A stretch of 64,000 nucleotides of DNA from Macrostomum lignano (Eukaryota), in the NCBI GenBank assembly GCA_002269645.1, contig NIVC01000797.1, forward strand, positions 62,001 through 126,000. The letters run 5' to 3'. The notes under the pieces are model-generated. The model was not told the DNA's origin and ran no database searches. It saw only the letters and a program-made list of their open reading frames with translations. A program made the translations under genes and the position numbers. Below, piece by piece: positions 1 through 64,000 of this stretch. The stretch's first letter is position 1. Each line of letters begins with the position of its first letter.

Positions 1-46
1 ACAGACAGACGGACAGACAGACAGACAGGCAGGCAGACAGGCAGGC

Positions 47-115
<69 letters not shown>

Positions 116-125
116 CAGACAAACG

Positions 126-165
<40 letters not shown>

Positions 166-214
166 CACAGACAGACAGACGGACAGACAGACAGACACAG
201 ACAGAAAGACAGAC

Positions 215-251
<37 letters not shown>

Positions 252-260
252 GACAGATAG
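1..260. repeat. (ACAG)n tetranucleotide microsatellite
   Basis: Direct reading: acagacagac... with occasional ggac/gcag/acac variants; runs off the window start. Confidence 0.97.
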
Positions 261-406
261 ACAACAGAATAAAAATTTACATAGCACATTAAAATACACG
301 ACAAACAAGCAACACTGATTTGAATTAAACAAAACTCTAAAAATAACCTTAAGTCTCTACTGTCGGTAGGTCTCATTAGCACAGCAAAGTTAGTAGTATT
401 GTGTTT

Positions 407-2585
407 TCAAATCGGTTTTCCAAAAGTGGAACCGAATGATGGCAGGCCGGAGTCGCCGCCGCCGATGCCCCAGTCGGCGTCAAGCGCCGACAAAGACTCC
501 AAGATGTCGTCTGGCAGGTCCTGCTGATCAACGCCTGCTGACTGTTGCTGCTGATTGGATGAGAACTGATCGGCAGCTACGGCTGGTTGATAGTAGCCAG
601 GCTGCATCTGAGGCTGATGGTTAATCTGAGCACCGCTTTGAGCACTCGGATAGGCTGTTGAATAATCAGCCGAGGATTGATGCTGGACATATTGCGGCTG
701 ATGAGGCGGAGGCTGCGACTGCCAGTTCATTTGCTGATGATGCTGCTGCTGATGCTGTTGCCACGGTTCCGGTTGAAACTGATGCATTGGCATCGGCTGC
801 TGCTGATGGTAGTGTTGCTGATTGTAAGCTGGCTGATGAGGATGCTGATGATGCTGATGAGGCTGATGAGGCATCATTGGCGATGGCATTGGCGACATAA
901 AAGACTGCTGCTGCTGAGGTGTTTGGGTGCTCGCCATAGGCTGCATTGAGTAGCTCTGCTGCTGCTGCTGCTGCTGCTGGGGATAAGGCTGATGTTGATG
1001 AAGCTGAAGCTGCTGATGCTGCTGAACAAACTGATGCTGAGGCGTCGGATGCTGCGCCACCAGCTGTGTTTGAGCGGGAGACCCGACAGTTGCTGGCGCC
1101 GGTGCCGCTGGCGAGACTGGTTGCTTTTTCTTGTGCGACTTTTTCTTAGCAGCAGCCCCTGCTGCCGCGGCTCCGGCGGCTGATTTCGAATTTCTTCGCT
1201 GCGGCTGCGGCTGAGGCGTTGAAGGCGACGGCGCCGCCGACGGCTTGCCAGCTGTTGACGATGACGAGGACCAGCGGCCGTTGCCGCTGCTGCTGAGTGC
1301 CTGGATTAGACAGAGGGTGGTTCGTATGGCCTTGGATGCGACTCTTGGCTTTGTAATTCCCATGGAAAAACCGTCACAGTACTCAGTCCCGGCGCAATGC
1401 CATTTCTAGCAGAAATTGTCCATATAAGTAGCAAAAATATTACATAGGAAAACGCAAAAATAATTTTTTTCGGATAATCAGTAACGATATCTGTTCTAAA
1501 GGGATTCTAAAAACCAAGACGGAGGGAGGGTTCAAGAGGGAGTAATAGATGCAATGGAATCGAAGGGAATGCCAAAAAAAGGGTTTACAAAAATTCACTG
1601 GCGCATTTCCACTGCCAGGATCAACTGCCAAACCTAACTCAAACCCTAACTATAAAATCTAACCTAACCCTATCCTTAACCTAAATCTAATATAACCTTA
1701 ACCTAACCTTAAACTAAATCTAACCTAAACCTAAACTTAAACTAAATCTAACCTTAACCTAAACCTAACCTTAACCTAAACCTAACCTTAAACTAAATCT
1801 AACCTTAACCTAAACCTAACCTTAAACTAAATCTAACCTTAACCTAAACCTAACCTTAAACTAAATCTAACCTTAACCTAAACGTAACCTTAAACTAAAT
1901 CTAACCTCAACCTAAACCTAACGTTAAACTAAATCTAACCTTAACCTAAACCTAACCTTAAACTAAATCTAACCTTAACCTAAACCTAACCTTAAACTAA
2001 ATCTAACCTTAACCTAAACCTAACCTTAAACTAAATCTAACCTTAACCTAAATCTAACCTTTAACTAAATCTAACCTTAACTAATTAAATCTAACCTTAA
2101 CCTAGACCTAACTTGACCCAAACCTAGCCAAACCTAACCATAAGCGAAACCTAACCTTAACCTAAACCTAACTTAACCCTAACCTAAACCCTATCATAAA
2201 GATTTAATTCCTAATCTAAATCGACCTTAGTTAATTTTCGTTCTTTCTCCACAAAGCTATAGTTAAATGGAATCCAAACGGATAGGGAATCCTGAGGAAA
2301 TTAAACTGAATCCAAAGGGAATTCTGAAAAATGCACATCGTACTTAAAGAACAATTCCTAATACTCACCTGAGTCAAACGATTCTCAGCCTCTGGCGAGC
2401 CCATTTCGGAAATACTGCGCACAAAATTGTCAATAAAATTATCAACAGAATCGCCGGAATTTGTTACTACCGAGGAAGGAGTAGCCGCTGTTGGAACTTG
2501 CTGAGCAGTTGCAGACAATTGAGAAGATAAGAACGTTTGAGACGGCTGAATAGGTTGAGGCTGCTGCTGCTGTTGTTGATGTTGC

Positions 2586-2616
<31 letters not shown>

Positions 2617-5600
2617 GCAGCTGTTGCTGTTGTTGCAGCTGTTGTTGTTGCAGCTGTTGCTGTTGTTGTTGCTGTTGCTGCTGCTGTTGTTGTTGTTGTT
2701 GCAGCTGCTGTTGCAGTTGTTGCTGTTTCTGCTGCTGTTGTTGTTGTGGCTGTTGCTGCTGCTGCACCGGCCGCATTGTAACACCCAACGTCGACGGCCT
2801 ATTACGGCCAGCAGCTGCGGCCATCTTCGCCGCGAACTCTTCCACCCTAGCGTTAGTAGCCGCAATGGCTTGAATATCGGAGGTGGATAATTGACGGGCT
2901 GGCAAACCGGCCCCAGTTGATGCTGTTGTCGATGTTGTTGCTGTTAAAGCAGCAGCAGAAGACTGCGACAGTTGCCTAGCTGGCAGCATCTGAGCGGAAG
3001 AATTGGCTCGCATCCCAGCCTGAGTAGTGATAGCCGGATTAACAGATTGAGCATCGGCAACAGTTGACGCAGCGGCAGTGACGGAGGAATTTGTCGTGGC
3101 AGTAATACTACTACTATTAGTACTAGTAGTAGCAGTAGCAGAAGATTTCGGTCTAACAGCGTACATTTTGCCATTAGGCAATTGCATATAGGAAGCTGTA
3201 CGACTTTTCAGCATAGTAACCGGGGTGCCTGCCGGAATGCGGGATTGAATAGGCTTGCCATCCATAGTGTTCACGCCAGGCGGCGGCTTGCTGCACACAG
3301 TGATATCAGTGGTGACTACAATGTGCTCAATATTGAAGCCCTGCTGTTGCATAGAACGAAGAAAGGCGGCGCGTTTCTCGTATTGCATCTGCTGCTGCTG
3401 CTGCTGTTGTTGTTGAGCAGAGCTGAGCAACCGGTGCTGATGGAACTGCTGCTGACCCGGAGGTCCGCTGTTAATGAACCGACTCAGGTAGCTGCCACTG
3501 CCTCCGCTGCCATAGAAACCGGATTTAGTGAGCCCAGAGCTAGGAAAAGCTCTGGTGTCGATAATTGGGCCGTTGGTTGAGCCGCCGCTGGGCACATAGT
3601 GAGTAGAATAAGACTCTCGATAGGTCTGCCTACTAGACAGACCGCAGTGCATCTTGTCGCGTTCGTAAAATTCTCTGGCTTTACGCTTCTCGGCCCGGGT
3701 TAACTTAGCCTCCTGACGATCCAACAGCAGAGACTCGTGGGTGAAGGGCGCGTTAGTGAGCACTGCGCGGATACCGGATGTAGAGGAAGCTTCTTGAACG
3801 GTGGCGACTCCTTCGGCTTGGTCATCCTCGGCATCAGCGGATCCGAGTAAAATTCGTTCGAGCATAAAGTCTGGCGACTCTCTGATAGCAGCCTGGAGAA
3901 TATAGAGTTTGCATGTGGGTATATTAGCAAGCTGAAGGCATTGAGTCTGAAATTGTATCGGTGACCCACTAAAGACACGACACGGATAAATCAGTGACCC
4001 ACTAAAGACAGACACGGATAAATCAGTGACCCACTAAAGACACCACAGGGATAAATCAGTGACCCACTAAAGACAGACACGGATAAATCAGTGACCCACT
4101 AAAGACACGACACGGATAAATCAGTGACCCACTAAAGACACGACACGGATAAATCAGTGACCCACTAAAGACAGACACGGATAAATCAGTGACCCACTAA
4201 AGACACCACAGGGATAAATCAGTGACCCACTAAAGACAGACACGGATAAATCAGTGACCCACTAAAGACACGACACGGATAAATCAGTGACCCACTAAAG
4301 ACACGACACGGATAAATCAGTGACCCACTAAAGACACGACACGGATAAATCAGTGACCCACTAAAGACAGACACGGATAAATCAGTGACCCACTAAAGAC
4401 ACGACACGGATAAATCAGTGACCCACTAAAGACACGACACGGATAAATCAGTGACCCACTAAAGACACGACACTGATAAATCAGTGACCCACTAAAGACA
4501 CGACACGGATAAATCAGTGACCCACTAAAGACACGACACGGATAAATCAGTGACCCACTAAAGACACCACACGGATAAATCAGTGACCCACTAAAGACAC
4601 GACACGGATAAATCAGTGACCCACTAAATACACTACATGGATAAATCACTGACCCACTAAAGACACGACACGGATAAATCAGTGACCCACTAAAGACACC
4701 ACACGGATAAATCAGTGACCCACTAAAGACACCAGACGGATAAATCAGTGACCCACTAAATACACTACATGGATAGATCAGTGACCCACTAAAGACACGA
4801 CACGGATAAATCAGTGACCCACTAAAGACACGACACGGATAGATCAGTGACCCACTAAAGACACGACACGGATAAATCAGTGACCCACTAAAGACACCAC
4901 ACGGAAAAATCAGTGACCCACTAAAGACACGACACGGATAAATCAGTGACCCACTAAATACACTACATGGATAGATCAGTGACCCACTAAAGACACGACA
5001 CGGATAAATCAGTGACCCACTAAAGACACCACACGGATAGATCAGTGACCCACTAAAGACACGACACGGATAAATCAGTGACCCACTAAATACACTACAC
5101 GGAAAAATCAGTGACCCACTAAAGACACGACACGGATAAATCAGTGACCCACTAAAGACACCACACGGATAAATCAGTGACCCACTAAAGACACGACACG
5201 GATAAATCAGTGACCCACTAAATACACGACACGGATAAATCAGTGACCCACTAAAGACACGACACGGATAAATCAGTGACCCACTAAATACACTACATGG
5301 ATAAATCACTGACCCACTAAAGACACGACACGGATAAATCAGTGACCCACTAAAGACACCACACGGATAAATCAGTGACCCACTAAAGACACCAGACGGA
5401 TAAATCAGTGACCCACTAAATACACTACATGGATAGATCAGTGACCCACTAAAGACAGACACGGATAAATCAGTAACCCACTAAAGACACCACACGGATA
5501 AATCAGTGACCCACTAAAGACACGACACGGATAAATCAGTGACCCACTAAATACACTACATGGATAAATCACTGACCCACTAAAGACACGACACGGATAA

Positions 5601-8600
5601 ATCAGTGACCCACTAAATACACTACATGGATAAATCACTGACCCACTAAAGACACGACACGGATAAATCAGTGACCCACTAAAGACACCACACGGATAAA
5701 TCAGTGACCCACTAAAGACACCAGACGGATAAATCAGTGACCCACTAAATACACTACATGGATAGATCAGTGACCCACTAAAGACAGACACGGATAAATC
5801 AGTAACCCACTAAAGACACCACACGGATAAATCAGTGACCCACTAAAGACACGACACGGATAAATCAGTGACCCACTAAATACACTACATGGATAAATCA
5901 CTGACCCACTAAAGACACGACACGGATAAATCAGTGACCCACTAAATACACTACATGGATAAATCACTGACCCACTAAAGACACCACACGGATAAATCAG
6001 TGACCCACTAAAGACACCACACGGATAAATCAGTGACCCACTAAAGACACCAGACGGATAAATCAGTGACCCACTAAATACACTACATGGATAGATCAGT
6101 GACCCACTAAAGACAGACACGGATAAATCAGTAACCCACTAAAGACACCACACGGATAAATCAGTGACCCACTAAAGACACGACACGGATAAATTAGTGA
6201 CCCACTAAAGACACGACACGGATAAATCAGTGACCCACTAAATACACTACATGGATAAATCACTGACCCACTAAAGACACCACACGGATAAATCAGTGAC
6301 CCACTAAAGACACGACACGGATAAATCAGTGACTTACTAAAGACACCGCAGGGATAATCAGTGACCCACAGGGATGAATCCGTGACCCACAAAAAGACCC
6401 CAGAGATACATCAGTAACTCAGTGAAGAACTCAGAGGAAAAGTCACAAACAATACATGAAAAGAACATTACCTGAACAGCTTCTTGAGTTGGCGGCTTTA
6501 ACTCAGCATCGCTAGGCCGATAATCCATCAGCAGCATGACCTGTTGCCGGGTGAACTGACAATTCGGATTCATCTCGTCAACAATTCGATCAGCAACGCT
6601 CTGCTTGGATACTTGCCGATCGTAAATCTTTCTCTCCATAGTGTTGTCAGTGATTAGCCGGTAGATATAGCACGGCTTAACCTGGCCGTATCTATACACT
6701 CGGCAAACGGCCTGACAATCGTGACAAGGATTCCAAGAAGCGTCCATGACAACTACGCGATTAGCGCCAATCAGATTGATGCCCAAACAGCCGGCCCTGG
6801 TGCTGAGCAGGAAGAGTTTGGCTGAGCTGTCCGTTGAATTAAACGAATTTATCATCTTCTCGCGATCGCTGGCGACTGTAGAACCGTCCAACCGAAAATA
6901 GGACACACCTTTGCACCATTTGATACCATCCTGCGATTCTGGATCTACTGGCCAGGTGCGCAAGAACTGCTCCAATAAGTCTAGAGTGAACAGCGACTGA
7001 CTAAACACCAATAGTCTATCGTCGCGACTAACTGATTCGTTTAATATGCGCTGGAATGCGAGTATTTTAGCTCCATTCTCTAGCAAATTTGGCTTGTAAT
7101 TCTTCATGATTTCCTCAGCCCAATCTAGCGACAACACGGCATTGTCATTGTTAGTCAGACTGCCGACATTGTTAAACAAATCGCTATTGTCGCTTTTCTG
7201 CACTGTGCTACGACGGCCGCGACTTTTCTTGGCCGGCGCAGCCGCCGAAGTTGAAGAGGTTGAAGCGACGGACTCGGCTAGCGAGGCGCCGCTCTGAACA
7301 GGAGTCAAACCGGCGGAGTCCTTGGCGCTGCCGGTCCCATCGACATCGCAGGTGTAATCAATATCCAGATCGTCAGCAGCGGCAGCCAGATTCGATGCTT
7401 TCGCTTGCAACAAGTGATAGAGAATGTCCGGATGATTCCAGATTTTGCAACCGACAGCGAATGCTTTCAAAGGATTTGCGGCCGCCCAGCCTGACAGGCC
7501 ATCGGATTGCAGACTCTGCATGAACCTGGAGTACAGGGCCTCCTGAATCGGACTCATTCTCAACAGTAGGACAAATTCAGTCTTCGGCGGCAACGATTTC
7601 TGCAGCACCGAATGCGACCGACGTTGGACGAAACCGGACAAGAGTTCGTGCAAGACGTGCGCCCTGTAGCGCATGAGTTTCCGATCGGACAGAGTGGAAT
7701 CGACACACTGACCGTTGCTAATTGGCCGCTCGAACATATTTGAGAACTGCTGTTTGGTACCAAGAAAATTTGGCCTAACAAAATCTACCATGCACCAGTA
7801 CTCTAGCAGGTTGTTCTGCAGCGGATAGCCGGTCATTACCACGCGTCTTCGTGTTTTTAAATTTTTCAACGCTTTACTAATTCCGGCTGCCGAATTCTTA
7901 ATCCGATGACCCTCGTCGCAGATGACCACCTGGGGTCCCGGATCTACTAGGGCTGAGCGGACCTGCTCCCAAATGGTCAGGGCTTCGTCTTCTTTGTCCA
8001 CGTCAATCACAATGGGATCTGGTTCCGGTTTCGGCTGGGATTGGGATTGACTGCCGCTTTGAGTCTGCAGGCTGGCCGAGCTGCCGGATCTGCGACTCAA
8101 CGAGCGAGACGAGTTGCTGCCGCCGCCGCCGCCAGTCTTGTAGCGCTTCTGCAACAGCAGGCGGAACATCTCGTAGCCTAGCAACAGGACGCCGCCAGCC
8201 TCCTGCCATTGGCTGATTACTCTGTGCCTGCAATGTTGGGCAGTGAGTGATTTATTGAGACTTTCAAGTGGGAGATAAATGCACTGATTAAATTAGTTAT
8301 TAAGTGAGTGAATGATTGGGTAAATAATTAAGTAAATGAATGAGTGAACGATCTAGTAAATGAGTGAATTATTGAGTAAATGAGTGAATGATTGAGTAAA
8401 TGAGTGAATGATTGAGTGAATGGTCGAGTAAATGAGTGAATGATTGAGTAAATGAGTGAATTATTGAGTAAATGAGTGCATGATCGAGTAAATGAGTAAA
8501 TGATTGAGTAAATGAATGAGTGAGCGATCTAGTAAATGAGTGAATGATTGAGTGAATGAGTGAATGATTGAGTGAATGAGTGAATGAGTGAATGATTGAG

Positions 8601-11600
8601 TGAATGATTGAATGAATGAGTGAATGATTGAGTGAATGAGTGAATGATTGAGTGAATGAGTGAATGATTGAATGAGTGAATGATTGAGTGAATGAGTGAA
8701 TGATTGAGTGAATGATTGAGTGAATGAGTGAATGATTGAGTGAATGAGTGAATGAGTGAATGATTGAGTGAATGAGTGAATGATTGAGTGAATGAGTGAA
8801 TGAGTGAATGATTGAGTGAATGATTGAGTGAATGAGTGAATGATTGAGTGAATGAGTGAATGAGTGAATGATTGAGTGAATGATTGAATGAATGAGTGAA
8901 TGATTGAGTGAATGAGTGAATGATTGAGTGAATGAGTGAATGATTGAGTGAATGAGTGAATGATTGAGTGAATGAGTGAATGATTGAGTGAGTGAGTGAA
9001 TGATTGAGTGAATGGTTGAGTAAATGAGTGAATGATCGAGTAAATGAGTGAATTATTAAGTAAGTGAGTGAATGGTTGAGTAAATTATTGAATAGTCGAG
9101 TAAATTATTGAATGGTCGAGTAAATGAGTGAATTATTAAGTAAGTGAGTGAATGGTCGACTAAATGAGTGAATTAATGATCAAGTGAGTTAATGATTGAA
9201 TGCGTGAGTGAGTGAGCGAGCGACTTACCTGGCGGTCATAGTCTTGCAGGAGTCGCTAATAACGTGCAGTGCAAATTTGCGCTTATCAGCCTCATCCGGA
9301 CAGGCGGCCTCATCAACCGGCAGCCAGTGATTGAACTCCGCCACCCAATTCTGAATGGTGTTGATTGGCACAATGATAAGCACCGATTTCACGCCTACTC
9401 CGCTAAATAAAGCGTGGCAGAAGGCGCACACCTGAAATTATGCGAGAAATAAGATCTCTTCACGTTTTTTTTTAGAAAATTAAATTCAGAGAGAATTTTA
9501 ATAAAGTTAAACACAGGTTGTCAAAGCTGTAAATCTCTTTGTTCAATGGGCATGCCAGTTGTCTAATAGAGTCCGAACTCTAATCTAACAGGCTTAAAGA
9601 CCTTACCTAACAGTTATAGAGCCATTATCTAACAGGCAAAAAGACCTTATCTAACAGTTACGGAGCCATTATCTAACAGGCATAAATACCTTATCTAACA
9701 GTTAGAGAGCCCTTATCCAACAGGTGTAAAGGCCTTATCCAACAGTTACAGAGTCATTATCCAACAGTTACAGAGCATTTATGTAATAGGCATAAATACC
9801 TTATGTAACAGTTAGAGAGTCCTTATCCAAAAGTTACAGAGCCCTTATCTAAAAGTTACAGAGCCCTTACCAACAGTTACAGAGTCCCTATCCAACAGTT
9901 ACAGAGCCCTTATCTAAAAGTTACAGAGCCCTTACCAACAGTTACAGAGTCCCTTACCAACAGTTACAGAGTCCCTATCCAACAGTTACAGAGCCCTTAT
10001 CTAACAGGCATAAATACCTTATGTAACAGTTAGAGAGCCCTTATCCAATAGGTGTAAAGACCTTATCTAACAGTTACAGAGTCCTTATCCAAAAGTTACA
10101 AAGCCCTTATTTAAAAGTTAAAGAGCCCTTATCTAACAGTTAAAGAGCCCTTATCTAACAGGCATAAATACCTTATCTAACAGTTACAGAGTCCTTATCT
10201 AAAAGTTACAGAGACCTTACCAACAGTTACAGAGCCCTTATCTAACAGGCATAAATACCTTATCCAACAGTTACAGAGCCCTTATCTAACAGGTGCAAAG
10301 ACCTTATCTAAAAGTTACTGAGGCCTTATCTAACAGTTACAGAGCCTTTATCTAGCAGATGCAAAGCAAAGCCAAATATAAAAAGCAACAAAAGTGTCCA
10401 TCGCACACCAACCTGCAGAGTCTTGCCCAGTCCCATACTGTGCGCCAGTATACAACCAAATCCTGGCGTACTATTAAACAATTGCAAATTCTCCACAACA
10501 TTATCGTATAGGAAACGAACTCCGCCAATTTGATGCGGCCTAATAGCCTTGGCTATCCGGCTTGGCAAATAGATGTCGCTATCGTCCTGCGGATGACTGA
10601 CATTCACCAGTACGCGACCAGATACATCTGGCACATTGTGCTCATCTTTAGCATGCTTGCCGTCAACATCAACGCCATCGTCTTCGTCTTCTTTATCGGC
10701 GGCGGCGTCGGAGTCTTCATTGCCGGCATCCTCATTATCGTCGCTGTCAATCACGATAGTCTCCTGTTGCTGCTGCAGCGGCGAAGACACGCCTCGGCCA
10801 GTGAGCAGCTGATTTAAACTGCTGTACTGCGGCACCCGATTGAGCAGGTTGCGACCGACAGAGAAATTCGACGAAGAATAATAGCCAGAAGACGATGAGG
10901 GAGCGGATGGTATTAAGAATTTGGCTGACGCGGACGTTGGCGAAGATGTCTTGGATCGTTTCGCTGGAGGCGGTTCCACGATGCAACAGGCGTCATCGTC
11001 TTCTTCGTCATCACGATCCTCATCCTCATCATTCGTCTTATCGGCTTTCGAGCCTGTAGTAGAAGTTTCAGCGGCTGCTGCTGCTTTTGCTGCTAAGCGA
11101 TCTTCTTTAGTTTCAAGCAGAGTTTCTAAGGTGGACGCCTTGGCGGCTGCGGCGGAGGCGGAGGCCTGCTGCTGCTTCTCTTGGATTCGCTTTCTACGCT
11201 CCATCTCGGCTTTTTGAGCTTCGAGTGTCGCTTTGTCAACTTTTGTGTCGCGTATTCGACGAATATTGCGACGCTCGAATAGAGTCTTGGATTGCTTGGT
11301 GGGACTGTCTTCGGATGTCGGGGCAGCCGCCGCCGAAGATGCCGGGGTCTGCTGGCGCTGGCGTCTGCGATGGCGGGTGGGTGACAGGTGCGGCATGGAG
11401 CTTGCTGGGGATCTGGGAGAGGTAAAGAGTCATGGGGATCTGGGAGAGGTGAAGAGTCATGGGGATCTGGGAGAGGTGAAGAGTCATGGGGATCTGGGAG
11501 TGTAGCGCCATGGGGATCTGGGAGAGGTGAAGAGTCATGGGGATCTGGGAGAGGTGAAGAGTCATGGGGATCTGGGAGAGGTGAAGAGTCATGGGAATCT

Positions 11601-13162
11601 GGGTGTGTAGCGCCATGGGATCTGGGAGAGGTGGAGTCATGGGGATCTGGGAGAGGTGAAGAGTCATGGGGATCTGGGAAGAGTCATGGGGATCTGGGAG
11701 ACGTGAGAAATGTGAGATGTGAGCATGTGAGAAATCGACTATTTTGTGCAACCAGCATTTTGTATTTCATCACTTACTTTGCCTCTTTTGCTGCAGCTTT
11801 GATCAATTCGTTCTGATCCACACCTGGCGGCAGCAGATCCTCGGCCGATTTACCTGCATTGTCATCCTCATCACAGTCTTCTTCTGTAGAATCTTCGTCG
11901 TCGTCGTCGTCGTTGAAATCTTCGTCGAATTCTGCAGTTCCATGTTCAGCCGGACTGTCTTCGACTCCGGCTTCAGAGAAGAAGAAATCGGTGGGGTCGC
12001 ACTCGTCCGATACGAGGCAGTCCAGGCCCATGATTTCCGCCACGGCCGCTTCGGCAGCTGCTTCCACAGCGTCACCGTTTGCGGCGGACTGCGCTTGATC
12101 TAATTGATAAAGAAAGATAATAGTAGCAACAGCATGGGGATGGGAGAGTGGAGACGGCGCAGCAACTGAGGATCTGTGAGGCTGGCCCAGCAACTGACAC
12201 TCTGGGAGGCTGGCCCAGCAACTGAGGATCTGGGAGGCTGGTCCAGCAACTGAGGATTCAGGAAGCTGGCCCAGCAACTGAGGATCTGGGAGGCTGGCAC
12301 AGCAACTGAGGATCTGGGAGGCTGGCCCAGCAACTGACACTCTGGGAGGCTGGCCTAGCAACTGACACTCTGGGAGGCTAGCCCAGTAACTAAGGATCTG
12401 GGAGGCTGGGCCAGCAACTGAGGATTTAGGAGGCTGGCCCAGCAATTGACACTCTAGGAGAGGCTAGCACAGCAACTGACACTCTGGGAGGCTGGCCCAG
12501 CATCTGACACTCTGGGAGGCTGGCCCAGCAACTGAGGATCTGGGAGGCTGGCCCTGCAACTGGGGATCTGGGAGGCTGGCCCTGCAACTGGGGATCTGGG
12601 AGGCTGGCCCAGCAACTGACACTCTGGGAGGCTGGCCCAGCAACTGACACTCTGGGAGGCTGGCCCAGCAACTGACACTCTGGGAGGCTGGTCCAGCAAC
12701 TGACACTCTGGGAGGCTGGCCCTGCAACTGACACTCTGGGAGGCTGGCCCAGCAACTGACACTCTGGGAGGCTGGCCCAGCAACTGCGGATCTTGAAGCG
12801 TCTGAGGATCTGGAGCAAATAAAGTTAAAGACCCAAATTTCATAGTCTAAACCAAGTGCACGTTCGCAGGGGCATTGCAAAAAAGTTTTATATTGCTTAC
12901 TAATTGCAGCAGAGTTTTGAACGCTTGAAAGCGCATCATTTTCTTCTAAAACCGACATCGGTTTAGCAGTGTCACGCACTGAAGCAGACTCTCCACTACC
13001 GTTGATGCCAACTGTAGTCAAGTCCTGCTTCTGCTGAAGATCTTGCTTCATCAGCAATTTCTGTTGTTGTTCCTCCTCTTCTTGCTGTTGCCCATTAAAT
13101 GATTCAAGAGAATTATTGAAGCCGAATACCTGGGAATCGCGGTGCACAATAGCTTTGCTCAT
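407..13162 (-). CDS. RAD54L2: Helicase ARIP4 / RAD54-like 2 (SNF2-family ATPase), 7 coding exons, ~1986 aa
   Basis: Exons (minus strand): 13162-12901, 12099-11778, 11412-10413, 9431-9229, 8227-6472, 3892-2369, 1300-407. All introns are GT-AG with matching phases (1,2,0,2,0,0); total 5961 nt = 1987 codons; in-frame TAA upstream of ATG 13162. Motifs: GFGCILAHSMGLGKTLQ (Walker A), ICDEGHRIKN (Walker B), TGYPLQNNLLEYWCMVDFVRPNFLG, RLDGST, FLLSTRAGCLGINLIGANRVVVMDASWNPCHDCQAVCRVYRYGQ, and the ARIP4-type post-helicase FTHESLLLDRQEAKLTRAEKR. The exon 6 acceptor could alternatively be at 3946 (same phase). Confidence 0.93.
1630..2195. repeat. AT-rich degenerate (CCTAA/CCTTAA/TCTAA)n array in RAD54L2 intron 6
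   Basis: Repeated aacctaaacctaaccttaaactaaatct; telomere-like but not canonical TTAGGG. Confidence 0.9.
2548..2765 (-). repeat. Coding CAG/CAA repeat giving a ~70-residue polyglutamine tract in RAD54L2 exon 6
   Basis: Plus strand (ctg/ttg)n; translated QQQQQPQQQQQQKQQQLQQQ... in the ORF at 2231-4015. Confidence 0.9.
3960..6370. repeat. 33-bp minisatellite (cagtgacccactaaagacacgacacggataaat), ~70 units, RAD54L2 intron 5
   Basis: 11-aa periodic ORFs (CRVFSGSLIYP); 32-bp variant units; 329-bp higher-order period at the right end. Confidence 0.97.
8300..9220. repeat. (GAGTGAAT / GAGTGAATGATT)n array in RAD54L2 intron 4
   Basis: Direct reading of mixed 8- and 12-bp units. Confidence 0.95.
9583..10345. 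repeat. Degenerate ~22-bp minisatellite (atctaacagttacagagccctt) in RAD54L2 intron 3
   Basis: Direct reading. Confidence 0.92.
11407..11700. repeat. 27-bp minisatellite (sense: atccccatgactcttcacctctcccag) in RAD54L2 intron 2, overlapping the 3' splice site
   Basis: 9-aa periodic ORF SQIPMTLHL; the last unit's CAG (11415-11413) is the phase-compatible acceptor for exon 3. Confidence 0.92.
12165..12812 (-). repeat. 28-bp minisatellite (atcctcagttgctgggccagcctcccag), array 1, RAD54L2 intron 1
   Basis: 28-aa (3-unit) periodic ORFs SSVAGPASQILSCWASLPDPQLLGQPPR; same family as 33940 and 37855. Confidence 0.95.
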
Positions 13163-13529
13163 GCTTGCTAGACTGCCACCAGATTAGAGCATTCTCTTGG
13201 CTTGCAGCAAGCATATGAATTTTTGTAATTCTTCTTTGTTCTGTAGCCAAAAATCAGGAAATTATTAACAATGTTTATATTGCTCAATAACAATGCCAAG
13301 AATGTTTTTTAAATAAGGATTGATTGTAGCCAAGAAAAATAATCTTATACTGTTTTTTTCAGTATTGAACAAATCAGGATTGATTGTAGCCAAGAAAAAT
13401 AATCTTATACTGTTTTTTTCAGTATACACAGCACTAAGTCATCGCTAGTGGTCGAACTAGTCGCCAGAGAACATTTGTTGCAGAGTTTTGCTGAGTTGAT
13501 GATTGTTCATTGTCTTATTGTCTTAAAAA

Positions 13530-13930
13530 AGCAAGTTTGTCTTTCAGATTAGTCAAAAACTTATCACAATGTCATATTTTTTCCATCAGAATTTACAACA
13601 TATTGTAGGAGTCCTTCTATATTCTGGCATTGTTGCATTGAAGTCAGCCATACCTAATAGACAGTATAGAAAATTTCGTCTGTTGAGTACATCTATTACA
13701 GTTCTTTGCAACCCTATAAGTTCACAAGAACTAATCAGCTATGCTAATGAGCTACTTATAAAATTTGTGTCAACTAGTGTTGCATGGTATAGAAGAATTT
13801 TTCTTTCTTATAATATTCATTGTCTTATTAGTTTAGCAAATTAAGTTGAGCAGCATGATCTACTCGACCACTTTTCTGCTTTCAAGTTTGAAAATCATAT
13901 GAAAATTATTAAAGAAATGATTTGTTTTAA
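13530..13930 (+). mobile_element. Degenerate CACTA/EnSpm-like transposase fragment
   Basis: Translation LLYSGIVALKS...FRLLSTSITVLCNP...ISYANELLIKFV...FLSYNIHCLISLA* followed by LDHFSAFKFENHMKIIK resembles the YNxHxLxHL...FSAFxFEN block of animal EnSpm/CMC transposases. Recognised from memory; needs an HMM search. Interrupted by a stop. Confidence 0.5.
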
Positions 13931-15619
13931 GAATATACCAATGATTGCTGATAGACTTCAAGAATTAGAGCATAGTAAATTGTTTTTAGACAATTATTAA
14001 AAAGTGAAGTCAGTCAAGTTTACAACTTAGCATGCCCTAGGACCTATTCTGGGGTATTTAAAATGTGATTCTATTAATCAGTTCTATTCATTGCATAATG
14101 AAGATAATTTCTTTCTTTATCTCCAAGTGATTTTAATGTTTTAAATAATACTGGTATTTTCTATGATGACTAATGAATTAAACAAAATAACAAAACTAAT
14201 CAAAATTCCCTCATGGTTTGCCAAAGATACAAATACAAAAAGTCCTTTTTGACTATCCTATAGATTTATATAATAAAAATATTTTCGTAGAATATGATTG
14301 AATTATAATCTTACATGTTTACATTCAAGGACAATTTTAAAGAAGTTCTATTGTCTTCTAATAGATTTTAGACTGCTATTTGTCCTTATGCTTTGTTAGA
14401 CAAAAATTCTCCTCTGTACCACAATTTCCTATATCTTTTTATATTAAATTCTTTTTCTTGAAAGGAATATGGAGTATGTGAGTGAAAAGTGGCTTGTTAG
14501 AAGAATATAGTTCAAACGGACAAAATATGGATCTGTAGAAATCAAGCACCTGCAAAATCATCAAGCTGCACCATCTAATGATTAGATACATTGTGTAAAC
14601 TGCTTTCTTGCACACTTGATGAAACCATTGCAAAGCAAAGTTTGCTACAAGCTTTTGAGGGTACTAATGACCTAACTTATAATTTGCAGATCTCTACAAT
14701 CTTATGAGTTGTTTCTACCCAAAAGATTTGCCATAGGAGCTTTTTTCTATAATGAAGATTTGAGAAACTGATCATCATGCTTCTAAAATGGCAAGCTTTA
14801 ATAAGAAGTCAGATGATTCCAACAGAGAACTATTGAGCTTCTTGTTATAGTCATTTCTAGTCTAGTATGTTTCTTTTTTTCTAAATATAATACATTGTTT
14901 TGTTATGTTAAATTATAAAACATTTTATTTCAACATGTTACTATAGCCTTAATAGTTGCCAATACAGTAGACAAGGTGACTCCTAGTCAAAGTATATCAT
15001 TTGCAGCATAGAGAAGTGCTAATATAGCCAACAAGGCAACTCCAAGTCAAAGTGCATTGTTTATAGTACTAACAGGTGCCATTATAGGTACAAACCTTAT
15101 ATTTATTCCTGCTATAGCATCGCCATCACTATTCAGCTTCTATGGACAATAAGGCAAAAAAGCATTTCGCACAACAAGTCTAATCTTGTCTGCTTTTTTG
15201 CAGCCAAACTGTCAGTTAGGAAAAGTAACAATGTTGAAAAATTCCATTGAACTTATGCCCAATTAAAAAAGTAGATTGCATCCTTAATTTGACTTTAGAA
15301 AGTCAAAACAAACATGAAAGTATAAATTTCATTTGTTAATAAAGGAGTTGAATATATAGAAAGTTAAAACCATTCTAATTTTGCTTTGCTAAATCTATTA
15401 TTTAGTACCTTTTCAAGGTATTGGTTTTATACAGAATGAGATCAAGTCCTTGGTTGGCAGAATAAGGGGATAGAACTCCCATTGCCAAAATTTTATTCTG
15501 TGAAATCTATTAGCTAAATCCCATGACCCAAATTTTATCCTATTCTCCAAATGCTATATAGAATATCTTTAAAATGGCATATCTTATATATATTCCTTAT
15601 TTGCATAAATTGACTGCTA

Positions 15620-16190
15620 TCATCCCATCTGAGACTCTCCTATCTTTTGTCTCCTCTTTGCTATCTTTTGTCTCTTCTTTGCTATCTTTTGTCTCCTCTT
15701 TGCTCTCTTATCTCTCATCTTTTCTTTATTATCTTGTTTCTCTCTCCTCTCCTTTAATCTCTAATCACTTATCTTTTCTCTCTTATCTTTTGGCTCTACT
15801 CCCTCTTATAACTTCTCTTCTCTTCTCTCTTCTTTTTTCTTTTTTCCCCTCTATTCTTTTTCTTCCTATTTCTTTCTAGTTCTATTCTCTTTTATTTATA
15901 TTTTCTTCTCTTATCTGATTTCTCCAGTCTTTTATCTATTCTCTATTCTATCTTGTCTTTGCTCTTTTTTTCTCTCTTTTTGTTCTCATGTCTCAAGTTT
16001 ATATTCTTTTTACCTTTTCCTTTTTCATCTTTCTTTTCTTCTCTTTATTGTTTTTTGTTCTTTTTCTCTCTTTATTTTTGCCTTACTCCCCTTTTTCTTC
16101 TCTCTATTATCTTTAATTCATTCTCTCATATCTACTTTCTTTTCTATTATTTCTCATTTTGTCTTTTTTCTTTCTATTCTTTTATCTGAC
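15620..16190. repeat. CT-rich low-complexity tract
   Basis: Pyrimidine-rich strand with a short ctcctctttgctatcttttgt triplication at the start. Confidence 0.8.
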
Positions 16191-16679
16191 TGACTAAAGA
16201 TCTTAATAATAAAACCAATTGAAATTTATCACCTGCCTTTTCTATTACTAAAATTAGGCCTACTTAACTGATAGCTGGCTTGAATGTGTGTAGTATATAC
16301 ATAGGTCTATGCAGAAATGTTCCAAAAGTGAATTTTCTATCAAAATCAAAATTGAAATCAAAATTTGCTACTTTCCAAAATTGGAATTGAAATTTTTCAA
16401 AATAAAATTCAAAAAAACAAAGTTTAGCATGACTAGGCCTAGGCCTAACACTCACTTTTTACAAATTTAGTGCTCACTGCTCATGCAAAACAAAATGCAT
16501 ATATGTATACTATAGCAGAAGTTAGTTTATTTTCAACCACTGAATAGGGGGCCTAAATAGAAGTGCAAATTCAAATTCAAAGTCAAATACAAATGTCAAA
16601 AAAACTTTTTTATATATTTTATGTTGTCTATATATACCCCTTGCTTTTAGGTTATGTATACATATAATGTAATTGATGC

Positions 16680-16950
16680 CTTCTTATTGAATGAGTGCAG
16701 AAGTCAACTATTATAAATTTCAATATAGTTTATGCAACTAGCTTATATAGTGTAGGTACTGTTATTTTTGTGGGTATAACTTTTGTTTTCTAGTATTGAT
16801 TTTTAAAATTAAATAATCAGTCTGTAAATTGTAAAAGAGATTTGCCACTATCAGTTTATAAAATTTTAAATCACATGAAGCTATAGAACAAGAGCTAGGC
16901 CTACAATTAAAATTAATACTATTTGTCTTTTGAGACACCCCTCCCTCATA
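16680..16950. mobile_element. Old solo right-TIR relic related to the mariner at 30519-31497
   Basis: Clear similarity to 31258-31497: gtgcagaagtc..aggtactgtta.ttttgtgggtataacttttgtt..agagatttgcc.ctatcagtt.ataaaattttaaatcaca.gaagctata...gagacacccct. Confidence 0.7.
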
Positions 16951-17435
16951 GTCTAACTTGTAACTGGGATGTTAAAATTTAGAATGCCAAAATTAAAGGG
17001 CCTAGGCCTAATGATTTTTAAGTAGTGTATCAGGGCAGAAACTCACACAAGAAAAACCTAGACTAGCCCTAGCCCCTAGGCCTAGGTCTATGCCTGGTTA
17101 TTAAGCAACTTATTATAAGGGCATCTTGTTAAATTTATGGATTTTAACAGACTAACAGTAACATATTGTAATGGAAATATTGACTATGTCTAGGTATAAT
17201 TCATGCTTGAAGTAATCAGGACCTAGGAATAAAAAAGTGACAGACTCACTAATGAAACTTTAGCAAAAATTAGTTTAATATGAATATTCATTTTACTTTT
17301 ATAATTATATAAATAGTTATTCGCCGAGATTTGAATTTTAACGTCCTTTCTTGTGTCTAAACAGTGGCTTAGCCGTCAGATGTAAATAATACTGGCTTCT
17401 TATTACAGAAGATCACCAAAATTAGTGCAAGGACT

Positions 17436-17748
17436 CAGTGGCGGATCTAGAGTTTCATTTTTGGGGGGGGGGGCGGTCCAAGTTTGGGGCGCCAACACGA
17501 GTGTAAGGGGCGCCAATTTTTAAGCTAGGGGGCGTAAAAAATGTGTGTAGGGGGGCGAAAAATCAAGCTTAGGGGCGCAAAAAGGCGTTTGGGGGCAAAG
17601 AATCAAGTTTAGATAATATTAGGGGACTAAATTAGGGGACGCAAATTTAGGTTTTGGGGGGGGCGCAATATGTTCGGTCAAGCTATTTTTTGGGGGGGGG
17701 GGGCGGTCGCGTCCTCTAAATCCGGTTGCTTCCCTAAATCCGGCCCTG
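17436..17748. mobile_element. hAT-type MITE (313 bp, G-rich interior)
   Basis: Perfect 8-bp TSD caaggact at 17428-17435 and 17749-17756. Imperfect TIRs CAGTGGCGGATCTA / CAGGGCCGGATTTA (11 of 14 match). Confidence 0.85.
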
Positions 17749-18184
17749 CAAGGACTACCTAATTAGAGACTACTATTAGGCCTACAACTAGATCAGTGTT
17801 GTTACTAAAGAAAAAAAATATTTTTTAAAAACTTTAAATTTTAACAAGAAGTAAAACAAATTTATCCAAACAATCTAAGGTATAAAATGTCTTTTTTATT
17901 AGGTTTAGTTAGTATCACTTAAAATTATTGTGCCTCATATTCTTTTACCTTTCCAGTGCAATTAAACGTTGTAAAACTTTAGGTTTTTGACATTTCGGGT
18001 TTATGATATTTTGGTAACCGATCAAAAGGGCGACAGTCAAAGGGAACCCGTCAGTATATTTATTGGAATTTCGAGTTCAGAATTAGACTTGTATTTGTTA
18101 ATGTACATGTACATGTATGAGTGGCGGTCAGGCCGGTGCACGACTGAGAGCGGGGCCCGCCTGTACACCCAGGCCCCCTGCAGC

Positions 18185-18337
18185 TGTTGGGGAGTTTTCC
18201 ACAGCCAGCCAGTTTAATCTGACTCAAACCCTCCTTCTCGTTAAGTATAAATAACTAAGGTTAACAATAAATATACACAAGGTCTCTTTGCTCGCTTGCT
18301 ACACTACATGTAGCTGCCACTCGCAAGCCGCTATACA
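18185..18337 (+). repeat. Putative 5' LTR of the Gypsy element
   Basis: TG...CA-bounded 153-bp segment with tataaa and aataaa, followed by a degenerate PBS-like ttgatgagccc and then gag. No matching 3' LTR in the window. Confidence 0.5.
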
Positions 18338-21300
18338 TTGATGAGCCCTATACGCAGCCATTTCGTGCCAAGGCCCCACAAACCGACTCTGCTGTGTCCC
18401 AGCTGAAACTGCCCACGTTTTGGGCGGTCCAGCCTCGAGCATGGTTCACCCAGGCCGAAGATCAGTTCACCCTGAGAGACAGCACTCAGGACGAAACAAA
18501 GGTACGCCCATCCAGTCGCAGCTCTTGACCAGCAGACAGCAGAGCGTCTGCTCGATGTGCTCGAGGCTCCTCCGGAGGCGAACAAGGTACTAAGCTAAAG
18601 GAGCGCCGCAACAGCACTTTCGATTCAACTCCTCAGCAGCGATCCAGCCGCCTGCTCAGCATGTCCGGCCTATGCGACCGGCGGCCTTCCGAGCTGATGG
18701 ACGAGATGCTCGCCCTGCTCGAGAACGACCGCCCCTGCCTGCTGTTCGAGGAGCTGTTCCGCCAGGCGCCAGCAGCTGCCACCGGAGGTACGCATGGCCA
18801 TGACAACCGGCAGTTTTGCGGACCCCCGGGGCAGCAGCGCAGCAGGCGGACAAGATCTGGGCCAGCCAGCCGAAGCTGTTCGCGGCCTCCGTCCAGCAGC
18901 CGGCGGCAGACCCAGCCCAGCAAGCCCAGCCGGCGGTCTCTGCGGCCAGCAAGGGCGCCAGACAGAGACGGCTCCAGCAACACCGCCCGGACGGCAGCCT
19001 CACCTCGACCTCGGCATCCGGCGCTGCTCCTGGCCGTTCATTCTGGCCGAGGTCTCCGCCCGCTGATCGGCGACGACTTTCTTACGGCACCAAGGCCTGC
19101 TGGTGGACCTGTCGCACCAGCGCCTCCTGGACGCCCGCTCGCTCGCCAGCGTGCACCTGCTTGACGGCGCGGGGCCCAGACTGCAGCTCGCCGCAGCCGC
19201 CGCTGCGGACCCGTACAGCCAGCTGCTGGCCGAGTTCCCCGCCCTCACCGAGCCGTTCCAGCGGGCTCATCCAGCCCACGACAACATGGGGTGAAGCATC
19301 ACATCCCGACGCAGGGCCCGCCGGTCCACGCCCGCCCTAGCTCGCCGCCTGCCGCTGCAGCTGGCGGTGGCCAAGGAGGAGTGCCGGCTCCTGGAGCAGC
19401 TCGGCATCGAGCGCCGGTCCAACAGCCCTTGGTCCTCGCCGTTGCACATGGTTGCATCCGGCGGCTGGCGGCCCTGCGGCGATTACAGGCGGCTCATCGA
19501 CGCCACGGTGCCCGACCGCTACTCGCGGTGCCGCACATCCAGGACTTCTCAGCGCGCCTGGCCGGCTGCTTGGTCTTCTCCAAGATCGATTTCGTGCGTG
19601 GCTACCACCAGGTGCCTGTGGCCGTAGTTGACGTGCCCAAGACCGCTGTCACCACCTCGTTCGGCCTCCTCGAGGTCCTGCGAATGCCGTTCGGCCTCAA
19701 AAACGTCAACCAGGCCTTCCAGACTTCGTTTTCGCCTACATCAACGACTTCTTGGTCGCTAGCCGCAGCCCGCAGCAGCACATAGTGCACCTGCGGACGC
19801 TGTTCCAGCGCCTGGCCGAGAACGACCTTATCGTCAACCCGGCCAAGTGCGAGTTCGGCCGCAGCGAGATCGACTTCCTCGGCCACCGGATCAGCGCCCA
19901 GGGGGCCGTGCCGCTGCCAGCCAAAGTCGACGCCATCGCTATGTTCGCACCGCCAGCCACCGTCAAGAGCCGCCGGCATGGTGAATTTTTAGCACCGCTT
20001 CGTGCCGCGCGCAGCCCAGCTGCTGCGCCCCATCCATGCGGCCATGGCCGGCAAAGAGAAGTTCATCCGGTGGACGCCCAAGCTTACCGCCGCTTTCGAC
20101 GGAGCGAAGCGAGTGCTGGCCTCTGCCGCCATGCTGGCGCACCCGTGGCCATACGACGCCTCCGATACCGCAGTCGGCGCGGCGCTCAAGCAGCGGGTTG
20201 GTAGCCTTGTTCGCCCTGTACCTGGCGGTCTGGCACTTTCACTATTTTCTCGAGGGCCGCGCGTTTACCGCTTTCACGGACCACAAGCCGCAGGTCGCCG
20301 CCATGTCCAAGACATCTGACCCGTGGTCCGCCAGACAGCAGCGCCACCTGGCCTACGTGTCCGAGTTCACCACGGACATCCAGCACGTGGCGGGCAAGGA
20401 TAACTCGGTCGCAGACGCGCTGTCCCGCTGCACGGTCTCTTCGGTGCAGCCCCGGCTGCTCCCCGGCGTGGATTTCGCGGCAATGGCGCAGGCGCAGGCC
20501 AGTCAGGCCGACGCCAGCCTCCAACTTGAGCCGCTGCAGCTCAGCCCCGGTGTCGACCTGCGTTGCGACATCTCCACGGGCCGGCCGCGCCCGTTGGTGC
20601 CGCCGAATTTCCGACGCTCCGTTTTTGACGCTTCCACGGTCTCGCCCACCCGTCCGTCCGCAGCACGAGGCGCCTCGTGGCCGCCAAGTTCGTGTGGGCC
20701 GGCATGAGCAAGGACGTCAGCCGTTGAGCTCGGTCCAGTGTCGCCTCCGCTGGCCAAGGTGCAGCGGCACGTCGCCGCCCCGGTTGGCAACATCCGCGTT
20801 CCGGACTGGCCGCACCGACCTGGTGGGGCCGCTGCCGCCTTCGCAAGGCTTCACACACCTGCTGACCATCGTGGACCGTTTCACCCGGTGGCCGGAGGCG
20901 AATTCGATGACCGACACCTCCGCGGCCGCGTGCGCCTCCGCCTTCATCGCCGATTGGATCGCCAGGTTTGGCGTGCCGAGCGGAATCACATCGCCGGATC
21001 GAGCCGGATCGCGGCTCGCAGTTCACGTCGCAGCTGTGGTCCAACGTCTCACGACTCCTCGGAATGCAGCTCCACCGGACAACGGCTTTCCATCCGCAGG
21101 CGAACAGGCTGATCGAACGATTCCACCGGCAGCTGAAGGCCTCCCTCATGGCGCGACTGGCCGCACCAGCCTGGGTCAGCGAGCTGCCCTGGGTGCTGCT
21201 CGGCATCCGGACGGCCCCCCGAGGAGAACCTGCTGGCATCGTCGGCCGAGCTGGTCTACGGTGCGCCCCTCTGCGTGCCCGGCGAGTGCCTGCACCCAGC

Positions 21301-21625
21301 CCGCCGGCCGTCGACCACGACCAGTTCCTCGCCCGGCTCCGCGGTGCCGTCCAGGCATTCCGGCCGACGCCGACGTCCCGTCACAGCAGCCGCCCCACCG
21401 CCTGGCCCGCCGCCCTCGACGCCTGCCAGTTCATCTTCATCCGGCGCGATGGCCACCGCCCCCCGCTGCAGCGACCTTACGACGGCCCGTTCAAGGTCCT
21501 CGAGCGGGACACCAAAGCTTTAATTCCTGCTGGATTTGGGCACTCGCCGCGACTGGGTGTCAGTGGAGAGGCTGAAGCCAGCCGTCATCGACGCGAACGA
21601 CCCTGTACCGACGCTGGCTCTGCGA
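18185..21625 (+). mobile_element. Decayed Ty3/Gypsy LTR retrotransposon (gag-RT-RNaseH-integrase, many frameshifts)
   Basis: Gag LKLPTFWAVQPRAWFTQAE and [57 protein letters not shown] (mutated YxDD), KCEFGRSEIDFLGH. RNaseH DASDTAVGA, FTDHKP. Integrase DLVGPLPPSQGFTHLLTIVDRFTRWPEA, DRGSQFTS, HPQANRLIERFHR. Order RT-RH-INT indicates Gypsy. Confidence 0.95.
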
Positions 21626-21735
21626 CCGAGAGTATTGGGAACATATAGTGTATTTTTGTGTATTGATTATTATTTAATCACTAGTTGTAATAAATTTAGG
21701 TATGTATATTTACAATTGATTATTACTTTTTTTAC

Positions 21736-21835
21736 CGTATGATTCCAAGAATTCGTTTGGTATTTAAACCGCGGGTAGAATTCAATTTTGTACTTCTTTT
21801 TTCCCGTCGTTTCGCGCCGCCTCCTGATTGGTCCA
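21736..21835 (-). promoter_or_regulatory. Candidate promoter and 5' non-coding exon of RAD54L2
   Basis: E2F-consensus TTTCGCGC (21810-21817), CCAAT on the minus strand (21827-21831) and a minus-strand donor G|GTAAA at 21735. Would pair with the acceptor at 13241 upstream of ATG 13162. Inference only. Confidence 0.25.
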
Positions 21836-22560
21836 AGTCGTATTTCTATTAGTCAGTCATAATATTTATTCCTTTAGTTCAACCAATTTAGATATATAGA
21901 ATATCAAAGTATCAAATCGTTAAATAAAAATAAATATACTCGTAAATAATTGGCCGTCTGAACGTGAACTAATAAACCGCTACACCAAAGCTTTTTGCAT
22001 ATATGGTAGACTTGTGCAGTGTATGGTTTTGTAGGTAGACAAAGATAAATTTTTCACGAGTGGCGAAGCCACGAGAGTGACTGAAATTAATCATTGACAA
22101 AACCATATATCCACAAGCACATTGTCTCATGAATGTATTTTTAGTGGCTTTGAATAAAATGGTTTTGAAACGTTGAATATGAGCGTACAGTATACTACAC
22201 ATGTATGTATTTTTTCAAAGACCTATAATTTCACATCATACATATACTTCTCAGCTAGCTAACTACCCAAAATATTTTAATTTCATGGTTGCTCTGCAGA
22301 CCCCTTTTGGCCATAGACAATGAAAATAAAAGTGTTCAACAGCTTGATTCTCACACCCTAGGGGTTAAACTGCTTGCTCCTTGGGCTCAATTTGGTTTGG
22401 AAAGTGCATGCAAATGCAATATTTGCTACAATTTATTGATCTATCGTCTTTTTCTACAAAAGAATCCGTGGAAAATATGTTATACTCGTAGTTTCACTGG
22501 TCTGGAATTGACACTTCGATAACAATTTCTTCACAGATTATTATTTTGCAAATTCGGAAA

Positions 22561-24803
22561 ATGAAAACAGCGTGTCTCCATCAGGTGCTGCTGCTCCTAC
22601 CGCTCGTGGAGTTAATTCTGCTGACGATTGTTGGTGAGCAGGCAAATTCGATCAGTGCAGGTCCCTACTGCTTCTGAAAGCAGAGTTAACACACAAATAT
22701 ACGTACAGGGCACATGCACTATTTAGTCTGCAGATAGGGTGATTTTCAGAACTATTAGAGTACTATAGTCACGATATATACTACGAGAGCAGCTATACCA
22801 GTCACAAATGTACAAATCATAAGCTGACTAACCTACCCTAATACTTAAAAGTTAATGTACATTACTTTCATTACCGCCGTTAAAGCTTCTAACCATGGGT
22901 ACTAATTTACTTTTAACATAATCGTTTAAAACATTCGAAACATAAGAGACATGCGAAAAATGATCAAGCAGTGTACTTACATATGTAACGCACCTCCTAT
23001 AAATAATAATTAAACATTGTATTTATACAGCCGCTGAAGGTACCACTGAAGCCACCATCTGGAACTAGATGAATTACCTGTGTCATCTTATGCATGAAAG
23101 TTTAGCAGTAGACAACTGGCAATTCGAAAATGCTCTCAGTCGCGCTTTCGCGTCAGATCGGTCACATCCGGTTTTAAAAACATTGCTTTAGGTAAACCCT
23201 CACTGTACTATATTATAATAGGTCTGTATCGGCCCTAGCTACTTATGAATACGAGAAATCTCAAATGGGATACCGCATACCAGTGACAATTGACTGTCAG
23301 TGACAATTGACTGTCAGTAACAATTGACTGTCAGTGACATTTGACTGTCAGTGACATTTGACTGTCAGTGACAATTGACTGTCAGTGACAATTGACTGTC
23401 AGTGACAATTGATTGTCAGTGACAATTGACTGTCAGTGACAATTGACTGTCAGTGACAATTGACTGTCAGTGACATTTGACTGTCAGTGACAATTAACTG
23501 TCAGTGACAATTGACTGTCAGTGGCATTTGACTGTCAGTGACAATTGACTGTCAGTAACATTTGACTGTCAGTAACATTTGACTGTCAGTGACATTTGAC
23601 TGTCAGTAACATTTGACTGTCAGTGACATTTGACTGTCAGTGACATTTGACTGTCAGTGACATTTGACTTCCAGTGAAATTTGACTGCCAGCAATGTGAC
23701 TCCTATGAATGGCGCAGCTGCTTCCTTATTTTGGCGCTGAAGCACTTCGTCAGGGTATGGGGGGTCGAACCTCGCAAGAAATTTCTAGATCATCCACGCC
23801 TTCAGGGCGTCAAATCTTACCTGCGACACAAGAAAGTGCATGGTGTACTATTTAAAATCCCGCTCGTGGGCACTGATAAGCGCCAAACTCTCTACGTAAG
23901 CTGTGGCGCCAGTTACGGTGTTATAAGCTCGCCTGCAGCGCTAAAATCTCAATGAAGTGATAAAATGATCCCTGATGAAGGAAAGCAGTTGAACCCTTCC
24001 CAAGAGAAAGCTAAATCCGCGTCCCTGCATGTGACCCCTGGCTGACGTGAACCCTCCCGCAGACAAAAGTACATGCACAAGCACATGCCACTTTTATAGT
24101 CTATAGTTGACGCTACAATTGCGACATTAAAAGTTGAGATAGTGAAATTTTTCAGAAAGAGATGAAATTCACAGAGAAAGTTACAGGAGGGCTGTGTGGG
24201 CACCCTGTCGCAAAGGACTTGGGGGTTGCCACACACAGCCTCAATTACCTCAGCTAATGCTGGCACTCATTTTACAGCTGCATGGGTGAACTGAAGCAAT
24301 GCAGAGTTAAGTGTCTTGCTCAGGGACACAAATTGTTCCGAGTGGGTCGAGAATCGAACCCCCGACCTTTCAGCCGTGATTCGGACGCTCTAACCTCAAG
24401 ACTACGACCACCGGATTGATGATCAACATGTAGCTGCTACTACAATAGTAGCATAGTTTGCGTGTTTTGGCATAAAAATTCAGAAAATTTCTCCCTATGT
24501 GCGTAAGAAAGGCGAGAGAGATGATCGACTGAACTGTACTTAACCACGCATTTGTGTGCCGTTTCGTACTTTCTAGCTGAAGGCCACCCGCTGATTGACC
24601 TCCGCAAAGTGTCATGCAAGCCGTATGAGCAAATCTACTGCGCAAACGGCGGCAGCTGCACCGTGACGGTGATCTGGTCGCTGCTGTTCAGCCGAATCGT
24701 AAAGCGAATCGACCGGCCGACCTGCGAGTGTCCGATTGGCTACAGCGGCTACAACTGCGACATCCCAGAGCTGCCGCCTTACCTACTCTCGTACTTGCAT
24801 TAG
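22561..24803 (+). CDS. Small secreted single-EGF-like-domain protein, 2 exons, 99 aa
   Basis: Exon 22561-22633 (MKTACLHQVLLLLPLVELILLTIV, donor G|GTGAG, phase 1) plus exon 24577-24803 (acceptor tttctag|, phase 1) gives ...AEGHPLIDLRKVSCKPYEQIYCANGGSCTVTVIWSLLFSRIVKRIDRPTCECPIGYSGYNCDIPELPPYLLSYLH*. Hydrophobic signal peptide; C-x7-C-x5-C-x21-CxC-x8-C; AATAAA at 24898-24903. Confidence 0.8.
23281..23685. repeat. 17-bp minisatellite (cagtgacaattgactgt) in the EGF-like gene intron
   Basis: About 23 units, direct reading. Confidence 0.95.
24180..24412 (-). mobile_element. tRNA-derived SINE fragment
   Basis: Minus strand: A-box-like tagtcttgagg, B-box GGTTCGATTC (24360-24351), then gtgtccctgagcaagacacttaac...cagctgtaaaatgagt, a CORE-like central domain typical of SINE2 families. 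The 3' boundary is uncertain. Confidence 0.6.
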
Positions 24804-25823
24804 ACAGAGTTGCAATGTGGAATTAAATCGATTATTAGTGATATACATAAAGTAGGCGACTATGTACGCGTTTCAAAGTTGGCCTTTCTTTTTGAGAAAT
24901 AAAAAACTGTTTCAAGTTCTGCTTTTACGATTTGTCAATATTGCTGTCGTTTGCTGTTGAAGTCGCTGATTCTTTTACGGTGGAGCGATACGTGATGCCA
25001 TTTTTTTCTCGAGCTGCGGATGCTGCGAGAATTTCTCTCCTTCTCAAACCGGCCCCCTAATTTATACTTATGCAGCAACATTGAAAAGTCGCCACTCTTT
25101 GCGCCAGTGAGCAATTTCTCTTGGACTATTCTGAAATAAAAGATGCGAGAAAACTGATCGGGGCAGCTTTAACAGTAGAACTACCAAGAGGGGAGGGGGA
25201 ATCCCGGGGGGAAATGTTTTCTGCTGCGCCGTATTGAGCAACGCAGGCACACGAAATTCAAGAATATGCGCTAAATTTTTGTTGCGCACCTTCTCAAACA
25301 AGAATCAAGTCGCCAGCCCTCCGGACCGTCGAGATATTCGACGATTCTGCCAGAAGGTCGCATTTTTCCCATAAGCGCTAGTGTATTCAGTACACCCCTG
25401 TGCGCCAATCAGCACTGCGCCTCAGCGCAGCCTTGCCAAGCCTCTAAATTTCATCAGCACGTCGATCACATGTGTCATCAGCTGTGACTTCGTTCGTCAC
25501 TAGCCTTCACCCAAGCGGAGCTTGTGGACCTTCAACAGGTGGCACCAGGTGACTATGGACAGCCTGATGCGAATTTCTCTAGTTTCGCCGATCAAGCCTC
25601 GACAGTGGGCAAGCCTTACTGCTGGACATCCTCAGCTAGTCTTTCAAGCATTCCGTCATCACCCCGACGCCGTCGGCTCCTTCAACAGGAGGCACCAGGT
25701 GACTTATGAAGATCCTGTTGCAACTATGTCAGATTTTTCTTATCAAGCTTCAATAATGGGCAAACTTTAACTCCTGGTCATTCTCAGCTAGACTCTCAAA
25801 CAGCCTATCAACACCCGACGTAA

Positions 25824-25866
25824 TGACGTAAACGTGATGACGTAATTAGTTGATTGAACCGGAAAT
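25824..25866 (+). promoter_or_regulatory. CRE/ATF-like and ETS-like motif cluster, possible ZNF598 promoter
   Basis: TGACGTAA at 25824-25831 and 25838-25845, ACCGGAAAT at 25858-25866; a donor-like A|GTAAAC at 25936 could join the acceptor at 30267. Inference. Confidence 0.2.
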
Positions 25867-27256
25867 CGAACCGAATTTTTGCTGAGAGAAAAAATTACAA
25901 GGAGTATCAATTTTTTTGTATGGACTCAAGATCAAGTAAACTAATGTAACTGAAATGATAACAAATAAAAAACCATCTCTTGGGTGTCTATATAGTCCTG
26001 TTTTTGTCTTCTTGAAGATACCGAGGCTAAGATTTCAGTAGTGTACAGTACCATGCATTCACCCGACTTACATGTACCGTGTATGCAACTAAGACATCGT
26101 GGTATACGTACTACATTTGCCGTACATTTTAATGTAGGATACATATATTTATCAGCGATATCAATAGACGTCGGACGTTAGATTGCTGTAACGGGTATAG
26201 TAATTTGAAATTGCGTGGGTGTGCGTGCCGTACATGGGGCTTGAATGCGTGATTCCACGTGCGGGGATTGCATAAAAACCGATTCAAATACATGTTTGGA
26301 AACAGAGTGAGAAAACACAGCCTACGCAAATAAATTACATCAGCAAGGTAAGCACGTGGGTTGCAGGCTACATAAGGTATGCAGGAAAACGACGGCAAGT
26401 TGTTAAACTTTGTGCTTTGAAGTAGCTTTTTTACAATTTTATATTCCATGCATGTATTCCGCCATTGAACATGCATGTTTTATCCATGACGTGGCGACTA
26501 GGGTAGTGAACTAAAACAAACATATTATGACAAATTCATAAATAAGAATAATAAACTAATAGATTCAGAGTAAAAAACGATGTTTCACATAATCAAATAC
26601 TAGATCGTAAAGCACTTGTTTCTAATTTTTCGCTTTCTATTTTAATCATTTTCCTGAAAATGTCGCAAAATTTTCTTAATAGTATTGCACCACTCACTCA
26701 TTGAATCGTAACGCCTTGAATTGCGTTTTCTGTCTCAACAATCCAGCGAGTACGTGCTTGAATTCATCAACTATATAAACTTGATTAAATTTGAATAAGC
26801 TATTGCCTAAGATTCGATTTAGCAGATAATATATACAATCGTATAATATTAATAGAAAATATTTAGTATAGCTGTGTTAATTTATTGCCTAAATAAATGT
26901 TAGGCCTAAATCCAAAAGTATAAACCTATTGTTAAATAGGGCCTAGGTGTTAAAGAAGCATTCTGGAATCTAGAATCTAGGTTATACTTCTAGCTATATT
27001 TCCTGTGCGTTTATGGTTTAAGTGGGCCTTGCCCTAGCCGGCCTAGCCCTAGGCTAGGCATATGATATGATAAGTCCTGATAAAAAAGGCCTAGCCCCTA
27101 GGCCTACCTGCCAACTTTAATTCTTTTTGAAAAAAATTCACTGGCAACTAGGCCTTAGGCTAGCCTAGGCATGATTCCTAAATAGGCATAGGCCTAACAT
27201 TATATTTTATATTATTGTTAAAATTAGCCCTATTTCATTCAAGTCACATTCCAAAT

Positions 27257-28059
27257 TAGGGGTCGGATGAGATCTCGATCTCAATCTCAAGATCCGAGAT
27301 CTTGGGGTTTTCTCAAATCTCAATCTCGACTTCACAATCTCGAAAAAAATGTCGAGATTCGAGATAAAAATTAAATGTTCAAAAAAACATTTTGATCTAT
27401 AAGAAGCATGCAGCATCATATCATAGAGCCTGATGGTGTCAATGTCAATATTTTGTTTAAATTTTGCATGTTACAAATAATGTATAGTTTATATATAGCT
27501 GGCATACAGATGCCGGTGGTCATGGCTTGCATTAGAGAATGCGCACTGTTTTGAACAATATATTTACTATTTTCAATTAATTTGTAATGTAATGCATTTC
27601 TGCTTCAAACAATTAATGTTCCAGCAATTCATTGGCTACTTAAAGTTGACGTCCAAGATCAACACTCTCCATGTGATGTTGATGGTTTCTTTTGTCTCGC
27701 TAGTTCGTCAGTTAGGTACCTTGTATCCACATGGGAATATTTAATGTGTAATCCGGTTATTTCAATGAGTTGTATTTTTGTTTGCTAATGATGGTTAGCA
27801 ATATTTTGTTTTACTGGGTTGGCAAAATTTTATTTAACATTTTGAATTCTGTGCCTTCGGAGACGGTTCTTGGGATCCCAGGAGCTTGTCTAATAGACCT
27901 ACTGCCAGTAGCAGATTTAGAGGATTTACTGTATTTCACATATTAAATATTTTTTGTTGTTCCACTATATGTCTCGAATCTCGATTGAATCTCGAATATC
28001 TCAAAGAGGCCAATCTCGAATCTCCAAAATCTCGAAAATTCAATATTGTCCGACCCCTA
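27257..28059. mobile_element. hAT-like MITE (~800 bp)
   Basis: Perfect 11-bp TIR TAGGGGTCGGA / TCCGACCCCTA; clustered subterminal atctcga repeats at both ends; flanks ttccaaat / ctccggat match 5 of 8 (eroded TSD). Confidence 0.65.
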
Positions 28060-30293
28060 CTCCGGATCATGTAGGCCTAGTATACGCCCAAAAATTTGGG
28101 TATGCATGTGCATAGGCCTTGCATGCCAAAATTAAAATTAGGTGTGTATAGTTGGTGTGCATCACTCCTAAGAAAATAGTATGTGTGCACACCTGGTATG
28201 CACTTCATAAAATCACGTAAGAGTTATTGTAAAATAGAAAAAAACAAAAAAAGTTAATTTTTAAGCATACCTAAATTTCAAGCTTCCAATTTTTTCAAGC
28301 TTGTAAAAAAGCATTTAAACAAGTCTTTGCATTTATCAATTTTTTGCTGTAAGTATTGCCAAAAAGCATAAAAATCAACCAAATGAATATGCAAAATCAA
28401 AAAATAAATGATAACATAAAAAGGTTATTTATTGTTGTAACACTAGCATATTTTTGAAAATAGTCATGCACTAATTTTTTGGCTTTAGCATATACTTGTG
28501 ATTATTCAATTTTTGTTCAGGTGTGTACCCAGCATGATCTAGACTATGGTCTATGTATTGGCTGAATTTTGACACTGAATTGAATTGCATAATTGTATTG
28601 AATGCAAAAGCATAGCATAATACTTCATTTATATTTCATAACCATATTGTTAATTTTAATAGAGACTAGGCCTAGTACTGACTTGCCTAAAAAATTGATT
28701 ATATCATAACTGCTTCGTGTGACTTTTACTCTAATTGACTTAGTGTGTATTGAATTATAAGTGCTAAATATTCACTTATAACTTTAATAAGAGCTAGCCT
28801 AGATGTTAATAATACCAGAATCCAGGTGGTATACATGTATGATAGAAAATTCTAGCATATACTAGAGTGCACTAGTACCTAGAGTGCACTATTGGCATAA
28901 AACTTGGCATATAGCTTGGCATACAAAGATTGCCAAAACAGCAAATAAAACCATATATGCACAACAAGTTTGGAATAGTATCCATATACATAGTTAAGTT
29001 AGAAGTGCTAAATTTTGATGAAAAAGCAAGTCCAAAGTCCAAGTCCAAAAGCAAATTAAAAAGTAAAACAAAAATAGTTAAAATAAACAAGCTAAGTTTT
29101 TTTGTTTAGTATAAAATCAACTAGTTTTTTCTAATCACTTTTTTAATACTAAAAATTTGCAAGCAATAAATATTAGTCATAATTTTTAATTCTTGTTTTG
29201 TCAGATTTTTGTGTCTAATTAAAGTACATTGGCATACATGAGCTAGGCAATTTTTGTTCTGGTATACAATGGTATATGATCCTGACCATAGATCTAGTAC
29301 ATCCTAAAAAGCCAAAAACCTTTGCAACTTTCCTTGTAATAGTAAGTCTTAGGCCTCAAAAGCATAAACAAAGGGTCTACAAAATTGTATATTTTTATTA
29401 TCATTTTTGTCATAACTAGTTTTTTTATAATAAAAAGACAGAGTTTTGATTTTTATAGGTATAGATAGACATATTTGGCTATCCTCTAGTTTTGGCAAAT
29501 TTAATTATTCTACAAAAAATGACTTTCTTAGTTACCTAAATTAAATATAGTAAATATTAAATATATAGATGTGGCTGTGCAACTATTTTATGTCTATCTA
29601 CTAGTTTGAGATGGCTATTGCCTATGTCTACAGCCAAAACCTGCAATCACTCCCTGTTTTTTAAAAAGAGACTGGGATAAGAGGGACTAGGATTCTGAGA
29701 GTTTTCTATGTATTCATTGAAAAAAAAATTAAAATTTATTTTACATTAAAATTGCAATGCAAACTTTCAAAAAAAATGAAAATAAGATTCTTGTTTAAAA
29801 TTTCAGATACATCTATTATCTAATAATATAAAAAGGTTGGTTAAAATTGAAAAATTAAAAAATATGTTGGCTATATTTTATAATGAAATTTATGTTAGAT
29901 TTTACCTTTTGTGTTCAGTTTTACAAATACAAAAGCCTTTTATACACCAATATTTTTATTAACTAATCTTAATATTTATTTATATAATTATTATACAATA
30001 CTTGTAGGCTTTTGCCATTAATACATTTTTAAAGAAATCTAAATATGCTAGTTGGGTTATCCTATATAAGCAATGCCATGTTAAGCAAAAAGCAATATAG
30101 ACTTAGGGTAAAGGCTTTTTAATATTCAAAATGAGAATCTTATATTAGGCTATAGAATACTTGTATAAAAATAGTTAGTATTTGTAGGCATTAGGCTTAT
30201 TTGATTTTAGAGGTAAGATAAGATCTTGATCTTATAAATGTTGATCGTAACAGAATTATTATTTCAGAAATTCATTACCAATAAAATAAAACA

Positions 30294-33200
30294 ATGTCAA
30301 CACCAGATGATAGCAATTCATGCCTCGTCTGCCGAGAAGAATGTCAATACTATGGCATTGGAGAGTGCAATCATACAGTCTGCGCAAAATGTGCAATTCG
30401 ATTAAAAGTAATCTGTAAAGTTGCTGAATGCCCTATCTGTCGGCATAAATCTTCTCAGGTAAAGATTGGTATAGACGCTCAAAATATGTGCATTCCAAAG
30501 CATATTTAAGCATTTCTACGAGGGGTGTCCAAAAAGTAGTGATGCTTTTAACCGTAGCTCTTGTTCTATAGCTTCCTGTGATTTAAAATTTTATGAATTG
30601 ATAGCGGCAAATCTCTTCTACAGACTGCTTTTTGAATTTTTAAAATTGATACCAGAGAACAAAAGTTATACCCATGAAAGTAACAGTACCTGTACCATTG
30701 AGTTACACAGATTATAGGCTGAGCTTCACGAGATCCATGCCGAGTAAGCTTCTATGAATTGTTGATTTCGGCTTGTCCAACCTGTCAGCGATCTCTCTAA
30801 TGGTCATTCGGGAGTCCTCATCAAGAAGATTCAGAATGGAGTCCGCCAGGTCGATGAACGTATGGCCGCCCCGTCCGATGCTGATCTGCCAAGTCAGTCC
30901 TTCCCTTGCTGAACTGCTCCATCCATCGATAAACTCATGTCATTTTGCTGACTGCAGAGATCCGTGCGCAGAGCAAAGTTTTGCGTGAATTTCTGAGGCA
31001 CTATGGCCAGCACGCCAAAGAGTGAAGATAGTACTTTGCTGAGCAACAACTGAGTGCACATCCATGTGTGTTATCGAGTATGGGCAATGAAATCAATTGC
31101 AAAATGCAAGCTCCTCTGTTTGCAAGTAAAGTAATGAATTTAATGCTTTATTTTTCTGCGCATGATTCTGTCCATAGACAAATTTCAGTCAGTCGCAGTG
31201 AGCATAATTTTGCAATTGGGCTTTGGTATTGCTTAAACAAGACATTTATCGATGCCTTCTTAATGAATAAGTGCAGAAGTCGACTATCATAAATTTTGAT
31301 ATAATCTGTGTAACTCTATGGTACAGGTACTGTTACTTTTGTGGGTATAACTTTTGTTCTCTGGTATCAATTTTAAAAATTCAAAAAGCAGTCTGTAGAA
31401 GAGATTTGCCGCTATCAGTTCATAAAATTTTAAATCACAGGAAGCTATATAACGAGAGCTACGGTTAAAAGTATCACTACTTTTTGGACACCCCTCGTAT
31501 AACTAAGAATCATATTTCCCACTGCCAGATATTGATAACCAAATCACACAGCAAGTACAACTGCTTTCAAACGGACAAATTTATGTCTCTGCCAGACGAA
31601 GATTTGCTATTCGAAAATCAAGAAGTGCTGACTTATTACACGGATTTGATCAGCTACACGTGTTCTGACTGTGGCCTGCAATGCAATTCTATGAGCGCTC
31701 TGAAACGCCATGTTAACAATGATCACAAGAAGCGATTTTGTCTGATCTGCGTTGAACATTTGAAGGTAATGTTTGTCCAGTGTTTTAATAATGCTTGTCT
31801 GTTCAAATTGTCGCCCTCCCAGTGCCATTTATCTAGAAATCGCCCTCACAGTCCTATCTCTCTTTAGAGATAGCCCCCATAGTTCCATTTGTCTTTAGAA
31901 ATCGCCCTCACAGTACTATATCTCTCTAGAAATTGCCCTCACAGTCCTATCTCTCTCTAGAAATCGCCCTCACAGTCCTTTCTCTCTCTAGAAATCGCCC
32001 TCACAATCCTATCTCTCTCTAGAAATCGCCCTCACAGTCCTATCTCTCTTTAGAGATCGCCCCCATAGTTCCATTTGTCTTTAGAAATCGCCCTCACAAT
32101 CCTATCTCTCTCTAGAAATCGCCCTCACAGTCCTATCTCTCTTTAGAGATCGCCCCCATAGTTCCATTTGTCTTTAGAAATCTCCCTCCCAGTCCCATCT
32201 CTCTTTAGAAATCGCCCTCCGAGTCCCATCTCTCTCTCTCTCTCTCTAGAAATCGCCCTCACAGTCCCATCTCTCTCTAGAAATTGCCCTCACAGTCCTA
32301 TCTCTCTCTAGAAATCGCCCTCACAGTCCTTTCTCTCTCTAGAAATCGCCCTCACAATCCTATCTCTCTCTAGAAATCGCCCTCACAGTCCTATCTCTCT
32401 TTAGAGATCGCCCCCATAGTTCCATTTGTCTTTAGAAATCTCCCTCCCAGTCCCATCTCTCTTTAGAAATCGCCCTCCGAGTCCCATCTCTCTCTCTCTC
32501 TCTCTCTAGAAATCGCCCTCACAGTCCCATCTCTCTCTAGAAATCGCCCTCACAGTCCTTTTTGTCTTTAGAAATCGCCCTCCGAGTCCCATCTCTTGCA
32601 AAAATGCCCCGACAGCCCCGTATGCCAATATTCAATCTATTCAGCTGTTTCCACGCGAGCACGAGCTATTCGACGATGGCTCACTGTCCGAGCACAAACG
32701 CTGGCGAGCCGAGCGACCCAATCACGGGCATCCGAAGTGTCAGATCTGCCAAGAAAGTTTTTACGACGCCGAATTATGGTATAATCATCTTCGTCGGCAG
32801 CATTTTATGTGTCACATTTGCGAGAATTTGCCAACGCTTGAAAGATTTCATCAGCAGCGCACTGTCTATGGCAATTACGAACAGTTGAATAAGCATTTCA
32901 TCGCTTCTCACTACGTTTGTCAGGAAGGTTAGTGTTTGATTAGGTGTCAGTGATAGGTTGCCAGTTCTGTAGAGTTTAATTAGGATGCCAGTAGGTTCTA
33001 ATTAGGATGTCAGTAGGTTCAAATTAGGATGTCCGTAGGTTCTAATTAGGATGTCAGTAGGTTCTAATTAGGATGTCAGTAGGTTCTAATTAGGATGCCA
33101 GTAGATTCTAATTAGGATGTCAGTAGGTTCTAATTTGGATGTCAGTGGATTCTAATTAGGATGTCAGTAGGTTCTAATTTGGATGTCAGTGGATTCTAAT

Positions 33201-36200
33201 TAGGATGTCAGTAGGTTCTAATTTGGATGTCAGTGGATTCTAATTAGGATGTCAGTAGGTTCTAATTAGGATGTTGGTAGGTTCTAATTAGGATGTCAGT
33301 AGACTCTAATTAGGATGTCAGTAGATTCTAATTAGGATGTCAGTAGGTTCTAATTAGGATGTCAGTATGTTCTAATTAGGATGTCAGTAGGTTCTAATTA
33401 GGATGTCAGTATGTTCTAATTAGGATGTCAGTAGGTTCTAATTAGGATGTCAGTAAATTCTACGAAATTGTTTTCGGATTTATAGTTTAGTGTCAGTAGG
33501 CCAACTGATTTGACTGTCAGTAATCTCCTGCCAAGCAACTAAGCCCGACCGTATTTAACCTATCGAACCCCAGGGCCCTGCCAGTCCGACCAGTTCACCA
33601 ACGTGTTCGCAACCGAGAATGAATTGCGCGCTCACAAAATTAGCCATCACAGCGGCGTTATGGACAAGGCTCTGCTCAGAGAGACTAGACGGCTTGATGT
33701 CGATATCAGGTGAGAGGCTGGACCAGTTGAGTCCTCTTAAATCAGTGGTCGGAAAACTCCGGCTAAACGCCTCTAACCGACCCTCGGGTCCCTTGAAACT
33801 TTAAAATAGCCATCCGGCCCTCTCGTCTCCACTCCCCACTCTGAATCACAGTCATACGCTAGGTTCCTCATCTAGCCTTTGAAGTAAAAAATGTTTGCCG
33901 ATCCCCCTCTCTTACTTAGACCTAGATCCTCAGCTGCTGGGCCAGCCTCCCAGATCCTCAGCTGCTGGGCCAGCCTCCCAGATCCTCAGCTGCTGGGCCA
34001 GCCTCCCAGATCCTCAGCTGCTGGGCCAGCCTCCCAGATCCTCAGTTGCTGGGCCAGCCTCCCAAATCCTCAGTTGCTGGGCCACCAGCCTCCCAGATCC
34101 TCAGTTGCTGGGCCAGCCTCCCAGATCCTCAGTTGCTTGGCCAGCCTCCCAGAGTGTCAGTTGCTTGGCCAGCCTCCCAGATCCTCAGTTGCTAAGCCAG
34201 CCTCCCAGATCCTCAGTTGCTGGACCAGCCTCCCAGATCCTCAGTTGTTGGGCCAGCCTTTCAGATCCCCATTTGCTGGGCCAGCCTCCCAGATCCTCAG
34301 TTGCTGGGCCAGCCTCCCAGATCCTCAGTTGGCACCTCCCGCACCCGCAGGTATCAGCGTCGTGGAGCCTCCGGCGTCAACAGCGGGCCCAGCGGCTCTA
34401 GAGGCGGCGGCGGAGGCAGCGGCAGTGGTGTCGGCCCTCCCGCCACCTCGCACATGCCGACAGCCCGCGAAGCGCTTGACCAACTGGTGTCCCTTGCCCC
34501 GGGTGTTCGCGAATTCGCTGCCAACGCTCTCGCCCAGTCGGCGGCCGCCCAGCGCGAGCTCGACGCGAACGGCTACGCTGAGAATCCCGAAGAGTTTCCC
34601 ACCCTTACCGGAGAAACTCAAACTAAATTTGTTGGCCGACAAGCGGCTAAAGCTACTGAGGAAGATTTCCCCAGCTTACCGTCGGCTTCTTCAACTGCCC
34701 CGGCTGCGACGGAAGCGAGCAGCCAACAGCAGCAGCAGCAGCAGGTTCCGCCCCCACCGGTGTACAGCGGCCCAAGGCGAATGCCAGCCGCGATTCCATT
34801 CACCAGCCTGGTGTCCGGCAATAATGCCCCACCATCCTCTGCCGCTAATCTAGAGGAGGAATATCCCACGCTAGGTCGGCCGGTAGGCTCTGCTAGCGCC
34901 GCCTCTAACTCAATCTGGGGCCCGCCATCGGCTACTAGCAGTAGTAGCGCTAGCAAACCAAATATCAGTAGTAATGCCAATAAAAAGGTTAAGAAGCCGC
35001 CGCCGTCAACTAGCAGCGCTAATGACTTCCCGTCGCTGCCGCAACCGTCTGGTCCGCCGCCGCAGCCGTCGGCCGTTGCTAAGCCGACGCCTAAGCCGCG
35101 GACGAGGCCCCCTACAGCGCCGCCCCAGCCGCAAAAGCCGACAGCGGCTCCCGAGGCTTCCAAGCAGCAACAGCAGCCACCGCCGCCGCCCCCAGATCCT
35201 GTCGAGTATCGACCAGCCCCGAATCTTCGCTATCAGCAACTTGGCAGCGGCGGCGGCGGAGCTGCGTCGGTGGCGCTCCAACCAGACGAGCCGACAGTCT
35301 ACCGGCCAATGAATTCCATTGCCTGCGTATCGTTCGACTCGCTGCATCAGCAGCAGCCAGCGCAGCAGAAAAAGCAAGAGAAGTTCTCTTTAGTTGAAGA
35401 TTTTCCTGGACTGCCGGCTCCGGCCTCTTCCGCTCCGATTGCTGCTAGGAACAATAACACTACTAAGAGTAGCAACAGCGCAAAGAATCGTTTTGCCGCT
35501 TTAAACGATTCGTCCCCTATTGATTTAGTGGGCGATGGCGATGACTGGTCGGAATGGCCGGCAGCTGTCAGTCAGCAAAAGCAACAACAACAGCAACAGC
35601 AGAAATCTCTAAATTTCAAGCAGAAGTCTACCGCGGGGGCTGTCTTCTCCGGGCAGATGGACGATTTCCCGACTCTTGGAGGTCCGTCCTCTTCTTCAGG
35701 TGCTTCAGCTGCTCCCGTGTGGCGCAAAGATGGCCGCTCGCAGCCCAAGCAGCAGCAGGAAAAATATTTGGCTCCTTCCACGCCTCTCGGATTAAGTGCC
35801 TCAGCGCAGTCTGTAGCCGGCGGGAAAAAGCAGAAAAAGAAACAACAGAAACAGCAACAGGAAAAGAAACAATTAGAGTTGCAGTCGGATTCTACTGCAA
35901 GCCAGCAGCAGCAGAAGCAACAACCGCCGCCGCCTAGAAATGCCTCTTGGTGCGATCTGCTTGTGCGCGAGCAGTACACCTACTCGCCACCGGAAGGGCT
36001 CCTTCAGAGACAGGGTCAACTATTGGAACGCTTGCAAGCCTGTCTGGCTGACCAAGAAAAGTTTACTGGCTTTGCTAAAGCTTCATCAGAGTACTTGCAA
36101 GGCCAATTAGAGCCTGAGCAGTTTCTCAGCAAAGCCGTCAATCTGCTTGGCGGGAAACAGTGGCGACTGATAGCTGCGGATTTGATCAGCACCCTGCCTA

Positions 36201-36337
36201 GCATTAGCAGGCAGAGAGACTTGCGCAAACGGTTGCCGGATGAATTGCGCTCGGCGTTGGCTGTGTGCGACACCTGCGCCCAGACTCTGCTGCCCGAAGA
36301 TCTTGACGGGCATCGGTGCATGCAGATTGAAGAGTAG
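30294..36337 (+). CDS. ZNF598: E3 ubiquitin ligase ZNF598 (Hel2 family), 5 exons, 935 aa
   Basis: Exons 30294-30458, 31529-31765, 32645-32927, 33574-33709, 34351-36337; GT-AG with phases 0,0,1,2; 2808 nt. N-terminal RING CLVC..CNHTVCAKC..CPIC. C2H2 fingers CSDC..HVNNDH, HGHPKCQIC..HLRRQHFMCHIC, HFIASHYVC, GPCQSDQFTNVFATENELRAHKISHH. Low-complexity middle with FPxL motifs; C-terminal helical domain plus CDTC..H finger. Exon 3 is absent from the ORF track. Confidence 0.9.
30519..31497 (-). mobile_element. Internally deleted Tc1/mariner element in ZNF598 intron 1
   Basis: TA TSD (30517-30518, 31498-31499); ~200-bp TIRs starting CGAGGGGTGTCCAAAAAGTAGTGAT. The interior 31065-30717 encodes a frameshifted transposase HTH region (MDVHSVV..GHSASEIHAKL..VYRWMEQFSKGRTDLADQHRTGRP..DEDSRMTIREIADRLDKPKSTIHR); no DDD/E domain. 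Confidence 0.9.
31835..32595. repeat. ~31-bp minisatellite (tagaaatcgccctcacagtcctatctctctc) in ZNF598 intron 2
   Basis: Direct reading; alternating variant units. Confidence 0.93.
32985..33465. repeat. 22-bp minisatellite (ttctaattaggatgtcagtagg) in ZNF598 intron 3
   Basis: Direct reading. Confidence 0.95.
33940..34330 (+). repeat. 28-bp minisatellite, array 2, ZNF598 intron 4
   Basis: Same unit as 12165-12812; ends 20 nt upstream of the exon 5 acceptor (34350). Confidence 0.95.
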
Positions 36338-36499
36338 CTAGAGGGAACTGTTATTGATTTGCACCGTATGCGTGCTTGTGTGCTAGGTGTTGGCGTGTGG
36401 TTATTCAATTACACTGGTGAGCAATGAGCACTGGCAGTCTGCATTCAGTGCCTTGCAATCTCTTTCCTAGCAGCGACAGGTAATGTGGCAGAGTTGCAG

Positions 36500-37210
36500 G
36501 CACTAGGGTAGAGTCACAGATACTAGGGTAGAGTGACAGGCACTAGGGTAGAGTGACAGGCACTAGGGTAGAGTGGCAGGCACTAGGGTAGAGTGACAGG
36601 CACTAGGGTAGAGTGACAGGCACTAGGGTAGAGTCACCGATACTAGGGTAGAGTGACAGGCGCTAGGGTAGTCACAGACACTAAGGTAGAGTGGCAGACA
36701 ATAGGGTAGAATAGAGAGACTAGGGTAGGGTGACAGACCCTAGGGTAGAGACTAGGGTAGAGTGACAGACCCTAGGGTAGAGTCACAGACACTAGGGTAG
36801 AGTCATAGACACTAGGGTAGAGTCACAGACACTAGGGTAGAGTCATAGACACTAAGGGTAGAGTCACAGACACTAGGGTAGAGTCATAGACACTAAGGGT
36901 AGAGTCACAGACACTAGGGTAGAGTCATAGACACTAAGGGTAGAGTCACAGACACTAGGGTAGAGTCATAGACACTAAGGGTAGAGTCACAGACACTAGG
37001 GTAGAGTCACAGACACTAGGGTAGAGTCACAGACACTAGGGTAGACTCACAGACTCTAGGGTAGAGTCACAGGCACTAGGGTAGAGTGATAGGCACTAGG
37101 GTAGAGTCAAGTGATATACTGTGGTAGAGTCACAGACACTAGGGTAGACTCACATACACTAGGGTAGACTCACAGACACTAGGGTAGACTCACAGACACT
37201 AGGGTAGAGT
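36500..37210. repeat. 20-bp minisatellite (cactagggtagagtcacaga)
   Basis: Direct reading, downstream of the ZNF598 stop codon. Confidence 0.94.
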
Positions 37211-37854
37211 AACTCATAGACAGCCAGGCAAGCAGACACTGTCATGCCCCTATGAGTATGATGGAGTAATGATTTAATAACACGGTGCATACCTGCAGCT
37301 AAACCCTCATTGCTAAGAAAGTTGAAAAAACACCAGTTATCGCGTTTTTTTAATATTGAAATATTTTCTGTTTTGCTTCTGCATTATATGTACTCTACTA
37401 CTTTAAAACTGACTTCGGTTGAGACCTTCTGACCTACAATCAGAGGTTTTAGTAACTTGTAAGCTTTAAAGTAATAAATTTCTTAAAAGCCTTAATTGTT
37501 TTGTTGTAATCCACTATTTGAAAAACTGCCATATTTTGTTTTAATAATATAGTTCTCTGTGAACAAAAAGATGATAAAATTTCAACTAAACTAATTAGAG
37601 GTTTTCAGAAAGTTTTCGTTCTATGTCATATGAAAACTTTGAGTAAACTATGACATTGATAAGCAACTTTGGTTCATGAATATTAATATGCAACCATGAA
37701 TTTTTGGGGGTCGATTATTGCACATTTATTTCCAAATGTACTTTTGTTGTCAAAGATTCCATTCTAATTTTATCTTGCGATTCATGTCGAGATATTTTTG
37801 GTGCGAACTTCATTACGAACTATATCACTTAGTTTACATTGATAACACATAAGA

Positions 37855-38180
37855 GCCTCCCAGAGTGTCAGTTGCTGGGCCAGCCTCCCAGAGTGTCAGT
37901 TGCTGGGCCAGCTTCCCAGATCCCCAGTTGCAGGGCCAGCCTCCCAGATCCCCAGTTGCTGGGCCAGCCTCCCAGAGTGTCAGTTGCTGGGCCAGCCTTC
38001 CAAAGTGTCAGTTGCAGGGCCAGCCTCCCAGATCCCCAGTTGCTGGGCCAGCCTCCCAGAGTGTCAGTTGCTGGGCCAGCCTCCCAAAGTGTCAGTTGCA
38101 GGGCCAGCCTCCCAGATCCTCAGTTGCTGGGCCAGCCTCCAGATCCTCAGTTGCTGGGCTAGCCTCCCAGATTCCCAGTT
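37855..38180 (+). repeat. 28-bp minisatellite, array 3
   Basis: Same family, with agagtgtcag and agatccccag variants as in array 1. Confidence 0.93.
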
Positions 38181-39164
38181 GCTTCATGATGTTCAAGTTC
38201 ATCAAGTTCATCAAGTTCATCATGTTCTTTCTTTAGTGCTTTTTGCACTAAAACTAAAACCTTGCACTACGAATCTTTAGAAGATTCGTAATTGACTTCG
38301 ATTAGTAATTGTCAAATTCAGCAGCATTCGGTTGTGTTTTGCTTTTGCCTATTCACCTGTACTGCTCTGTCGGCTACTAATTACTACCTTGACTAATTAT
38401 CAACCACTAATGAGCGATAAAGCGTGAAACGTTAATAAATAGATTGGCATATTTTAGCCGGCTTTAATTTATGCTGGGTTTTAAAACATTAAAGATAAAG
38501 AAAGGCACAAAAACGGTTTTATTTATAAATTGATATAGTTTTCGTGTTTTATTACTAACAGTAGCTGCAGGTTGTAAAATAATTAATGCTACATAGGCAG
38601 AATGTATGCAGCTTATTTCATAGTCTTTGACCTGCCTTCTAAACACTGGACCATTCTATTCTATTCCTATCCCTCCCTCGTTTCTTTCTCAACAACTACG
38701 CTTCTCTAAACCTGCTGAGTAGTTAGATTCGTGTGCAGTTGTTAAGTAAACTCCCTATTTGACGCGCACTGCTCTACTCGCCTCCTACCTCTTCTCTTCT
38801 CTGTCGATCCAAGATTGCTCATTTTTTATTTCTTACCAGCACAGCCTGCATTAGCCTTGCCTCTAGGTAGAGGTAATTAAGAGAGAGAGAGGGGGCCACA
38901 GCCACCTCAACCTCCCCCTGACAACAGCCTAGTGACAGCTTTTCGAATATCGCTCAGTGTATTATTGTGTGTACTCAAGATTTTCTAAACTAGCCTATAT
39001 AGACAAAGTGGCAAGGTGCGATCTTAACTATAAAATCTAAATTTTTAAAACACTAAAATTTAAACCTGTTTTTTAAATCATAATTAAATCGACACTCGAG
39101 GACATCCGTACAGCGTTGGCTTGAGAATAATCGTAGTTTTAGTGTTGTTTCAAAATATAGATAA

Positions 39165-41748
39165 ATGTCTCTCACTGCTGAAGACGTTTCGAACATGCCT
39201 GACGAGTGTGAAAATTTGTCAGTTGGTCCGGAGGGTGGCGATGGCTGTCCACCGTATGGTCAGTATCCAACTGATACCAGATTTAGGCGGCCAGATTATA
39301 AGTTCTACAAGACCCTTGGTAAGTACGAGTATGCTGGAGTGTGAGGGACAGACCATAGAGTGTGAGGGACAGACCATAGAGTGTGAGGGACAGGCCATCG
39401 AGTGTGAGGGACAGACCATAGAGTGTGAGGGACAGACCATCGAGTGTGAGGGACAGGCCATCGAGTGTGAGGGACAGACCATCGAGTGTGAGGAACAGAC
39501 CATATAGTGTGAGGGACAGACCATCGAGTGTGAGGGACAGACCATAGAGTGTGAGGGACAGACCATCGAGTGTGAGGGACAGACCATCGAGTGTGAGGGA
39601 CAGACCATCGAGTGTGAGGGACAGACCATAGAGTGTGAGGGACAGGCCATCGAGTATGAGGGACAGACCATCGAGTGTGAGGGACAGACCATAGAGTGTG
39701 AGGGACAGGCCATCGAGTGTGAGGGACAGACCATAGAGTGTGAGGGACAGACCATCGAGTGTGAGGGACAGGCCATCGAGTGTGAGGGACAGACCATAGA
39801 GTGTGAGGGACAGACCATAGAGTGTGAGGGACAGACCATCGAGTGTGAGGGACAGACCATCGAGTGTGAGGGACAGACCATAGAGTGTGAGGGACAGGCC
39901 ATCGAGTATGAGGGACAGACCATAGAGTGTGAGGGACAGACCATCGAGTGTGAGGGACAGACCATCGTGTGTGAGGGACAGACCATCGAGTGTGAGGGAC
40001 AAACCATAGAGTGTAAGGGACAGACCATCGAGTGTGAGGGACAAACCATAGAGTGTGAGGGACAGACCATCGAGTGTGAGGGACAGACCATAGGGTGTGA
40101 GGGACAGACCATCGGGTATGAGGGACAGACCATAGAGTGTGAGGGACAGACCATAGAGTGTGAGGGACAGACCATCGAGTGTGAGGGACAGACCATAGGG
40201 TGTGAGGGACAGACCATAGGGTGTGAGGGACAGACCATAGAGTGTGAGGGACAGACCATCGAGTGTGAGGGACAGACCATAGGGTGTGAGGGACAGACCA
40301 TAGGGTGTGAGGGACAGACCATAGAGTGTGAGGGACAGACCATAGAATGTGAGGGACAGACCATCGAGTGTGAGCAAGAGCTCATTGTATTAATGACAGA
40401 AAATGGAAATGGAAGGACAGATCCTCGACATCTGCTATTAAAATAAAAGCTGATTTTCAACAAAAAAATTATTCATCGATCGCACATGAGAACAGACGAT
40501 TCGACGGAGTTTCTCCAACGAGTTCAGCAGCCATTGCCGCCCCCGCCGCCTCCACCGGTTCAACCTTCTCAGCATCAGCAGTCGCGATCGCCGTTTCGAC
40601 GCCCGGCAACTGCCTACGCCAGATGGCCACCGCGGCACCGACATCAGCAGATGCCGGCGCCCCCGCGAGAGCCCGAGCCAGGCTGGAGGCCCATCTACCC
40701 TGAGCCGGATCTGTCCACTCCGCGCCGCTCCCGACCCGTCACCGCGCCGTCAAACAGATCTGGCAGTGCCGCTAGGGCCGCTTCGGCGACTAAAAGTACA
40801 CGAGGTATCGACGTCAGCGACGCCGACAACAACGAAGTCGCTGCGATGCCGACGACAGCGGAACTCGGAGAGCCGCCGTCGCCGCAGCCAGTTCAACTGG
40901 CGACTCCGACGCCTCTGACTGTCGTCGATTTCAAAGAAGCGGCCTGCGCCACGACTCAACAGTTGCAGCAGCCGGTGCCGCCACCACCGCCCCCTCCGCC
41001 GCCGCCTCCCCCGGCATCATCTTCGGCTGCTCGATTCTATCGACCAAAAACTGCCCCGGGACGAGTGGCTTCGGCGGCGTCAGCGGCGTCAGCGTCAGCG
41101 ATGGCTGCTTCTGGTGGCCTGCAGATTCAAGGCCACCGACTCCTGCCTGCGGAGCGAGCGAAATCAGCGAAATCTGGCAGCAGCGGCGCCGGCGGCATCC
41201 GGCAGCTGTCTGAAGCCTACGATCGGGCTCTGGCTGTGCACGGCTGGCGTATGGAGGTGCCCGGAGATCCGTTTGGCATCAAGTGAGCGATTCTATGCAA
41301 TCTTTGTTCAAGTTAACTACTGGAGTTAATGTGCTTTTCAAATTCGTACACATATTAGATTCCAGTCAGTATAATCCCTGAGATAGTGGAATTCCAGAAG
41401 TTCACTAAGATTTTATCCCGAGCGCTCCTTGTTCTTCGCTGCTTTTTGTTAGTTATTTGTTGATACTGTTGATACATTCCCTGATCGCTCCCAACCCTCA
41501 GGCACCACCTGGTTCCGGAGCGGAAGCCGTTCTCCGTGACGGTTCCCGAGCCCACCGTGAAGCCGCTGCCGCCGCGCATGCGCCGCACCAATCGGTTCAC
41601 ATTTTTCCACACCACAATGCCCCGGGTGGTGATGAGCTTCGATATTCATCCGAATTTCACGTCCGAGCAGTACGCCAAAACCCGGGCTGCCCTGGTGAAG
41701 CAGGGCAAGTGGGATTATCGGTACCGCGACTTCTCGTTCATTTACTGA
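39165..41748 (+). CDS. Uncharacterised Pro/Ala/Ser-rich protein, 2-3 exons (347 aa from ATG 40486, or 395 aa with upstream exon)
   Basis: Exon to 41282 (donor AA|GTGAGC, phase 2) joins acceptor ccctcag|41502 in frame to stop 41748: ...GWRMEVPGDPFGIKHHLVPERKPF...RRTNRFTFFHTTMPRVVMSFDIHPNFTSEQY...FIY*. Candidate exon 39165-39318 (MSLTAEDVSNMPDEC...FRRPDYKFYKTL, donor G|GTAAGT, phase 1) is compatible with a weak acceptor at 40495. Family not recognised. Confidence 0.65.
39338..40374. repeat. 21-bp minisatellite (gagtgtgagggacagaccata/c), ~49 units
   Basis: 7-aa periodic ORFs (IECEGQT, SHSMVCP). Confidence 0.97.
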
Positions 41749-44124
41749 TCGATGCTTTCCCCGGGGACTCTCATTTCTCTAAGTGGATGTCAGCTTCAGC
41801 GCCACTGGACTGCAACCGACTGCAATATTGATAGTCGGGATAACCCGGATAGTGGATTCCAAACACCTCAGACCAGGTCCCATGGGAGCAGGTCCCATAG
41901 TAAACGCGTCTGACTTTAGCGCCACAGGATCCCTGGTTTGATTTACATTCATTTGGGGCTTGTGTGCATAAAAATTGGCCAGGGGAGCCTCCAAGGCACA
42001 GAGAGTGTACATGCCTGATGATTAGAAAGTCAGGGCCGCTGTACACCCTGTCTGATCGTGTGTATGAGTGCATATATGTGCCCAAGAGTCAGTCTTATTT
42101 TGTGGCGATGTTGTAAGACTGCTTTTTCTAAAACTTGTTATTGGTTTATTCAGATCTCTCACTTCGACTCGCAAGGCTCTAGAATGGAACCGAGTTAACG
42201 CAGGATCCAACAGGATCACAAGCGTTCGCACAGGATCACAGATATTTCCCAATATTCTAGTTTATCTCTTTCATGGAGGCTGCCTGGACAGGTTATGGTT
42301 ATTGCAGTTGGTCTCATTCCGGTGGCTGCTTTTTTGACATCCTCACTCTGTGTTTATTTGCAAAAAGAAAAAGTTCTGCTAGATTGATTCGTTTATTCGG
42401 AGGAAGTTTTTTAGTATATGTGACTAGCGGTTTTAGCCCCCCTCGGGGGGGGGGGTTGGAAATTAAGGCTTTAAACAGCCGATTCTCGAGGAACAGTTCT
42501 TGTAAGGTGATCCACTTTTGAAATTTGTTTTTTTAATTCGAGGTTTGATATAATCATCATTTATTACTCGAAACTTGTAACACTTGTTTTGTTACACAAT
42601 ACGTGTTTATACAATCATATATTATCTATGGATACTTTATCAGGTTTATCAGCTATTTTACTCTTGCTATTTATGTGTGTCTGAAGCATTGGATATGAGC
42701 GAGTGTGTGTGCATGACTGAGATTGTATTTGTGTGCAGGAATATTTAAGTCCTATATTTAATTATATCTGTTTAATAAATAATATTTTTGAATTTCTAAA
42801 CCTGCATATGCAGTGAGTGTATTCTACTGACATTGTTTCGTTTGGTTTGATCAGCTTATTTATTTGCTTTAATCGACATTCTCTAGTCTCTCCAAAATAA
42901 GATAAAATTACTGCTTTTCACTTCATACTACTGAGGCTGCTAGAGTAAGTTGTGTTAAAGTCAAGCGGTTTCTGAACACAATTTAGGTCTTAGGTGAATA
43001 GTACGCGTTACTTCAGTGAGCCAAACTCTCCCGTCAGCTTCAATTAGTTAATTAATTACCGACTCAAGTTGGGCTGAGAAATGCAGACAAGGAATCCAGC
43101 TATAGCGACGCCGGTGCATCTCAGCTACGCCTCTCGCTTTCAATTAGTCCGAGATGGTGATGAGGGAGGCGCCGTCAGCTGCATCCTTTGTTGTCCTGCA
43201 TATCCTTACTAACGACTGACGGTGACTGTAGTTGGATCAACTGAAATTGACAATTTCTACCTTCCATAATATGATCATACGTGTATAATTAGTTCGGTAT
43301 CCAAAAACGTTTCCGGTAGCTAGACTAATTAATTAGATTTATAATTTAGCAAAGTAGCACAACTAAGATTTTAGGCTTCATTTGGCGCTAAAAATATGCA
43401 TTCCAATTTGGCGCTTAAATATACACTTCATTTGGCGCTAAAATTTCGTACCACAAGTATAGTATAGTGTAAACCATCAATTGAAATTGACACTAATATA
43501 TGCATTAAAGCGAATAGAGCAGTTGTGTGAAATATTGAGCAAGACAGGTCAAATACAGTCTGCGATATGAATATCGATATGAATATGATATCGATATGAA
43601 TATATCGATACAGCACGAAAAAATGAAGCCCCCAGCCTACCGCGCACTTTATAAATATATTGGATCGATTCCTATAGCTACATTCGGAAAGACAATTTTC
43701 AACTGATTCTAAGCTACACATGCAAGCCTGTGCATGCAAACTGCATATACTTCGTAGCTATGAACCAGCTGTTAGACTGCTTTGAATAGTCTACAGCATG
43801 GAATGGAAGTATACAATATTGAGTCGCTTTGGGGGTGTTTGGGCTTTTAGCCATGCATATCTTTTTGTTGAAAAATTTTCTTTAGTACAGCTATGTAGCG
43901 CCTCATCGCATTACACATGCAGCCAACGATACTAATAGCCATCGCTTGTAGTCAAGTGACTGAAACTTACGTATGATAATTTGTCATGTCTGAGGTCTTT
44001 GAGTCTTGAGCGCGTTTGTGTAATGACAATTAAGGGAAAGGCTCGATTCTTAGATTCTTAGGACAGGCAGTAAGACAGACACCAAAGCCGATGCCAAGAC
44101 AATAAGGCAGACTCTTTGACGGCC

Positions 44125-44370
44125 ACAGGGACAGACATGGGGAAAGACTCTGACACTGGGACAGACAGTAGGACAGGCATTGGGACAGACACTGGGACAG
44201 ACACTGGGACAGACACTGGAACAGACACTAGGACAGACACTGGGACAGACAGTGGGACAGACACTAGGACAGACACTGGGACAGACACTGGGACAGACAG
44301 TGGGAAAGACACTGGGACAGACACTAGGACAGACACTAGGACAGACACTAGGACAGATACAGGGACGGAC
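44125..44370 (-). repeat. 12-bp minisatellite (gacagacactgg), inverted relative to 45010-47340
   Basis: Reverse complement of ccagtgtctgtc, including the rarer cagagtctttcccc variant. Confidence 0.93.
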
Positions 44371-45009
44371 TCTAAGACACAAGCGGACAGGCAGGCAGGC
44401 AAAAATGCGGACTCTAATTAACCTCAACGGCACTCAGGCAGGCAGCAGTCTCGGACCGCAGGCTCCCCCGCAGAGAAGGTCACTTTCATTTCTTAGAAAG
44501 GACGCCAGGCTTCCAGCCGGCTAATTAGTGGATCGAAGCAGCTGAGCAATTGCGGCCGTAGGACGGGGACGGGGAGGGGGTGAGGTCCAGCTGCGCGGGA
44601 CTAGGACTCAAGTTTCTTGTCAGAGCTGCTGAGTAGGTTTGGGAGATGGCGCTTGGCTAATTGAGTCGGCCTCCTGACTGCCAAATTCATCCAAACGGCG
44701 CAGAGCTCGCTGATTTAAGTATCGATTGACGCGCAGTCAGGGCAGGTGAGAAAGGTTTGACGCGAGAGAGCTATGCTGATGAGGATGGAGAAAATCAATT
44801 GAATTGGAAATTGCCGTGGCAATTTTTGCAGCTGCTCCGCCTTCAGTTTTAAGCCGGCGAGCCAGCGCCCCAGTCACAGATTTATGGCGCTTCGCTGGCC
44901 ATTTGAGAGGCTAATGGAGAATTCTTAGTATAATAACTTAGCTATTGTAATTATAAACATTTCAGGCTGTTATTATTGCTGCATTGCACTGTCTGCGTCA
45001 CAGCGTTTG

Positions 45010-47340
45010 CCCAGTGTCTGTCCCAGTGTCTGTCCCAGTGTCTGTCCCAGTGTCTGTCCCAGTGTCTGTCCCAGTGTCTGTCCCAGTGTCTGTCCTAGTG
45101 TCTGTCCCAGTGTCTGTCCTAGTGTCTGTCCCAGTGTCTGTCCCAGTGTCTGTCCCAGTGTCTGTCCCAGTGTCTGTCCCAGTGTCTTGTCCTAGTGTCT
45201 TGTCCTAGTGTCTGTCCTAGTGTCTGTCCTAGTGTCTGTCCCAGTGTCTGTCCCAATGTCTGTCCCAGTGTCTGTCCCAGTGTCTGTCCCAGTGTCTGAT
45301 TTCTTAGTGTCTTGTCCTAGTGTCTGTCCTAGTGTCTGTCCTAGTGTCTGTCCCAGTGTCTGTCCCAATGTCTGTCCCAGTGTTTGTCCTAGTGTCTGTC
45401 CTAGTGTCTGTCCCAGTGTCTGTCCTAGTGTCTGTCCCAGTTAGTGTCTGTCCCAGTGTCTGTCCCAGTGTCTGTCCCAGTGTTTGTCCTAGTGTCTGTC
45501 CTAGTGTCTGTCCCAGTGTCTGTCCTAGTGTCTGTCCCAGTTAGTGCCTGTCCCAGTGTCTGTCCCAGTGTCTGTCCCAGTGTCTGTCCTAGTGTCTGTC
45601 CCAGTGTCTGTCCCTGTGTCTGTCCCAGTGTCTGTCCCAGTGTCTGTCCTAGTATCTGTCCCAGTGTCTGTCCCAGTGTCTGTCCTAGTGTCTGTCCCAG
45701 TGTTTGTCCCAGTGTCTGTCCCAGTGTCTGTCCCAGTGTCAGAGTATTTCCCCTTGTCTGTCCCAGTGCCTGTCCCAGTGCCTGTCCCAGTGTCAGAGTA
45801 TTTCCCCTTGTCTGTCCCAGTGCCTGTCCCAGTGTCTGTCCCAGTGTCTGTCCCAATGTCTGTCCCAGTGTCTGTCCCAGTGTCTGTCCCAGTGTCTGTC
45901 CCAGTGTCTGTCCTAGTGTCTGTCCCAGTGTCTGTCCCAGTGTCAGAGTATTTCCCCTTGTCTGTCCCAGTGCCTGTCCCAGTGTCTGTCCCAGTGTCTG
46001 TCCCAATGTCTGTCCCAGTGTCTGTCCCAGTGTCTGTCCCAGTGTCTGTCCCAGTGTCTGTCCTAGTGTCTGTCCCAGTGTCTGTCCCTGTGTCTGTCCC
46101 AGTGTCTGTCCCAGTGTCTGTCCCTGTGTCTGTCCCAGTGTCTGTCCCAGTGTCTGTCCCAGTGTCTGTCCCAGTGTCTACCCTAGTGTCTGTCCCAGTG
46201 TCTGTCCCAGTGTCTGTCCTACTGTCTGTCCCAGTGTCTGTCCCAGTGTCTGTCCTAGTGTCTGTCCCAGTATCTGTCCCAGTGTCTGTCCCAATGTCTG
46301 TCCCAGTGTTTGTCCTAGTGTCTGTCCTAGTGTCTGTCCCAGTGTCTGTCCTAGTGTCTGTCCCAGTTAGTGTCTGTCCCAGTGTCTGTCCCAGTGTCTG
46401 TCCCAGTGTTTGTCCTAGTGTCTGTCCTAGTGTCTGTCCCAGTGTCTGTCCTAGTGTCTGTCCCAGTTAGTGCCTGTCCCAGTGTCTGTCCCAGTGTCTG
46501 TCCCAGTGTCTGTCCCAGTGTCTGTCCTAGTGTCTGTCCCAGTGTCTGTCCCTGTGTCTGTCCCAGTGTCTGTCCCAGTGTCTGTCCTAGTATCTGTCCC
46601 AGTGTCTGTCCCAGTGTCTGTCCTAGTGTCTGTCCCAGTGTTTGTCCCAGTGTCTGTCCCAGTGTCTGTCCCAGTGTCAGAGTATTTCCCCTTGTCTGTC
46701 CCAGTGCCTGTCCCAGTGTCTGTCCCAGTGTCAGAGTATTTCCCCTTGTCTGTCCCAGTGCCTGTCCCAGTGTCTGTCCCAGTGTCTGTCCCAATGTCTG
46801 TCCCAGTGTCTGTCCCAGTGTCTGTCCCAGTGTCTGTCCCAGTGTCTGTCCCAGTGTCTGTCCTAGTGTCTGTCCCAGTGTCTGTCCCAGTGTCAGAGTA
46901 TTTCCCCTTGTCTGTCCCAGTGCCTGTCCCAGTGTCTGTCCCAGTGTCTGTCCCAATGTCTGTCCCAGTGTCTGTCCCAGTGTCTGTCCCAGTGTCTGTC
47001 CCAGTGTCTGTCCTAGTGTCTGTCCCAGTGTCTGTCCCTGTGTCTGTCCCAGTGTCTGTCCCAGTGTCTGTCCCTGTGTCTGTCCCAGTGTCTGTCCCAG
47101 TGTCTGTCCCAGTGTCTGTCCCAGTGTCTACCCTAGTGTCTGTCCCAGTGTCTGTCCCAGTGTCTGTCCTACTGTCTGTCCCAGTGTCTGTCCCAGTGTC
47201 TGTCCTAGTGTCTGTCCCAGTATCTGTCCCAGTGTCTGTCCCAGTGTTTGTCCCAGTGTCTGTCCCAGTGTCAGAGTATTTCCCATTGTCTGTCCCAGTG
47301 TCTGTCCCAGTGTCTGTCCTAGTGTCTGTCCCAGTGTCTG
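45010..47340 (+). repeat. 12-bp minisatellite (cccagtgtctgt) with an internal ~0.93-kb block duplication
   Basis: Periodic ORFs VCPS/SVPV; ORF starts offset by 926 nt (45444 vs 46370, 45544 vs 46470). Confidence 0.97.
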
Positions 47341-47914
47341 TGTGGGTCTGATTTCTTAGTGTCTTGTCTTAGTGACTGTCCGTGTCTCTGTGTTAGTGTT
47401 TGTCTTTTATCTCCCAGTGTACATCTCATGGAGCCGAAAGCTCAGACGAGTCAGCTTTCAAGTTCCCCCACGGAGAGTCAACAGAGGCCGGCCGGCCTTG
47501 TCCGATCCATCATTCAACTTCCGACCAGGCCCTCAAGCACGGCGATCTCTCTTTCTTCGCCTCGCATTCATTTCCTCGAATGCGCGACCGAATCCGTCTG
47601 TTTGTTCCCCTCCCGCCATGATTGCCTGGCCTCAATATTTGCTCTGCCCCATGTCCTCCATCAGAGAGCACTTCAGCGGGACATGTCCTTCGGTTTGCAG
47701 CCCTGTCAAGCAGAGAAGGAAGAGAGAGAGAAAAGCAGACAGAGTCGGGGTGAAAAATTTACTTTCTGCTTAAAACAAGCCCCGATCAGCATCAAACTCG
47801 AAATTCTAGCAATCGCAAATCTGCACACTTTTCCAACCTGTGAGTGCTCCCCAATAGACGGGTGAAACTAATTAATTGGTACACGGCTTACTACTAACTC
47901 TGCCTTCACTTCTC

Positions 47915-48890
47915 TGTTTCCTCTCTCACCTCTCACCCCCCTCTCTCACCTCTCCTCCCGATCTCTCACCTCTCATCCCCCTCACTCACCTTTCCTCCCG
48001 ATCTCTCACCTCTCACCCCCCTCTCTCACCTCTCCTCCCGATCTCTCACCTCTCATCCCCCTCTCTCACCTCTCCTCCCGATCTCTCACCTCTCATCCCC
48101 CTCACTCACCTTTCCTCCCGATCTCTCACCTCTCATCCCGATCTCTCACCTCTCCTCCTGATCTCTCACCTCTCCTCCCCCTCTCTCCCCTCTCTCCCCG
48201 ATCTCTCACCTCTCCCCCCTTCCTCACCTCTCTTCCCCCTCTCTCACCTCTCCTCCCCCTCTCTCACCTCTCCTCCTGATCTCTCACCTCTCCTCCCGAT
48301 CTCTCACCTCTCCTCCCGATCTCTCCCCTCTCCTCCTGATCTCTCCCCTCTCCTCCCCCTCTCTCACCTCTCCTCCTGATCTCTCCCCTCTCCTCCTGAT
48401 CTCTCACCTCTCCTCCCGATCTCTCACCTCTCCTCCCGATCTCTCACCTCTCCTCCCGATCTCTCCAGTCTCCTCCTGATCTCTCACCTCTCCTCCCGAT
48501 CTCTCCCCTCTCCTCCTGATCTCTCCCCTCTCCTCCTGATCTCTCACCTCTCCTCCCGATCTCTCACCTCTCCTCCCGATCTCTCACCTCTCCTCCCGAT
48601 CTCTCACCTCTCCTCCCGATTTCTCACCTTTCCTCCCGATCTCTCACCTCTCCTCCCGATCTCTCACCTCTCCTCCCGATTTCTCACCTTTCCTCCCGAT
48701 CTCTCACCTCTCCTCCCGATTTCTCACCTTTCCTCCCGATCTCTCACCTCTCCTCCCGATCTCTCACCTCTCCTCCCCCTCTCTCACCTCCCCCCTCCTC
48801 ACCTCTCCTCCCCCTCTCTCACCCCCCTCCTCACCTCTCCTCCCCCTCCTCACCTCCCCCTCCTCACCTCTCTTCCCCCTCTGCCTCTCT
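47915..48890. repeat. 20-bp C/T-rich minisatellite (ctctcacctctcctcccgat)
   Basis: Direct reading. Confidence 0.93.
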
Positions 48891-49499
48891 GCTTCTCCCC
48901 ACCCGATGGATCAGGGCTTAGAAGCACATACAAGTACTAAACCTACCCGAAAACACCCTGACATAATTATCTACTACATATACTCATATGGCCTACTTGC
49001 CGAGCAATCTATCGAGAGCTCTTCCACAGTCAGGTAAAAACCTGGTCCTCGTCTTTCACCTCGATATAGAGAGAAGGAACTGGACAAGATCCCTTCCCGC
49101 TCTCTCTTGACTTCCTCAGGAAACCCAAACCAGCTTTGCTAGGCATAGCCTTGGAGACGAAATTAGGCTAGGGGAAAATCTCATCTAGCCTGCCCACCTC
49201 TTCCACACTGCCTGTCTGCCTGTCTGTCCTCTTCTCGCTCTGTCGACTGGCCAGCCAGAGTACACTCTAGCGCCGTCCTTTCGAGTCAGCATTGTGAATT
49301 CCGCGCGAGACTTAATTTATTATTTTTTTGCTTTGGACTTTTAATGGCTTGATTACAAGCGATGGATTGCATTGAGCCTTATATTACTGTGATACTTATA
49401 GCCTCATAGGTGTTTTATCAGCTATTTTTTAGGTTGGATAATTGGCAGTGCTGTGTTTGTAACGATTCACTAAAAGTCTCTTTTCTCCCATGCCTCCTT

Positions 49500-49965
49500 C
49501 ATCTCTTTCCCCTCTCTCCCCTCTCTCCCCTCTGTCCCCTCTCTCCCCAGTCCCCTCTGTCCCCTCTGTCCCCTCTGTCCTCTCTGTCCCCTCTGTCCCC
49601 TCTGTCCCCTCTCTCCCCAGTCCCCTCTGTCCCCTCTGTCCCCTCTGTCCTCTCTGTCCCCTCTGTCCCCTCTGTCCCCCCTGTCCTCTCTGTCCCCTCT
49701 GTCCCCTCTGTCCCCTCTGTCCCCTCTGTCCCCTCTGTCCCCCTGTCCCCTCTGTCCCCTCTGTCCCCTCTGTCCCCCCTGTCCTCTCTGTCCCCTCTGT
49801 CCCCTCTGTCCCCCTGTCCTCTCTGTCCCCTCTGTCCCCTCTGTCCCCTCTGTCCCCTCTGTCCCCTCTGTCCCCCTGTCCCCTCTGTCCCCTCTGATCC
49901 CTCTGTCCCCTCTGTCCCCTCTGTCCCCTCTGTCCCCTCTGTCCCCTCTGATCCCTCTCTCCCCT
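49500..49965. repeat. 9-bp C/T-rich repeat (tcccctctg)n
   Basis: Direct reading. Confidence 0.93.
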
Positions 49966-50220
49966 CTCTTGACTCTCTCCCCTCTATCCTTTCTCTCTCC
50001 TCTCCCTTCTCTCCACTACTCTCTCCATTCTCTATCCCTTCATCTCTATCCCCTCACCCCTCCTCTCTCCTCTCCCATATCTTCCCTCTCCGCATTACTA
50101 TCCCCCTAACTATCTATTGCATCCAAAAAAATATTTTAAAAAGCAAAAATTTCCCATCAAAAAGTTTTTCTTTCTGTCAACAAAGTTGGAAAAAAGCAAT
50201 TAGCTAAATATTTTTTTCTG

Positions 50221-51095
<875 letters not shown>

Positions 51096-52056
51096 TCTAG
51101 TCTATTCTAATCTAATCTATTCTGTTCTATTCTATTCTATTCTGTTCTATTCTATTCTATTCTATTCTATTCTAGTCTATTCTGTTCTATCCAGAAGACG
51201 ACAGAGCTTCCACAGCGCCCGAAATCCTTAAGGTAAATAAATATTTTCAGCGATTCCAAGTCACGCGCCGTTTCAATGCCCTCAAGAGCTGCATTTCCGC
51301 CCTACCACCCCACTCCCCCTAGCAACTGAGGATCAATGCCTCTATTGAGGCGCAGAAGTCCCCTCTATTGGTGAACGCTGAGCCATTGAATTGTGCAGCC
51401 AGTACGAAGTGTAATAATGGCGCACCGCAGCTACCCAATGGGAACTGGCGTTGGCCCAGATATCCCCTCGGTTGGTGGGCAGACTTGTGAAAGCTTAGGT
51501 GTGAGCGGCGACTCTGACTCACGCATTCAAGGCCAACAACTCCCTTCCTTACCCCACTGCCTATCTCTCGATCCCCAATTGGGCAAGAGAAAAATTCGCC
51601 TTTACCCAACTATTGTAGAAAGGTTGGGCTGCTCTCAACCGTACTCACATCGCAGTACGCCTTATTGCTCATTTCTGCCTCCACCCCCAAGCCTTCTACT
51701 ACCTCTTCCTTCTTTATAAGCGCTGCGTCTGTTGTCATTGACAACCCCCTTGGCTGCCTTCTCGGTCCCTGCTCTCCGCTTCCTGCCTGTCAGGGGATTT
51801 ATTTTTTTTTACCTCCGGCCAATTCAGCAACTCAGCGCCCAGCAACCACTCTTGAAGAGTCAAAAAAAGAAGATTCAGTTTCCAAAGAAGCCTTCTCGCT
51901 GCGCCTCCCCCCTCCGACTTCTCTCCGGGTATAAATTGAATCACGGCCGGTCAGGTGCGGCCCAAGGATGTCGCGTTTGGCGACTAGCAGCTGTAGCGAC
52001 ACTGAGCCAAGAGTTGCGACGAAGCTACAACAGGGAAGTCAGCAAAAGCCAACGGT

Positions 52057-54876
52057 ATGTCATTACTGAGCCTCTGGCTGGTGCCGGAGAGTGACAGCCT
52101 GCTGCAGCAGCTGATGCTGTGGCTGCGACACCGGCTGCTGCAACTGCCTGTGTTTGCCAATGTCACGCTGCTGAACGACACAAGCTGGACAGACAACGCG
52201 GATGTCGGAGTGTCGCAACTGGTTGCCAACCAGGTTCGCCTGGACTCGGCCTACTTTGCCGCCTTCTGCTGCATCCAGCTGCTGGCAATTCTGGCCCCAG
52301 CGCTGCTTTGCGCTTGCGTGTGGAGGCGTCGGAGACGGCGGCAGCGGCGGCGGCGGCGGCGGATGAAGCGGCCTCAGGATCCGGAGGTCGAGGGCCGTGT
52401 CAAACCTGGCAGCCGTGAGGTGTCCGTGTACGCTATTAGCGGTCTGTCGGGCTTCGACGAGTCGAGTAGCGACAGGTGCTCGGTGAGCACGTGCGCCTCA
52501 GACACAACAGACGCTGGCGGGCACTGGTGCGATTCAAGCATCTCGGACAGCGACATCGAGGTCAGCCAGCATCGATGCTTGGTGCTATCAATGCTGGTGC
52601 TGCTGCTGCTGCTGCTGGCTACCGCTGCTGTATCTGTGGCGCTGCTCATCGATTTCTGGAACAGCGGCAACCAGCTGCAGTCCCGGATGCTGACGGAGAG
52701 CAACAGGACGGCCACGTTCCGGGCATCCACCGCCCAGCTCGTCTCCGATGTCAATCGTCTGATTGACGACCTGATCGAGTCGAGCAACGCCACGTTAATT
52801 GACGAATTCCAGGCGAACTTCTACGTCATACAGAGCTTCTTCAATGGCTTTGCAAGGTATATTATTGAGCAACTGTTCGATCTGCTGAAACTGCAGCCTG
52901 TGCTAGTGCAGCTGGAGGCCTTCATCTCAAAGATCGAGTCCGTGGAGAAGATTCAGTCTCAGGCGAAAGTTTTAGCTGCCGATCTGACCAGCGTCAAAGC
53001 GGAACTGGACGATCTTCGCTCAGAACTGAACAGCAGCTGCAGCAAGCTCTGCAACTCCGCGAGTTACTTTGAGTGTCCGAACATTCTCGCCAGCCTGTCA
53101 AATCTCAAGCTGCAGGTCAGCCCCAGCCTTGTGCAGTTCGACAGCCTCACCACGGTGATCACCTTCATGCGGCAGAGAGGCATCAATGTCACTCAGATGC
53201 GGTCAGACTTCATAGGAACCTACGCCAGCATCAACCAGTCTCTCCGCACCATCGATGCCGAGGTTAACAAGCTGTTGAACTCCGTGACCGTTGGCATTGC
53301 CAACGAGTTTGGCAAAATCAAGAATTCAAGTGCCAGTCTGACGGCAAGCCTGAGTCAAACAGCGGATTCTGAGTCCGTTTGGTCCGTTGTACGCGATGCG
53401 AGGACCTACTTCATCATTGCTGTGGTGCTCATGAGCCTCGCCTTGTTGCCGTTCTACGTGTTCGCCGTACTTCTTGGCACCGATCTGGTTCGCTGCCTGT
53501 CCTGGCTGCTCTCTCTGATGTCCATGGAGCTTCGGGACCATCGACTGAGAAGTGTGCGACTGACGGACCTCAACAGCCTGGACGCTGGGCCCGAGCGCAT
53601 CGGCGGCTTTCCAGTGTCGACGGTCAGCGCCGCTGATTTGCGACGCTACGACGAACGTCGGGCAAAATTGCGGAAATATCGGCAGCACTGCTTGGGCAGC
53701 TTCCGCCAGTTGAGCGGCTCGTCGAGAACTTACGCTTGCGGCGTCCTAGCAGTCTCCATAGTGACGACGCTCGCGTTCAGCCTGCCAGTGCTGGCCTACT
53801 ATGCCACTAGCGTGGCCGACGTTCGTCTCTGTCGCTACTTAAGGACGTCTGAAGGTCGAGCAACCCTAGACGCCAATCTGGACTCCGCACTGCTCCAGCA
53901 TCTGTGGCCAGGTGTTACTAACCTGCTGGAGAAGAGTCTCCAGCTGCCCATACCGTTCGACTTTAGCAAACGACCCAACCAGCTGTTCACCAGACTGAGC
54001 ACTCAGTGCGACAATAGCAGCGTCTCCCTGTTCACCGCCCTGCAAATGATGAACGTTATCAACTTAACAGCGTTCGTTTATTCGCCTACAGTGCAGCAGA
54101 ATCTTGACTACGGCAAGAATATGCTGCACGCGGCACTCGCTGGCCTGGCACCAGAGACTGTGCTGTCCGCCGATCTTCGCAGCATCGGCGAGAGCGCCGA
54201 GGTGTCAGCTTTGGGCAGCCTAATCGACGAGGAACTGAGCCGGATCGACCTGCTTAACCAGCTGGACCAGCCGCTTCTGAAACTCGACGCCGTCGCTCTG
54301 ACCGATGCAATCGACCGACTCGCCGACGCCAGCTCGACCACTTCCGCAGCCGTCATAGCGAAGCACTACAACAACGAGTTGCGCAGTCAAACTTTGTCCA
54401 AGTTAAGCTTTCTGCAACGCCGGGTAGAAATTCTGACCGCCGTCATCAACGCCACGGCAACTGGCCCGTCAGCCACGAGCACCATCCAGCGGCTCGCCGC
54501 GAACATCGCCGGCTACAAAGCCGCATTCGGCAGTCCGGCATCCGTGAAGGCCGCGGCTGACGGGGTGTACGACGCCACCGTAGGCAGATACCTGCCGCCG
54601 CTGGTGCAGCTGCTCGACCCGATGAGGGAGAGGATTCTGCAGCGCCTGCTCCCCTGTCTGGGATTTCAGCAGCTAGTGGAGTCGGGCTCGGCTCTGGCCT
54701 GCTCGGAAGTCATCGAATCGTCTTTGAGCGTGGCTCTGGCTCTGCTGTTGAGTCTGGTGGCTCTGCTTCTGGCCGCTTGCGTTTTCCTTGGATTGCTTCT
54801 GCAGGCCAGCGGTTTCTGCTGCATCCTGCGCGGCTGCGGCTGCTGCTGCGGCTGCAATCGGGACTGCTCCAGCTAG
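52057..54876 (+). CDS. Prominin-like pentaspan membrane glycoprotein, single 939-aa ORF
   Basis: Five hydrophobic segments (AYFAAFCCIQLLAILAPALLCACVW; LVLSMLVLLLLLLATAAVSVALLI; YFIIAVVLMSLALLPFYVFAVLLG; ACGVLAVSIVTTLAFSLPVLAYY; LSVALALLLSLVALLLAACVFLGLLL). Two large helical loops rich in N-x-S/T sequons. Prominin-type Cys spacing (LNSSCSKLCN..ECPNI, VRLCRY, TQCDNSSVSLFTAL, LLPCLGF..ALACSEVI). Family call is from topology and Cys pattern, not a database hit. Confidence 0.75.
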   Translation: MSLLSLWLVPESDSLLQQLMLWLRHRLLQLPVFANVTLLNDTSWTDNADVGVSQLVANQVRLDSAYFAAFCCIQLLAILAPALLCACVWRRRRRRQRRRRRRMKRPQDPEVEGRVKPGSREVSVYAISGLSGFDESSSDRCSVSTCASDTTDAGGHWCDSSISDSDIEVSQHRCLVLSMLVLLLLLLATAAVSVALLIDFWNSGNQLQSRMLTESNRTATFRASTAQLVSDVNRLIDDLIESSNATLIDEFQANFYVIQSFFNGFARYIIEQLFDLLKLQPVLVQLEAFISKIESVEKIQSQAKVLAADLTSVKAELDDLRSELNSSCSKLCNSASYFECPNILASLSNLKLQVSPSLVQFDSLTTVITFMRQRGINVTQMRSDFIGTYASINQSLRTIDAEVNKLLNSVTVGIANEFGKIKNSSASLTASLSQTADSESVWSVVRDARTYFIIAVVLMSLALLPFYVFAVLLGTDLVRCLSWLLSLMSMELRDHRLRSVRLTDLNSLDAGPERIGGFPVSTVSAADLRRYDERRAKLRKYRQHCLGSFRQLSGSSRTYACGVLAVSIVTTLAFSLPVLAYYATSVADVRLCRYLRTSEGRATLDANLDSALLQHLWPGVTNLLEKSLQLPIPFDFSKRPNQLFTRLSTQCDNSSVSLFTALQMMNVINLTAFVYSPTVQQNLDYGKNMLHAALAGLAPETVLSADLRSIGESAEVSALGSLIDEELSRIDLLNQLDQPLLKLDAVALTDAIDRLADASSTTSAAVIAKHYNNELRSQTLSKLSFLQRRVEILTAVINATATGPSATSTIQRLAANIAGYKAAFGSPASVKAAADGVYDATVGRYLPPLVQLLDPMRERILQRLLPCLGFQQLVESGSALACSEVIESSLSVALALLLSLVALLLAACVFLGLLLQASGFCCILRGCGCCCGCNRDCSS

Positions 54877-55222
54877 CTCCGGCTGCTGCTGCGGCTGCAA
54901 TCGGGACTGCTCCAGCTAGCTCCGGCTGCTGCTGCGGCTGCAATCGGGACTGCTCCAGCTAGCTCCGGCTGCTGCTGCGGCTGCAATCGGGACTGCTCCA
55001 GCTAGCTCCGGCTGCTGCTGCGGCTGCAATCGGGACTGCTCCAGCTAGCTCCGGCTGCTGCTGCGGCTGCAATCGGGACTGCTCCAGCTAGCTCCGGCTG
55101 CTGCTGCGGCTGCAATCGGGACTGCTCCAGCTAGCTCCGGCTGCAATCGGGACTGCTCCAGCTAGCTCCGGCTGCAATCGGGACTGCTCCAGCTAGCTCC
55201 GGCTGCAATCGGGACTGCTCAG
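54836..55222 (+). repeat. 43-bp tandem repeat spanning the prominin-like C-terminus and stop codon
   Basis: TAG ends at 54876, 54919, 54962, 55005, 55048, 55091 and 55134 (43-nt period), then at 55165 and 55196 (31-nt units). Confidence 0.95.
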
Positions 55223-56000
55223 CTTTTCCACCTATACTTTCAGATAATTAAGCTAATTTATGATCTTTACCTGTGCATTGAGCAGTAGGAACACGTAATC
55301 TGCCCTGAGATTGGGATTTTCTGCTTGTCCATTTTTTCGAGAACATGTCTTGATAAAAGTACTTTTTTCCTCGATTGCATGCTTGATGACTTACGTCAGT
55401 TCACACCTGTAATTTTCAAATGGAGCAGGAGCGAATCGAAAGAGGAATAGGAGAGAGAGGAGACGGAAAGGGTGAGGAAGAGAGAGATAAAGAGAGAAAA
55501 GAAGAGAGAGGGAGATGGGAAGGAAGGGAGAGAGAGGAGAAGTGAAAGATATAGAAAGGGACAGAGAAAGATGGAGAGTGAGAGGTAGGGAAACGACAGT
55601 GGCTTAAACTGAGTCATCAAACAATATTAATACTTTAAATTTTTCATATTTAATTAACTGAAAACGAGTTGCAGCGCTCTCATTGCTTTTGCATTCACAA
55701 TTGTGCTATACTTAGAAATTTGCTTCATTCTCTGTTGTAGCTCGTAAAACGAACAAGCTTTCAATATACCGGTTTCATTGCCGCCCAAAAAGTCGTCCGA
55801 AAACTCGTTTAGCTGACAGAAATTGCTTCCTAAATACTGTGCGATAATTTACGATGCCTTAGCTAATGCAATTCATTGCTGAAGATCCCTGTATCTGAGA
55901 TTTCTGAAGATAGCTGTTTTCATGTGCCCACTTTGTGGACACAGCAGTTACACGTGTCTTCCTGGTCTCGCTCATTTTATTTAGCTAGATAGTACGAAAT

Positions 56001-56003
<3 letters not shown>

Positions 56004-56064
<61 letters not shown>

Positions 56065-56250
56065 ATAGATAGACAGATAGATAGATAGATAGACAGATAG
56101 ATAGACAGATAGATAGATAGATAGACAGATAGATAGACAGATAGACAGATAGATAGACAGATAGATAGATAGATAGACAGATAGATAGACAGATAGATAG
56201 ATAGATAGACAGATAGATAGATAGATAGACAGATAGATAGATAGATAGAC

Positions 56251-56293
<43 letters not shown>

Positions 56294-56314
56294 CAGATAG
56301 ATAGATAGATAGAC

Positions 56315-56345
<31 letters not shown>

Positions 56346-56490
56346 CAGATAGATAGACAGATAGATAGATAGATAGATAGACAGATAGATAGATAGATAG
56401 ACAGATAGATAGATAGATAGACAGATAGATAGATAGATAGACAGATAGATAGATAGATAGACAGATAGATAGATAGACAGATAGACAGAT
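56004..56490. repeat. Compound (GATA)n/(GACA)n microsatellite
   Basis: Direct reading. Confidence 0.97.
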
Positions 56491-56879
56491 AGGCAGAGAG
56501 GTAAACAGGATCAAATGAAACCCAAAATAGCACCGTGGGCTGAGTCAATCCTATACTTTTGAAGGGCAGACTAGCAGTATAATTTATTAATCTGTGCCTC
56601 AATGCGCCAGTGGGCAGTGGGGGTAGGCAGTAAGAATTCTACAGCGACTCAATGCATAATGCAGACCCAGCTGCAGAGTCTTCATCTCATTCCCAATCGG
56701 ATTCCCAGTTGCAATTGGCGCGCCGCTCTTATTAAATAGAAAACTAAAAAGATTCTGCATTTGTGTCCCTGATAAATTGAATTGGTTTTTGAGCTGCGTA
56801 GCTAAGGATAACGGGGTAGTTAAGGAAGCGGAATGATTGACAGCTGGAATGAGCAGCCATGGTATTAAAATCCAGAGGC

Positions 56880-57730
56880 TACAGACAGAGGCTACAGATT
56901 GAGTAGAGAGGCTACAGATTGAGTAGAGAGGCTACAGATTGAGTAGAGAGGCTACAGATTGAGTAGAGAGGCTACAGATTGAGTAGAGAGGCTACAGATT
57001 GAGTAGAGAGGCTACAGATTGAGTAGAGAGGCTACAGATTGAGTAGAGAGGCTACAGATTGAGTAGAGAGGCTACAGATTGAGTAGAGAGGCTACAGATC
57101 GAGTAGAGAGGCTACAGATTGAGTAGAGAGGCTACAGATTGAGTAGAGAGGCTACAGATTGAGTAGAGAGGCTACAGATTGAGTAGAGAGGCTACAGATC
57201 GAGTAGAGAGGCTACAGATTGAGTAGAGAGGCTACAGATTGAGTAGAGAGGCTACAGATTGAGTAGAGAGGCTACAGATTGAGTAGAGAGGCTACAGATT
57301 GAGTACAGAGGCTACAGACTGAGTAGAGAGGCTACAGATTGAGTAGAGAGGCTACAGATTGAGTAGAGAGGCTACAGATTGAGTAGAGAGGCTACAGATT
57401 GAGTAGAGAGGCTACAGATTGAGTAGAGAGGCTACAGATTGAGTAGAGAGGCTACAGATTGAGTAGAGAGGCTACAGATTGAGTAGAGAGGCTACAGATT
57501 GAGTAGAGAGGCTACAGATTGAGTAGAGAGGCTACAGATTGAGTAGAGAGGCTACAGATTGAGTAGAGAGGCTACAGATTGAGTAGAGAGGCTACAGATT
57601 GAGTAGAGAGGCTACAGATCGAGTAGAGAGGCTACAGATTGAGTAGAGAGGCTACAGATTGAGTAGAGAGGCTACAGATCGAGTAGAGAGGCTACAGATT
57701 GAGTAGAGAGGCTACAGATTGAGTACAGAG
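56880..57730. repeat. Highly homogeneous 20-bp minisatellite (gagtagagaggctacagatt), ~42 units
   Basis: Direct reading; very few variant units. Confidence 0.97.
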
Positions 57731-58219
57731 GCCGGAATGGGCATTTCTAGGCAGCAGATTGATTAGACGGGTAACCAATACGTGCAGCTCATTTTCGCGG
57801 TGGATTGGAACTGCCCTCCCTCAGCCTAGCTGCTGAAGTCAAACTGACGCAGGAGACGGCACACGCTGCTATAGCACAAATAAATCTTTTTGCATTCATT
57901 CCGCGTATCCCCTCCCCTCCCCGATCACCATGCATGCCTCTGGCGCCTAGATCATTAGTATTATTACTCGTACTATTACTACATACTATATTATTATTAT
58001 AACTTTTAGCCTGCCCGGCCTCGCCAATAAAATCTAGAACAAAGGGCGGCCTAGCATTCGCGACTCTTTTCTTCTCGTCTCCTTCCCCTTCTCTCCCTTC
58101 TCCCGTTCACTCTCATCCATCGTCATCCTCCCTGCTATTGGCTTTTTCTCATTCATTTTAGGATTATTAGCACTGCACTGGGTCGGTATAGGGCAGAACT
58201 TTTGTAACAATGTAGATGC

Positions 58220-58590
58220 ATGTACTACTGTGAGCACTACTGTGAGCACACTACTATGAGCACACTACTGTGAGCACACTACTGTGAGCACACTACTATG
58301 AGCACACTACTGTGAGCACACTACTGTGAGCACTGCTGTGAGCACACTACTGTGAGCACTGCTGTGAGCACACTACTGTGAGCACTGCTGTGAGCACACT
58401 ACTGTGAGCACACTACTGTGAGCACACTACTGTGAGCACACTACTGTGAGCACTGCTGTGAGCACACTACAGTGAGCACACTACTGTGAGCACACTACTG
58501 TGAGCACACTACTGTGAGCACACTATGAGCACACTACTGAGAGCAAGCATACTAATGTGAGCACACTACTGTGAGCACACTATGAGCACA
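58220..58590. repeat. 14-bp minisatellite (ctactgtgagcaca)
   Basis: Direct reading. Confidence 0.93.
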
Positions 58591-59017
58591 TGACTTTAGA
58601 TACACAATGTTTGTAACACTTATTGGGGCAAGTTTAAAAACGCCTGTGCCGCAAAGAATCACGTGTGGCCGGTCTCTGAGAAAAAAACACTGCTAAAAAT
58701 AGCTTTTATCTTCCATTGCTAACGGCCGGCTATTGCAGCAGTCTGAATAAACTCTCTCTGTTTTGGGACTAAATTTATTTATTTATAGAAAATAGAGCGG
58801 ATTTCCATTGACTACACTTCCTCAAAGCAACCGACTGTGCTTACCTGCGTACACAGCATGTACACCAGCGCAGGGCGATGCCCAAAATTAACCATTCTAA
58901 AAATAAACTGTTTTATGATTTCCCCTCTGATGCTGAGCATATTGGCTGTCTTATATAGATAGATACAAATGTAATATGCTTAAGGTGCCAATTATAGATA
59001 GATTTGATACATACTCG

Positions 59018-60287
<1,270 letters not shown>

Positions 60288-60808
60288 GCAAATACCGAGT
60301 TGAAAGAACCGGTTCGCAGTCAGCTGAGTAATCAATCCAGTCAAAGCCAGTATATTGAAACAGTTGCCATATGCGATACCAGGCACAGGTCGCTTCCCAC
60401 CGTTCCGCACGGGCGCTGTGGCTCATATATTTGACCAGGCGAGAGATATTTTTACTGCTAAGTTCTGTCACTGCAAGTCAATAAGAGTCACTTGAACAGT
60501 TCTGAGTAGCCCATTGATTTCTGGGGAGTAAATTGGAACGGAAATATTTTAGAGAAGACTTGAGTTCGTTTGTAGCCTCGCACAGTAAGTTAGCTACTTT
60601 ACTTTTAAGGCAATGAATATTCATTTTCTAGCAGAACGTTTCTTGTGATCTGAAAATTTGTCATTCAAATTGCATGGCAAATACAACTTTCTGTAGTTGG
60701 ATCTTAGTTCCATGATCCAAGACATTCCGTAACCCGTCCAAAATGTTTTATAACCTTTTTATTCTACTTATGAACAGTAGGACTTAAGAACTTTGCGATG
60801 CCAGTAGA

Positions 60809-63760
60809 TCATCTAAACTCGGCGATCTGGTTCCCGACGTTAGTGCCTGCGATGGCTGGACTTATGAACTGAGAGAGCATGTTGCTGGTGTGTCAGAATA
60901 GGGTTGGATTCTGAGTTGCTGTGTCTTCTTCCAGCAACTGACCATCACTGTGTCCGACCATCAACTGACCATCACTGTGCCCAACCATCAACTGACCATC
61001 ACTGTGTCCGACCATCAACTGACCATCACTGTGCCCAACCATCAACTGACCATCACTGTGCCCCAACCATCAACTGACCATCACTGAGTCCGAACCATCA
61101 ACTGACCATCACTGTGTCCGACCATCAACTGACCATCACTGTGCCCAACCATCAACTGACCATCACTGTGCCCAACCATCAACTGACCATCACTGAGTCC
61201 GAACCATCAACTGACCATCACTGTATCCGACCATCAACTGACCATCACTGTGCCGAACCATCAACTGACCATCACTGTATCCGACCATCAACTGACCATC
61301 ACTGTGCCGAACCATCAACTGACCATCACTGTATCCGACCATCAACTGACCATCACTGTGCCGAACCATCAACTGACCATCACTGTGCCGAACCAGCAAC
61401 TGACCATCACTGTGTCCGAACCAGCAACTGACCATCACTGTGCCGAACCAGCAACTGACCATCACTGTGCCCAACCATCAACTGACCATCACTGTGCCGA
61501 ACCAGCAACTGACCATCACTGTGTCCGAACCAGCAACTGACCATCACTGTGCCGAACCATCAACTGACCATCACTGTGCCGAACCAGCAACTGACCATCA
61601 CTGTGTCCGAACCATCAACTGACCATCACTGAGTCCGAACCATCAACTGACCATCACTGTGCCCAACCATCAACTGACCATCACTGTGCCGAACCAGCAA
61701 CTGACCATCACTGTGTCCGAACCAGCAACTGACCATCACTGTGCCCAACCATCAACTGACCATCACTGTGCCCAACCATCAACTGACCATCACTGTGCCC
61801 AACCATCAACTGACCATCACTGTGCCGAACCATCAACTGACCATCACTGTGCCGAACCAGCAACTGACCATCACTGTGTCCGAACCAGCAACTGACCATC
61901 ACTGTGCCGAACCAGCAACTGACCATCACTGTGTCCGAACCAGCAACTGACCATCACTGAGTCCGAACCATCAACTGACCATCACTGAGTCCGAACCATC
62001 AACTGACCATCACTGTATCCGACCATCAACTGACCATCACTGTGCCGAACCATCAACTGACCATCACTGTGCCGAACCAGCAACTGACCATCACTGTGTC
62101 CGAACCAGCAACTGACCATCACTGTGCCCAACCATCAACTGACCATCACTGTGCCCCAACCATCAACTGACCATCACTGAGTCCGAACCATCAACTGACC
62201 ATCACTGTATCCGACCATCAACTGACCATCACTGTGCCCAACCATCAACTGACCATCACTGTGCCCAACCATCAACTGACCATCACTGAGTCCGAACCAT
62301 CAACTGACCATCACTGTATCCGACCATCAACTGACCATCACTGTGCCGAACCATCAACTGACCATCACTGTGCCCAACCATCAACTGACCATCACTGTGC
62401 CCAACCATCAACTGACCATCACTGAGTCCGAACCATCAACTGACCATCACTGTGCCGAACCAGCAACTGACCATCACTGAGTCCGAACCATCAACTGACC
62501 ATCACTGTATCCGACCATCAACTGACCATCACTGTGCCGAACCATCAACTGACCATCACTGTATCCGACCATCAACTGACCATCACTGTGCCGAACCATC
62601 AACTGACCATCACTGTATCCGACCATCAACTGACCATCACTGTGCCGAACCATCAACTGACCGTCACTGTGCCGAACCAGCAACTGACCATCACTGTGTC
62701 CGAACCAGCAACTGACCATCACTGTGCCGAACCAGCAACTGACCATCACTGTGCCCAACCATCAACTGACCATCACTGTGCCGAACCATCAACTGACCAT
62801 CACTGTGTCCGAACCAGCAACTGACCATCACTGTGCCGAACCAGCAACTGACCATCACTGTGTCCGAACCAGCAACTGACTATCACTGAGTCCGAACCAT
62901 CAACTGACCATCACTGTGCCGAACCAGCAACTGACCATCACTGTGCCCAACCATCAACTGACCATCACTGTGCCGAACCATCAACTGACCATCACTGTGC
63001 CCAACCATCAACTGACCATCACTGTGCCGAACCATCAACTGACCATCACTGTGCCGAACCAGCAACTGACCATCACTGTGTCCGAACCAGCAACTGACCA
63101 TCACTGTGCCGAACCATCAACTGACCATCACTGTGTCCGAACCAGCAACTGACCATCACTGAGTCCGAACCATCAACTGACCATCACTGAGTCCGAACCA
63201 TCAACTGACCATCACTGTATCCGACCATCAACTGACCATCACTGTGCCGAACCATCAACTGACCATCACTGTGCCGAACCAGCAACTGACCATCACTGTG
63301 CCCAACCATCAACTGACCATCACTGTGCCGAACCAGCAACTGACCATCACTGTGTCCGAACCAGCAACTGACCATCACTGTGTCCGAACCAGCAACTGAC
63401 CATCACTGTGCCGAACCAGCAACTGACCATCACTGTGTCCGAACCAGCAACTGACCATCACTGAGTCCGAACCATCAACTGACCATCACTGTGCCCAACC
63501 ATCAACTGACCATCACTGTGCCCAACCATCAACTGACCATCACTGTGCCCAACCATCAACTGACCATCACTGTGCCCAACCATCAACTGACCATCACTGT
63601 GCCCAACCATCAACTGACCATCACTGTGTCCAACTACCAATCGAAGCTCGAGAACTTTGCTGGCCATTGGGAAACAGGGATTGGAGACATCCACTGAGGC
63701 CTTTGACGTGCAAAGAGTTCTGTGCGAGTGCCTTTCGCCATTCGATTGAGTGGACCTGGT
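60809..63760 (-). CDS. Candidate last two exons of a minus-strand gene entering from beyond the window
   Basis: Exon 63760-63638 (tttgtacag| ... TG|GTAGTT, 123 nt) and exon 60884-60809 (ttctgacacaccag|), joined in phase 2, read PGPLNRMAKGTRTELFARQRPQWMSPIPVSQWPAKFSSFDCNMLSQFISPAIAGTNVGNQIAEFR*. AATAAA at 60763-60758. The first exon is open in all three frames, so the frame is uncertain. Confidence 0.3.
60935..63630. repeat. 27/28-bp minisatellite (ccatcaactgaccatcactgtgccgaa), ~2.7 kb
   Basis: 9-aa periodic ORFs PNHQLTITV / EPSTDHHCA. Confidence 0.97.
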
Positions 63761-63771
63761 CTGTACAAAGC

Positions 63772-64000
63772 ATATAGGGTCTAAGCATAGGGTCTAAGCA
63801 TAGGGTCTAAGCATAGGGTCTAAGCATAGGGTCTAAGCATAGGGTCTAAGCATAGGGTCTAAGCATAGGGTCTAAGCATAGGGTCTAAGCATAGGGTCTA
63901 AGCATAGGGTCTAAGCAAAGGGTCTAAGCAAAGGGTCTAAGCAAAGGGTCTAAGCATAGGGTCTAAGAAAAGGGTCTAAGCAAGGGGTCTAAGCATAGGG
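63772..64000. repeat. 13-bp minisatellite (agcatagggtcta), runs off the window end
   Basis: Direct reading. Confidence 0.95.

Follow-up and report, generated by a model that had tools for sequence, protein, structure and literature searches.

Drosophila Spitz, Keren and Gurken, together with human EGF and TGF-alpha, are ligands built around a six-cysteine module that shows C-x-C and x8 spacing. An aromatic residue stands ahead of Cys2, G-[YF]-x-G stands ahead of Cys6, and the fifth position past Cys6 is hydrophobic. All of these features recur in a small protein encoded in the stretch of Macrostomum lignano DNA analyzed here (64,000 nucleotides, hereafter the window). The classical ligands differ from the window protein in having 10- to 13-residue loops between Cys3 and Cys4, an invariant Arg ahead of Cys6, and anchored precursors from which the ligand is shed. 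The Arg ahead of Cys6 pairs with an Asp in domain III of the receptor; the importance of this Arg is described in PMC3554757.

Among solved structures, the best sequence match to the window protein is the EGF domain of LIN-3, the Caenorhabditis elegans ligand of LET-23 (PDB 9YOS, 9YOT, and 9YOV). Each of the two proteins contains one EGF module, in which the C3-C4 loop is over-long and opens with the same alternation of residues (HVEVIF in LIN-3 and TVTVIW in the window protein), and an R-x-D is aligned by MAFFT in the second half of the two loops, with gap placement that is arbitrary. LIN-3 differs in having a 17-residue loop compared to 21 residues in the window protein, a C-x3-C first loop, a retained Arg ahead of Cys6 (GTRC), and a transmembrane (TM) precursor of several hundred residues. 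It is a proven bivalent activating ligand that engages receptor domains I and III (PMC13416820).

The flatworm proteins Smed-egf-6 and -7 resemble the window protein in combining a signal peptide with one EGF module and no TM domain, and Smed-egf-7 also has the YCAN-x2-C motif in common with it. They differ in their 10-residue C3-C4 loops, in keeping the Arg ahead of Cys6, and in their long N-terminal pro-regions. RNAi of Smed-egf-6 resembles RNAi of egfr-5 (PMC4914847), which lends support to the notion that EGF proteins of flatworms can be real ligands even when they lack an anchor. A putative ligand of nearly equal size, the 98-aa EGF-1 of Lineus ruber, likewise consists of a signal peptide, a short linker, an EGF module, and a short tail without an anchor; it differs in its 12-residue loop and in its retained GYRC. 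Its species belongs to a different phylum, and orthology is not demonstrable. Anchorless secreted EGF ligand candidates are thus already described in flatworms and nemerteans. A reading of the window made from the sequence alone (the sequence-only reading) had contrasted the protein with EGFR ligands as usually membrane-tethered; the anchor is indeed absent here, but tethering is not universal among accepted ligand candidates.

As follows from the sequence and its translation, the window gene has two exons on the plus strand and encodes 99 aa (Table 1). It starts with an ATG at position 22561; exon 1 ends in phase 1 at the donor G|GTGAGC, position 24576 is the last of the acceptor TTTCTAG, and the TAG stop occupies positions 24801 to 24803. 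The splice sites are canonical, and the reading frame is uninterrupted. The exact protein is present in UniProt as A0A1I8I0R8. A 97%-identical duplicate, PAA87597.1, is present in GenBank on NIVC01000225.1 (locus L001) with the same two-exon, 99-aa model, and the exon structure at that locus is identical, which bears out the split by an intron of ~1.9 kb proposed in the sequence-only reading. The expectation that the gene would be easily missed by annotation was mistaken. Since the same sequence is found in UniProt and a 97% duplicate in GenBank, the cysteine pattern of the module is not fortuitous. The annotation that holds PAA87597.1 is wholly derived from RNA-seq, through StringTie and TACO assemblies with experimentally supported transcript ends (PMC5730564). 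Because the identical model of the duplicate was built from RNA-seq, these data indicate that the gene is transcribed. The two-exon gene of M. lignano is therefore real and publicly annotated, and it is uncharacterized. A tblastn search of the 64-kb window revealed no further copies of it.

Table 1. Coordinates of the features of the two-exon gene, numbered from the first nucleotide of the window.
Feature	Position	Strand	Details
Exon 1, coding part	22561..22633	+	Residues 1-24 and first base of codon 25
Intron	22634..24576	+	Phase 1, 1,943 nt, GT..AG
Exon 2, coding part	24577..24803	+	Last two bases of codon 25, 74-residue predicted mature peptide, TAG
EGF module	24615..24758	+	Cys38-Cys85; Pfam PF00008 at residues 38-82, 22.3 bits
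C3-C4 loop ("B-loop"), TVTVIWSLLFSRIVKRIDRPT	24660..24722	+	21 residues; KR codons at 24702-24707
AATAAA, likely polyadenylation signal	24898..24903	+	95 nt past the stop; motif scan only

The product, MKTACLHQVLLLLPLVELILLTIV-A-EGHPL...SYLH, begins with a putative signal peptide that is encoded by exon 1 and consists of the n-region MKTACLHQ and the hydrophobic core VLLLLPLVELILLTIV. Hydropathy in a 15-residue frame reaches its maximum of 2.8 at residues 10 to 24, and the long hydrophobic stretch is confined to the N-terminal 24 residues. The six cysteines that follow are in EGF order, with the spacing C-x7-C-x5-C-x21-C-x-C-x8-C, a C-x-C, and a G-aromatic-x-G ahead of Cys6 (IGYSGYNC). The Pfam EGF score given in Table 1 is barely above the cut-off of 21.5 bits. 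There is one EGF module only, not the tandem array of matrix or Notch-type proteins. The hydrophobic part of the C3-C4 loop is short (15-residue Kyte-Doolittle maximum of 1.74) and lies between disulfide-bonded cysteines; the stop is located 14 residues past Cys6, so that the membrane anchor of EGF-type ligands is lacking. Translation, cysteine spacing, and hydropathy thus agree with the original description of a 99-aa protein made of a signal peptide and one six-cysteine module without a TM anchor, and the motifs noted there, GYNC, TVTVIWSLLF, and KR, do occur in it. The signal peptide would comprise residues 1 to 25 and would likely be cleaved after Ala25 (IVA|EG), at the exon junction, sending a 74-residue peptide to the secretory pathway; this peptide is expected to fold into one EGF module held by three disulfides. 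Given that the stop is in the EGF exon, so close to Cys6, we infer that the protein would be released without shedding from a membrane.

Among 1.84 billion representative proteins searched, just two relatives covered the full module, and there was no orthologue outside M. lignano. One of them, P0004 (E value of 1.6e-6), has a 21-residue C3-C4 loop. The other, BOX15_Mlig028837 (P0013; E value of 8.4e-4), has a signal peptide, an EGF module with a 24-residue loop, and a TM segment. Mlig028837 is named as an M. lignano protein by its sources; for P0004 this origin is presumed. Word-indexed searches with the protein, the family alignment, or the P0004 tail returned the duplicate only, or nothing. 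Both relatives share with the window protein a CAN-x-G-x-C-[TL]-V-x-V core and 36 to 37% identity in the mature region; their Pfam EGF scores, 16.8 and 19.9 bits, are below the cut-off. The Mlig028837 gene, like the window gene, encodes its signal peptide in one exon and its EGF module in the next, but this second exon also encodes the TM segment and a cytoplasmic tail, and the intron is in phase 0, six residues ahead of Cys1, compared to phase 1 and thirteen residues ahead in the window gene. With 21 to 24 residues in all three proteins, the long loop is, as judged from these sequences and from the presumed origin of P0004, a family trait in M. lignano. P0004 itself is an older gene model of 1,902 aa, in which the related module is C-terminal.

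This model and another, P0015 (2,763 aa), are older merged predictions that embed related modules, as would be expected if the annotated window gene were only a fragment and the complete gene encoded a multi-EGF protein or, with a TM exon downstream, a ligand. Both models are chimeras, in which low-complexity read-through is fused to unrelated acyltransferase-like or kinase sequence, and the RNA-seq-based annotation gives the duplicate as 99 aa. No second EGF-like segment was found within the window. In Mlig028837, the TM segment is encoded in the EGF exon itself, whereas in the window gene the frame ends inside that exon and the stop is followed by AT-rich sequence and AATAAA, with no hydrophobic stretch in any of the three frames. 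A downstream TM exon or read-through was rejected on these grounds, and we consider it extremely improbable that the gene is a fragment. The sequence-only reading had itself raised extra TM exons and a multi-EGF parent as possible objections; neither found support, the large models being merged predictions from an older assembly. A hidden mini-intron in the loop was rejected as well: the sole GT..AG candidate (GTGACG...TTCAG) is 29 nt long, which is not a multiple of three, its excision would destroy Cys4-Cys6, and the paralogues keep long in-frame loops of different sequence.

A single EGF module and a signal-peptide-like N terminus are the features by which putative EGF ligands were defined by Barberan et al. 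2016, and the window protein has both. The best sequence matches among solved structures were LIN-3, EGF, TGF-alpha chimeras, Spitz, and neuregulin; in a PDB-sized search, the E values were 0.022 for LIN-3, 0.038 for EGF, and 0.07 for Notch EGF modules. Proven ligands score little better than the EGF modules of many unrelated proteins. Foldseek against the PDB yielded generic EGF matches only, none of them significant (best E value of 0.8), in a library that ends in April 2026 and from which the LIN-3 complexes (paper dated July 2026) are probably absent. At the level of individual residues, of nine positions at which human EGFR ligands are conserved, the window protein retains seven: an aromatic residue at 13, a non-polar one at 15, a polar one at 16, Gly18, Tyr37, Gly39, and Leu47 (equivalents Tyr45, Ala47, Asn48, Gly50, Tyr80, Gly82, and Leu90, respectively). 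Aromatic position 22 departs, being Val54 here. The conserved positions other than Leu47, including position 22, are listed in PMC3554757.

Overall, these results suggest that the window protein is probably a diffusible EGF-type ligand or ligand-like protein, a lineage-specific form of a known type. As to its function, we infer, tentatively and with slightly less than even confidence, that this annotated secreted single-EGF protein is a putative diffusible ligand of at least one EGFR paralogue of M. lignano. If so, its hairpin would contact receptor domain I, as in EGF and LIN-3, while the Tyr ahead of Cys2 and the Leu five residues past Cys6 would contact domain III.

A secreted EGF-fold protein unrelated to EGFR, such as a constituent of glands, matrix, adhesive, or seminal fluid, or else the ligand of some other receptor, is also possible, if on the doubtful side; its likeness to EGFR ligands would then amount to the generic EGF fold. 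Sequence similarity to true ligands is weak and statistically insecure, and EGF modules of Notch and of coagulation factors match about equally by sequence and fold. The loop is far beyond the range of our panel of known ligands, the residue equivalent to EGF Arg41 is lost in three of three family members, and the absence of an orthologue outside M. lignano is typical of fast-evolving secretory products. However, a signal peptide followed by one EGF module, combined with a sister gene of the classical layout, in which a TM segment and a short tail come after these two, is the signature architecture of EGF-type ligands (PMC4914847), and the equivalents of Tyr13, Gly18, Tyr37, Gly39, and Leu47 are retained. 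In addition, eight EGFR paralogues are reported for M. lignano, but no more than a single EGF-type and a single NRG-type ligand came out of the one survey that looked (Barberan et al. 2016, PMC4914847). Motif searches did not find the sequence of that EGF-type ligand in the machine-read text of the supplement, one page of which is illegible and may have contained it. A literature search found no functional work on Macrostomum EGFR ligands and no match for Mlig017956.

The equivalent of Arg41 is Asn84 in the window protein, Asn in P0004, and Lys in Mlig028837, while Arg is found at this position in 24 of 25 ligands of our panel; the sequence-only reading was thus correct in noting that the Arg ahead of Cys6 is missing. 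Replacement of Arg41 in human EGF decreases binding to below 1% (PMC3554757). Since the Arg is absent in all three M. lignano proteins, the assignment of the window protein as an EGFR ligand is weakened. Its replacement by Asn, at a position required for high-affinity binding of human EGF (PMC3554757), could alternatively point to a non-activating or antagonist member of the EGF family, whose hairpin would bind domain I while domain III is not engaged for want of Arg41. We regard this as improbable. The equivalents of Leu47 and Tyr13, which are also domain III contacts, are kept, and because the tethered paralogue and P0004 share the loss of Arg41, the loss looks like a family-wide and possibly receptor-matched change rather than the disabling of a single member. 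To our knowledge, Drosophila Argos is the only well-known natural antagonist of such sort in the EGFR pathway; it works by sequestering the ligand and has an architecture different from that of the window protein. Nor does the long loop, from which antagonism had originally been proposed, argue for it: LIN-3, with its 17-residue loop, is an activating ligand, so a long loop by itself is compatible with activation.

The 21-residue C3-C4 loop of the putative ligand is longer than any in the panel of known ligands (9 to 17 residues, n = 25), in which LIN-3 is at the top of the range. The loop is therefore as exceptional as had been claimed from the sequence, although the range of 10 to 13 residues then quoted for EGFR ligands was too narrow. 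AlphaFold2 predicts the loop as a long two-stranded β-hairpin, with strands at residues 26 to 36 and 39 to 44 (mature numbering) and a turn at Phe-Ser. The model, which was built from a four-sequence alignment without LIN-3, is of moderate confidence (pLDDT of 68 overall and 69 to 75 in the hairpin block). With the same moderate confidence, the loop is predicted to be an elongated amphipathic β-hairpin and not floppy.

The loop also contains the sequence R-I-V-K-R|I, a dibasic pair with an upstream Arg at which a prohormone convertase might cut a proprotein to yield a disulfide-linked two-chain peptide, as the sequence-only reading had proposed. The KR is retained in the 97% duplicate, and basic residues are found near the site in all three paralogues. 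The dibasic pair itself, however, is not conserved, being QR in P0004, and in Mlig028837 KR with a Pro after it; a Pro directly past the cleavage point is unfavorable for convertases. MAFFT aligns R-x-D, not the dibasic pair, across the family and LIN-3, the gap placement for LIN-3 being arbitrary. In the AlphaFold2 model, the KR is located inside the second hairpin strand and not in an exposed turn. We know of no EGF-family ligand that is processed within the C3-C4 loop, and such a two-chain hormone seems very unlikely here.

M. lignano serves as a model for regeneration and stem cells in which transgenesis is available, as is RNAi, with a protocol for soaking (PMC11075559), and in planarians differentiation and regeneration are under the control of EGFR signaling. 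If the family contains true ligands, its members are candidate signals for the eight M. lignano EGFRs and a natural test of what the EGF surface tolerates, with a doubled C3-C4 hairpin, no Arg41, and a receptor that is still activated. In a more speculative version, which we think unlikely, all three long-loop proteins would form a Macrostomum-specific class of true EGFR ligands whose mode of binding has been rebuilt: the Arg-Asp salt bridge would have been abandoned, the 21- to 24-residue amphipathic hairpin would provide new contacts, the ligands would have co-evolved with the eight independently expanded EGFRs, and the window gene would encode the freely diffusible member. The Asp355 equivalent was sought in M. 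lignano EGFR-7 and EGFR-8 (sequences from the supplement of Barberan et al. 2016), domain III of which aligned to no solved EGFR. If the three proteins are not ligands, the window gene adds another to the lineage-specific secreted proteins with an EGF fold, and its general interest is limited.

The window copy and the duplicate at L001 are 96 to 98% identical throughout, with a divergence of 2.0% in the coding sequence compared to 3.9% in the intron, where identity is 96.1% and the alignment has 354 gap columns. The codon changes between the copies are three non-synonymous and two synonymous; because the two copies are too similar, a selection test has no power to reveal purifying selection. 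The intron of the window gene carries a 17-bp tandem array of 24 copies (positions 23281 to 23691) and other repeat debris. No Rfam match reached the gathering threshold, and the sub-threshold matches to miRNAs and snoRNAs, all of which lie within or overlap this array, are repeat artifacts.

At 22561-24803 lies a real gene, whose product is a small secretory protein carrying a single EGF module. Exons, splice sites, and cysteine spacing (C-x7-C-x5-C-x21-C-x-C-x8-C) were all as described in the sequence-only reading, and the 99-aa product scores 22.3 bits against the Pfam EGF model (threshold, 21.5). The proposed lack of a transmembrane anchor was also borne out: The sole long hydrophobic stretch is N-terminal and signal peptide-like, the hydrophobic portion of the C3-C4 loop is short and flanked by cysteines, and no membrane segment is encoded in any frame downstream of the stop codon. 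No second copy was found in the 64-kb window by tblastn. Since trans-splicing affects 38.8% of M. lignano genes (PMC5730564), an acceptor-like sequence 25 nt 5′ of the ATG could be a candidate trans-splice site.

Features of the EGF gene and of the surrounding window
Feature	Position	Strand	Evidence
Candidate trans-splice site	22526-22536		TTTCTTCACAG, resembles splice acceptor
Exon 1, coding part	22561-22633	+	ATG at 22561; 24 codons MKTACLHQVLLLLPLVELILLTIV plus one base
Splice donor	22633/22634	+	G/GTGAGC, sequence read
17-bp tandem array in intron	23281-23691		CAGTGACAATTGACTGT, 24 copies, 94% matches
T-arm-like stretch	24270-24461	-	likeness to tRNA T-arm half (GGTTCGATTCTCGACCC)
Adjoining segment missing from duplicate locus	24374-24461		~88 bp
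Splice acceptor	ending at 24576	+	TTTCTAG, sequence read
Exon 2, coding part	24577-24803	+	completes Ala codon, then EGHPLIDLRKVSCKPYEQIYCANGGSCTVTVIWSLLFSRIVKRIDRPTCECPIGYSGYNCDIPELPPYLLSYLH
Stop codon	24801-24803	+	TAG, end of exon 2 reading frame
AATAAA past the stop	24898
Two ORFs, probably SNF2-family helicase exons	6358-8184; 10326-11396	-	SNF2-related domain, E 7e-34; Helicase_C, E 1.5e-16
28-bp satellite	12156-12786; 33924-34331; 37854-38183	both orientations occur	GGCCCAGCAACTGACACTCTGGGAGGCT
GC-rich block	18000-22000		GC 61-62% versus ~40% in surroundings
ORF in GC-rich block	20526-21575		retroviral-type integrase core (rve), weak, E 5e-4
Two ORFs	34217-36337; 52057-54876	+	one with ZNF598-type PAH domain, E 4e-11; second (939 aa, ATG start) with no Pfam match at all
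Long mechanical ORFs	39219-40463; 45.4-47.4 kb		on translated repeat arrays, as are Pfam "antifreeze beta roll" and "PT repeat" matches
Tandem repeats	1-64000 (e.g., 3957-6369, 45010-47341, 60931-63631)		extremely rich; 45 TRF rows scoring ≥200

The expectation that the gene would be easily missed by annotation proved wrong, since it is already in public annotation, uncharacterised. UniProt A0A1I8I0R8 (“EGF-like domain-containing protein,” Macrostomum lignano) matches the product exactly over 99 aa, and PAA87597.1 (BOX15_Mlig017956g1, contig NIVC01000225.1), also 99 aa, is 97% identical. The BOX15 gene set is based on genome-guided assembly of RNA-seq data, with experimental support for transcript ends (PMC5730564); therefore, the two-exon model is transcript-based, at least for the duplicate. 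The two loci are collinear over >13 kb at 93-98% identity, consistent with the redundancy known for the DV1 assembly (180 Mb in duplicated blocks, ≥95% identical; PMC5730564). The copies differ at six coding bases (L15F, I31V, I65N, and two synonymous changes), and their divergence, 2.0% in coding sequence and 3.9% in the intron, is too small for measuring selection. In the literature searched, no paper mentioned Mlig017956 or studied the function of Macrostomum EGFR ligands.

Across 1.84 billion representative proteins, a profile-free HMMER scan found only two whole-module matches. The first is P0004 (E 1.6e-6), a merged model of 1,902 aa present solely in UniParc/MetaClust, which we take to be from M. 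lignano, judging by similarity and the UniParc identifiers next to its own; its C-terminal portion includes CSLTGDQYYCANDGTCLVTVSWLTREQRVEQRLDQPHCRCRPGFRGINC, with a C3-C4 loop likewise of 21 residues. The second, P0013 (E 8.4e-4), is BOX15_Mlig028837g1/g2, from M. lignano according to its sources; over its 192 aa, a signal peptide is followed by an EGF module, whose loop has 24 residues, and then by a clear transmembrane segment and a cytoplasmic tail. All three proteins contain CAN-x-G-x-C-[TL]-V-x-V and are 36-37% identical across the mature region. Thus, the long loop is a trait of a small family including one anchored member, not of the window gene alone. Both relatives score below the Pfam EGF threshold, which is probably why they are labelled “hypothetical protein.” Word-indexed searches yielded no further relatives, and homologue searches found no orthologue outside M. 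lignano. As in the window gene, a signal-peptide exon precedes an EGF exon in Mlig028837; the intron is in phase 0, six residues before Cys1 (in the window gene, phase 1 and thirteen residues). The Mlig028837 transmembrane segment is encoded within the EGF exon, so the window gene is anchorless through an early stop in its own EGF exon rather than an overlooked exon. This, and the lack of a membrane segment past the stop, makes it hardly credible that the model is an annotation fragment of a larger gene.

We compared the trio with 25 EGF-type ligands, accepted or putative, that Barberan et al. 2016 give in their supplement (PMC4914847); the sequence of the single EGF-type ligand those authors list for M. 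lignano did not turn up in the machine-read supplement. The trio differs consistently from the ligand family in two ways: C3-C4 spacing (21, 21, and 24 residues versus 9-17, LIN-3 being longest at 17) and the residue before Cys6 (Asn, Asn, and Lys versus Arg in 24 of 25). In human EGF numbering, the window gene product keeps aromatic 13, non-polar 15, polar 16, Gly18, Tyr37, Gly39, and Leu47, the last also a conserved position in human EGFR ligands; the only losses among the positions compared are aromatic 22 and Arg41. The other six retained positions are conserved in human EGFR ligands, and Arg41 replacement in human EGF reduces binding to <1% (PMC3554757). The missing Arg41 keeps in contention the main rival reading, which we consider somewhat doubtful, of a lineage-specific secreted EGF-fold protein without a role in EGFR signalling. 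On the receptor side, where the Asp partner of Arg41 was sought, domain III of M. lignano EGFR-7 and EGFR-8 aligned to no solved EGFR.

Among solved structures, the top sequence match was the LIN-3 EGF domain in LET-23 complexes (E 0.022), followed by EGF, TGF-alpha chimeras, Notch EGF11-13, Spitz, and neuregulin; none of these E-values is strong, and generic EGF modules do nearly as well. LIN-3 engages LET-23 domains I and III bivalently and activates the receptor (PMC13416820), so a long C3-C4 loop does not point to the antagonism that had been suggested. An antagonist EGF-family ligand is an unlikely reading.

An AlphaFold2 model of the mature product, computed from a four-sequence family alignment (mean pLDDT, 68; pTM, 0.44), predicts an N-terminal strand (residues 5-12, mature numbering), a long hairpin (strands 26-36 and 39-44, turn Phe37-Ser38), and the short C-terminal hairpin of the EGF fold. 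With moderate confidence, the C3-C4 loop is predicted to be a rigid extended hairpin, and residue alternation would give it a hydrophobic face (Val, Val, Trp, Leu). A Foldseek search of the PDB (library to April 2026, probably without the LIN-3 complexes) gave EGF-module matches only, all non-significant. The KR dipeptide (residues 42-43), at which clipping into a two-chain hormone had been proposed, is retained in the 97% duplicate (SRNVKRID); it aligns with QR in P0004, is followed by Pro in Mlig028837, and is predicted to lie inside the second hairpin strand. Two-chain cleavage therefore finds no support, and we regard it as very improbable. The pattern R-x-D recurs in the family and LIN-3 (MAFFT), gaps in the shorter LIN-3 loop being placed arbitrarily.

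Small, secreted, anchorless EGF-type candidates have been described previously, such as the 98-aa Lineus ruber EGF-1, and the window gene product is a variant of the known flatworm candidates of this kind. What distinguishes it, the 21-residue C3-C4 hairpin and the absence of Arg41, is common to the two paralogues. The likeliest reading, at slightly less than even odds, is that it acts as a diffusible ligand of at least one of the eight M. lignano EGFRs on record, which it would bind in the EGF/LIN-3 manner.

The intronic 17-bp array disrupts the alignment to the duplicate locus; its sub-threshold Rfam miRNA/snoRNA matches were rejected as repeat artefacts. The T-arm-like stretch, where neither ARAGORN nor Rfam called a tRNA, is possibly a SINE remnant. 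The GC-rich block immediately 5′ of the EGF gene, present in the duplicate locus as well, is probably a retrotransposon remnant, given its weak rve match. The 28-bp satellite also occurs at the start of the duplicate locus, and the SNF2-type ORFs may belong to the same gene as a 1,966-aa minus-strand gene running off that start.
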